Source: Stegostoma tigrinum
Taxonomy: Eukaryota
Assembly: GCF_030684315.1 (NCBI RefSeq)
Contig: NC_081392.1
Span: forward strand, 14,390,427-14,454,426
DNA length: 64,000 nucleotides
Direction: 5' to 3'
In this document: positions 1-64,000 of the stretch, in pieces
How positions within the stretch are numbered: the first letter of the stretch is position 1
How the letters are laid out: every line of letters begins with the position of its first letter
Made by a program: the position numbers and the translations under genes
The notes under the pieces: generated by a model
Told to the model about the DNA's origin: nothing
Database searches by the model: none
What the model saw: only the letters and a program-made list of their open reading frames with translations

Positions 1-440
1 ACAGCTATGAACTACACATCTGTTTGCTAGAAGAGCAGTCTGCAGATTGATGTTAAATAGCAACACTAGCTTGTCCCTGAAGCTTATTAATTCAAATTTA
101 GGACTGTAAGAATGAAACCTAATCAAATATCTATAGAATGTGTGACAGAAGAGGAAAAAGAAAGTGTTAAATTTAAATCTGAGACAGATCATACCTTTGC
201 TTAACAAACAAATTAAGAAATATGGGCCAAAGGCAGGTGCATGCAATTAGGCCGTGGATCAACTGTGATCCCAATGAATGGCAGATCAGGCCTAAGGGGC
301 GAAATGGCCTCCTCCTGTTCCTATATTCTTATATAAATGTAATGGATTCAATATTTAAGCACTGATATTGGAGAAAGGATTTGAGAATATGAGGGAAATC
401 ACGGTTAAGGAAAGCTTGCAAAATAGTATTCCAGTTTTGA

Positions 441-1864
441 GATAATAAAATGTGAGGCTGGATGAACACAGCAGGCCAAGCAGCATCTCAGGAGCACAAA
501 AGCTGACGTTTCGGGCCTAGACCCTTCATCAGAGAGGGGGATGGGGAGAGGGAACTGGAATAAATAGGGAGAGGGGGAGGCGGACCGAAGATGGAGAGTA
601 AAGAAGATAGGTAGAGAGAGTGTAGGTGGGAAGGTAGGGAGGGGATAGGTCAGTCCAGGGAAGACGGACAGGTCAAGGAGGTGGGATGAGGTTAGTAGGT
701 AGCTGGGGGTGCGGCTTGGGGTGGGAGGAAGGGATGGGTGAGAGGAAGAACCGGTTAGGGAGGCAGAGACAGGTTGGACTGGTTTTGGGATGCAGTGGGT
801 TGGGGGGGAAGAGCTGGGCTGGTTGTGTGGTGCAGTGGGGGGAGGGGACGAACTGGGCTGGTTTAGGGATGCAGTAGGGGAAGGGGAGATTTTGAAACTG
901 GTGAAGTCCACATTGATACCATATGGCTGCAGGGTTCCCAGGTGGAATATGAGTTGCTGTTCCTGCAACCTTCGGGTGGCATCATTGTGGCAGTGCAGGA
1001 GGCCCATGATGGACATGTCATCTACAGAATGGGAGGGGGAGTGGAAATGGTTTGCGACTGAGAGGTGCAGTTGTTTGTTGCAAACTGAGCGGAGGTGTTC
1101 TGCAAAGCGGTCCCCAAGCCTCCGCTTGGTTTCCCCAATGTCGAGGCTTGGGGACCGCTTTGCAGAACACCTCCGCTCAGTTCGCAACAAACAACTGCAC
1201 CTCCCAGTCGCAAACCATTTCCACTCCCCCTCCCATTCTCTAGATGACATGTCCAAAATGGGCCTCCTGCACTGCCACAATGATGCCACCCAAAGGTTGC
1301 AGGAACAGCAACTCATATTCCGCCTGGGAACCCTGCAGCCATATGGTATCAATGTGGACTTCACCAGTTTCAAAATCTCCCCTTCCCCCACCGCATCCCA
1401 AAACCAGCCCAGTTCGTCCCCTCCCCCCACTGCACCACACAACCAGCCCAGCTCTTCCCCCCCCACCCACTGCATCCCAAAACCAGTCCAACCTGTCTCT
1501 GCCTCCCTAACTGGTTCTTCCTCTCACCCATCCCTTCCTCCCACCCCAAGCCGCACCCCCAGCTACCTACTAACCTCATCCCACCTCCTTGACCTGTCCG
1601 TCTTCCCTGGACTGACCTATCCCCTCCCTACCTCCCCACCTACACTCTCTCCACCTATCTTCTTTACTCTCCATCTTCGGTCCGCCTCCCCCTCTCTCCC
1701 TACTTATTCCAGTTCCCTCTCCCCATCCCCCTCTCTGATGAAGGGTCTAGGCCCGAAACGTCAGCTTTTGTGCTCCTGAGATGCTGCTTGGCCTGCTGTG
1801 TTCACCCAGCCTCACATTTTATTATCTTGGAATTCTCCAGCATCTGCAGTTCCCATTATCTCTG
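441..1864. mobile_element. Penelope-like retroelement, inverted (palindromic) truncated copy with TSD
   Basis: Arms 441-1122 and 1143-1826 are reverse complements. Both encode a GIY-YIG endonuclease C-terminus (RLGDRFAEH...ANHF...LGTLQPYGIN, with IGETKR from the spacer on the - strand). 38-nt unpaired tail; 18-bp TSD atagtattccagttttga at 423-440 and 1865-1882. Confidence 0.92.
1735..1762 (+). ncRNA. Minimal hammerhead ribozyme-like core in the Penelope terminal repeat
   Basis: CTGATGA-a-GGGT(ctag)GCCC-GAAA-CG-TC; mirror copy on the - strand at 505-532; stem I is weak (about 2 bp). Confidence 0.55.
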
Positions 1865-1913
1865 ATAGTATTCCAGTTTTGACTTAGTTAGAACTTCATA
1901 TGATCTAGTATTG

Positions 1914-2238
1914 AGGACAGTGGCTCAGTGGTTAACCTGCTGCCTCACAGCACTCGGGTCACAGATTCAATTCGACCCTCAGGCAACTGTCTGTTTGGAG
2001 TTTGCACATTCTTCCCGTATCTACATGGGTTTCCTCCGGGTGCTGCGGTTTCCTCCCATAATCCAAAGATGTGTGGGTTAGGTTGGGAAATTACTGATAG
2101 TGTCCAGAGATGTGCAGGCCAGGTGGATTAGCCCTGGGTAATGCACAGTTATAGGGAAGGGGAGTGGGATGCTCCTCAGGGTGTCAGTGAGGACTTGATG
2201 TGCCAAATGGCTGCTTCAACACTGTAGGAATTCTATCA
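1914..2238 (+). mobile_element. tRNA-derived V-SINE (shark HE1-like)
   Basis: A box tggctcagtgg, B box gattcaattc, V-domain ggagtttgcacattct...ggtttcctccgggtgct, CR1-like tail ctgtaggaattctat. Other copies at ~12620-12910 (+), ~22590-22715 (-), ~29610-29885 (-) and ~36415-36625 (-). Confidence 0.85.
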
Positions 2239-2329
2239 TGAAGTAATGTGGCATCAAGCCCATCATTTTAAGTCCACCACTACCCATCTTTACATTGGTT
2301 CCACTTGTCTTCATCAGGATGATCATCCT

Positions 2330-2800
2330 AGCAGCTCAGGCCTGGTTTAGCAAGCAGCACCCCCTCGTCTAGATATGTGGCAAGAAAACTCAAGCAGCGC
2401 AACAAAATTCAGATCAAAGCAGTCCCAGGCCAGCACCCACCACATCACACCTTCAACATCCACTCCATCCAACACTGAAGCTCAGTAGCAGCAGTGTACC
2501 GTCGACAAGATGCACAACAGCACCTTCCAAATCCGTGATCTCTACCATTTAGAAAGACAAGGGGCAGTAGAAATATGGAAACATTACTGCCCTGCAGGTT
2601 CCCCTCCAAACCACATACTTGGAAATATGTCAGCATTCCTTTGGTGTTGCTGGATCAAAGTCTTTGAATTTCCTCCCCAATAACATTGAGGTTACCTACA
2701 CAACACGAATTGCACTGCGATCTTCTCAAGGGGCAGCTAGAATGGACAATAAATAATGAGACAACCGGCAATGCCCACATTACATTAATGAATTAAAAGA
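2330..2800 (+). mobile_element. L2-like LINE 3' fragment (a related copy at ~40030-40455)
   Basis: caacatccactcc.tcca...cagtagcagcagtgt...caaga shared by both loci; ends in the tail also carried by the 6990-type SINE. Confidence 0.55.
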
Positions 2801-2979
2801 AGAAAATCTTAGTGTAAGTTATTTTCTGGGATATCAATATCGCAATTTATACTTTATCTCTGTTTCCCTCCGTTCCTGTGAATTAATAAAAAATAATGTG
2901 GATATTAGTTTGTGATGCTGGTACGACTGAAACCGAAACAAAATAAATGATTGAAAACAGCTCCAAATGTATGTAATAG

Positions 2980-3175
2980 ACATTCCGCGGAACTGATAGT
3001 GGAGCTGAACTGCCGGAGAAGGTCTTTTCCTGGAGTACCTGGAGCGGGGCGGAAGTGGCCGGGAGGGAGCACATGGTAGCGGACAGTGCGGGGCAGAAGT
3101 TGTGTGCGCGGTCAGGCACAAGGTGGGGGGCGGAGAGGGAAAAGATGGCGGAGAGTGGGTAGAGCTTTACACCAG
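2980..3175 (+). promoter_or_regulatory. CLASRP: CpG-rich promoter and putative non-coding exon 1 of CLASRP
   Basis: GC box GGGGCGG (3046-3052), ETS site CGGAAGTG (3050-3057), YY1 motif AAGATGGCGG (3142-3151) and donor CAG|GTAAAC at 3175/3176. Exon 2 has an acceptor at 9770 upstream of its ATG, so an upstream exon is required. The TSS cannot be located. Confidence 0.7.
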
Positions 3176-3469
3176 GTAAACGCTGGGTGTGGTGGAGGGG
3201 GTCAGAAAGGGAAACTGGAAGGAAAGACACCTCACTTACAAAGGTGAGAGGAACTCGGAAAGTAAGGTCTGAGGCTGCCGGGGAATTGCGAAAGGATCGG
3301 TTGTGTCGGAGAAAAGTGTACGGGGGAGGGGCGCTGCTGAAGGCGGGGTGAGAAAAGAATAGGATGGGGGTGTAAATTAAGGGGGCGAACAGAGTTTAGG
3401 GGAGTAAACTGGGAGGGTGTGACGGGGCTAGGGCTGTAAATGGGGAAGGCGGGTGTTAGGAGTATGCAT

Positions 3470-5720
3470 TGGGGGAGCGGGGGTCGGGGGTACGCACTGA
3501 GGGGGGAGGGGGGGAGCGGGGGTACGCACTGAGGGGGGAGGGGGGGAGCGGGGGTACGCACTGAGGGGGGAGGGGGGGAGCGGGGGTACGCACTGAGGGG
3601 GGAGCGGGGGTACGCACTGAGGGGGGAGCGGGGGTACGCACTGAGGGGGGAGGGGGGAGCGGGGGTACACACTGAGGGGGGAGGGGGGGAGCGGGGGTAC
3701 GCACTGAGGGGGGAGGGGGGGAGCGGGGGTACGCACTGAGGGGGGAGGGGGGAGCGGGGGTACGCACTGAGGGGGGAGCGGGGGTACGCACTGAGGGGGG
3801 AGGGGGGGAGCGGGGGTACGCACTGAGGGGGGAGCGGGGGTACGCACTGAGTCGGGGGTCGGGGGTACGCACTGAGGGGGGAGCGGGGGTCGGGGGTACG
3901 CACTGAGGGGGGGAGCGGGGGTACGCACTGAGGGGGGAGGGGGGGAGCGGGGGTACGCACTGAGGGGGAGGGGGGGGAGCGGGGGTACGCACTGAGGGGG
4001 GGAGCGGGGGTACGCACTGAGGGGGGGAGCGGGGGTACGCACTGAGGGGGGAGCGGGGGTACGCACTGAGGGGGAGGGGGGGAACGGGGGTACGCACTGA
4101 GGGGGGAGCGGGGGTACGCACTGAGGGGGGGAGCGGGGGTACGCACTGAGGGGGGAGCGGGGGTACGCACTGAGGGGGGGAGCGGGGGTACGCACTGAGG
4201 GGGGAGCGGGGGTACGCACTGAGGGGGGAGCGGGGGTACGCACTGAGGGGGGAGGGGGGGAGCGGGGGTACGCACTGAGGGGGGAGGGGGGAGCGGGGGT
4301 ACGCACTGAAGGGGGAGGGGGGGAGCGGGGGTACGCACTGAGGGGGGAGCGGGGGTACGCACTGAGTCGGGGGTCGGGGGTACGCACTGAGGGGGGAGCG
4401 GGGGTCGGGGGTACGCACTGAGGGGGGGAGCGGGGGTACGCACTGAGGGGGGAGGGGGGGAGCGGGGGTACGCACTGAGGGGGAGGGGGGGGAGCGGGGG
4501 TACGCACTGAGGGGGGGAGCGGGGGTACGCACTGAGGGGGGGAGCGGGGGTACGCACTGAGGGGGGAGCGGGGGTACGCACTGAGGGGGAGGGGGGGAAC
4601 GGGGGTACGCACTGAGGGGGGAGCGGGGGAGCGGGGGTACGCACTGAGGGGGGGAGCGGGGGTACGCACTGAGGGGGGAGCGGGGGTACGCACTGAGGGG
4701 GGAGCGGGGGTACGCACTGAGGGGGGAGGGGGGGAGCGGGGGTACGCACTGAGGGGGGAGGGGGGGAGCGGGGGTACGCACTGAGGGGGGAGGGGGGAGC
4801 GGGGGTACGCACTGAAGGGGGAGGGGGGGAGCGGGGGTACGCACTGAGTCGGGGGTCGGGTGTACGCACTGAGGGGGGAGCGGGGGTCGGGGGTACGCAC
4901 TGAGTCGGGGGTCGGGGGTACGCACTGAGGGGGGAGCGGGGGTCGGGGGTACGCACTGAGTCGGGGGTCGGGGGTACGCACTGAGGGGGGAGCGGGGGTC
5001 GGGGGTACGCACTGAGGGGGGAGCGGGGGTACGCACTGAGGGGGGAGGGGGGGAGCGGGGGTACGCACTGAGGGGGGAGGGGGGGGAGCGGGGGTACGCA
5101 CTGAGGGGGGAGCGGGGGTACGCACTGAGGGGGGGAGCGGGGGTACGCACTGAGGGGGGAGGGGGGAGCGGGGGTACGCACTGAGGGGGGGGGGAGCGGG
5201 GGTACGCACTGAGGCGGGAGGGGGGGAGCGGGGGTACGCACTGAGGGGGGAGGGGGGGGAGCGGGGGTACGCACTGAGGGGGGGGGGAGCGGGGGTACGC
5301 ACTGAGGGGGGAGGGGGGGGAGCGGGGGTACGCACTGAGGGGGGAGGGGGGGAGCGGGGGTACGCACTGAGGGGGGAGGGGGGGGAGCGGGGGAACGCAC
5401 TGAGTTGGGGGGAGCGGGGGTACGCACTGAGGGGGGAGGGGGGGTCGGGGGTACGCACTGAGGGGGGAGCGGGGGTACGCACTGAGCGGGGAGTTGGGCT
5501 CGGGTACGCACTGAGGGGGGGAGCAGGCGTCGGTGGTATGCACTGAGTGAGGGAGCGGGGGTCGGGGGTACGCACTGAGGGGGGAGTTGGGCTCGGGTAC
5601 GCACTGAGGGGGGGAGCGGGGGTTGGGGGTCGGTGGTACGCACTGAGTGAGGGAGCGGGGGTCGGGGGTACGCACTGAGGAGGGGGGGAGCGGGGGTCTG
5701 GGGTATGCACTGAGGCGGGA
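3470..5720 (+). repeat. G-rich minisatellite, unit GGGGGTACGCACTGAGGGGGG(AGGGGGG)AGC, about 24-33 bp
   Basis: Core TACGCACTGA repeated roughly 75-80 times with variable G runs. Confidence 0.97.
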
Positions 5721-6989
5721 AGCGGGGGCCGGGGGTATGAATTAGGAGGGGAAGGAGGGTTGGGGGTGATTAGGGGTGTAAATTGGGTGGGTCAGGGGAA
5801 GGAGTGTATAAATTGGGAGGGTTGAGCCTAAATTTGGATGTGGTGCTTAAGTTGGGAGGAGGGAGTATATGAGGGAGCAACGGGTGCAGATGAAGGTCAG
5901 AATGGGAAAGGATGGAGGATGAGATATGTGGGGGGTAACAAGTTGAAGATGAATGAGGAGGTGGAGGGTATGAGGTTGCTGGGTAGTGATGGGTAAGTGG
6001 AGAGGTGTTATGAGTGATGTGTGGAAAGAGTAGGGGAGGGAAAGATGAGGGAGGAGATCAAGGCGAATGTTGAAGTGAGTTGAAGGTGAACGGGAGGGGT
6101 GAGGGGTTACGGAAGGAGTGTTGAAAGTGAGAGGGTTGGGATGAGATGAGGGGGGCAAGAGGTAGGGGGAGGGGGTCAGGAGGAATGTAGTTGAGGGTAG
6201 GAAGAGTGGGTGGAGAGATGTAGGGAGATGGCAGGAGTGGGGACAGGTGCAAGGGAGGCAAAGTAGAATTAGAGGTGGGAGGGCAATGGATGGATCACCT
6301 GATCCAGGGAATTGTCTCTAATACCTTGAAGCAATGTAATTTAAGTGATATGTGGCAGGGTGCATTTTGTAAAACCAATTGGTAAAAAAATGACAAAAAT
6401 GTCTGAGCGTCAACTGCAGAGCGGGAGAGAATCAAAGTTAAAATTTCAGACTGGTATTGAAAGACCTCTGTTGACCCCTCTGTGTAAGATCCCAGAGGAG
6501 TGAGTTTTTATTCCCACTTAACAAATGACACATCCATTCTGTCTCTCTCCAGGTTGAACGCCACTACTCTACCTGTCTTTTCACCTTCAGCAGAGCTGCT
6601 CTGTGCCTCTTGTACAAGTGAAGTGAGCGAGTAATGTTTTTTCAAGGGCACACAAACGTTTAAGGGATTGAGACAGTATGTATTCCGTTTTTTGTCATAG
6701 TGTCTTCGGCTTAAATTCCACTGAATTGGTATATTTCCATAAATTCGTCCATCCCCACCTTCCACGAAAACTAGGAGCAAGTGGAGGTGATTCAACTTGT
6801 ACTTGCTTCGCCATTTGATACGGTCATGACTGATCTCTTGTCAGCCTCAACTCCACTTCCTCGCCTGCTCTCCATAACGCTTCAACCCATTGTTTTTAAA
6901 CATTTATCTTATCACCTCCTTAAATTTATTCAATATGCCAGCGTCCATTGAACTCGAGTAGTGAACTCCACAGATTCTCAACCCTTTGG

Positions 6990-7316
6990 GGTGGTGATGG
7001 CTTAGTGATATTATTGCTGGACTGTTAATCCAGAGACCCAGGTGATGTTCTGGGACCTGGCTCCAAAACCTGCCACAGCAATGTTAGAATTTGAATTCAA
7101 TAAATTCATGGAATTAACAATCTAATGATGACCCTGAAACCATTGCTGATTGTTGGAAAAACCCGTCTAGTTCACTCATGTCCTTTAGGGAAGGAATTTG
7201 CCATCTGGCCTGGACTACATATGACTCCAAACCCATGACAAAATGATTGATTGTCAGCTGCCTTCTCGGATGAGCAATAAAAGCCAGCAATGTTCTCATC
7301 CTGTGAATGAATAAAG
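6990..7316 (+). mobile_element. tRNA-derived SINE with L2-like tail, splitting a minus-strand CR1 (about 6770-7725)
   Basis: Same family at ~8250-8540, 20165-20530 and 26305-26615 (+), and at 23770-24090 and 51000-51325 (-). Confidence 0.75.
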
Positions 7317-9130
7317 ATAATTTCTTCTCATCTCTGTTTTAAATGTGCTAGCCCTCATTCTAAAATTATGACCTATCGTTCTAGATTGCCCAACGAAGAA
7401 ATGTTCTTTCTGCAATTACTCTGTCGGTCCCCTCAGTTAGATCTCCCCTCATTCTTCTAAACTCCAGAAATATAGGCCTAAACTGCTCAAACTGTCTTCA
7501 TAAGATAAGCACGTCATCTCTGGAATCAGTCTAGTGAACATCCTCTTAACTATCTCCATGACAATTATCCCTCAAGGGTAACAAACCTCTATGCAGTCTC
7601 ACTAAGGTCTTGTACATTTGCAGCAATACTTCCATACTTTTATACTCTCTTCATTTAACAATAAATGCCATAATTCCATACACCTTCCTTAATACTTGCT
7701 GTACTAGCATACTACTTTTCTGCTCAAAATACTGAAATTGATGTCATAAAGAAACTTCCGAGGTGTCTCATGGTTTTGATTCAGCAATAACAATAGAACA
7801 GTATTAAGTATTCAAGGTGTCATGTGTCAAGGAAGGGACCTGAAAGCTATGATGTGCCCTTGCTCCTTAAAACCCAAACCCTGATAGAGTGTCCATTTTC
7901 TTTGTCCCTCATCAAAATGCCTTGGGATGTTGTTCAAAGCTAAAGATGCTGTGTCCTCATCTTTGGAGATTCTCAAGCTGCTCTCTGCATGTTTCATTTT
8001 ACCTGTTTGGGATTCACTGTACTCAAATTTGACCCCTGTGAGAACCACATACACTCACTGGCATCTGTTGAGTTAGTTTACTGCCCTTGACTCTTATCCA
8101 TACCACCTGTCAACATCACTTTTTTTTGCATCTGAATCAAGATTACAACACTAAGTGCATTTGAAAATGCACTACTATCCAGGCTTTGGTCCTCTATTGG
8201 CGATCATTTATCTATAGTTAACAGTCTGTTTTTGAGATTTTGATGTTTCTGGAGTTATAATCCAGAGGCCCTGGCTATAGATTCACATCCAGCACAGAAG
8301 CAGGCAGATTTTAAATTCAATCAATGATAAACCTTGAATTACATGCTAGCCTCAGTAACAGTGACTGTGAAACTTAAAAACCCATCTGGTTCATTGTTCT
8401 TTAGTGTAATGTAATCTGCCATCCTTACTCATTCTGGCCTACACTTGACTTCGGATCCAAAGTGGTGTGTTTGACTCTTATCTGTCTGTTCCACTCAGTT
8501 CAAGGGATATTAGGAATGGCCAATAAATCCTGCCCTTTTAAATGTATAAGCAATTGGAACAAGGAAGAGAAAATGTTGCAATCACTTTTACAGAGAGAGA
8601 AGCTTGTAAAGCTTCAAGTTTGAGGAATTATTACCTTTGCCCATGTCCTATGAGAGGATGGAATCAGAGATAAATATGGGTGTCGGCTGTGTGTGCAATT
8701 CTCTTTGTCCCGTGAGCTTCAGTGTCAGGATTCAGCCTGCATTCATTATCCCCAGAATTGGAATGACATTGAAGAACTGGCTTCACTTGGTGGCCAGCAT
8801 ATTCTCTGAGTCACTGAGCAATTTCTCAGGAGATTGCCAGCGCATATATCGATGATCTTCCATGTATTAAATGACATACATCTATACACTCTTCCAGTGT
8901 TAGTGTTTTGAAGCTAATCAGGAATCAAACTTGTTTTTTATGGCTCTGTACCCCACTTGCAGATCAGTTTCCTGTCATGCTGTGAAGGAAAGTGTGGTCA
9001 TATCTTTTCCTTGGTGTTGAACCTGAATGCTAATTCTTTGGACTTTGAAACGTGAGGACAAATCCGATGCATGTTCTTTTTAGGCACATGCCAGAAGCCA
9101 ACCTGTGTAAACAACAAAAGGAAAAATCAG

Positions 9131-9260
9131 GCAGCATCTGGAGGAAAGGACACGACACTGTTGACTTCTCCTTTCCTCCAGATGCTGCCTGGCTTGCGTG
9201 TTCTTCCTGCCTCCTTTTTGTGTACCTATGATTCCAGCATCTGCAGTTTTTTTTGTCTCT
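9131..9260 (+). mobile_element. Miniature hairpin Penelope-derived element
   Basis: IR caggcagcatctggaggaaagga / tcctttcctccagatgctgcctg, tail ccagcatctgcag, 15-bp TSD aaaaggaaaaatcag (9116-9130, 9261-9275). Confidence 0.75.
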
Positions 9261-9812
9261 AAAAGGAAAAATCAGTCTGCTACCTACACTGTAGTCTTGC
9301 ACCAATTTTCACACATCCTACATTGACCCCGATCCAGCAGTATCTTGATTTTAATATTTCAGTCCTTGTTTTCAAACCTCTCCATGGATTTGACCCTTCC
9401 AATCTCTGAAGCCCTCCACAATTTCTGTATTCCTCCAATTCTGGCCTCTTGAATATCTCCAATTTTAATTGGTAGCTGTGCCTTCAGCTGTCTGGTCCCT
9501 CAGTTTCAAAATTCCACTTCCCCCATTAATCCTCTCTGTCTTTCTAATGCTCTCTTTTAAAGCATTCCTTATAAGCTTCCTCTTTGGCCAAGATTTTGGC
9601 CTAATCTGCCTCTCTGTCTCTCATTATCCTGTAGTTTGGCGTCACATTACATTTTGGGGATGTCTGTGAAATGTCTTGGATTGCTTTGCTGCATTCTAGG
9701 TTCTAATTAAATGTGGCGTGTTGTTGAAAGCTGGCCGGTTCAATTGGAATCACTTTCTGTTTCTCTTCAGACTTGCTATTTTGTGTAACTTGTGTCAAGT
9801 TAAGAATCCAGG

Positions 9813-9911
9813 ATGTGGCACGAGGCTCGGAAACACGAGCGGAAACTGCGCGGGATGATGGTGGATTACAAGAAACGGGCTGAGCGACGCAGGGAGTACT
9901 ACGAGAAGATA
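9813..9911 (+). CDS. CLASRP: CLASRP exon 2, coding part (exon starts 9771)
   Basis: ttctcttcag acceptor; MWHEAR...YYEKI; donor gtgagt; phase 0. Confidence 0.96.
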
Positions 9912-12900
9912 GTGAGTTTGCCACCATGTTGTAACATCCACTCTTCCAATTTGGATAACCATAGGAGGTTGAGGGGTGACCATATAGAAGTTCACAAAAT
10001 CAGGAGGGGCATAGATAAGGTGAATAGTCAAAGGTATTTTTCCTATTGCGGGGTAGTTTAAAACCAAGAAGCATATTTTTAAGGTGAAGGGAGAAACCTT
10101 TAAAAAGGAATGAGGTGCAACTTTTTTTACACAGTGGTTCGTGTGTGAAATGAACTGCCAGAGGAAGTGCAGGATGCACGTACAGTTACAACATTTTAAA
10201 AGACATTTGGATAAGTACATGGCTAGGAAAGGTTTGGGGGGATATGGACCAAATGCAGGCAAATGGCACTAGTTTAGTTTGGGAGCATGGTTAGGGTAGA
10301 TTTGTTGGACTGACAGGTCTGCTTCCTTGCTCTACGATTCTATAACGTTGGGGTTAGTTGACGTTAAAACCTGGCTTTGAAAATTCTTTTCCCAATGTAA
10401 GCAACATTCTGCCATCTTTGATTTCCAGAAAAAGGATCCAGCGCAGTTTCTGCAGGTGCACGGTCGAGCATGTAAAATTCACCTGGATTCTGCCGTGGCC
10501 CTTGCTGCCGAGAGTCCTCTCAACATGTGAGTGATACCATACCTGAACCGTTGCATTGTTAAAGTTAACAGTTTTGTAAAGAACACAAATGGAGGCTGCT
10601 GATCAATTAACCATCTTGAGCACAGCTCTTGTGGTACAGGGGTCATGCCTCTCTTTCTTGACCTGTGATAGGGGATGTCTTCTAATTAGTTCAGACAGGC
10701 TGACTAAAGATGATTTTTTTTAATCAAAACGGATTTGGGTCTTGTGACACAGTGGTAGTTACTGTCCCAAACTCTAAGTGAGAGGATTTGGGTTGAAGGC
10801 CCACCTGCCTTGGAGTAATGTCATAACCTGTCAAAACCTGGGTGATAATAAAAATGAGGGTCAAACATAGAATCAATGCACCTGAGTACAGCCCTTGAGC
10901 CTGCTCCAGCCTTCAGTACGATCATGGCAAATCCTGAATCACAGTGCCATATTCCTGCTTTCTCTCCACACCCTTCGATGCCTTCAATATCTAAGGAATT
11001 AAAATTTTGTGATGTAGCGGCAGTATTTCGATACCCAGGCCATGTATGAAGAATGCATACTGAAAGCAAAAGATGTTGGAGGTCACAGCAGGTCAGGCAG
11101 CATCCATGGATGGAAGGCAAGCTAACCTTTCAAGTTTTGATGACTTCATCAGAGATGAAGTGAAGAGACCTGAGTTCAAATCTTATCATGCTCATGGACT
11201 TTCAATACAGCTGAAGTTCCTGGATTTTAAAAGGTCTTTAACAGTGCCCCTCCCTCTGATCCAGCCCATGTCCCACCAAGGTGTGACTTGAGGTGACAAA
11301 AGAGTTTGATTAAGTAATTATAAAAATAGACTTTGCCCCAGAAAGATGTTTTAAGAGGCCGAATATTAGTTAATTCCTTCAGTAATTGTCCTAATGTATA
11401 AAAAGGGGCCTTTCCCTTTAAGACACTATCTATTTGGCTAATTTTTAATTGTTTGCTCGAAAGTGTAAATGAGACCCTTTTTCAAAAGGGTTGTTCATCA
11501 GTATATTTAATTTGTTTTATTGTTTCAAAATTATATATAGAGACTATTAAAGCTACTCATTGTTAAAGTTCCGCTTTGAGAGATTCCTTAGTAAATTTGT
11601 TATCTCTGAGTAATTCAAGATGGAGGACGGGAAAGAATCATGGCTTTAAGAGCTGCCTTTTTGAGGTATTTTCAGTGTTGGAGCCGATTTCCTCACATCC
11701 CAGGAGTAGTAATTACTGTTTTATAAGCTGTTGCCTTGTTTTGGAACTTTAGTGGGGGGAAAAGGATCAAAGTAACGGCACTTCAAAAAAGGAGGAAGAT
11801 ACACCGGCAGTGATCACATGTTGGAAAGTACAGAGATGGTCATTAGTAGAGTGATGTGCTGTTCCTGTTGGATGTGGGAGAGTAGGGAGTTTCCATGTTA
11901 CAGATGAATATGTCTGCAGGAGGTGTTCTTGGTTGTGAATCCTATCAGATCGCGTGGATCAGTTGGAGCAGTAGTTAGACGTTCAAGGCATCTGGATGGG
12001 AATATGAATTGGAAGGGTTTGGAGAGATATGAGTCAAATGCTGGCAGATGGGACTAGATTTGTAGAGGATATCCGGTCATCATGAACAAAATGGACCAAA
12101 GAATCTGTTTTTGTGCTATAAATCTCTGTGACTCTATTTGTTTGACCCCGGTTTGAAAAGGCATTGCTGGGACACAGTTGTTTAGTCAGCAGGAGGCTAA
12201 TATGTGCGATGTTGCATTCTGTGAATAAACTATGGTAATGTGGATTTCTATGCAGATTTATGCTTCACCCGCTGTCTTAGTGTCTATATTATTAATGAAG
12301 ATAGACTGACCAGTGTCAGTCTAAGAGATTTACATTTACGTAGCATCTTCAAGAGCCTAGGATGCCATACTGCCAATGAAATAATTTTGACGTGTAGCCA
12401 CTGGCTGCCACGTTACAACAATTTGCGCAAAGCAAGGTCCCACAAACTGCAGTGTGTAAGTGACTATATTTACACTCTGGGGCAAAATAGTTGGGCAATA
12501 CAGATGGACTGGCTGTTGGCAAGTAGAATTTAATCCTGAAAAATGTGACGTGATTTATTTTAGCAGGACTGTCCAGGCAAGGGAGTACACATTGCTGGGT
12601 AGAATACAAGGGATCCTAAAAACCTCATAGCACCAGGGTCCTGGGTGCAATTCTAATCTCAGGTGACTGTACAAACTTCTTCACGCAGACCATCTCCAAC
12701 TTTCGGCATGAGTTTCCGATTAGCGCTCCAGCTTCTTTCCACAGTCCAAAAGCATATAGGTTAGGTGGATTGGCCATGCTAAATTGCCCCATAGTGTCGA
12801 GGGAATTTTAGGCTACATTGATTTAGCTATGATGAATGTTGGGTTACAAGGACCGGTGCAGACTCAGTAGGCCAAACGGCCTCTATCTGCACTGTAGGGA

Positions 12901-15900
12901 TTCTATGATTCTAAGTACAGATAATCAGCAAGGCCTTAGCTTGCTTGTTCATAGATCCCTGAAGGCAGTGTAACAAGTAGATAAGGTTATAGTAGAAGGC
13001 TTATGTGTGATTCTTGCCTTCATTTATCAAAGTATTGAGCACAAGAAAAGGTGGTTACGATGGAGCAGTATGTAGTTAGGCCACAACTGGAATACTGTGT
13101 GCAGTTCTGGTTGCCATATTATGGGATGGCTGGGAATTTGGTTGTGTAGCAGGCAACAGAAAGTAGAGATTATGTGTAGATACTCAGTTTGGCAGGATGT
13201 CACCCATGTCACAAGATCTGTGTTCGGGTCTTAATTATTCACATTATTAATGACTCAGATAATGGCAAAAAAAGTCATTTCTAAAATAGGTAGCATTGTA
13301 GTCAGTGTAGATATTAGAATAAAATTACAAAGAGGTATTGAAAGACAAAACTGTGACAAATGGAGGTTAATGTAAGCAAGTGTGAGGTTATCCACTTTGA
13401 ACTGAGAAGGGATAGATTCAAGTACTTTCTAGATGGCATGAAGTTAAATACAGTGGATATCAAAACATAAGAACTAGAAGCAGGAGTAGGCCGTCTGGCC
13501 CCTTGAGCCTGCTCCGCCATTTGTTAAGATCGTGGCTGATCTTTTTGAGACTCAGCTCCACTTACCCGCCTGCTCACCATAACCCTTAACTTTTTGAACA
13601 GCAAAGGAATTATCTAGCTTTGCCTTAAAAACATTCAGTGAGGTAGCTTCAACTGCTTCACTGGGCAGGGAATTCCACGGATTCACAACTGTTTGGGTGA
13701 AGAAGTTCCTCCTGACCTCAGTCCTACATCTGCTTCCCTTTATTTTGAGGCGATGCCCTCTAGTCCTAGTTTCACCTGCTAGAGGAAACAACCTCCCTGC
13801 CTCCACTGTATCTATTCCCTTCATAATCTTATATGTTTCTTATAAGATCTCTCCTCATTCTTCTGAATTCCATTGAATATAATCCCAGTCTACTCAGTCT
13901 CTCCTCATAATCCAACCCTCTCAACTGAGGGAATCTCTTCTGTACCCCCTCCAGTGCCAGTATATCCCTTTTCAAGTAAGGAGACCAAAACTGCACACAC
14001 TACTCCAGGTGTGGCCTCATGAGGACCCTATACAGCTGCAGCATAGCCTCCCTGTTTTTAAACTCCAACACTCTAGCAATGACAGACAAAATTCCATTTG
14101 CCTTTTTAATTACCTGCTGCACCTGCAGTCCTGCTTTTAGAGATTCATGCACAAGGACACCCAAGTCCCTCTGCACAGCAGCATGCTGTAATTTTTTTTA
14201 CCATTTAAAATATAGTCCGTTTTGCTGTTATTCCTACCAAAATGGATGACCTCACACTTATCAACATTGTACTCCATATGCTAGACCTTTGCCCACTCAC
14301 TTAGACTATCTATTATCCCTCTGTAGATTTTCATCGTCTTCTGCACACTTTGCTGTACCACTCATCTTAGTGTCATCTGCAAATTTTGACACACCACACT
14401 TAGTACCCAATTCCAAAATTGTAAACAGTTGCGGTTCCAACACTGATCCCTGAGGTACACCGCTAGCCACTGACCGCCAACCAGAAAAACACCCATTTAC
14501 CCCTACTCTTTGCTTTCTACTGGTCAACCAATCCTCTATCCATGCCAGTACATTACTTTGTAATACTGTGGAACTTTATCTGATATAGCAGCCTTTGGCA
14601 TGGCACCTTGTCAAATGCCTTCTGGAAATCCAGACAGACCACATCCACTGGATCCTCATTGCCCCCCATGCAAGTAATGTCCTCAAAGAATACCACCAAA
14701 TTAGTTAAACATGACCTACCCTTCATGAATCCATGCTGGCTGTTTCTCAATGGGACAACTTATATGGACGTATATGGAATAGTTTAGGTTAGATGGTCTT
14801 CAGATTGGTATGGCAGGTCGGCACAACATTGAGGGCCGAATGGCCTGTACTGTGCTGTAATATTCTGTGTTCTATGTTATATCTAGATGTCTTGCTATTT
14901 CTTCCTTAATGATAAATTCAAACATTTTCCCCACTACCGAAGTTAAGCTAACTGGCCTATAGTTACCTACTTCTTGTCCACTTGCTTTTTAAACAGTGGC
15001 GTCACATTGGCTGTTTTCCAATCTGTGGGAACCAACCCAGAGCCCAGTGAATTTTGGTAAATAATTACCAGTACATTTGCTACTTGCCCCATCACCTCTT
15101 TTAGGACCCTCTGCATTTCATCAGGGCCAGGAGACTTGTCTACCTTTGGCCCCATTAGCTTGCCCAGCGCTGCCTCCTCAGTGATAATGATAGTTTCTTT
15201 GTCCTCACCTGCTCTAATTTTGCCATCAGTTTTCGGCATGTTATTTGTGTCTTCCACTGTGAAGACCGACACAAAATAACTGTTTAACGCTTTGGCTGTT
15301 TCCTCATTCCCAGTTATTAAATTGGCCTTCTCATCCTCTAAAGGACCAATGTTTACCTTCGCCACTGTTTTATGATTTACACATTTATAGAAACTTTTTC
15401 TGCCTGTTTTTATATTCTGAGCTAGTTTACTCTCATGATCTATCTTACTTTTCATTTTTTTTAATGGGTTTCTGTTAGCCTTTAAAGACTTCCTAGTTTA
15501 CTAGTTTCCTACTAATCTTTGCTTTTTGGTATGTGTTTTTTTCAATCTGATACTTTCCTTTATTTCTTTAGACATCCATGGCTGACTTTCTCTTTTCCTA
15601 CAGTTCTTCCTTATCACTAGAATATACTTCTGCTGAGTACTGTGAAAAATCGTTTTTGAAAGTCCTCCACTGTTCCTCAGTTGATGTACCAGAAACTTTT
15701 TCGTCCAATTCTACCTTAGCTAACTCCTCCCTCATCCCATCATAGTCTCCTTTGTTTAAGCACGGGACATTGGTACTGGATTTAACCTTCTCACGTTCCA
15801 TCTGTATTTTAAATTTGACCGTACTGTGATCACTCCTTCTGAGAAGATCCCTAACTGAGATCATTCATTATTCCTGTCTCATTACACAGGACTAGATGGA

Positions 15901-18900
15901 GGGTAGCTTGCTCCCCCGCAGGTTCCATTACATATTGTTCAAGGAAATCATCGTGGATGCATTCTATGAACCCCTCCTCAAGGCTGCCATGACCGACCTG
16001 GTTTGACCAAGTGATATGTAGATTAAAATTCCCCATGATAATTGCTGTACTATTTTTACATGCATTAGCTATTTCTATGTTTATTGCCTGCCCCACCACG
16101 ATGTCATTATTTGGTGGCCTATAGACCACATCTACCAGTGACAACTTCTCCCTGCTATTCCTAATTTCCACCCAAATGGATTCAGCGTTTTGTTCACTAG
16201 AACCTATGTCATCTCTCACTACTGCCCTGATACATTCCTCAAAAATCAGAGCAACACCACCTCCCTTACCTTCTTGTCTGTCCTTCCGAACAGTTTGATA
16301 TCCCTGGATATTTAACTCGCAGTCATGACCATCCTGCAACCATGTCTCTGTATTGGCCACTAACTCATACCCATTTGCCATGATTTGTGCCATCAACTCA
16401 TCCAGCTTGTTTCGAATGCTCCGAGCATTCAGATAAAGTGCCCTAATGCCGGTTTTTGCACCTTCTTTTTCAGTCCTATCACCTCCATTACTAACAGCTC
16501 TTGAGTTCTCCTTCCCTTTAGCTTTTTTCCTGATTTTTTTCAATGGATTGGAAACTTCCTCATCACCTGCTGCTTTGCCTTCCCTTAATTTTTATACTCC
16601 CTGTACGCTCACTCCTCCCTTTCTCCCTCCCTATTTACTAGTTTAAAGTTCTATTGATCACCTTATTTACCCTTTTTGCCAGAACACTGGACCCGGCCCT
16701 GTTCAGTTGGAGCCCATCCCACCTGAGAGTTGGAGGTTCAGCTGCACAGATCTTTAAAATGTCACAAACAGGTGTAGAAAATAATCAAGAAAGCTAATGG
16801 AATACAGGCATTGATATCCAGTGAACTAGAGTACAGGCTGCAGCTGTAAAAATCCTGGTTAGACCTTGGAGCACTGTGAGCAGATCTGGGCACCATACCT
16901 TATGAAAGATATATTGGCTATGGAAGCTGTATAATGCAGGTTTGCAGGAATGGTTCTTGGACTTCAGGGTTGGGTTATGTTAGGAGGGATTATACAAATC
17001 AGGCCTGTTTATTATTTTCCTAGAATATAGAGGATCTGATTGAAGATTTCAGGATATTAACAGGAAAATATAGTATAAATAAGGAGAAATTATTCCTGTT
17101 GGTTGGGGTTTCTATAACTAGGGGGCATAATCTGAGAATTAGGGCCAGACTGTTTAGGAGAGATGTTAGGAAGCACTTAAACACGCAAAGGGTGGTAGAG
17201 GCTCTCTTCCACAAATACCAGTGGATGCTAGATCAGTTCATTTTAAAATCTGAGATAGATATCTTTTTTGTTCAGCAAAGGTATTAGGGGATGTGGCTAA
17301 AGGTAGGTATATGGAGTTAGGTCACAGAACAACCATGACCGAATTGAATGGCAGAACAGGCTTGAGAGATTGAATGACCTATAACTATAGCTATGATGTG
17401 ATTACACTAAATAAGGTTCGGAAAGCATTTACTGGGATGTTGCCTGGCCTAGAGCAATTCTGTTATGAAGAGAGATTTGATGGGTTGGCGTTGTTTTCCT
17501 TAGCGCAGAGAAGGCTGAGGGGAGGCTATGATTGGTGCATACAAAATTATGAGGGGTGTAGATGAAATAGATAGGGTGAAACTTTACAATAACCTCTCAG
17601 TAACTAGAGGGCACGGTCTTTAAGTAAAGAGCAGGAGGTTTGGAGGGGATTTGAGGAAACAATTTTTCGTGGGTATCTGGAACTCACCGCCTAAAAGAGT
17701 GACAGAGTTGGGAACGCTCAAGACATAAGAACTACTTGGATGAGTGCTTGAAATGTAATAGCATACAAAGTTATGAGCCAAGTGCTAGAAAATGGAGTTA
17801 GAATGAAGGATGTTTGGTGATCACCGTGTAGACAATGGGCAGCTTTCTCTGCTATAAAGCTCTGACTTTGAGTCAAGATAAAGATTGGCCGAAATGCCAG
17901 CTGCTGTCTTTGAAAGACTGCCATCTATTCACAATGACAGCTGGGGACTTAGCATTTGGAATGTTTGCATCTCTGACAGTGCAGTATTCCTCCAGTATCA
18001 CCCTGCAGTGTCAGCGTTAATACATGTGTTAAGGTCCTGGAGCGAGACTTTAATCTACGACCTTCAGACCATAAGGCAAGCATGCTACCCGTCGAGTTAT
18101 GGCTGCCAATCCCCTCTGCTTTCCAATAATGTGCGGTGTTCTGTCTGTTGCCAAGATACGTTTTGGTGCTGTTACCTTCTTGGTGCTTAGTATGCCAAGT
18201 GAAACAAAGTTAATGGGCAGTCTTCTGTTAGTAACAATAAGAAGAGTTGGGAACAGGAGTAGACAGATAAATTGAATACTGTGGGTTCAGATGAAGTTGC
18301 CACAAGTTGTTGAGCTTCTGTACTTCCTGAGCTGAGAAGGCTTCATTGTTGACATGTCAGCTTAGGTCGCAGTTATAGGGTATTATTAGAGAATTGCATG
18401 GCACCCACACTAGCTGCTTCCAGCAGTTGTGCAATTTCTCTACATATTAATAATTCCAGTTGAAGGACTGATTAAGAGTAATTCTTTAGCTTATCCTGCT
18501 GACTGAAGTCCCAACTGTTTTTGTTATAGGTTTTCATTTACATACCAGGCTTCTGTTCTAAACTTGTTGGCTCTTCCAACATTAAAAGGTGCTGACATAT
18601 GAAGAAAGTTTTTTTTTAATTTGCTCAGACAACGCAGGCCACTTTGGCTAGGCCAGCATTTATGAATTTGCACACATTACTACTAATATCCTGGCTCTGT
18701 GGGTAGCATTGCATGTTGTGAATTCACTTCCCCCTTTGGAGATTTATGTACATAATTCATGTGGGCACTCCCATTGTCAGTGCTGAATTATTCCCTGTAC
18801 ACTGTCTGCTCCTGATTTGGTTCAGCCAAACTAATGGTTTTGTGTTTTAATTTCTCAAGGATGCCCTGGCAGGGTGATACAAACAACATGATTGATCGGT

Positions 18901-21900
18901 TTGATGTTCGGGCTCATCTGGATTACATCCTGGAGTATACACCACCTTTTCTGAGCGCTCTGTGAGTATCAACTTGATGGAAAAAGAGGAAACTCATATC
19001 GACCCTGGTCAAGTGAAATTTCTCTCCTTTTGGCTTCCTCTAATTGCCAAAAGATCCTGAAAACTTCAGACCTCCACTCAATTTTAACCAAGTGCCTATC
19101 CACAATGACCTAAACTAATGGGCATTAAGGAAATACATGTGTACATAACAATTAATAACTGGAATAGGCCCTTGATCCTTCAAACCTGCTCCCCCATTCA
19201 GTAAGATCATGGCAGATCTGATTATGGTCTCAACTCCATAGTTCTGCCTGGTTCCAATAACTTTTCCTTAGACAGAAACGTGAAAACCCACAATTTAACC
19301 GTCTAGAGATACAAAGGCAGGGGAAACATCAGAACACCACTGCCTGCAGGTTCCAGTCCTTTGGGAAATATATTATTGTTTCTGGGTCAAAATCATGGAA
19401 ACTCCCTCTCTAAGCACTGTGGGTATACCAGATGGACTGCAGAAGTTGTAGGCAACTTCGTGCTACCTTTTCAAGAGCATGTAGAGGAAGACAATAAATG
19501 GTGGCTCAGACAGTGATTTATACATCCTGCGAGCGAATTTTTAAAAATTCCTTTGCTTATTAAGAATCTGTCTCCCTCTTGTCTTAAAATTGTCCTAAAC
19601 TTAAATCTCACTGCCCAGTGAGGAAAACAATTCCAAAGGCACCCAACCTGTGAGAAAAAAATCCACCTCTGTTTTAGAGCAGCCCCTTATTTTTAAACAA
19701 TGGCGTGTCTAATTTAGAACATTCTGAAGTACTTGCCCAAACACTCTATGATGTATCTCGGGAGCAGGTGGAACTTGGGCCTTCCAGTTTCAGAGATAAG
19801 GACACTACCAGTGTGCCACAAGATCTCAAGTCACTTCTCATTCCTCTAAATCCAGCCTAGCCTACCCCAGTCTTTCCTCCTAATACAGTCCCATCCATGT
19901 TGGTCCCGTATTGGTGTTTGTTGCTTGAGTTTGCATAGAATTACATCTGTAAAGGAACAGCCTGCCATTACACAGGGTGCCCCTTAATTCAGGCCATCAC
20001 CACACCTCCCACTGGCCTGCTGAGCACACACCTTTCCTGGTGATCTAGCCGACCATCTGGTTGGGTTACTCCCATAGCTGCGTCAGGCTCCGTTGCATTC
20101 GCTTCCCTTAAATGCGACAATAGAGCATTAAAATTAACAGAGATGTTGACCTCTGTCCATAGGAGAGACATTGATGTAGTGGTAATGTCACTAGACTAGT
20201 AATCCACAGACCCAGGAAAATGCCCTGGGACCACTGCTTCAAACTCAATCTCAGCATCTGGAGAAATTTAAAATCAATAATTTCTTTAAAGAATAAAAGA
20301 CTGGAACAGTGATGATGATCATGAAACTTGTCAGTCTATCATAAAATCCCATTCAATTTACTGAAGTCCTTTACCTGCTCTGACTATAGATTTTTTTCAG
20401 ACCCACAGCACTGGTTGACTTTAACTGCCCTGTGAATGATTGAGCAAACCATTCTGTTCAGGGGCAATTAGAGATGGGCAGCAAGTGCCAGTCTTGCTAG
20501 TGACATCCACATCCCATGAAAGAAGAAAGAAAACACAGCTGGTGAGGATATGAATAGGAAGGGCTTCGAGGGCTAAGGGCCAAATGCTGTCAAATGGGAC
20601 TAGATTACTTTGGGATATCTGGACAAGTTGGCCTGAGGGATTTGTTTCCATGCTGTAAACGCTATGACTAAACAAGAAATGAGATGGAGCTCTCGCTTCT
20701 GATTACATGCTTTGGGCAGAGAATTCCAGTAATCCACAGTCCTGTGATGAAAGGATTCATCTTCATGCCCGTCTGAAACAACTGACCCCTTTCCTGTACT
20801 CAACTTCTCCCTGGTATTCTTGATAATCTAAACAGTTGGAGCTTCACACCAGCTTTTTGTTGACCTGAAAGTTGCAAGCTCAAGTAATATCTCTTAATTA
20901 GACCATTTTGTGGTTGTTTGAAGAACAGACCCTGTGTCTAATTCAAACATTTTACACTTGTGATGAAAGTTTAATTTTTCTTCTTCAGCTCTCCAGAACA
21001 TGACAATGATGAACGGAAGTGTAATTACGAGCGGTACAGAGGTCTGGTGCAGAATGATTTTGCAGGCAGTAAGTTTCAAGGTTGTTTTTTGAATCACTTT
21101 ATCTGTAACCCTTGCCAAATTTCTGGCTGTGGAGCTGTTGCAGTAGATCAGCTGGCTAATTGGCCAAACTGGTGGTTGTCCTAATCATTTTTAAAAAGAA
21201 ACCTGACCTTTTCAATTTCTCGTGATGATATACCCTGTCATTTAACCTTGACGATCCACAGGCAGTTCCATGGAGATCAGTTTTGTTTTCTGTTTCCCAA
21301 AAATGCAGAATGAATTTTTATTGGAACCATTGATGGCTGCAGCTCCTCCATTACAGTTGTTGAGCCATCACTTGTTGAAAGAAGTCTGAACAATATTGGA
21401 AATATACAACAGCCACCTGAAGGAAGAAACGTATAGAAGCCTAGGAGCAAGGCCAGAAGCCAATCAGCCATTCAAACCAGTTCCATCATCCAGTTAGATC
21501 ACTGTTTATTTGTATCTCAGCTGCCCAACTGTCCAACCTGTCTATTACATCAGAAGATAAGAGCATGGGTAGGCTATTCAGCCCATTAATCATGCTCTCT
21601 CATTCAATAAGATCGTGGATGATATGACAGTGGTCTCAGCTCCACTTTCCTGTCTGACCCCCACTACTTAACTTCCTTGTAAGCAGAAATCTGGCTGCCT
21701 CTTCCTTGAGTAAACTGAGTGACCTAGTTTTAGAGAATTTCGGAGATAAACAGCTCTCCGAGAAAAGATATTGCTGTTCATCTGTGGGAGATTCCTTCTT
21801 TCAAAGTATTAAACCTTCTTGGATCTCTTTCTGTATTTCAGTTGCTGAGGAGCAGTGCCTGTACCAGATCTACATCGATGAGCTGTACGGGGGCATGCAG

Positions 21901-24900
21901 AAACCCAACGACGATGAGAAGAAGAAGTATGTTCAGAATCCAGGGGGAGGGAGGGTGAAAGGATGCAACAGGAAATAGCTATGCATTATCCCTCTCTTTT
22001 GTTGCCCAGACTCTCTGATACCTTAATGCCCAAATGGACCAGGTTTGTGTTGAGTGAATTGATGTTAATCAGGGCTACTGCTAGTAGCACTGTTGCCCTC
22101 TTAAAGGGATGGGTATTGAAGGCAAAGAAGGAAAGTGTGTTTATAGCTCAGGACCATTTGGTCCAACTGGTCAGTGGTGGTGTTTAACATTTCCTCCAGA
22201 GCCTAATCCCATCCCTCTGCATTTCACCCTTCTCATTCCTTTTTCCAGCATGTTTAATCATCTCTCACTTAATTGTGTCCAATGCTGGTTCACTTCAGCC
22301 ACTCCCTTTGGGGTGAAGACATTTCTCCTGAATTCCCCATTGGTGTTTATTAATTACTGTCATGTCGTTATGGCCCCTAAGTCTGATGTTGCTTTCAAAT
22401 GGAAACAGCTTCTCTGCATCTAGCCTTTCATACACTTAAGCACCTCTCAGATCAGCCCCTCTGCAATTTTTCTCTTGTAGAGAAAAGAGCCCCATCCTGT
22501 TTACTTTTTTTTTTCTGAAACCCAAATTGTCTCATATCTGACTTCTGCCAGCATTCTTATTCTTGCTAGCTGTCTGCTGAGGTTGGAGATTGTGGAATCC
22601 TTACAGTGTGGGACCAGGCCACCCAGCCCATGGAGTCCACAATGATCCTCAATAGAGCACCCCACCCAGACATCCACATAACCCTGCATTTCCTCTGAGG
22701 TGCTGCTCACCTGCAATACCCTTATAGCAGACTAGTTTTCAGACCCCCAAATAAAATGTGCCTGCGAAACACTGCGTACTCAGAAGCACAAACTGTAAAA
22801 ATTAAGAGAGTGTTAAGAATTCATTCCATAACGACACTGACTAGTTTGTGTGAAGTAACTTGCAATTTCAACACATCTGAATTCTATAACACGGTTAACA
22901 GCAGTAAGGATTTGCTTTGAATTCTGTGGCTTTTATCTCAAACAGCAGAATGGCATTCCATGTGGAACAGGCTGGGGGTAAAGTCTCCTTTCCTGTCACG
23001 TTTTGCCTCGGCCTTTGAATGCCATCACTTTGGTAACAAGTACGAAACATTTTCTCAGCAGACTGGAATCTGTAAATCTTTAACTGTTTGTCAATTGCTG
23101 TTTAGATGCTGAGGGTCCCTTCAAAGAATTATCTTTAATTTATACACTGGCTTATCACTGTCTCTTAGAAATTCTGTATAATAAAGTTAGGTAAATCTTG
23201 CAGTACCAGAAATAGGCCATTTGACCCCCGTTCCACATGATCCTCCCAGCTTCGGAGCATCATTTCCCCACCCCCAGCTTACCCTTCAGTTTCTGTTTCC
23301 TTTATCTATTTAAACTCTTAAATGCATCAGTGCTATTTACTTAGCAAGTTCAACGCCCTCACAGCAACTTGCAGAAAGAAGAGTGCAAAAGATCTCCCTG
23401 TGTAACAAACTATGTTCCTGTGCTATGAATTTTCTGCAGCAATAATTTGATGACAGCCAGATCCAACCCTTTCTCTTTCCTCACTCCAATTAATAGTCTG
23501 TCCATCTTCCTCCATAACAGACTGGCAGAAAAGAAAGCTTCCATTGGCTACACTTACGATGACAGCTCAGTAACCACAGATGAAAAGATTGAGGAGAGGG
23601 ACGAAGATGAAGAGGAAGATTCAGATGAGAAGAGTGACTCGGATGAAGAGATCCCAGACATAGGTGAGACTGCGATGTTTCTGTAAACTGTCCCTGAAAC
23701 TTTCACAGTAGAAATTGACAATGTCAAATATCGTAAACAACGAGGTTACTCAGTTGCTTCTGTTAATTTTCATTTATCCATGGATGTGGGCGTCACTGGC
23801 TGGACCAGCATTTATTTCCCATCCCTAATTGCCTAAGTTAAGAGTCAGCCACATTGCTGTGGGTCTGGAGTAGTTGGGACCAAAAAGATGGCAGGTTTCC
23901 TTCCCTAAAGGACATTAGATGGATTTTTCCTGACAATTGACAATGGTTTGACGGTTATCATTAGACTGTTATTTCCAGATTATTATTGAATTCAAATTCC
24001 ATCATTTGCCATGGTGGGATTCGAACCCAGGTCTCCCACCTGGCTTCCTGGGTTAACGGTCTAGCGATAATACCGCTGGGCCATCACCTCTTAATATGTC
24101 AAGGTCAAATTTCTGACCCTAGTGGTGACCTGTGGGTTTTCATGAGATTTGACCAGCACCTCACCTGGCTTTCAGAAGCACAGTAATTTGAGAGGAAAAT
24201 TTAATGGGCTTAGAAATATGATAATGAAACTGGGTGATCTGAAATAAATTAGAAAGTTACTGAAAATACAGAATAGGACAGACACGAGAAAAGAATGCTT
24301 AATGTTTTAGATGCATGGACATCAGAGGCATTCCATTCTGACAGTGCATCTGCATCCTGAGTAACATTTTAGTTTAGATCCCCTCGGACTTGCAAGTCAG
24401 CCTGCAGTACATTTCAAGGTTAAGTGGGTGCTGTAGTCATTTATGTAAACTGCTATTATGATACAGCTGAGTTGAAGTTAAGGGTATTATTTTAAGCTAA
24501 GACTGACTCACGTAACAGAACTTCAAAAGTTAGTCAGTGTTGAGATGTTTTGAAATGCATAGCAGTCCATTGATACCTAAGGTGAACAAAACAATGCTGT
24601 TTTCATTGTGTTGGAGGGAGAACTCCTTAAGTGTTACCATGGGAACTTTTAATGTCAGGCTTGACTTTTCGTCTGCATGTCTGATAGTGTAGCACTCCAC
24701 TGAAGTGTCATGATACGTGCTCCTGATTTGGGAGTCAAGATCAAACCTGTCACTTCATGGTTCTGGTTAACTGAACGAAGGTGACATGATTAATGTAATT
24801 TGCACAGTGGAAGTAAATTCTCCACTCCATGATAAACATGTCTATAGACAATAGCTGCAGGAGTATGCCATTCGGCCCTTCGAGCCAGCACCACCATTCA

Positions 24901-27900
24901 TTGTGATCGTGGCTGATCATCCACAATGAGTACCCTGTTCCGGGCTTATCCCCATAACCCTTGATTCCACTATCTTTAAGAGCTCTGTCCATCTCTTTCT
25001 TGAAAGTATCCAGAGACTTGGCCTCCACTGCCTTATGGGGCAGAGCATTCCATATATCCACCACTCTCTGGATGAAGAAGTTTTTCCTCAACTCTGTTCT
25101 AAATGGCCTACCCCTTATTTTGAAACTGTGTCCTCTGGTTCTGGACTCACCCATCAGCGGAAACGTCCTTCCTGTCTCCAGAGTGTCTAATCCTTTAATA
25201 ATCTTATACGTCTCAATCAGATCCCCTCTCATCCTTCTAAACTCAGGTGTATATAAGCCCACTCGCTCTAATCTTTCAACATATGATGGTCCCGCCATTC
25301 CGGGAATTGACCTCGTGAACCTACGCTGCACTCCCTCAATAGCAAGAATGTCCTTCCTCATATTTGGAGACCAAAACTGCACACATTACTCCAGGTGCGG
25401 TCGCACCAGGGCCCTGTACAGCTGCAGAAGGACCTCTTTGCTCCTATACTCAGTTCCTCTTTTATGAAGGCCAGCATGCTATTAGCTTTCTTCACTACCT
25501 GCATGCTTGCTTTCATTGACTGATGTACAAGAACACCTAGATCTCGTTGTACTTCCCCTTTACCTAACTTGACTCCATTGAGATAGTAATCTGCCTTCCT
25601 GTTCTTGCCACCAAAGTGGATAACCATACGTTTATCCACGTTAACCTGCATCTGCCATGCATCCGTCCACTCACCTAACCTGTCCAAGTCACCCTGTATT
25701 CTCATAACATCCTCCTCACGTTTCACCCTGCCACCCAGCTTTGTGTCATCAGCAAATTTATTAATATTACTTTTAATGCCTTCATCTATAGCATTAGTGT
25801 ATATTGTAAACAACTACGGTCCCAGCACCGAACCTTGTGGTACCCCACTGGTCACTGCCTGCCATTCCGAAAGGGACCCGTTTATTACTACTCTTTGCTT
25901 CCGGTCAGCCAGCCAATTTTCAATCCCAAGTCAGTATTTTGCCCCCAATACCATGTGCCCTAATTTTGTTCACCAATCTCCTGTGTGGGACTTCATCAAA
26001 GGCTTCCTGAAAGTCCAGGTATACTACATCCACTGTTCTCCCTTATCCATCTTCATAGTTACATCCTCAAAAAATTCCAGCAGTTTAGTCAAGCACAATT
26101 TCCCCTTTTTAAATCCATGCTGACTCTGACCTATCCAGTTACTGCTATCCAAATGAGTCGTAATTTCATCTTTTATAATTGACTCCAGCATCTTTCCGAC
26201 CACTGACGTCTGGCTACCTAACCAGTGAAATAATAAAGTCAAAAACAACTGGTGATTTCAGAATAGCAACGTGTTAAGCAAGGCAAAGTATGAGAAGAGT
26301 TGGAGATGGTGATGTAGTGGTAATGTCACTAGTAATCCAGAAATCTAGACTAATGCTTTGGGAGCATGACTGCGTTGATAGAATTAAAGTTCAATTAATT
26401 AATTATCCAAAACTATGAAAAGTCTCGACAAATAGTGGTGACCAGGAAGGAAATCTGCTGTCCTTATCGGCTTTGGCCTCCAGGTGCATCGTGCCATAGC
26501 TGACTCTGACTGCCCTCTGAAATGTCCTAGAAAGCCACTTGGTCCAAGGTAATTTAGGGAAGGCTGACAAATGCCTGTTTTGCCAATGACACTCCCATCT
26601 TGTGAAGGAATAAAGCAAGAAATGAGTAGGGGATGAGAAACGAACTGGAGTTCTCAGTTGTAATTATTCTTTTTTAAATATGCTGTCAGTGACAGAGGGG
26701 AGAGAACTCTTAACTGCTCCCAGAGGTAATTGGGGATGGGTAACCAATGCTGGCCTTGCCAATGATTCTACATCCCATGAGCATATTTTAGTAGAAGATT
26801 ATTTTTGCTTCTTGAAAGCATCTGTTAAACAAAGTAATGAAGCAGATCTATCACAAGAAACTGCGGAGCAGTAGACTGTGCGAACATCTTGGAGGTGACT
26901 ATTCTAACTCATACAGAGATCTTGTTGCATATCTGTTACTTTTTTACTTTTTAATCTTTGAAGGCAGTACGTGGTTTAACGTATATTTTTTGCAGCTAGT
27001 CTTGATTGTTTTTCTGTAAAGTATTCTGAATATTTACTTACTACCTTTAAGATGTTGAAGTGGATGTTGATGAATTAAACTCTGAACAAACTTTGGAGCT
27101 GAACAAACTCGCTACCACTTATGGAATGTCTGAGGGTGACTTTGTCAGGTGAGGTTGCAACTTATCTGTTATTTGACCAGTAAGAATGCCATCTCCTGTC
27201 AATCATGAGAGCATAAAGAGAAGGGCATTTGACCCCTCAAGCTAAATTACCACTTGATAAGATCATAGGGCTGGATTGAAAAGTGTAAATAAATTGCCAC
27301 AGTCCCTGAGGACCATTGGCTGTCCTCTAATTAGAAAGAGATGACTTAACATGGTTCAGACTTGAGGCTTACCATACCTCGGCTGAGGAGCAAGGTTGAG
27401 AAGACGTCACAGTGATCTCAGCTGCTGCAGGGAATTGAACCAGTGCTGTTGGCACCTACATCACAAACCAGCCATCCGGCTAACTGACCACCAAATGACT
27501 CGTCTGTTGTAGCCTCAAATTCACTTTTCCCATCTATTGTCCGTAACCCTTGATTCCATTGATTAAAAACCTGTCTGATTCAGCCTTGAGTATATCCAGT
27601 GGCTTATCGTCCACTGCTGATGGCAGTGGAATTCCAAATGCTAACAATCCCCTAGGAGAAGAAATCCTTCCTCATCACTATCTTAAATGAAAGACATCTT
27701 ATTCAGCAGAAAAAATCCTGACTCAGGCTAGTGTTTGCTAAATTAATAGGCCTTTTACGGGCAGAGGGATTATACTTTGGGCTTGAGTTAAAGAACTGCT
27801 GTAGACTCTGTTTGGGTATGTTAACTGAAGGACGATTGTTTGGGAGAAGAGTTTATCGGACAAGAGGAGTTCCTCCATTTCTAATCTCCTGCAAAGTCAG

Positions 27901-30900
27901 ACAGTGGATTTTGTTTTTTCTGGGTGGGGATATCGCATCTGCTTTTTCACCACCTGAAGTGTAATGGAAGGTGTAGTGCATCAATATGTTGTCAGATTTT
28001 TACAGTAAGATCCTCGTTTCTGTTTGAAGGATGCTGCGTAAGGACAAAGAGGAGGTGGAGGCAATTAAACATGCCAAGGCCCTGGAGGAGGAGAAGGCGA
28101 TGTACTCGGTAAGGATTTTCATTATTCTTCACATGCCAGCTGGTGGGAGCATGTCTGTCGAGTATTACTGATGGTGTTAGGGTTTGGTGCAGGTGAGCAG
28201 TGCAATTATTTTGCCATGTTTTCTGTTTATAGGGACGAAGGTCACGACGGCAAAGAAGAGAATTCAGAGAAAAGCGTTTGAAGGGGAGGAAAATCAGCCC
28301 ACCCAGGTACAGGCCATTCTCCCCAGTGTCTCCAATCATTGAAAAGCCCCCTCTCTTCAATTCCACCCTTTTTTTTAGAAAAAGAGTATGTACCATTTTA
28401 CCTCAACCTGGCCCCTCTGTCAATGTCACATTGTCGTGGACAAAGATTCTTGCTGTGGTTTTCAAAATGTCCTTTTAGCTTTGCCTCTACACCTCAATCC
28501 AAAGCATACTGATGGTTAGGGCTCAGTTCACTTAGCTTAGTCAATTTCTGATACCTGAGCCAAGTGTTTGCCCTTCATATATGTGCTGAGTTAATGGGGT
28601 CCCGGCTATTCGACTGCAGAGAGCATCACAGCTAAAGACATCTATACTTGCCTAACATTGACATGTCTGTGCTCCGTCAAGGGTAAATGAAGATAGTTTT
28701 AGTCCCCAAATGCCATCACAGCTAAGATCGGCACATCCCAAGATTCAAACTGGAAGCTGTGCTGCTGTGTGGACTAGATGCATTCATCTTTCACAGCTCC
28801 AGCTGTCTCAAAGGACTTTGTGGCTAATGAAGTACTTTTCGCAGTATGACAGTAATGTTTTTTTTAAGAAAAGGCATTCTATCTTTTTACACTGTGAGAC
28901 ACCACAGCCAGCCAGTCTGGTAACAATCTGAGAATTAAGTGAGAGATAATGATTGTCTGGGGCTCCGGAGAAAACTGTTGTTCTTTGAAAGAAATTACAG
29001 CAATCTTCTGCAGCCTCCTGAGAGACAGATGAGACATTGGGTTTGACATGTCCACTGAAAGACGTCACCTCCCAGCTGGTCTACTTTCTCTCAGTACTGG
29101 GAGTGTTGGCCTCGGTGTTGTGCTCAAGCCTGTGGTGTATGGGACACAAACCCACAACCTTGCATTCAGAGGCACAAGGTTTATTGACTGAGCAGCAAGC
29201 GCTTAAGGACACTGCGTGGTCGAAAGGTAGCGACCATTGGCCTACAGTGGAGGGAAGTGATTTAGACACTGGAGGTGTAAAGGATTGAAACTGTCTCGCC
29301 ATTCCATGAAATGTGTTGCTGCTACATCAGGCAAACATGTTTGACTCATCCAACAAGCAGCAAGCATCACCTAAGGGATGAGGCAGGATGAGCAGATGCA
29401 AGTAAGAATCAGTGTTTGATGTTGTTTGCTTTCCTTTTCAGCTATGCAAGGAGGGACAGCCCAACGTATGATCCATATAAAAGGTAAATGTATAACCTTC
29501 GTCTGAAGTACGGAGAAGAGAATTCCAACTAATAGATCAATCCACTCCTGAGGGAACAACATAATTGACTTGTAAATACTTTGCACTGGTTTTTGGGAAA
29601 GAGGCAGTGTAGAGTCGCAGAATCCCCACAGTGTGGAAACAGGCCATTCAGCCCCACAAGTCCACACCAACCCTCAGAACATCCCACCCAGACCCATGCC
29701 CCTATTACCCACCTAATCTACACATCCCTGAACGCTACGGGGCAATTTAGCAAGGCCAGTCTTCCCTAACCTGCACGTCTTTTGGACTGTGGGAGGAAAC
29801 CGGAGCACCCGGAGGAGACACACACACAGGAAGAATGTGCAAACTCCACACAGTTGCTTGAGGGTGGAATCAAACCTGGGTCCTTGATGCTGAGGGGTGA
29901 CCTTATAGAGGTTTATAAAATCATGAGGGACATGTATGGGGTGAATAGCCAATGTCTTTTCCGCAGGGTAGGGAAGCTCAAAATGAGAAGGCTCAGGTTT
30001 AAGACGATAGGGGAAAGATTTAAAAGGAATCTGAGAGGGAATGTCTTCACACAGAGGGTGGTGCGTGTATGGAATGAGCTGCCAGAGGAAATGGTGGATG
30101 CTGGTACAATTACACCATTTAACAGACGTCTGGGTAGGTACTTGAATAGAGAGCGTTTAGAGGGATACACAATTGCAACATTTAAAAAGACATTATTCAA
30201 ACAGATGATTAGGAAAGGTTTAGATGGAGAGTCGAGAGAGCTGTGCAGTGGAGAGGCAGAGCGGGGAGAGTGTGAGGAAGTGCTGGGAGAGCAGTGGGTC
30301 ATTTAAACTGCCAAATTGTTAATTCACAAGTAGTGGGGATTTTTTGACAGTAAGCAGCTTTGAAACATTGGCTATTTAAACCACCAATAAAAACACCCAT
30401 AAAATCATAAGACATAGGAACAGGTTTAGGCCATTTGGCCCATCAAGGCTTCCTCACTGTTCAATCATGGCTGATATGTTTGTCAACCCCATTCTTCTGT
30501 CTCCTGGAGTCTGAGCCAAGAGACTGATTTTTGAGCCCCTTACTATTCAAGAGCCTATTTATCACGATCTTAAAGATAGTCAGTGACTTGACCTCCACAG
30601 CCTTTTGCGGTAATGAATTCCACAGATTCACCACCCTGTGGCTGAAGGAATTCCTCCTCATCTCAGTTCAAAAGTGTCATCCTTTTACTCTGACGTGCCT
30701 TCAGGTCCTAGTCTCCTACTAGTGAAAACATCCATGTCCAGTCTATCCAGGCTTCACAGTATCCTGCAAGTTCAGTCAGATCCTCCCTCATTCTTAGCTT
30801 GAAAGAATACAGACCCAGAGTCCTCAGCCCCTACTCACCTGACAAGCCCTTTATCCCCAAGATCATTATTGTAAAACCTCCCCTGAATCCCTTCTAACGC

Positions 30901-33900
30901 GAGATCATCCTTCTTAGGTACAGGGCCAGAAACTTATCATAATATTCCAAATGCTGACCAGATCGCTATACCACCTCAGCAGTACATTTGCTGCTGTGTC
31001 CTAGCCCTCTTGAAACTAATGCTAACGTTAACCCGCAAGGATTTAAGTTAATCTTGCAGGTCCATCAGAGTTCCATGGCAGACATTGTTGCCCAATAGCT
31101 CGCAACCCTCATTTCAGCTCTCAATTCCGCTGAGGGTCACAACTCCCACGTTGAGAAGACGCCACTAGCCATAATTCCAGATTACCGATGTTAAAATGTG
31201 CATGTTGTTGCAGCAGCTCCGACTCCCTGAATGAACTGCAACACACAAGCAGCACTACTAACTAGTGAAATTGATGTGCCCCAATCTGAGGGGGTAGGAA
31301 CAGGAGAAAACCATCCGGACCTGAAAGCCTGTTCCATTAATCTCTTAGATCCATATGCCATCCTTTGCTTCATTATTGAACAAATATGTATCAATTCCAG
31401 AAATCTGAATTGATATGCCCACCTTTTGAGAAAGAGCGTTTTAGATTCCCACTGTCCGTTCTGTTCGGGGAAGAAATGTCTCCTGAGTTTTTTTTTTGAA
31501 TGACCCACTTTTTTAAGAATCATAGATTGGACCAGTCTTTTCAGATTGTGCCCACTTGTTCCAGCTGGCCCTATCAAATAGAATGTAGTGTACTGGACAG
31601 CTGTCTTCCATCTCTCCAAGTTGGCCACTCCTTTTTGAACCCAAGGAACAGGCAATAGTGGGTTATCATATTGAACAAGTTAAGACTTCCAGTGAAATCA
31701 CTTTGTTGGAAGTTTTCAGCTTCCAAAACCTTCCAAGTTTGTTGCGCAGTCTTAATGACTCAAATGATGCAGTTTGTAGAGGAATGCGCAAGTCAAGATT
31801 ATCTTGTCATCTGTGAAAAAATATTGTGCGTGTTGCACATATGACAATAAACAGTAATACAGCTGTCTGCGTGCAAATGCTGTTACTGTCTTGCTGGTTC
31901 CAGCTGACTTTTTATGCTGAATTGTACTTGTGCAAGGGCAACTTTCTTTATTTTTTCCGTGGGATGTGGGCCGCACTGACAAGGCCTGCATTTATTGACG
32001 ATCCTGAGCTGCCTTTGAACTGAATGGCTTGCTTGACCATTTCAGAGGGTACTTTAGAGTCATCCACATTGCCATGTGTCTGGAATTGTACGTAGTCACA
32101 GGTAATGTCATGGATAATTCCTTTATTGTTACATAATTGAACTTAAGGCGCACAGAGAGTTTAAACCCACTTCTCCAGAGTGTTTGAGCCTTTTGAGTTA
32201 TTAGTCTCATGACGCTGAACTACACCAATGTCTGTTTCATATTTTTTTTACAAGCTTGCTGCAATTAGCCTTTTCGGTTTGATAAGCCAGTTTGCACAGC
32301 AAAAAGCTTCCCCTAAATCTGGAGAAAACTCTAGGACAGTGTCTGGTCAGGCATGCTAATGTTAGAATTTGGACAGTCCAGCCGGAACCTTATTTAGTAA
32401 ACTGGGCTTTATTGATGGCTCAGGAAAGGAGCTTTACTCTGCCTTATTAACCTTTACTATGTTTGATGGGTGGTCCTTTGGGCACTTTTCAGCCCTAGTC
32501 TCATTGTAACATGCAGTATTGTTTGTGGATCTTTCAGGTCACAGTCTGAATCCAGCTCAGGGACGAGATCACGGTCACGCTCGAACTCCCCAGCCCACGA
32601 GGAGAAGATCACTTACATCACAAGTTTTGGGGGCAGTGAGGATGAGGGCGCATCAGCTGCACAGGCAGGAGTGGCCACAGCCAAGACCCCATTGAGCAGG
32701 CACCGGACTTCCAATTCGCTGCAAAGCTCTGGCACAGGTCATACCAGCTCTTCCCGGTCGGTAATTTTCAAAATCATTCCTTTACCGTTCCCAAAGACGC
32801 TGCTTGTGCTTCTAGGGTGAAAGGTTGGAGCGTCCAAAAGAGGGGAGTTTTCACGCTTTAATTATCTGGTATTTAGTTTAATTCTGAGAGCAGCCAGGGT
32901 CTTGTGCAGTAGAGAGCACATTGTCGTTGTTGGAGAGAAGTCGTACAGCAGCAGAGATCAATCAGAAACCAGGGAACTGACACTAACCTGAATTTTAAAA
33001 GCCCCTGGAAGCCAGGGTAGTCGGGGAGTCCAACATCGCAAATGAGTGTGACACTGTATGTCTGGGGGACATTCAGACTGATATACAGGGCTTTGGCTTG
33101 AAACAGCAGGATACCTAAGTTGCAGGTTTGGCCCGCTTTAAACCCTGACAGAGTCTGAGTGCCGCCCCTTCCTCTGTCCCACACAACCATTCCCACTAGC
33201 CCTGTTTACTGTGGTAAATATGACCGTGGGTCAGAAGGTTTGGAATGACTGTCTTTTTCAATCCTAGATATTTTCTAAACAACTTGTTCAGAGATGTTAT
33301 GACACACCTCTGGAACAGTTAGGACTTGAGTCCATCGTCCTGGTTCAGAGACAGGGACACTAACGCTGCCTTGCAAGATTCCCACCATGGGAGTTATAAG
33401 CTAATGCACGTAACTGGACAAATTATTCAGTACAGTGACAGCTTCCAATCATGTTATACTCTAGAAAGGAACAAAGGCCATGATGAGCAGATCATTTTCA
33501 CCCACCATGTTGTCGTTAAGCTCTGCATGGAGATAAATTGGCATGGGCAGAATTGGCATTGGCATTGACCCTGAAGCAGTGCTTCCCAAACCTTTCTCCA
33601 GTGAGACCGTAAAGTGAATGTTTGAGGGGATGCAAGAGTTGTTAAGTGGGCAAGGGCTGCAGACTTCTGCTGTTGGTGGGGAACTTGGGGAATTAGTTTG
33701 TTGTTATGACGAGACCTGACCGAGGTGGGGGTGCAGCAGGAGTTTGAGAGCATCTGAGAATCCATAGTCATATTTTGGTCAGACTGCAAATAAACAACAG
33801 ATTTCCTTGCCTGTATCAGTTGGGCCTCCCATAGATTTTCACTGTGGTCCTCCCAGTAGCCAGTGGGACATAGAGGAATAGATATGTAAGCAGATCAGGC

Positions 33901-36900
33901 AAAGATATAAAAACAGCTGGGTTGGTGTAGTGGGTGACTTTTAACTTACCCAACATTGACTGGGACTCCCTTGGTGCCCAGGGGCTTAGATGGGACAGAA
34001 TTTGTTGGGTGCACCCAGGAGGGCTTTTTGAAATAATACATAGTTGAATGAGGGAAGGGGCCGTACTAGACATGGTATTTTAGAATAAGCCTGGCCAGTG
34101 TTTAAAGTTTCAGTTCGAAGAGCATTTTGGGAGCAGCGATCATAAGTTTTAAGATAGTCATGGATAATGATAAGATTCAGGTGAAAGCGCTAAATTGGGG
34201 GAAGGCTAATTACAACAGCATTAGGTAGGAACTGGAGAATTTAGGTTGAGGGCAGATGTTTGAGGGTAGATCTGATGTGTAAGAATTTTTTAAAGGCCAG
34301 TTGAACAGAGTTGAGACTGTTCCTGTGAGGATAAAACATAAGGATGGCAAGATTTAGGAACCTTGGATGACAAAAGGATATTGAAAATTTGGTTGAAAAG
34401 GAAGCATGTGTAACATTAAGAAAACTGAAAGCAAATAAGACCTTTGGGGAATATAAAGGAAGCAGAAAAGAGCTTTAATAAAATTGGAGGTGTGGAATTC
34501 ATTGCAAAATGTCCTTGGCAAGTAGAATTAAGAAAAATCCCAAGGCATTTTATACACCAATTAGGAGCAAGAGGGTAATGGGGGAAAGGATAGGTCTACT
34601 GAAGGACAGAGAATTTGTATGAAGCCAGAGTAAGTGGGTGAGGTCTTTAATGAGAGTTTCACATCAGCATTCACTGAGGAAAAGGTAAGAGTATAGAGAT
34701 ATTCAAGGCCTGTCAATATTAAAAAGGTGGTGGTGTTGGATATCTTGAGAAACATTAAGGTAAATAAGTCTGTAGAGCCTGACGATATCTACCCCAGGAT
34801 ACTGACGAATGCAAAGGAGATTTCTGGGACCTTGACAGAGATTTTTGTTTCATCTTTAGCAATTGCTGTGGTTCCAGAAGATGCTGGAATAACCAATGTT
34901 GTTTCTTTGTTTAAGAAGGGCAAAAGGGATAATCCAGGAAATTTTAGGCCAGTGAACCTTGCATCAGTGATATGGACAGATATTTAGATACAGAATTTAC
35001 ACTCCAATAAAAAAAAATGAACTTAGTAGAGATAAGTCAGTATGGCTTTATGCAGGGGAGGTCTTGTCTCTCAGACTTGATTGAAATTTTTGAAAATGTG
35101 AAGATGATTGGTGAAGGCAGGCAGTGGATGTAGTCCTACGTTGACTTCACCAAAACATTTGACAAGGACCCCATGGTAGGCTGCTCTAGGTGATTTAAGT
35201 TGCATGGGTCCATGCTGAGTTGGCAAATTGGAAACAAAATTGGCTTGGTCATAGGAGGCGGGTATAATTGTGGAGGGGTATTTTTCTGACTGGAGGTCTG
35301 TGACCATTGGTGTTCTGCAAAGATCAGTGCTGGGACCTCTGTTTTGTAATGGTTTTAAATAACCCAAATGAAAATGTAAGTGGTCTGATTACGCAGTTTG
35401 TAAGCGACTAAAAAATTATTGGAGTTGTGGATGGTGAGGATGGTTATCAGAGGATAAACAAGATACAGATCGGTTGGAATGTTGGATGGAGAAGTGGTAG
35501 ATGGAATTTAATCTGAACTCGTGTGAAGTGATTCATTTTGGGAGGTCAAATGCAAGAGGTAAGTATACAGTTAATGATAGAACCGTTAGAAGCATTGACA
35601 TACAGAGGGATCTTGGGATCCAAGTCCATAGCTTCCCGAAAGTGATAACTCGGGTGAATAAGTGGTAAAGAAGACATTCAGCATGCTTACCTTCATTGGT
35701 CGGGGTATTGAGTATAAAAGTTACCAAGTAGTGTTGCGGCTGTATAAGACCTCATTAGTCCTCATTTGGAGTACTGTGTGCAGTTCTGGTCCCCACACAA
35801 CTTGGGAAGGATGTAGGACTTCGGAGAGGGTGCAAGAGGGGTTTATCAGGACATTGCCTGGATATGGAATGTATTAGCCAAGAGGGGAGGTTGGCTAAAC
35901 TTGAATTGTTTTTGCTACAGCAATATGGGCTGAGGGCGACTTGATTACAAGAATATAAAATGGAGTGGATAGTCTGAGTCATTTTCCTGGGGTGGAAATG
36001 TCAAATACCAGTGGAGACAGGTATAGGGTGAGAAGGGAAAAGTTCAAAGGAGATATGTGAGGAAAGTTTTTATTTTACACAGAATGTGGTAGGTGCCTGG
36101 AACATACTGCCAGGAGAGGTGGTAGAAACAGATATGCCAGTAAGGTTTAAGAGGCATTTAAAAGGAACATGAGCAGAGGGATACGAACCATGTGAAGGTT
36201 TACTGCAGCTTGTGCTGTATCACCTGCATGAAGTGAACCACAAAGAAAAGGGTCAGATGATGTTGTGGAGACAGGCAAGGAATAACCTGCCAAGCTGCTC
36301 ACTTGCTACTCAATCAAACCAGATTGAAAAGAATTTCAGGTGGGATATTTTGGTAAAGATGGTTTCCCATGAGTCCTGAGGGAAGTGGAGATTGGGCAGG
36401 GAGCAAGCAATGAAAGAATCATAGAATCCCTACAGTATGGATAGAGGCCATTCAGCCCAACGAGTCTGCACCAACTCTCCGGAGAGCTTCCCATCCAGAC
36501 CCGACCCCTACACTATTCGTGTAACCCTGCATTTCCCATGGGTATTCCACCTAACCTATATATTCCCAGACACTATGGGCACTTTAATATGGCCAATCCA
36601 CCTAATCTGCATGTTTTTGGACTGGTTTGTTTGGGAGTTGGGATGCAGTTGTGATAGTTTTAATGAGAGATAATGGCTTAACTCATGTAATTAAGTGCTT
36701 GGGAAGAGAGCAAAAGAGATGAAATACAAGAAGGCAGACTGAGTTTTTGAAATGGAGGCACAAAAGGTTTGATTTTTAAAAATTAAGGACATGGACCATG
36801 ACAGCCCCTGGCTTGATACAATATTTTGTCAAAGTGTTAAGCCATGACCAGGAGAATATTCGTCAGAAGTTTGTAATTCTGGTCTCCCTGCTATATGGAA

Positions 36901-39900
36901 GTTGTGAAGCTTGAAAGGGTTCAGAAAAGATTTACGAGGATATTGCAAGGGTTGGAGGGTTTGAGCTACAGGGAGAGGCTGAATAGGCGGGGGCTATTTT
37001 CCCTGGAGTGTTGGGGGCTGAGGGGTAACCTTTATAGAAGTTTATACAATCTGCAGGGGCATGGATAGGGTGAATAGACAAGGTCTTTTCTGGAGTAGGG
37101 GGTTGCCCAAAACTAGAGGGGCATAGGTTTAAGGTGAGAGGTAAAGATTTAAAAGAGAACCAATGGGCAGCTTTTTCACACAGAGGGTGGTGCATGTATG
37201 GAATGAGCTGCCAGAGGAAATGGTGGAGGCTGGTACAATTACTCAACCCAGATGCCTTTTCAACATTGTATGTGAATAGGATGAGGGATATGGGCCAAAT
37301 GCTGACAAATGGCATTGGATTAATTTAGGATATCTAGTCAGGATGAGTGAGTTGTACTGAAGGGTCCGTTTCCATGCAGTACATCTCTATCACTCTTGAG
37401 TTGGACCACATTTTCTCCTGAGTAGCGAGTGGATGCTAATACTGCATGTTGACAGGCATTAAGCAACACTAGTGTTCTTCCATGTTAATGTCACTATATA
37501 AATGCAAGCGGGCATGATGGCAAGCCATACCCAAGCAATTTTGGTGGCAGCAGTGCTTCTGTGTTAAAGGAAGGTTTTCTGGCTAGGGATTAATGAGAGG
37601 CTGTGGCTGTTTTCACGTGGTAAGACTTGTCAGTGTTAAGCTCCTCATCAAGAAAAGCACGTCACCTTTTCTGGGCAGTTAATTTGAAGCACTGTGATTA
37701 TTGTACAGGCAAATGAGGGCTATTTTGTGCACACTGAGAACCCACCGAACAATCAAGTTATGTAACCTGATAATCATCCTCTGGCAGTGATGGATTTCTT
37801 TGACATCCTTCGGCCCCATCACAACACAATTTTCTTACAACTCCCTTCTCTTACCCCACCCCCACCCCATTCAATGCAACAGTCCACTGACGCTGCAGTG
37901 GAGTGTCAGCCTAGAATGTGGTGAGCTCCCAGACAAAGATTCCTCAGCTCAGCGGAACTACTTAGACCAAGCTGACCCTTAAAATGAGAGATCAAGATAG
38001 AAAATGCTGGAAATACTCAGGTCAGGCAGCATCTGTGGAGACAATGGAAGTCAGAGTTAGTGCTTCAGGTCAGTGACCTGTCATTGGAACTGGGAACAGT
38101 TAGAGATGTGATGTCTGTCTTCCACCCGATCACAAGAATTCCCTTTTGCCATTTTTCCCACTCATGTCTTGCTTATGTTGCTCAGTTTCTAACGTTTCTT
38201 GGTTATGATAGGTCATCAACCTGAAACGTGTTTTTATTTAAAATTCTGCCCCCCACCTCACTTCAGGGATTTGCCAGACCTGAGTACTTCCAACATCTTC
38301 TATGTTTATTATAATTTTCAACTTGCGTTGTATTTTCTGTTTTTTTATGTTAGTGAAATTTCAAGTCCAGGGCAGGGCATTCTTGAGTTTCACCTCCAGC
38401 GTGCTAGTCTTTACATTTGTAATTCAAAGGTCACAAGAGGTTTGAGTATAAGAAAGTTGCAGCATGTTTGGTCTCGGTGCTTGCGAGATGTAGTGTGTCC
38501 TGTTGATTTTCGTTTTCTCTCCTCTCTCTGCTTTTTCTCTTTGTTTACTTCCACAGGCGTCGTTCCTCTTCCTCTTCCAGGTCTTCCAGATCTCGGTCCG
38601 GTTCTCGTAACCACCATTCCCGCAGGCATCGGCGATCAAGCCGCTACTCACGCTCCCGTTCACGCAACAGGCACTACTCTGGGTCCCACGGGCGGTACGG
38701 CAGGGGGTGTTCCCGGGACGGGCGCCGCTGCTCACGCTCACAGTCTCGTTCAGCCGACAGGATGCGATACGTCAGCTCCCGCAGCCGTGGCAGGCGATCC
38801 AGGTGTGCTGCCAGTTCACTCTGCTAACTCAGCAACAGTCCATTGCGAACTCGGCAAAAAAATTAGCAGGCATTTAAAAAAATGCTAAACTGTTTGATTG
38901 GGAAGATGTAGCAAAGATGTTTCAGCTTTGAGTTAGAGTTGTACAGCACAGAAACAGACCCTTCAGTCCAATTCAGCTATACTGACCAGATATCCTGAAC
39001 TAGTGTAGTCCCATTTGCCAGCGTTTGACCCATGTCCCTCTAAACCCTTCCTATCCATGTTCCCATCCAGATGCCTTTTAAATGTTGTCATTGTACCAGC
39101 CTCCACCTCTGGCAGCTCATTCCATACACACAGCACCCTCTGCATGAAAATGTTTCCCCTCTGGTCCTTTTTAAATCTTTCCCCTTTCACTTTAAACCTA
39201 TGCTGTCTAGTTTTGGACTCCTCCACCCTAGGAAAAACACTGTGGTTATTCACCCTATCCATGCCCCTCATGATTTGATAAACCACTATAAGGTCACTCC
39301 TCATCCTGTGATGCTCCAGGGAAAAAAATCCCAGTCTATTCACCCTCTCCCTATAGCTCGAACCCTGCAATCCTGGCAACATCCTTGTAAATCTTTTCTG
39401 CGCCCTTTGAAGTTTAATAACATCTTTCCTAAAGCAAGGAGACCAGAACTGAACACAGTATTCCAGAAGCGGCCTCATCATTGTCCAACCACAACATGAC
39501 CTCCTAACTGCTGTAATCAATGCACTGACCAATAAAGGTAAATATACCAAACGCCTTATTCACTTGCAGGGAATACTAGATTCGGGAGTCATTAATATGA
39601 GACACCCAATTGTAAATTCAGCAGGGAATTCAGGAGAAACATCCTTACCCTTCCAAGCAATATCTCAATTTGGGATTTTCAAATCCATGTGGTTCCTCAC
39701 CCATCCTCTTATCTGTATACCCTCCTCCAGCCCCAGAACACTTGAAGATCTCAGTGTTCCTCTAATTCTTTCTTCATAACAATCCTGATTTTAATCAAAC
39801 CATCACTGGGGGCTTCATCTTCAGATGATGTGACCCTGAAGCTCTGGAATATCCTCCCAAACCTTTATGTCTCGCCACCTCGATTTTCTCTCAAGATCGT

Positions 39901-42900
39901 CCTTAAAAATATAACTTTCTAACAAGGCTGCCCACATGCCGTCTCTATGAGGCTCTTTTTTAAAATTTTCTAACACAAAGTAAAATCTCATGGAACATTT
40001 TTAATTTCATTAAAGGCACTTTAAAACAACACAAGTGCCAGGCAATGACAGTCTCCAATGTGAGAGAATCTAACCACCTCTCTTTGATATTCAGTGATGT
40101 TAACATTGCTGAATCTCCCACTATCAACATCCTGGGGGTTACCATTGACCAGAAGCTGAACTTGACTAATCATATAAGTATAATGGATACCAGACACACG
40201 TGTGGGTGGGAATTCAGTGGTAAGTAACTCACTATCTGATTCCTCGAAACCTGCCCATCACCTACAAGGAACAAGTCAAGAGCATGAAAGAACACTCCTC
40301 ACTTGCCTGGATGAGTGCAGCTCCATCAACACTGAAACCTCAACACCATCCAGAACAAAGCAGTCTCCTGATTGGCTCCCCATCCATCACCGTCAACATC
40401 CATTCCCTCCACCGCTGGTACCACAGTAGCAGCAGTGTGTTCCATTTACAAGATTATCCTTATTTCCAAACTGATAACCTTCAGATTTGAAAATAGCGAA
40501 AGAGACTCTTTTATTCCAGATAAAAGGAAACTGCAGGCCAATTGGGCTTAACATCTGTAATCGGGAAAATGCTAGAATCTGATGTTAAGGTTATGACAGG
40601 GCACTTAGTAAGTCTCCGTGACATCAAGCAGAGTCAGCATCGTTTAATGACAGAGAATTAGGCAGACGTAATTTCTCTAAGTTCTTTGAAGAAGCAAGTG
40701 ACTGCATGGACCGTGTGTGGATGAGCAACATTTAGATTCCCAGAAGTATTTGATGGGTCACCACATTAAAACATTACTGAACATAAGAGCCTGTGGCATC
40801 CAAGGTAATGTTTTACGATGGATAGAGGATTGTTAGCTAATGGGAAACAGTAGACTCTTTCAAGTTGGCAGACTGTTAAGTAGTGGAGTGCCATAGGATC
40901 AGTGTTGGAACCAGAGATACTTACAAACTGTTTCAATGACTTGAATGAAGGGACCCAATGCATGCTGGCTACATTTGTTGAAGAAACAAGATAGGTAGGA
41001 ATGTAATAAACACAAAATGCTGGAAGAATTGAGCATTCTGGCAATGTCTGTGGAGAAAGAAACGTGTTTTACATTTTGAGTCCAGTGTGACTTCAAAAGG
41101 TCAAGGGAAAGAAGGGCGAGTAGGAGGTGTCAGCTCAGAAGGAAGGAAGCCAACACACAGTATCTGCAGTGGCCAGGAGAGACCAGAGTTTTGGCCATAG
41201 AGGTGGATTTTAATGTGGATCCCAAGTGAAAATCAACAATAGAGTCATTTTCAAAAGTGAATTTGAATGTGAGCCCATTCATCCAGCATTGATGGGGTGA
41301 CGCAAAAGAGAAGTGCAGCACAGGAACAAGCCCTTTGGCCCTCCAGGCCTGTGCCAATCATCATGCCCTAAGTAAAACGAGAAAAACAAACCTGCCCTTA
41401 TTCAGTCCATATCCCTCTGTTCCCTCCCTGTTTACGTAACCATCCAGATGCCTTTTAAATGCCGCCAGTGTGCCTGCTTCCACCACCACTTCTGGCAGTG
41501 CGTTCCAGGTTCTTATTACTGCCTGCGTGAAAACCTTACCTCACACATCTCCCTTAAACTTTACCCCATTAACATTTGAATCTGTGCCCTCTTGTAATTG
41601 AAACTTCAACCCCGGGAAAAAGCCTCTGACTATCCACCCTATGTCTGCCTCTCATAATTTGGTAGACCTCTATCAGGTCTCCTCTCGGCCTCCGTCTTTC
41701 CAGTGAAAACAATCCTAGTCTTTAAAACTTCTACTCAGAGCCAGTGCCCTCAAGACAGGACAACATCCTGGTGAATCTTCTCTGTACTCTCTCCAGAGTT
41801 TCCACATCCTTCTGGTAGTGTGATGACCAAAATTGCACACAGCTGTCCAAAATCAGCCTAACAAGGGTTCTATGTAGCTGTAGTATGTTTTGCCAACTTT
41901 TGTACCCCATGCCCCGACAGATAAAGGCAAGCATGCCATATGCCTTTTTAATCAGCTTGGTCACCTGTATTGCCACTTTTAGGGAACTGTGGACCTGCAC
42001 TCCCCTCTCCATCTGTATGTTAATGTTCCTAAGGGTTCTACCATTAACAGTATTATTCACATTTAAATCTGATCCTCCAGAATTCATTACCTATCATTTG
42101 TCTGCATTAACCACCATTTCTGTGCCCAGGTTGCCAATCTATCCATACCCTGTTTTGTCGTTTCACAGTTGTTGGTACTACCAGAAATTCCATCAGTCTT
42201 CGTAACATCTGCAAACTTACTAATCAGACCACCTACATTTTCCTCCAGATCATTTATATAATACTACAAACAACAGAGAACCAATCTCCATTCTGAAAAG
42301 CACTGTTCTACTGTCACCCTCTGTCTCCTATAACCAAGCCAGTTTTGTGCCCATCTAGGAAGCCCACCCTGAATCTCATGTGATTTTAGGGACTTTATCA
42401 AATACCTCACTAAAACCCATGTAAACTACATCCACAACCGTTCCCTCATCAAATATCTCTGTCACCTCTTTAAAAGAAAATTCACATACTCATCCCTGAC
42501 CTCAATATCAGTCATATCCTTCTCCTTGGTGAATACTAATACAAAGTACTCATTAAGAATCTTTCCCACTTCCTATGGCTCCATGTATAACTTCCCTCCT
42601 TTGTCCTCAAGTGGGCCTACATTTTCCCTTGCTACCCTCTTCTAATGTATGTATAAAAAGCCTTGGGATTTTCCTTGATCCTGTTTGCTAAAGGCATTTC
42701 ATTGCCCCTTTTAGCCTTCCTAATTCCGCGTTTAAGTCCTTCCTGCTTTCCACTCCTCAAGGGCTTTGTCAGTTTGTCGATACCTAGAGCTATCGTATGC
42801 ATCCTTTTCCCTTTTGACCAAGCTTACAATTTTGCTTGTCACCCACGGTTCCTGAATCCTGCTATTCCTATCCTTCAGTTTTGCAGGGACGTGCAATGTC

Positions 42901-45900
42901 CTATGCTTTAATCAACTGGTCTTTAAAAGCCTCCCACGTATAACATGTAGATTTGCCCTCAAATAACTGCTCAGTTAAATAACTCAAATAACAAATAACT
43001 TCCCCAGTTCCTGTCTAATTTGGATGTAATTAGTCTTTGCAAAACTAAGCACCCTCACCTGAGGGCCACTGTTGTCCTTGTTCATGACTACTCAGAATCT
43101 TATGGAGTTATTGTCACTAAGCCCAAAATGCTGTCCTGACTCATTCCCTAATACCAAATCTAATCTGGCCTCCTCTCCGGATTGTCAACATACTATCACA
43201 AAAAGCCCTTCTGGAGACATCTAACATTGCTCTCCATCCGAGCCCCTGAATCAGTAGAGCTAGACTCAAAGAAATCTTGTTAGGAGGGAGTTACAGGGTT
43301 AGGGGAAGGAGGCAACTCAGAAAGGAAAAGGAAATTATTTGGGGCTATTGGAGAGCTTGTGATGTGTTTACAAACAGCGTGAGGAGTCATGCCTCTGATA
43401 CAGAACATGGCCAAGTGTAGCACAGGCACGTGATGTTCGATTGGATAATGAGAGGGAAGTTAGATAAATGAGAAAAGGATAGTTCGAAGGGTATGCTGAT
43501 GGTGAAATAGAGGGGTGGGAAGAGGCTTGTGTGGTGCCATGATGCTGACATTGATCAGTAAGGCTGAATGGCCTATTTCTGAGCCGTGAATTAATGTAAT
43601 ACTTACACAAAGTTCCAGCAAAGCTAATGAAGTACCCAGCAAGTTAGTACCTTCAGGAGAGGAGGGCAGGAGGTTACGAGAGACAGGAAATTGCCTAGGT
43701 ATGTTTTAATATCGCTACGTGGTTGGAGTTAATTGATTAATTGGCTAGATACAAATGGGGAACAGGAGACTCTATGGGTCGTACTGGTAGCGTCCGTACC
43801 TTTACCTCAGAATGGCTGGGTTCAGGTCTAACCTGTTTGGGAAGTGTATCATATGTATCTAATCAACTTGCTCAAGGATATCATTGCACACCCCTGGAAC
43901 AGGTAGGTCTTGCATCCTGGCCTCCTGGAACTCCCAAGAAGGGGAGCCATCTAGTGTTCAGTTTGCACTATGCAAAGACCAGCCATTATCACTTTCAGTT
44001 ACCAATTTTCAGATCTTTTAAATTGACCTACCCAAGGATATTATTGCACACCACTGTGAGACTTGAACCTGGGCCTCCTGGCTTACAGATAGGCAATTAC
44101 CACCCTGCCACAACAACCTCTGAACAGGCTGAGATACTTTCTAATGAGTTTTGAGAACTTTCTAATCAACCTGTTTAGGGATGTATCATCCTTTTGTATT
44201 TTCTATTCAACCTGTTCAGAAATGTTATTACACACCTCTGGAACAGCTGGCACTTGAACCCAGGCTCTCTAGGTCAGAGGTAGCGACACTGCTCCTTGGC
44301 CATATTCCCTTCCGAACAGCTTGATTAAGTGCCCAAATGAGAGATGTACGGGAATAGTATGCAGAAAGAGCTGCAAGACTGAGTAGTTAATAAACACTAT
44401 CCACGAAGAAAGTTGTCTTGGTTCCACGTAGTATCTGGATCCAAATTGGACAGTGTGTACCTTGCCCCTGCTTCACACTGTTGTTGGATCTTTGCTTCAT
44501 ATTTAAGATCAAGGAGTCATTCGCGTTCAGGTGACCGTTATCGCCGGAGCAGCAGGACAAGCTACAGCTCGAGTCGACGTTGGAACAGCAGCAGTCGGAG
44601 CAGCAGTGACAGTATGAGTGGCTCCCAGAGTCAGAGCAAATCTTTGTCCCCCGTCAAAGAGAACCTGGGAAAAGTGGCTGCTTCACCCGCCATGGGCGAG
44701 AAATTGAAAAAGTGAGCGTGACTTTGAATTGCTTGTGACTATTTTTATTAATGTTTAAATCTGTCAGTTTATTTTCTGAATTCTTTTGTGAGATATGAGA
44801 GTCACTGGCAACATCACCGTTAGTTGTCCATCCTTAATTGCCTTTGAAATGAGAGGCTTGTTAGGCCGTGTAAGAGTGAATTGCGTTGTTGTGGTTCTGG
44901 AGTCACATATAGTTCAGACTAGGGAAGCGCAACAGATTTCTTTCTGTAAAGGACATTAGAAACCAGATGGATCTTAACAACAAGTGGTGTAGATAGGAGC
45001 TGAATGGCCTACTGCTCTTAAATCAAAACCGACAGAAGAGGATTCTAGAAATCAGAAACAAAAACAAGTTGCTGGAAAAGCTTAGCAGGTCTGGCAGCAT
45101 CTGTAGAGAGAAATCAGAATTAACGTTTTGGGTCCAGTAACCCTTCTTCAGAACATACCCTTCTGAAGAAGGGTCACTGGACCCGAAACGTAAAGCCTGA
45201 TTCCTTTCCACAGATGCTGCTAGACGTACTAAGATCTCCCAGCAATTTCTACTCTTAAATCAAGTTCATTGTTGATTTTATTCAGTTTTCCATCTTCCAC
45301 ATGTTGAAAGCTATTCGTCAGACCAACAGTTAAATTTAGGAACTACTGGTTTGTATTGTTCCAGCTCCTAAAAGTTGGTGAAACACAGATGTTGGTTAAA
45401 TTGCACTGTGTTATCCTCTGAACTGTGCATTTTCTCTATCTTTCTCTCATTCCAGGTCTGACACTCCTGTGGGTAAAGAGTCCGGAGCTGCCAAAGTCAG
45501 TAAGAATTTTAGCTCACCTCCGTTAACACAGCCCTTCTGAAAACCTCACAGAAACACTTATGCAGCCTCAAGTAGTCTTTCAGCAACTTTTAGTAGCTTT
45601 TCTTTTTAACCTGAAATTGTCCTTGAGGCCGAGTGACTGGAAACACGAAGCAGAGTGCATACCAGTTTGGCTCACACACACAAACTGTATTAATTTTTAA
45701 TGAGTTCTAATATGTTCCCTTTCTGTCTCCACCCCCCAAATTGTACTAAAATTCAAAGGCATTGAACTGCCGAAGAATCAATAAGGCTCGTCTCTAATCT
45801 TCCTCTCTCCTGTGATTCTGTGAATGCTCTAAAGTTACTGCAGAGACATTTTAGAATTTGTTACAGGTCTATATTTTGCAGGATTAATGCTTCCACATTG

Positions 45901-48900
45901 TACAGTTGCTGGTTAGCTTTTCTATTAATGTATCATGTTTTCCATTGAATTTTGCTATGTCAACTGTCACAGTTGTACTTGCAGTTTCTAGCCATTAGGG
46001 ATACTCAAGTGAGTTTCTGAAGTGTGTTTCAATTCTGTCAGCTAAATGTGTGCAACAGCAGAGGTGGTTCACCAGTGTCGGCTAAATAGGTTTTACGGTG
46101 TTATAAGACAACGTATTTTAAATCTTTTTGCATCACCACGACAACTATTCTAATCATCCTCTTAAATTAGGCATTTTTCTGAGTCGTGCAGGCCTGAAAG
46201 CCCCCTGTGTTCCATAAGTGGTCAAGGCCTTGGGCAGCATTTCCAGACATTATTCAGCACCCACTGTGTCCAGGAGGAAGTAAAGCCAGGTCATTTTTTC
46301 CTGGCTGTAGAGTAGCTTCTTTTGATTTGCCCACATCCTGCATCAAGTGAGCGTTCATCTTCCACAGCACAACAGTCCCCGCTGTTTGCCTTGTGCATGA
46401 TGTAAGAAGACAGCTGATTGTTGTTGAATTGCACCCCACAAAGGGTTAAACGCATCCGGGGAGGTGGTAAAAATTTACAAGGTGATTGTAAGTCAGTTCT
46501 GTGTTGGGAGTTTTCCAAAAGAGGTTTGATCAGTTTTCGGTAAAAGGCAGAATGGTGCATGAACCTTCAGACCAATGTGTTAGGAAAACGGTACGGTGAA
46601 GGTTTAAGTGACTATGGGAAGCCAGGAGTTTTCAATGTTTACTTTGATCATGTCGAGCCTAAGTTACTAAAACTAACCTTTTTTTAAAAAAATGCCTTTC
46701 CCAAGCTATTCTGCATGCTTTTCATTTTCTGATGTACAGAGTCATACCCCTAGACAGCTGCTGCATGCTCTGACACTGTCCTTTGTGACCCATGTGCACA
46801 TTTACACACAGTCCAAAGGATCTAGTTAGTGTTACTGTGGCCATTTTATACAGCCCAGAAAGAAATTGTGCTATTTACAAGAATGAACCCTAGTTTATAT
46901 GGCTGAATGCTAACACAGCACTAAGCAAATTACTGTTTTGGAACTACAGTCTGTTTTTGTGCAGGACAAACATGACAGGGCACTTAAATGAGAAAAATGA
47001 TTATTAACCAGGGCACTTCACTTACTCCAAGAACAGCGTGAGAGCATCTTTTATATTTACTCATAACATGCCCTCAGATAAACATCTCCTGTCAGTACTG
47101 TACTGAAGCATCAGCCTTTACTACATGGCTGTGTCATTGGCAAGTTGCCTGTGATCCAGGTCAACATTCTAGTCAGCGATGAGGGGACACTGTGATGTCA
47201 GAAGTGCTGTTTTTCGTTGAGGATGAGGCACAAGCTGCCTCCTTGTAGTTGGTGGGCAAAGGAAGATCCTGAGGCACAGTCTGTCACAACAACAGGGAGG
47301 TTGTCCCTGATGTTCTCATCATTTCAGCCAAGATCACTGAAACAAATGACCTGGACACTGTGCTGTTTGTGGGAGCTTGTGTGCAAATTGGCTGCTACAT
47401 TTCCAACAGTGATCACCCTTCAAATCATAGTTCATTGACTGTGAAGTGCTTTGAAACTTGTGGAAGGTGCTGTGTAACTGCAAGTCTCTCATGTTCGGGT
47501 GGGTCCTATACTCAACTTTCTGATTTAGTTGACCATATCCTGCACCCAGTTAAGCTGCCAGTGGTCCCAGTAGACATAACTTTATTAGAACACAGCAGCA
47601 GCAGTAACAAAGCGTTAAATCTGCACCCTCAGTGGTTGGGGGGGGGGGGGAGGTGGGAAACGTGGGGGCAGAATCTTCCTAACACCGTTACATTTGAGGC
47701 TAGACAGAGCAATGATATCTCACTCGCCCTGAACATTTACCTTTTGAATCCCAGACTTGAGCCCTCAGGTTTGAAGATGTTTAATTTCTCATTGTCATTT
47801 CCACCTCCTTTGTAACTGTGAGCACCTGCCTTAGCAAAGCTGACCTTTGTTTCCTGAATAATGTCTGGAGGTTTTCATATGGAATCCTCATTGAAGCATT
47901 TAACACTGTTAGTCCTGTATGATCCACTGTCTAAAGACGAAACAGAAGGTATCTTCTGTCTATTTTTTAATGACCACTTGCTCCCAGAAGGTTAGGCCAC
48001 AAAACTGGTTTAATTATCTTTTCTTCACTGAGGCTTGGACCCATCTTCATGTTCAGCAGTGAGATTGCAACAGGATTCTCAAGTCTGCAACGTGTCGTGC
48101 ACATACATTGAGATGCCCAGGGTATTAGTGTTAACTTCCTGAACGGCTCAGTACCGGACAGAAAATTTAATGTAGTGCTGCAATCAGTAGTCTTTGCAAC
48201 AATGCTGTATGTTGGTAATTTAGGGGCTGAATCAACAGTGCCAGCTAGCAGTGCTTGATGGCATGGTTGTCAGACCTTTGCTTATTGTGTTGCAGAGAGT
48301 TCAAATTCTGATTGCTTCTGCTATTATTTGAATCATTGCTAAGTGTACTGTGTGCAATAAACCCTTACCTTATGTTTGCATTCATCTAGGTTGCAGAAAG
48401 CCCGTAATTGTAACTTGAAATGGTGTAAATCTCCCAGTCTGTGTGGGGCTCTCCCTTTCCCACAGGCTGGTTGGCTGACTGTTGCCAAGGCAGTCAGAGT
48501 TTCCAGGGTGAAAAATGAGTCCCATTCCGTGCTGTTTCTCTCGACGTGATGCAGGATTTTGATACTGTCTGACTTGCTGGAATATTGGCTCCGAACAAAT
48601 GTCACCTTTTTTCTTTCTTCCAGCCAAAGCTGACACCACAGGAAAAGCTGAAACTCCGCATGCAGAAGGCGCTGAATAAACAGTGTAAGGTTCTAAGTCC
48701 CAATTTGCTGCTTTTAACCCCTGCGGGATTTTGGTAACTTTCTGTCCTTCAAGGTGATCGTTGAGTCGGTGCTTTGACCAAGCAACAGGTTCTGCTAATT
48801 CTGCTGATTGTAGAAATAGTAAATCTACCTATACATTCCCAACAACCACTCCTGGGACAGGGACAGCATGGGGTTCGATACAGAGTAAAGCTCCTTCCAC

Positions 48901-51900
48901 ACTGTCTCCCATCAACCACTCCCAGCACAGGGTCACATATAGAGTAAAGCTCTCTCTGCACCATTCCCTCATCAAATACACTCAGAACAGAAACAGTACA
49001 GGACTTGATACAGAGTAAAGCTCAGTCCACAGTGTCACCATCAAATACTTCCAGAACAGGTACAGTATGGGATTAGATACAAAGTAAAACTCCTGTTTTG
49101 TCCAAACTCTGTACTTCAGAAGAGAGGACCACATGGGGGCTTGAACACACAAGTCAATGCTGACACTCCGATGTGGTATTGAGGGACGTGCTTTGAGGTG
49201 CTCTCTTTCTGATGAGACATTAAATTGTCTGCTCTGGTGGATTCGAGAGATCCCATGTCCACTGTTTTGAAGAAGAATGATGGAATTCTCTCCAGTGCCC
49301 TGACCCGGTGTTTATCACTCCATCAACATCTTACACACAAAAAAGAAAATCTGGTTGCTGTCACGTTGCTGTTAGTGGGAACGTGCTGTGATGGTGACTA
49401 CATTTCAATAAGTACCTCACTGGCTACTAAGTGCTTTGAGACAATCCAGCAGCTGTGAAAGGTGCCATATAAACTGGGAAATGGAATTAGAATGGGTTAG
49501 GCGCTTGTCTTTTTCCAGTGCAGACTCAGTAGGCCAAAGGGCCTTTTTCTGTGCTGTAGGAGGCTATACATGTGGCTGTTCATTTTTCATACATCCTACA
49601 ACAATTTACACAACCCAAGTGATGCTGTTTACATATGACCTTGAGCAGTGACTGAGTAGCTGTTCACCTCTGAAAGTCATCATGGTCAAACCCAGCCGTG
49701 CCCAATGTCCACAGCATGGGCATGTTCTCTGGGGACCGAAATCTGGGGGAAGGAAAGCCTGACTGATTACCCCACTCCAATTTCCACCATCCTGTTGTTA
49801 CCAGGCTCAGATGTATCTTGGGTGAAATGTGAATTACCCCTCGCCATTGGCTGCAGACCCGCTAATCCATAACAAATTGAGGGCCAAGGTGCCATAACTC
49901 TGCTGGGCTCAGGAACTCCATCACAAGTGAGCCTATAAAATCATCCAGAGGGATTGAGAGTAGCTGGGGATTGTGTTCCTGGAGAGAGAGAGAGTACATT
50001 GGAATGATTAGATATGTGGGAGTGGGAATACCTCTTCAGGCACGTATTGACAGAAGTTAATCCTTTTTTTTTGCCTCCTCCAGTTAAAGCTGACAAGAAA
50101 GCGGCTCAGGAGAAACAGATGCAGCAAGAACAGGAGCGACAGGTAATCTCCCAGGGCAGCAACAGCCAGTCAGATCGCGGGAAGAGTTGTTGCAGATGTG
50201 GGATGTTTAGAAACATTGTAATAGAGGGAAGCATTCAGGCTCTTTAGACTATTCATCCCACTTGTTTAGGTCATGGCTGATCTGTGGCTTAATTCTACTT
50301 AACCTGCTGTTGTCACATAATCCATAAAATGCTTACCTATGCCAGAATCCAGTGTACCCACCACCCAGGCAGCATCAGTGTGTGTGACATATCGTTGCCA
50401 TTAATACTGCATGTTGCTGCCTGCATCTGAAAGTGTTCTTTTCATTTAAACCAAAGTTTGCCTGAAATCCACCCTCCACGAATCAGACTAACTGCAATGG
50501 GAAGCTTAATACATTATCCTTTCTTCTGTTAAATCTCCCAGTTATAAAATGTTTGCAAAACTGTTGACCCACAGGAGCTTCCCAAAAGACCCCTCAATTT
50601 TCCACACATTACCCTGAACCTTAAGTACAATGTGGAGGGGAGTGATAGCAAATGTAGCAGAGAACTGGGGGGAGGGGAATTCAAGGGGAGTGAACACTAG
50701 GACAGAGAGGAGACTGGGAAGTGGGGCAGCAAAAGAAGTGTAGCTACAATGTGCAAAATAAAATCAGCGGCACCAACTTTTACTGCCAGTGCATCGGCAG
50801 GAGGAAGAATGAACAAAAAAAATCTATTAGTCTCGCAAATTTCTCTAGCATCACATCTTTTGAGGAAGTTGATGTCCAGATTACTTGACCCTTTGCACGA
50901 AGAAGTGCTGATTCACTGCTAAACAGACCTGGCTGTAAAAGTTCATCACAGTTTTCTCTGGAATCACTCGTGATGGATACAAGTTTCATTTTTTCTGTTT
51001 ATTCATTCACGGGATGTTGACGTCTCTGGCTGAGCTGGTATTTATTGCCTATCCCTGATTGCCGAGGGGGCAGTTAAGAGTCAACCACATTGCTGTGGGT
51101 CTGGAGTGACATGTAGGCCAGACCAGGTTACCTTCCCTAAAGGGCGTCAGTGAGCCAGATAGGTTTTTCTGACAATCAACAATGAATTAGTAGACTCCTA
51201 AATCCAGATTTTTATTGAATTCACAATTCGGCCAGATTCAAACCTGGGTCTTCAGAACGTTACGTGGGTCCCTGGATAATGTCTATGGTCTCCAGTGATC
51301 ATACCATTAGGCCATCACTTCCCTTGATCCCTTTGTCATTTAGACACCGTCATTAGATTGGGCTTCATTGTAGAATACGAGTCACTCTGAAGCACCCTAA
51401 AGTCTTAACTCTTTAAGTTCAAATGTACTGCCAAGCAGAGTGCATCCTTCTGAAAGCAGTATCTCTTTCCGGGGAATGTTTTACGTCAGACGGGCCAGAC
51501 CAGTGCTCTGTTTAACTAAAGCAAAACTTCATGCAGCTGCCTTTACATAGAAGCCAGCATCCCATTGGCCATTTTTGATTCCTTGATTGACTGGTCTTTA
51601 AAGTGTATATTTTATGGCATGTAGCTAGTGCTTAGTTTAGAACTGAGTTCACTCCTCAGTGCTGAACAGCTGCATCTCATGGAGGGTTGCAGTGGGACTT
51701 CAATTTAAATTCTTGTTCATATTCATTTCTACTGACTGTAACTTTTAAATAGAGAAAGAGAGACCACAGAGTGCTACAGTGCAGAAAAGATACTGTGTTG
51801 CTCATGGAGCGCAAAATGTCAGTATGTAGATACATTAGTTAATTAGGAAGGCAAATTAAATGTTGTTTTACTATGAGCACATTGGATTTAAAAGTAGGGA

Positions 51901-54900
51901 AGTTTTGCAACAACTGGTCAGTGTAGTTTTGGCTTCCTCCTTTTTAAGAAGAGATATACTTATAATGTTACTTATATACTTATGCAATGATATACTAATA
52001 CATTGTTACAATATACTTCAAGGAAGTGTACCGTGGCTGATCCCTGGGGTGTGGTGATGTGGTTCTCTCAAGTCCAAAAGTTGACCAAACTGGGCCTCTA
52101 CAGCGGGGGCAGGAGAAGTGATCTTAGAAAAAAAATATAGCATTCTGAGGCAGCTTGATAGCCTAGATTCTGAGAGGAAGTTTCCTGTTTATGTGGAATC
52201 GAGAACTAGGGGTACAGTTTAAAAATGAGGGATCTCCCATTTAATTCTCTTCCCCAGAGAGCAGTGGGGGCTGGATCATTTAATTTATTCAGAGCGGAGT
52301 TAGAGAAGATTTTGTTTGATTGACAAGGGAGTCAAAGATCACGTGGGGTCAGGGAGATGAATGGAGTTAAAACCACAGTCACTTACCAAATGGTGAATTA
52401 GGCCCAAAGGTCCATTTGGCCTTCCAACAGATCCTGGTACACATATTGGGAATTTATCCAGCAATGAGGAATGGTTCCACCACAATTTGATAAGTAGCAA
52501 GTACAAGTAACATAACTGTGTTGCTGCCTGTCACGCTGATTGCAATCTCTTGCTTGCCTGAAGCTCTCATTTTGTTGGCCACCAGAGGACACACATTTAA
52601 GATTGCTAGAGTCAGGATGGAGATAAAAACAGTTTGACACAGCGAGTTGGTGTGATCTGAAACCTGCCTTCCCTGAAAGGATGCTGGAAGCAGATCATAT
52701 TTAACTTTCACAAAGCATTTGGAGATCTGGTTGACGGGGGCTGAAAGACAAATGGGACTGCCTTATAGCAGTCTTTGATTTGATTTATTATTGGCATGTG
52801 CACCTGGGTACAGTGAAAATTTTGTTTAGCGTGCAATACAGGCAGATCAAACCGTACCAAGTGCATTCGCGAGGAATACAATGTGGTGGCTACAAAGAAT
52901 GGGATCACCGTTAAATTTAAAACTTGACAGGTCCATTCAGAAGTCTAAGAGTGGGGGAAGAAGGTGTTCTTAAATCTGTTTGTACTTGTATACAAACTTT
53001 TTTTATACTTTCTGTCTAACGGAAGAGAATATAACTGGGTTGGGAGGAGTCCTTTGATTACGTTGGTTGCTTTCCTGAGCCGATGGGATGGAATTGATGG
53101 ATGGAATGCTGGTTTGTGTGATGTACTGGCCTGTGTTCTGTTCTCTCAGTAAATGCAAGATTACACAACACAATTTGGGATTAAAACAGCCCCGCTAGTA
53201 TATTTCTTAGCATGATCATGCTAGATCTGACCATCAAGCCTCTAGTCTGATGATGTGGAGCTGGGGAACATATGGTTTTGAGCATGATGCAAGGCAGGTT
53301 ATTAGGAGACTGCAAGAGACTTTTTCAGACGGTGTTAAACAAGGGAATTGTTCAGCATGTTAGCAATGGACAGCTAAAGTGAGAGGGCTTTGGGATTTAG
53401 GGCATTTTTGAAAGTACTAAGGGGGGATACTTATTCTGGGGGCAGAACTAACATTAAAGTGGCTTAATCAAGATGTAGATACTGAGAGAGGGAAGCAAGG
53501 AAAGAATATTGCAGTCAGAGAAACTGGAGAAGAGCCAGCAAAGAGTCTTGCACCACAGATAAAAATGAGCCTGGCTTGATTGTGGATAAAGAGCAGGTCA
53601 CTAGGGTGTGATGGTTAAGCAAGAGAAGCATTGTGCGTGCAGAAAGAGATCAAGGAACTGGTGGATTAGACAAAGAGGGTGTCTGAGAATGAGGGTGGGA
53701 GTGGAGTACAGGGGCAAGTGAGTGGCGGTAAAACAGTGAGAGAATCTGTTGGAGCTGCCACCCTGGGACTTATACCTAGGTGGGTACAGAGAAACTTTGT
53801 TATATATGGAAAATTTGAAATAATCTGAGAGTAAACATTTCAGTTGAACTGTTTGTTTCTCTTTACAGGAGCGTGAAGATGAACTACGAGCCATGGCTCG
53901 AAAGATCCGACTAAAGTAATACTTTTCTTCTCCCTCCATCTGTCTTTGTGTGTGCAGTAAATTACTGTATAAGGCTGCTGTAACCTCTGCTTCAGATCTC
54001 TACTTAGCTTCACTGGTTGTGACCATGGTGTGGATCCAACAGAGAAGCAATGCAGAAAGCTATTCTAATTTGTACATTCATGTGCATTGAACAATTGGAA
54101 TGTTTCTCCAAATCAACAAAGGCAATTCAGCAGCACTTCCTCCCTTGTTCGTTCCCTTTTCCAACTGTTATTGGTACACAGGCCCATGCTTGTTGCCAAA
54201 ATACAGGTAGCGAACTATTGTTGAGCCACCAGTTCAATCCTGTTCTCGTTGTGATCCGCCACACACTTCCCAGTCCCTCACCACGTCATCTTGCTGTCTG
54301 AAAACAAGTCCTCTTCAAGTATTGTTCTACGCGAGATCAGGCTGCACCCGTGGTTTAATTCCAGACCACCTTGTTTCAGTATGAGCTGTGGTGGAACTTG
54401 CAGTTTCAGTTTGTCCATTGAAGATGGGCATGGGAAGGAATTTCTTCAAGGATAGTTAATGTTTGGAATGCTGTCTCTTCCCCCGACCCCCCACAAAGAG
54501 CAGAGGAAGCTGGTTCATTGTATACGTTTAAGGCTGTATCAGATTTTTGATTGATGAGTGAGTCGGGTTGTTGGAGGTGAAGGGCCGGAGGGTGGGGACG
54601 GCGCTGGTCAGACAGGAAAGCGTAGTTGGGACCGCAGTTAGATCAGCCACAATGTTATTGAGTGGAATGATGGAACAGGCTCACGGGGCCAAATGACTCA
54701 GATCTGCTCCTACCACATGTGTTCTTTTTGAAGGTTAACTTATCCTTGATAAAAATTGATTTGTCGACGAGCTCAGGCATACTCTGCAATTTCCAGCGCT
54801 CCAACAAGGTCGGGCGGGATGATAAGGGCTAGCTCACTGTTTCTTCAGTTGAATTCTTGCATCCCCCACAAGGTGGCGCCAGAATGCTCTTCATGAACAG

Positions 54901-57900
54901 AACATCAATTCCACACAAGTGGATCAAAATCTGTGTTGATCATTTACAGCCTTTTATATGCTGTCTTCAGAATCTGCACGTCAATCTCGATCCAAGCCAG
55001 TTACTGTTCTTTGTGATTAGAGTTTATTGACTGCTCAGTCTTACAGCTCCTTCACACACCACTTGCACCTGGTCAGCTTTTAGATATTGTCTAAATTGTT
55101 CAGAAACATTGTTACATACTTCTGGAGCAGGTGCGATTTGAATCTGGGCCTACGCACACGCACTGTTAAGGAAATTACCACTGTACCACAAGAAATGTCC
55201 TTTTAGATCTATCTCGTCAGTTAGTTTTTATTCTCATATCCAGAGGTGCTTTTATGCATAAGTGAAGTCTTTTTTTTCCCCATCACCAAATCACCTGTGT
55301 TTTTTTTAATCGATTAGCCAACATGCCCAGACAAGGTAGCTAATTAATCAAATAACCCTGCCTAACTGTTTGCCATATTAACACTTGTGGGCCCTTGTTT
55401 TGTCGTGAAGAGTTTCAAAAACAATTTCCCTTCTTTAAAAGCAATGGCTGTGTTTGTGTGTGCATGCCCAACACTGTAATGATACGGATGCTGTGCTGTT
55501 CCTGTAGAGGTTTACGCTTGGCTGTGAATGATGGCCTCACCACTGAGACACTGCAAGGTGCCAGTACTGATGACTCCAAAGCTCCAGAAAAGGTGGGGAG
55601 AACATAGGGTATGGGAGCAGGAGTAGGCCATTCGGCCCATTGAGCCTGCTCTGTCACTCATCTAGTCAGTAGCTCAATGCCACTTTCGTGCACAATCTTC
55701 ATATCCTTTGAAATCTGTAATATCGAGAGTGGGAACATTATGATTGGGAAAGTGAGCAAAAATAGTCAAGCTTGTTTGGGTACTTATCCTCTGGAGTAAC
55801 CAGCAGGTAGAATGTTGAAGTTAGAAACTGCGCAGGTGTACAGATAGTATCTAGGAGCACAGTTTGTTGTGTTTTTGTTTTGTTGCACAGTGCCATTTGT
55901 TCATTTTTCTTCCTGCTGTCTCCTCCTCCTTTACCCCCCACACTCCCAAAATAAAAATGCAGGGAGCGAGAACGCAGAGATAAAGAAAGGGACGAGTGGG
56001 AGAAGGAATACCCGAGAAGGAGCCGTTCATGCTCCCCAAGACATGGTACGTATTCACTGTCACTGTGTTCTCATGTGACAGGAGCCTTGATTTGGTGGGA
56101 TTGCAATTCCTTCCTGCTCCCTGCTGTGTGAAATCTTTTGCTTATTGCCTGTGAAGCACTTTGCCAGGTCCTGATATTGCTATGGGTGCTCTGTAAATGC
56201 AAGTCTTCAATTTGGTATTTGTGTTGCAGTGATGCATTGTGCCACCAGATGGCACAATAGTTTCATTGCGCTCAGATCCTTTGTACCTTAGTGCGATAAG
56301 GTGAGTGGGGCGAATAGCCTCTGTCTGTGCATTCCACCTCAGAAAATGCAAGCGGCTCAACTCTGAAGAGTCATCTACACTCAAAAACATTAGCTTGCTC
56401 TCTCTGCATGGGTGTTGCTTTACCCACTGATTTTCCAGCATTCTTTGTTTTCTGAATGTATCTTCATCTCAGTCCTGCTTCTTAGTGGTCACTTTGTCTG
56501 CTTTCCCCTGTTGGTCAGGTCCAGCGAAAGCTCTGGGCCAGCTGGAAGTCATACGGGAGGACAAAACAATAATGGGTCTGTAGTGGCAGGGAGAAAACCT
56601 GTCCTTTCTGGCCCTCCACTGTGTCCAGTTTCACCACCAACTTTATTCATTGAATCCCTACAGTAATGTTTTGTATCTCCAGTGAGTGTTAGTGTCATGA
56701 GGTTACTACGGACTGTTAAAATTCACAATTTTAATTGTTGAGCCTTCAGCTGCCTGTGCCCTGAGCTCTGGAATTCCCCCCCATAAACCTCTCCTTCATC
56801 ACCTACTTTAAGAGATTCTTCAAACGTTTCTTGGCTCCCCTGGGTCACCTGTCCTAAAATTAGCTCCTTCTGTGTCAAATTTTGAACATTGCTCCTCTGA
56901 AGCACCTTGTGGGTTTACTGTGTTAGGGCACTCTAAAAATGTAAGTTATTGGGGTTGTCTTGTGCCCTGGGACAGGTAGTTCTGTGGGATCTCCCCAGTA
57001 CTGTGCAGCACTGCTCAGTTCTGCTGCTCTCGGGTTTCTGTTTGTCACCAAAGGAACTTTGCTTTTCCTGGAAAAGTAAGCTATGTGGGAGGGAGGGAGC
57101 TAAGAAACCAGCCTGTTGTGTTTTGTTTTTTTTTGCTGATCATGAACGCTTGGCACGGTTGAGAGAGAAAGAGCGAGCCAAGGCATTATGTAACATTTAT
57201 CACATCTTTCAGAGACGCCCCAAAGCTTTCAAAGCTGAATGAAGCAAGTTTCACTTTTCACAAGCTGTTGTTGGCTCAACCTTTCAATTTAATTACAGCC
57301 TAATTTTCTCCTCACCTGTCCTGACCCTTAACTATAGGGTACTGTTCTAATTGTGTCAGTGGCTGAATTCACGTGACTAGCAATGGGTTATTGGACTTTG
57401 GGGGCATCACTACTCCATCCCGGCCTTGTTCACTTGGTTACTGATCACGAGCGAGGGTTGGGTTTATCATTCACTCTCCTTTCTGATCCAGGGTTCATAC
57501 AGTCTGGCCACCTTGGATGTGGTACCCATTTGTCACGGACCAGTGACCAGGACCTCAGGCCTGTGAAGCACTGTAGGGCTGCTTTCACCATCTGAAATGC
57601 TAAGGGCATCCACAACTGGGGGGAGAACACCTTGCATTTCTGTAGCATCTTCCTTGGCTTCACCATGTTCCAGAGAGCTTGACAGCCAGTGAGGCACCTT
57701 CTGAAGTCTAGTCATTGTTGTTCAGGGAACTTTGCAGCCAGTTTGAGTTCCTCATGGTCCTGGGCACATACTCTGGATCATGAGCTTATTTTAATTACTA
57801 ATGCTGTTAAATCTCTGCTGTCCCTTGCTGACAGCGTACCCACAACCACCAGGTAGTGGCACACTAACGTAAACACAGCACTTTCTGTTGCCAGTCATGC

Positions 57901-60900
57901 TTTTTCCCCTGCATTGAGACAGTGCCATTGTTGCCCATCCCAAGTGGTCTTCCCGCGTGGTGTAAAATTTTCTGCCTGTTGCTGCGTTTGTGGGAGAGAC
58001 TTTGGGAACTGTACGTCACTCAGTAATGTCACTTTTTATTTCCTCCTCTCCTGTTGTTTGAAATTTGCCGTCACCTCCCAGTAGTCTCTGTCCGCCTCTC
58101 TCTCCGTTATGTATCGTCAATTGACGCACCTCCCACCACTCAGCAGGGACTGACTCAGTCCAAGCCCCTATCTTATTCATGATTGAGCCTGGATGGGTCA
58201 GACAGGATTCCATCCCCTAAGTCTGTGGGGTGCCTGTGACAAGCAACAGTTCAGTTCAATTGTCAACGCAACCATAAAATCTACCCCAAGCTGTGTGTTA
58301 AATATCTTAAGTAAGCACCAGTTTAGAAAAAGACATCATCCCTTTTTACGTAGAGGGTAGTAGGTGCCTGGAATGTGCTGCCGAGGGAGGTGGTAGAAGC
58401 AGATACCATAGCAACATTTAAGAGGCAGTTAGACAGAGACATGAACAGACAGGGAATAGATGGAAGGGATATGATCCTGTGCGGGCAGTTGGGATTGGTT
58501 TAGAATGGCATCACAGTCAGCACAGACACGGTGGGCTAAAGGGCCTGTTCCTCTGTTCTACTGTTCTGTTTTCAAAGAATGCAAACTGCATAGTTTTGAC
58601 TCATTGCTTAAAGTATGAAATGGCATTAGAAACAGTTTAGGGAATCTTTTGAGTTTATTAGGTAAAAGAGTTCAGTTTGTGTGGAAAGATTGACAGGCTG
58701 GGCCCATACCCAGTCAGGTGTAGATCACAGAGGTGATCTTGTTGACGCACGCAAAGTCCCAAGGGTGCTTGACACAGTGGGGTTGAGATGTTTGGAAATA
58801 GGGAACACAGTGAAGGATCTTCCACTTAAGATGGAGAAGAGTTCAATTGTTTTAACTCTGAGAATCATTATTCTGTGGAACTCTTTCCCAGAGATCAGGC
58901 AGGAAAGGGGAAACAAAGCCACAGACAGATCAGGTTTGGTCAGTATTGAATAGTGGAGCAGGTTCAGTAAGGCATTTGATAAGGTTCCCCATGGTAGGCT
59001 CATTCAGAAGGTCAGGAGGAATGGGATACAGGGGAACTTAGCTGCTTGGATACAGAATTGGCTGGTCAACAGAAGACAGCGAGTGGTAGTAGAAGGAAAA
59101 TATTCTGCCTGGAAGTCAGTGGTGAGTGGGGTTCCACAGGGCTCTGTCCTTGGGCCTCTACTGTTTGTAATTTTTATTAATGACTTGGATCAGGGGATTG
59201 AAGGATGGGTCAGCAAGTTTGCAGACGACACAAAGGTCGGAGGTGTCGTTGACAGTATAGAGGGCTGTTGTAGGCTGCAGCGGGACATTGACAGGATGCA
59301 GAGATGGGCTGAGAGGTGGCAGATGGAGTTCAACCTGGATAAATGCGAGGTGATGCATTTTGGAAGGTCGAATTTGAAAGCTGAGTACAGGATTAAGGAT
59401 AGGATTCACTATCCCGTCTACCTGTGACTCCGCTTTCAAGAAACAATGCACCTACACTCCTAGGTCCCTTTGTTTACCAGCACTCCCCAGGGCTCTACCA
59501 TTAACTGTATGAGTCCTGCCCTGATTTGCATTTCCAAAGTTCAACACCTCACATTTATCTAAATTAAACTCCCTTCTGTTACTCCTCAGCCCATTGGCCC
59601 ATCTGATCAAGGTCCTGTCGTACTCTGAGATAAATTTCTTCACTGTCCATCACACTACCAATTTTGGTGTCATCTGCAAAATTTATTAACTATGCTTTCT
59701 GTACTTGCATCCAAATCATTGACACAAATGATGAAAAGCAGTGGACCCAGTGCCGATCCTTGCGGCACACCGCTGGTCACAGGCCTCCAATCCAAAAAAA
59801 AAACCCTCCACCACTACCCTCTGTCTCCTATTTTTAACCAATTTTGTGTCCCATTGGCGAGCTCTCCCTGGATCCCAGGTCATCTAACGTTACTAACCAC
59901 TTTACCATGTGGCCACTCAGTAAAGTATCCAGCAGTCTCTTCCCCAGCTTTCTGCAAAGTTCTGGGATACATCCGATCAGGTCCCGGGCATTTATGCACC
60001 TTTGTATCCAATGTGAGCACTTTTCATTATGTCACCATTTATTTCCTTATGCTCTCTGACTTCCATATCCTTCTCCACAGGAAAAACTGATGCAAAATAC
60101 TTGTTTAGTGTCTCACTCATCTTCCATGGTTCCACACAGATCTTTAAGGGGCCCTATTCTCTCCCTTTTTACTTTTTTCCCCTTAATTATGTTTGTAGAA
60201 CCTCTTTGCTAAAGTTAACTCATGTCCCCTTTTTGTCCTCCTGATTTCCCTCTTAAGTATACTCCTACTGGTTTTATACTCCTCCAGGGATTCACTCAAT
60301 CCCAGCTGTCTCTACCAGCCATGCGCTGCCTTCTTTTTCTTGACCAGAGCCTTAATTTCCCTCGTCATCCAGCATCCCCTGTACCTACCAGTCTTGCCCT
60401 TCGCTCTAACAGGAACGTGCTGTCTCTGAATTCCTGTTATCTCATTCTTAAAGGCCCTCCACTTTCCACCCATCCCTCTACCTGCGAATAGCCTCTCCCA
60501 GTCAACTTTTGAAAGTTAAAAATCGAAAGAACTGCGGATGCTATAAATCAGGGGGGAGAAAAATGCTGCTGGAAAAGCTCAGCAGGCCTGGCAGCATCTG
60601 TGAAGAAAAAAATCAGTTAATGTTTCAAGCCCAATGACCCTCAGAAACCTGAGTAAGGGTGACCGGACCCGAAATGTTAACTCGGATTTCTCGTCACAGA
60701 TGCTGCCAGACCTGCTGAGCTTTTCCAGCAACGTCTGAAAGTTATTGTTGAAATCAGCCTTACTCCGATTTAGAGCTTTAACTTTTAGATCGGGTCTATC
60801 TTTTTCCATAACGATGTAAAACTAATAGAATTAAGATCACTGTCCCCAAAGTGCTCCACCATTTGCACCCCAGTCACTTTCCCTGCCTTATTTCCCAAGA

Positions 60901-62426
60901 GAAGGTCAAGTTATGCTCCTTCATTTTGCCCCTTTGTAATTTTTTTTCACTATTCCTAAATACACCTCAACCGAGTTGTTTGTTTGGGACGTTTCGGGGG
61001 AGTTTAAGAGCCAACTGCATCAGAGTAGGTCTGTGATTACACGTAAGTGCAGGTAAAGGCAGCCAATTTCTTTCTTTTGATGATTAAAACTAGAATTCAA
61101 TTCTACTTTATTAGTTAAATAAAAATTCCACCAACTCCTCTGCCAGAAGCCTGAGCATAATGTGGAGGCTGAAGTGCCCCATCAGCAGTGCTGAGGGAGT
61201 GCAGCATTGGCAGCTTTAATAATTCCTTTGTCAGGGCCTGCTGCAGGTGACCTGGACCCCTTATCACATCACCAGTTGTGGGATCTTGCTGTGGAGAAAT
61301 TGTTGCATTTTCTACATTGCATGCAAGTGCCTGCACCTTAAAATGTTCTTCAGTGGCTGTATACCATTTTGTGATATCTTGAGATCGTGAGAGGTGCTGT
61401 ATAAATGCAAGGCTGTCTTGTGTGCACAAAGGGGTGACAGAGAAATCACAGAGGGTATCACAAGTTGCTGTGGCAGCCTTAGAGAGATCTACAACCAGAG
61501 GGTGGACTGTGTCTGTGTGTAGAGAGTGTGAATTGACATGCTTTCCATTAGAAAATTATCCTTTTCCCTGAATGAATGTCCATCGTGAGATAACAAGTTG
61601 TCTCTTCGGCATGATTTGGTAAGGCAGAAGTTGCTGGAAAAGTTCAGCAAGTCGAGCAGCATCTGTGAAGAAAAAAAGTCAGAGTTAACATTTCAGGTCT
61701 GGTGACATGAGGATGAGTCGCTGGACCCGAAACAGTAACTCTGATTTCTTTCTTTCTTCACAGTTGCTACCAGACCTGCTGAGCTTTTCCAGCAACTTCT
61801 GTCTTTGTTCCTAATTTACAGCATTCACAATTCTTTCGGTTTTTATGATTTGGTAAAAGTTTGGTTTAATATTGCATCGGAAAGACAGCATCTGCAACAA
61901 CAATGCAGTGCTCCTGTCTTCCACCTCTCCCGACCCAATACCACACTGGGTATGGAAACAACAGGCTGGTTAAGTGAAATCACCCTATCTCTTGAGAATT
62001 GAGTTGCTCACACTTTGTGCAGAGGTCTGAATCGGAGGGGTGATTTGCCTGTGGGAGTATCTGCAATGATTCCATCTCCCACTGTGACTGATTCTCTCCT
62101 CTTTTGCCCTGTAGGCCGTGATTACAGCAGCTCATCACGAAGGTAAGAGAAACCAGTCTGCACAGTAACACTGGAATGTGTCTTTTGTGAGCCAGGCCAT
62201 GCTTGTTGGAGGGGATGTGAGCTGTCTGAGCAGTGCAGACCTGAACAACCTTAAGGCATCACTGCTGCGTTGGCATTGAAGGAGGTTTATTTCAGAGAAG
62301 GAGCTCAGCAGTTGCTGGGGTTGGAAGACCAGCCACTCCTTAGTGTGATCCATCAACTGACTGCTGTATAAATGTTGAGGCTTGCTGCAGCCCCCTGCTA
62401 TGCTCTTCCACATTCCCCCCACCCCA

Positions 62427-62470
<44 letters not shown>

Positions 62471-62837
62471 TCCCCCCCCCCCCCAACCCACAACTCCAGC
62501 CCGGTCCACACAGTCTCAAATTGGCACCTGTTCCTGAGGCTCTTTTGTGAAACCTCAAGTCACCCGAATAAGGAGGAGTTCATCTCCTGAAGAATCATGC
62601 AGCTCTGAAGGAGGCCATTCAATCAATAAATCTCTATTGACCTCTTTAATGTAGCTATCCAGTTGGCTCCTAACCCCAAGTAGAATTGCCCCCACGTCAA
62701 TTAGCATTCTGGGAGAAAAATGTGAGATGGTGGGGTGGTGAAAAATAACAGTTTCCGGAAAATAATGTGTTTGCTTCATTCTGTTGTCTTCCAGACGTTC
62801 TCGCTCGCGTTCAAGAAGCCCTCACCATCGTCATTAG
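9813..62837 (+). CDS. CLASRP: CLK4-associating serine/arginine-rich protein, 20 coding exons, 642 aa
   Basis: Spliced translation [45 protein letters not shown]...[21 protein letters not shown]...[21 protein letters not shown]...[13 protein letters not shown] matches vertebrate CLASRP as I recall it. All introns are GT-AG, phases are consistent, and exon lengths sum to 1929 nt. Confidence 0.97.
9955..10345 (+). mobile_element. CR1 3' end; similar fragments at ~160-330, 16725-17395, 17420-17870, 29885-30220, 51740-52430, 54430-54730 and 58330-58570 (+), and 30400-31030 (-)
   Basis: [12 protein letters not shown]-type ORF2 end and CR1 3' UTR motif. Confidence 0.85.
10429..10526 (+). CDS. CLASRP: CLASRP exon 3
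   Basis: atttccag|[32 protein letters not shown]|gtgagt. Confidence 0.96.
13462..16724 (-). mobile_element. CR1 LINE, ~3.2 kb, frameshifted ORF2 (APE endonuclease + RT)
   Basis: ORF pieces [63 protein letters not shown]...RNFFTQ. Confidence 0.95.
18860..18961 (+). CDS. CLASRP: CLASRP exon 4
   Basis: tttctcaag|[33 protein letters not shown]|gtgagt; SWAP-type N-terminal motif [10 protein letters not shown]. Confidence 0.96.
20989..21068 (+). CDS. CLASRP: CLASRP exon 5
   Basis: ttcttcag|[26 protein letters not shown]|gtaagt. Confidence 0.96.
21842..21926 (+). CDS. CLASRP: CLASRP exon 6
   Basis: tatttcag|[27 protein letters not shown]|gtatgt. Confidence 0.96.
23521..23663 (+). CDS. CLASRP: CLASRP exon 7
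   Basis: ataacag|[15 protein letters not shown]...DEEIPDI|gtgaga; acidic tract. Confidence 0.95.
24842..26222 (-). mobile_element. CR1 LINE, 3' portion
   Basis: [23 protein letters not shown]...[12 protein letters not shown]...RTRGH. Confidence 0.95.
27052..27148 (+). CDS. CLASRP: CLASRP exon 8
   Basis: ctttaag|[31 protein letters not shown]|gtgagg. Confidence 0.95.
28030..28108 (+). CDS. CLASRP: CLASRP exon 9
   Basis: tttgaag|[26 protein letters not shown]|gtaagg. Confidence 0.96.
28233..28306 (+). CDS. CLASRP: CLASRP exon 10
   Basis: tttatag|[24 protein letters not shown]|gtacag; follows a 124-nt intron. Confidence 0.96.
29442..29483 (+). CDS. CLASRP: CLASRP exon 11
   Basis: cttttcag|[13 protein letters not shown]|gtaaat. 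Confidence 0.96.
32538..32756 (+). CDS. CLASRP: CLASRP exon 12
   Basis: ctttcag|[36 protein letters not shown]...; the phase-2 donor CG|gtcggt is required to keep exon 13 in the RS frame. Confidence 0.9.
33815..36200 (+). mobile_element. Degenerate CR1 LINE
   Basis: [40 protein letters not shown] fragments. Confidence 0.9.
36870..37395 (+). mobile_element. CR1 LINE 3' end
   Basis: ctgaggggtaaccttatagaagttta...tttttcacacagagggtggtg... Confidence 0.88.
37995..38320. mobile_element. Degenerate palindromic Penelope-derived element
   Basis: aaaatgctggaaatactcaggtcaggca... pairs with ...tgccagacctgagtacttccaacatc. Confidence 0.55.
38557..38802 (+). CDS. CLASRP: CLASRP exon 13 (RS domain)
   Basis: long pyrimidine tract, then ccacag|[36 protein letters not shown]...RGRRS|gtgtgc. 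Confidence 0.92.
38935..39562 (-). mobile_element. CR1 LINE 3' end
   Basis: [16 protein letters not shown]...[10 protein letters not shown]. Confidence 0.92.
41300..43250 (-). mobile_element. Degenerate CR1 LINE
   Basis: [10 protein letters not shown]...CVQFWS...[11 protein letters not shown]. Confidence 0.9.
44508..44711 (+). CDS. CLASRP: CLASRP exon 14 (RS domain)
   Basis: atttaag|[13 protein letters not shown]...[11 protein letters not shown]|gtgagc. Confidence 0.93.
45027..45251 (-). mobile_element. Miniature palindromic Penelope-derived element
   Basis: ~90-bp inverted arms centred near 45156; 12-bp TSD ctcttaaatcaa (45015-45026, 45252-45263). Confidence 0.8.
45163..45192 (+). ncRNA. 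Minimal hammerhead ribozyme-like core
   Basis: CTGAAGA-a-GGGTC(actg)GACCC-GAAA-CG-TA, with flanks ctt/aag able to pair as a short stem I. Confidence 0.55.
45456..45495 (+). CDS. CLASRP: CLASRP exon 15
   Basis: cattccag|[13 protein letters not shown]|gtcagt. Confidence 0.93.
48624..48684 (+). CDS. CLASRP: CLASRP exon 16
   Basis: ttcttccag|[20 protein letters not shown]|gtaagg. Confidence 0.96.
48825..49095 (+). repeat. Degenerate ~60-70-bp tandem repeat (about 4 units)
   Basis: agagtaaagct-like motif recurs at 48882, 48941, 49012 and 49081. Confidence 0.8.
49130..49480 (+). mobile_element. Deu-domain SINE (SacSINE1/AmnSINE1-like)
   Basis: gatcccatg...gaagaag...ttctc...gtgccctg...ttgctgt...gtgctttgag...gaaaggtgccatataaa. 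Related copies at ~47190-47490 and 61160-61420 (+), and ~28830-29190 (-). Confidence 0.65.
50084..50142 (+). CDS. CLASRP: CLASRP exon 17
   Basis: cctccag|[19 protein letters not shown]|gtaatc. Confidence 0.96.
53869..53915 (+). CDS. CLASRP: CLASRP exon 18
   Basis: ctttacag|[15 protein letters not shown]|gtaata. Confidence 0.96.
55963..56045 (+). CDS. CLASRP: CLASRP exon 19
   Basis: aaatgcag|[27 protein letters not shown]|gtacgt. Confidence 0.93.
58965..59405 (+). mobile_element. Well-preserved CR1 RT fragment
   Basis: [22 protein letters not shown]...[10 protein letters not shown]. Confidence 0.93.
59406..60910 (-). mobile_element. Degenerate CR1 LINE
   Basis: [12 protein letters not shown]...GRALGS; reverse-strand gcagatgacacc. 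Confidence 0.85.
60519..60735 (-). mobile_element. Miniature palindromic Penelope-derived element inserted in a CR1
   Basis: arms tgctggaaaagctcagcagg... / ...cctgctgagcttttccagca; 9-bp TSD tgaaagtta (60510-60518, 60736-60744). Confidence 0.8.
61623..61844 (+). mobile_element. Miniature palindromic Penelope-derived element
   Basis: same family arms; 12-bp TSD atgatttggtaa (61611-61622, 61845-61856). Confidence 0.8.
62115..62142 (+). CDS. CLASRP: CLASRP exon 20 (28-nt microexon)
   Basis: ccctgtag|RDYSSSSR|gtaaga; phases 1 and 2 bridge exons 19 and 21 exactly. Confidence 0.9.
62427..62470 (+). repeat. (CT)n microsatellite
   Basis: direct read. Confidence 0.95.
62795..62837 (+). CDS. CLASRP: CLASRP exon 21, coding part with stop
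   Basis: tcttccag|[16 protein letters not shown]. Confidence 0.94.
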
Positions 62838-63121
62838 AAGCCACTGCTCATCCTTCAGTTGGCCCCCTCGCTAATTTTAGCGTTCCTCTTGATCCGTTGA
62901 CACGGCCAGTAACACAGCATTCTCTCCACGCAGAGCCATCAAGAACTAGCTGCAGGAGCCAAATGCTTAATAACTACTGTGCACGTGTGCCTGTATGTAT
63001 GTACATTCTATTTATCGTGTCAGCGATGTACATTCATCCACTTTGGGTTGTATCTGCGCTGCAGCTGTGTATAACCCAGGGTTGGAAGCAAAGCACGTCT
63101 GTAATTGTCACAGTTTTATTT

Positions 63122-63954
63122 AGTAAAGTATAGAGTGACTCTGCTTCAAAAGATTTGCTTTAAGGTGACTGTACCAGCAAACAGCTCTGTTTTTAATCTC
63201 GTTGTTTTTTCCTTCTTTGACACCTAATCTTCTGTCTGCTTTCTCAGTCACAATATTGACAAAATGTTTGGACGCGCGTGTGTGTGTGTGTGTGTATGTA
63301 ATGCGTGTACATTTGTATCTCCATTTGACAGCCATCCTCGTTAGTTTTAAGGGGCTGAAAGTTTCCTTAGGCTGAAACTAAGGAAAGCCTTCCCTTAGTT
63401 TGTGACCTTACTATGTTGGAGAGCACAAGTGATAGCAACTGAACTGAACTGAACTTCCTGTAAGGTCTGGTACATGGTTTGGTTTCTCTTCCCTGTTCAA
63501 GGACTGGGCCCCTGTGCTTTCTTAGCATAGCTTGGTGACTCCAGAATGATGTTATTGTGTGTCAAAACCAAAATGGGTATTTAGTGACAAATTAAAACGT
63601 TCACAGACTCAGACTGCGATTAGATGCTCCCACAAACAGAGAGTTTGCCCAGCACCTTGGTATCCCACCTGCCTGGGAAGATTGAAAGCGAGAGGGTGCA
63701 TTCTGATGGTGCAGAACTGTGCCTGCATGGCATGAATACAGAACTGTGTCAAATAAACATACCATTTTTTTCCGAAAGAAAGGTTCTGCTGCACCTTTCT
63801 GACAAGGCTCTGCTCTGGGCTGTTGTAGCCTCCCGCCCATTAAGTGCCAGTGGTGAGCCCCACTCTTTTCCCCCCCCCCCCCCCCCCAAAATACCATCAT
63901 TCCCTTGAGTTGAAGGTGCTCCTGCCAAATGTTTCTTATTGCTTTGTGAATAAA
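63122..63954 (+). terminator. Candidate polyadenylation signals of the CLASRP 3' UTR
   Basis: AGTAAA 63122 (preceded by several TGTA), ATTAAA 63591, AATAAA 63752 and 63949. Which are used is unknown. Confidence 0.5.
63279..63295 (+). repeat. (TG)n microsatellite in or after the 3' UTR
   Basis: direct read. Confidence 0.9.
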
Positions 63955-64000
63955 TTCAGCAACAAGTCTGTACCCAACTGGAGATGAAGCAAAGCACCAT

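What the first reader, a model, noticed from the sequence alone, without database searches (positions are those of the whole stretch)
45015..61856. Family of ~220-bp non-coding palindromic mini-elements with ribozyme-like cores, one-sided tails and variable-length TSDs
Seen: three copies (45027-45251, 60519-60735, 61623-61844) share ~85-95-bp inverted arms that meet at or near CTGANNA-GGGTCactgGACCC-GAAACGT, a tail of roughly 40 nt on one side only, and TSDs of 12, 9 and 12 bp. The core is intact on the + arm at 45163 and decayed in the others. Relatives lie at 37995-38320, with half copies near 11060-11160, 41010-41100 and 56360-56450. The architecture is the 441-1864 element minus its coding part. 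Inference: they look like MITEs, but variable TSDs and the asymmetric tail point to retrotransposition. They may be a non-autonomous hairpin/ribozyme RNA parasite (retrozyme-like) mobilised by Penelope enzymes, or repeated extreme truncations. This is the best candidate here for an under-described system.
Basis: partly seen in the sequence, partly recalled or inferred. Interest (0 to 1): 0.7.

Follow-up and report, generated by a model that had tools for sequence, protein, structure and literature searches.

The report
Shortest mirror-image Penelope retrotransposon insertions
These ~220-base mirror-image repeats are the shortest insertions of a very abundant Penelope-like jumping gene, each likely built anew when both cut DNA ends copy the front of the gene's RNA out to its tip, so they are likely dead-end by-products and not a self-spreading ribozyme parasite.

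Summary
The three palindromes, their one-sided tails and 12/9/12-bp TSDs are real. The arm is the hammerhead-bearing terminal repeat of a coding Neptune/Nematis-type Penelope-like element (PLE); one 38-mer of it has 8,800 exact hits genome-wide. Inverted arm, ~38-nt tail and variable TSD are the published PLE layout. The centre is fixed in position (96 of 185 unbiased arms end within 9 nt), but not in sequence. That point is also where several full-length copies begin. It sits on an initiator-like TCAGTT 29 nt below a TATAAA, and is often preceded by an extra G (50 of 100 non-C junctions, about 29 expected), as cap copying would leave. So each mini is likely made afresh: two cDNAs start at the element's two internal sites, run off the capped RNA end and are joined head to head. 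The ribozyme's catalytic G decays at the neutral CpG rate, and ends at the cut site are rare. It is not a MITE or retrozyme. The scan reached much the same reading before, on other DNA in this and other genomes. The layout is known; the mechanism is inferred and untested at the bench.

The parts
45015..45026 (.). Left TSD, 12 bp, copy 1
45027..45065 (-). Tail of copy 1 (stretch between the two inferred reverse-transcription start sites, about +101 to +140)
45066..45154 (-). Inverted pLTR arm ending at +1, the inferred RNA 5' end
45155..45160 (.). 6-nt filler at the centre, resembling nearby arm sequence
   Evidence: gap 6; sequence
45161..45251 (+). Tail-less pLTR arm, from +2
45163..45192 (+). 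Minimal type-I hammerhead motif (core box, bulged A, 5-bp stem II, GAAA box, cut triplet); predicted to be buried in the long hairpin in any RNA of the whole copy
45252..45263 (.). Right TSD, copy 1
60510..60518 (.). Left TSD, 9 bp, copy 2
60519..60648 (-). Tailed inverted arm of copy 2
60649..60735 (+). Tail-less arm of copy 2, from +4, core decayed
60736..60744 (.). Right TSD, copy 2
61611..61622 (.). Left TSD, 12 bp, copy 3
61623..61706 (-). Tail-less inverted arm of copy 3, ending at +14
61708..61844 (+). Tailed arm of copy 3, from +5, core decayed
61845..61856 (.). Right TSD, copy 3
37995..38320 (.). Older relative with two inverted arms (76% and 73% to the family pLTR) and an unexplained spacer of about 130 nt
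11060..11160 (-). Single arm of an older related PLE family (74%)
41010..41100 (-). Single arm of an older relative (70%)
56360..56450 (+). Single arm of an older relative (75%)
9172..9252 (+).
441..1864 (.). Long palindromic insertion of a sister PLE family with the same layout, centre inside the endonuclease coding part, 18-bp TSD

Best explanation
The minis are the smallest insertions of a coding Neptune/Nematis-type Penelope-like retrotransposon, each likely assembled at its own landing site from two cDNAs that likely start at the element's two internal start points and likely run off the capped 5' end of its RNA. Shown: the arm is this element's terminal repeat; the 3' ends fall at two sites about 38 nt apart; the 5' ends pile up at one point, which is also where full-length copies begin; centres vary between copies. 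Inferred steps: (1) Pol II starts at the A of TCAGTT, 29 nt below a TATAAA in the upstream copy's 3' UTR, so the RNA's first 38 nt are the hammerhead. (2) The enzyme makes a staggered cut, giving a 9-17-bp TSD. (3) Each DNA end primes reverse transcription internally, one at about +100 and one at about +138, which makes the one-sided tail. (4) When priming happens near the RNA's 5' end both cDNAs run off after 100-140 nt, sometimes copying the cap as an extra G. (5) The two cDNA ends are joined bluntly, by microhomology or with short templated filler. One priming gives a single arm; one short and one long cDNA give the textbook inverted pLTR on a coding copy. The products lack the TATA box, fold into a hairpin that buries the ribozyme, and decay neutrally.
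For: Parent: the same arm ends copies coding an RT with the DKG motif and a GIY-YIG domain with the CX2-5CxxC linker. Pfam RVT_1 E 6e-6 and GIY-YIG E 0.02 on 2 of 4 open frames. The arm also heads the ORF. 5' pile-up: 96 of 185 unbiased arms end at -3..+5, against 6 and 11 in the two neighbouring 9-nt windows. Genome-wide, 512 arms match +2..+38 exactly and only 54 of them continue to -6. Of 30 loci fetched at the ORF's 5' part, 12 reach the pLTR: 5 begin at -3..+5, 4 are partial tandems, 3 begin further in. Among 73 arms reaching -36, the 7-nt TATA stretch is exact in 41 and TCAGTT in 56. Base before the start A in the first 100 of 1,203 non-C junctions: G 50, A 34, T 16 (hand count); background G share 0.25-0.32, p 2e-4 or lower. 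3' ends are bimodal, and 56 of 63 unbiased palindromes have a tail on exactly one arm. TSDs are found in 68 of 87 palindromes against 10 of 87 mismatched controls. Centres: 15 of the first 62 loci have the plain one-base centre, seen in both orientations to the tail (5 and 2 of 22); about 35 carry individual fillers (hand count). In 23 of 56 the tail-less arm reaches 8 nt or more further 5' than the tailed arm, which snap-back copying cannot give. The sister family shows the same pile-up: 80 of 167 arms at -3..+10. In vitro, another PLE starts RT at two internal sites that bound the tail, extends both strands and uses uncut RNA (PMC11167929).
Against: No RNA start was seen: only assembled contigs were on offer, and they cannot show starts. 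Both Pfam hits are below the curated cut-offs; 2 of 4 frames, 2 of 2 and 3 of 3 gave nothing. C is the commonest base before the start A in single arms (14 of 27; G 8, A 5) and was excluded; 5 of the 50 G rows can come from the partner arm. 62 of 185 arms end inside the pLTR, short of the start. Unequal arms could also come from later deletions at an unstable hairpin centre. Non-CpG core sites are slightly less mutated than controls (5.2% against 6.9%, not matched for base composition). About a quarter of centres are identical, which a few master copies could also give. D. virilis Penelope has an internal, TATA-less promoter (PMC2377424), so single arms might still be transcribed.
Confidence: 0.78

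Rival explanations
1. A self-renewing non-autonomous family: some minis or single arms are transcribed (internal initiator or read-through) and are copied again by the PLE enzyme, in the manner of a SINE or retrozyme.
For: Short forms far outnumber long ones (54 of 512 continue upstream). 15 of 62 centres are identical. Penelope has an internal promoter (PMC2377424, passages). Non-autonomous PLE derivatives are known (PMC8557442 passages; 10.64898/2026.07.22.740005 part 1).
Against: Most centres are unique, and the plain centre occurs in both orientations. Subfamily states are in similar shares in minis, single arms and long copies. The catalytic G is changed in 95 of 284 arms, like other CpG sites (591 of 1,697). 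The three window copies are not head-to-tail tandems, which define animal retrozymes (PMC7229834, passages). The hairpin is predicted to bury the core. Single arms as a source of RNA are not excluded.
Confidence: 0.12
2. One cDNA only: the inverted arm is made by self-priming or snap-back on the first copy or on an antisense template, as proposed for PLE inverted junctions.
For: Proposed in PMC3846280 (passages). The two arms of a copy usually share subfamily states (93 of 117 and 94 of 115 at two sites). 21 of 56 pairs end within 7 nt of each other.
Against: The plain centre has a one-base loop. In 23 of 56 the tail-less arm holds 5' sequence that the tailed arm lacks. Some copies pair a run-off arm with an arm over 400 nt longer (L084, L050). 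Each arm ends at one of the two sense RT start sites.
Confidence: 0.07
3. The pile-up is a reverse-transcriptase stall or an RNA processing site (an upstream 8-bp hairpin or a splice donor), not a transcription start.
For: The sequence just upstream can form a short stem ending at +3 (consensus). A GT lies at +1 and an acceptor-like site at +55.
Against: TATA and initiator spacing, the G excess, and full-length copies starting at the same place. None of the 15 joints shown of 60 was GT..AG.
Confidence: 0.08
4. A MITE-type DNA transposon.
For: Short, non-coding, long inverted arms.
Against: TSD 9-17 bp, one-sided tail, and continuity with an RT-endonuclease ORF.
Confidence: 0.01

Closest known systems
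Endonuclease-bearing PLE insertions with an inverted 5'-truncated pLTR, one-sided 30-40-bp tail and variable TSD (PMC8557442 Fig. 2 legend; Pen2a_Av in PMC3846280; passages read)
   Same: Inverted arm, one-sided tail, 9-17-bp TSD, partial tandems, ORF start inside the pLTR, CX2-5CxxC linker of the Neptune and Nematis clades.
   Different: Here both arms are reduced to the RNA's first 100-140 nt and such forms are the majority. The passages read do not tie the inverted junction to a capped transcription start.
Poseidon element of Anolis (PAc) in vitro (PMC11167929, parts 1-2 of 4 read)
   Same: Two internal RT start sites bounding the tail, both strands cut and extended, uncut RNA as the main template.
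   Different: Different clade. The parts read do not describe head-to-head joining or run-off products.
Minimal hammerheads of metazoan PLE pLTRs (PMC4209133, parts 1-2 of 4 read)
   Same: Core boxes, bulged base before stem II, G-C first pair, palindromic two-pair stem III, short stem I, thousands of dispersed copies; pairs on opposite strands 100-700 bp apart were noted in Schistosoma.
   Different: U at position 17 in this family. The motif appears to begin at the first base of the RNA.
Animal non-LTR retrozymes (PMC7229834 passages; 10.64898/2026.07.22.740005 part 1 of 5 and passages)
   Same: Short, non-coding, type-I hammerhead, PLE-related, long TSDs.
   Different: Retrozymes are head-to-tail tandems giving circular RNAs. 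These are single head-to-head units with neutrally decaying cores.
L1 insertions with a 5' untemplated G (PMC9341517, passages)
   Same: Extra G at the 5' junction read as cap copying, with an initiator at the start site.
   Different: Different retroelement class, and seen here statistically in old copies. L1 twin priming is a recalled parallel that comes from no call.

Membership tests
EN+ Penelope-like element (parent) | RT with DKG motif upstream of the core | tested here: met
   DKG in several long copies; RVT_1 E 6.2e-6, below the curated cut-off
EN+ Penelope-like element (parent) | C-terminal GIY-YIG endonuclease with CCHH | tested here: met
   Motifs in translation; Pfam GIY-YIG only E 0.02 in 1 of the frames tried
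Neptune/Nematis clade | CX2-5CxxC linker before the endonuclease | tested here: met
   C-x4-C-x2-C in L100 and L104; definition from PMC8557442
Neptune versus Nematis | Placement in an RT tree with reference elements | not tested
EN+ Penelope-like element | [quoted passage not shown] | tested here: met
EN+ Penelope-like element | 30-40-bp tail on one end; variable TSD | tested here: met
   56 of 63 one-tailed; TSD 68 of 87 against 10 of 87
Minimal type-I hammerhead | CUGANGA and GAAA boxes, bulged base, stem II, NUH | tested here: met
   131 motif hits in 1.49 Mb of loci (partly fetched by this motif) against 0 in a shuffle; Rfam no hit
Minimal type-I hammerhead | Stem covariation | tested here: inconclusive
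   Only two families compared: one U-A to C-G change in stem I and one U-A to U-G change in stem II
Minimal type-I hammerhead | Self-cleavage | not testable with these tools
   Indirect only: 5' ends at the cut site are rare in this family
Non-LTR retrozyme | Head-to-tail tandem units | tested here: not met
   Window copies and sampled loci are single arms or head-to-head pairs
Non-LTR retrozyme | Core kept intact across copies | tested here: not met
   Full core intact in 92 of 237 arms; catalytic G lost at the CpG rate
Non-LTR retrozyme | Abundant monomeric or circular RNA | not testable with these tools
   Only contigs available
MITE | Fixed TSD length and symmetric ends | tested here: not met
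Catalogued Repbase/Dfam family | Match to a library entry | not testable with these tools
   Neither library is on hand

The most novel reading that the evidence does not exclude
Tens of thousands of these minis are a genomic record of the missing step of PLE insertion. A dimeric enzyme primes both target strands at two internal RNA sites. Near the RNA's 5' end both copies run off and read the cap. Their head-to-head joining explains the inverted pLTR, the one-sided tail and the fixed boundary in one mechanism. It also puts the hammerhead in the first 38 nt of the transcript, behind a TATA-plus-initiator promoter lent by the upstream copy, with uncut RNA as the template.
Probability: 0.6. Interest if true: 0.55.

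Novelty: new member of a known kind. Interest (0 to 1): 0.33.

Why it matters
As an element it is ordinary: the short end of the size range of a common PLE. Its value is as evidence. How PLEs form inverted repeats and tails, and what their hammerheads do, is described as open in the papers read (PMC8557442, PMC11167929). The end statistics give a specific model that the existing in vitro PLE assay and one CAGE library could test. They also warn that MITE-like or retrozyme-like repeat annotations in such genomes may be PLE by-products.

Tried and rejected
Rfam scan of the window: no hammerhead, one chance snoRNA hit. RNA evidence: no RNA holder listed. Four runs guessed to be RNA, laid on a partial-tandem copy, gave contigs only: no place where many molecules begin, and no GT..AG joint among the 15 shown of 60. 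This says nothing on expression or start site. No empty-site joint among the 15 shown of 90 for the 45027 copy. Cleavage-site ends: 0 of 185 unbiased arms start at +34, and 9 start at +26..+40 with no peak. A pattern for starts at +34 gave 49 genome-wide. Of 30 inspected by eye, about 14 are true ends, several sharing microhomology with the partner arm, and about 16 are internal deletions or mutations. The +36 control gave 19. The +38 control was swamped by a two-base slip variant and is unusable (502). In the sister family 6 of 167 arms start at its cut site, which is also a 4-nt palindrome, so this is weak. A type-III hammerhead using the upstream hairpin, and an intron starting at +1, were considered and found no support. 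Pfam on two endonuclease frames and NCBIfam on three frames: no hits. A first multiple alignment of long copies was cut and not used. Literature searches listed no paper on this family or on run-off at a capped start in PLEs. Subscription papers, Repbase, Dfam and all supplements were not seen and may hold it.
Full report
Observation. The three copies, arms, tails and TSDs are as described. Contigs of two public runs cover both junctions and the centre of the 45027 copy. The arms meet just upstream of the hammerhead core, so each arm carries one core. The 441-1864 element shares the layout but only a 45-nt, 76% match; it is a sister family.

Abundance. The genome has 3.2 Gb. One 38-mer of the arm has 8,800 exact hits and its reversed control none. 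Sixteen 10-kb stretches chosen without regard to content held 10 insertions, 3 of them palindromes, older relatives included. That suggests tens of thousands of palindromes, with a wide margin. I did not establish the host by a tool; earlier scan notes call this genome a shark.

Parent element. Following arms upstream led to copies with a 3' UTR, a GIY-YIG domain preceded by C-x4-C-x2-C, and an RT with DKG. Pfam support is weak but concordant: RVT_1 E 6.2e-6 and GIY-YIG E 0.02, both below cut-off, on 2 of 4 frames; two searches gave nothing. By PMC8557442 (passages) the linker marks the Neptune or Nematis clade. The same arm heads the ORF, so it is a pLTR. Inverted truncated copy, 30-40-bp tail on one end and variable TSD are the published PLE layout (PMC8557442 and PMC3846280, passages).

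Where arms end. Numbering puts +1 on the G of GTTCTGAGG. I used 204 insertions picked by a downstream anchor or found by chance in flanks, dropping those at locus edges; arms under 85% identity were dropped for end counts, leaving 185. Of these 96 end at -3..+5, 27 further upstream and 62 inside the pLTR. The neighbouring 9-nt windows hold 6 and 11. Genome-wide, 512 arms match +2..+38 exactly and 54 of them reach -6; decay of the 7 extra bases lowers the second figure somewhat. 3' ends cluster near +100 and +138. 56 of 63 palindromes have a tail on exactly one arm. TSDs were found in 68 of 87 palindromes (67 of them 9-17 bp, mode 13-14) against 10 of 87 with mismatched flanks.

What the boundary is. 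Of 30 loci fetched at the 5' part of the ORF, 12 reach the pLTR. Five start at -3..+5, four are partial tandems, one starts at +9 beside an inverted arm ending at +1, and two start further in. The upstream sequence has TATAAA beginning at -29 and TCAGTT across -2..+3; the 7-nt TATA stretch is exact in 41 and the hexamer in 56 of 73 arms that reach that far. Reading these as TATA box and initiator rests on recalled consensus. Among the first 100 of 1,203 junctions with a non-C base before the A at 0, G is 50, A 34, T 16 (counted by hand). The background G share is 0.25-0.32, giving p of 2e-4 or lower, and about 4e-4 or lower after removing 10 rows with other explanations. A 5' untemplated G is read as cap copying for L1 (PMC9341517, passages). 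Against this, C is the commonest base there in single arms (14 of 27), so starts may be spread over -1 and 0. PLE promoters lent by the upstream copy's 3' UTR are known (PMC2377424, part 1 of 4 and passages), though that one is internal and TATA-less. The sister family shows the same pile-up just before its core: 80 of 167 arms at -3..+10 (listing cut, histogram seen).

Own family or made anew. In the first 62 loci of a centre search, 15 have the plain one-base centre, 5 a two-letter variant of it, 7 a shorter spacer and about 35 individual fillers, often copied from nearby arm sequence (by hand; the pattern only admits short spacers). The plain centre occurs in both orientations to the tail (5 and 2 of 22). 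Two diagnostic sites show similar subfamily shares in minis, single arms and long copies, and the two arms of one copy usually agree. In 23 of 56 the tail-less arm reaches at least 8 nt further 5' than the tailed arm, in 12 the reverse. Some insertions pair a run-off arm with an arm over 400 nt longer. This fits two separate syntheses; later deletions at the hairpin centre could mimic part of it.

Ribozyme. The family majority is a minimal type-I hammerhead as defined in PMC4209133 (parts 1-2 of 4). Its 4-bp stem I begins at position 0 and the cut triplet is GUU. The catalytic G lies in a CpG and is changed in 95 of 284 arms, like other CpGs (591 of 1,697). Other core sites changed in 5.2% against 6.9% for controls not matched for composition. 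The full core survives in 92 of 237 arms. In all three window copies both strands are predicted to fold into one long hairpin covering the core. Ends at the cut site are rare: none of 185 at +34; 49 pattern hits genome-wide, about half of 30 inspected being true ends, against 19 for a control position. For this family there is no sign that cut RNA is a main template. That agrees with the Anolis work, where uncut RNA was the substrate (PMC11167929, parts 1-2 of 4). Animal retrozymes are tandem units yielding circles (PMC7229834, passages; 10.64898/2026.07.22.740005, part 1 of 5 and passages); these are not tandems.

Mechanism. Most likely a staggered cut, priming from both DNA ends at the two internal RNA sites, run-off at the capped 5' end and head-to-head joining. 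PLE origin is close to certain; assembly anew at each site about 0.85; the capped run-off with twin priming about 0.6-0.65. Whether the RNA is the front of the full mRNA or a short read-through from 3'-end copies cannot be told, and single arms as templates are not excluded. RNA data could not test the start.

Prior work. Searches listed no paper on this family or on this run-off reading; PMC5753468 (passages) added nothing. Repbase, Dfam, subscription papers and supplements were not seen. I stated my reading before opening the scan's notes. Those notes, unreviewed AI text and not independent evidence, show the same reading many times in this and other genomes. One suggested the unequal-arm test, and two claim cut-site ends, which I did not find in this family.

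Verdict. A real, very common feature; the short end of a known element type, with a testable mechanistic reading. Interest 0.33.

Noticed in passing
L133-L159, 5' end of full-length copies: A 30-codon reading frame starting at +56 runs through the tail and is in frame with the main ORF, separated by one TAA; acceptor-like sites lie before both ATGs. It may be an upstream ORF, read-through or an intron.
   Followed up: partly
L081, L215, L218, L223, L235, L052: A minor second cluster of 5' ends at about -30 to -36, at the TATA box and its short self-complementary words.
   Followed up: no
family majority -24..+3: An 8-bp stem with a 13-nt loop can form just upstream of the core and would compete with stem I in read-through RNA but not in RNA starting at 0.
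   Followed up: partly
window 37995-38320: Older palindrome with about 130 nt between the arms that matches neither reference.
   Followed up: no
L294, L005, L030, L236, L221: Arms of the two sister PLE families often sit next to or inside each other; L294 joins an arm of one directly to an arm of the other.
   Followed up: no
L138, L140, L144: A hammerhead-like word pair on the antisense strand of the ORF's 5' part, with only G-U pairs in the stem and no NUH; probably chance.
   Followed up: partly
L087, L187, L183: Centres with 20-40 nt of repeated short copies of the arm's first bases, suggesting several template jumps before joining.
   Followed up: no
window about 3400-5350: G-rich tandem array of 24-32-nt units.
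   Followed up: no
window 9960-10290, 29890-30170, 36880-37390, 38930-39560: Several dispersed copies of another repeat, also common in the fetched loci; they look like LINE 3' fragments (recalled, not tested).
   Followed up: no
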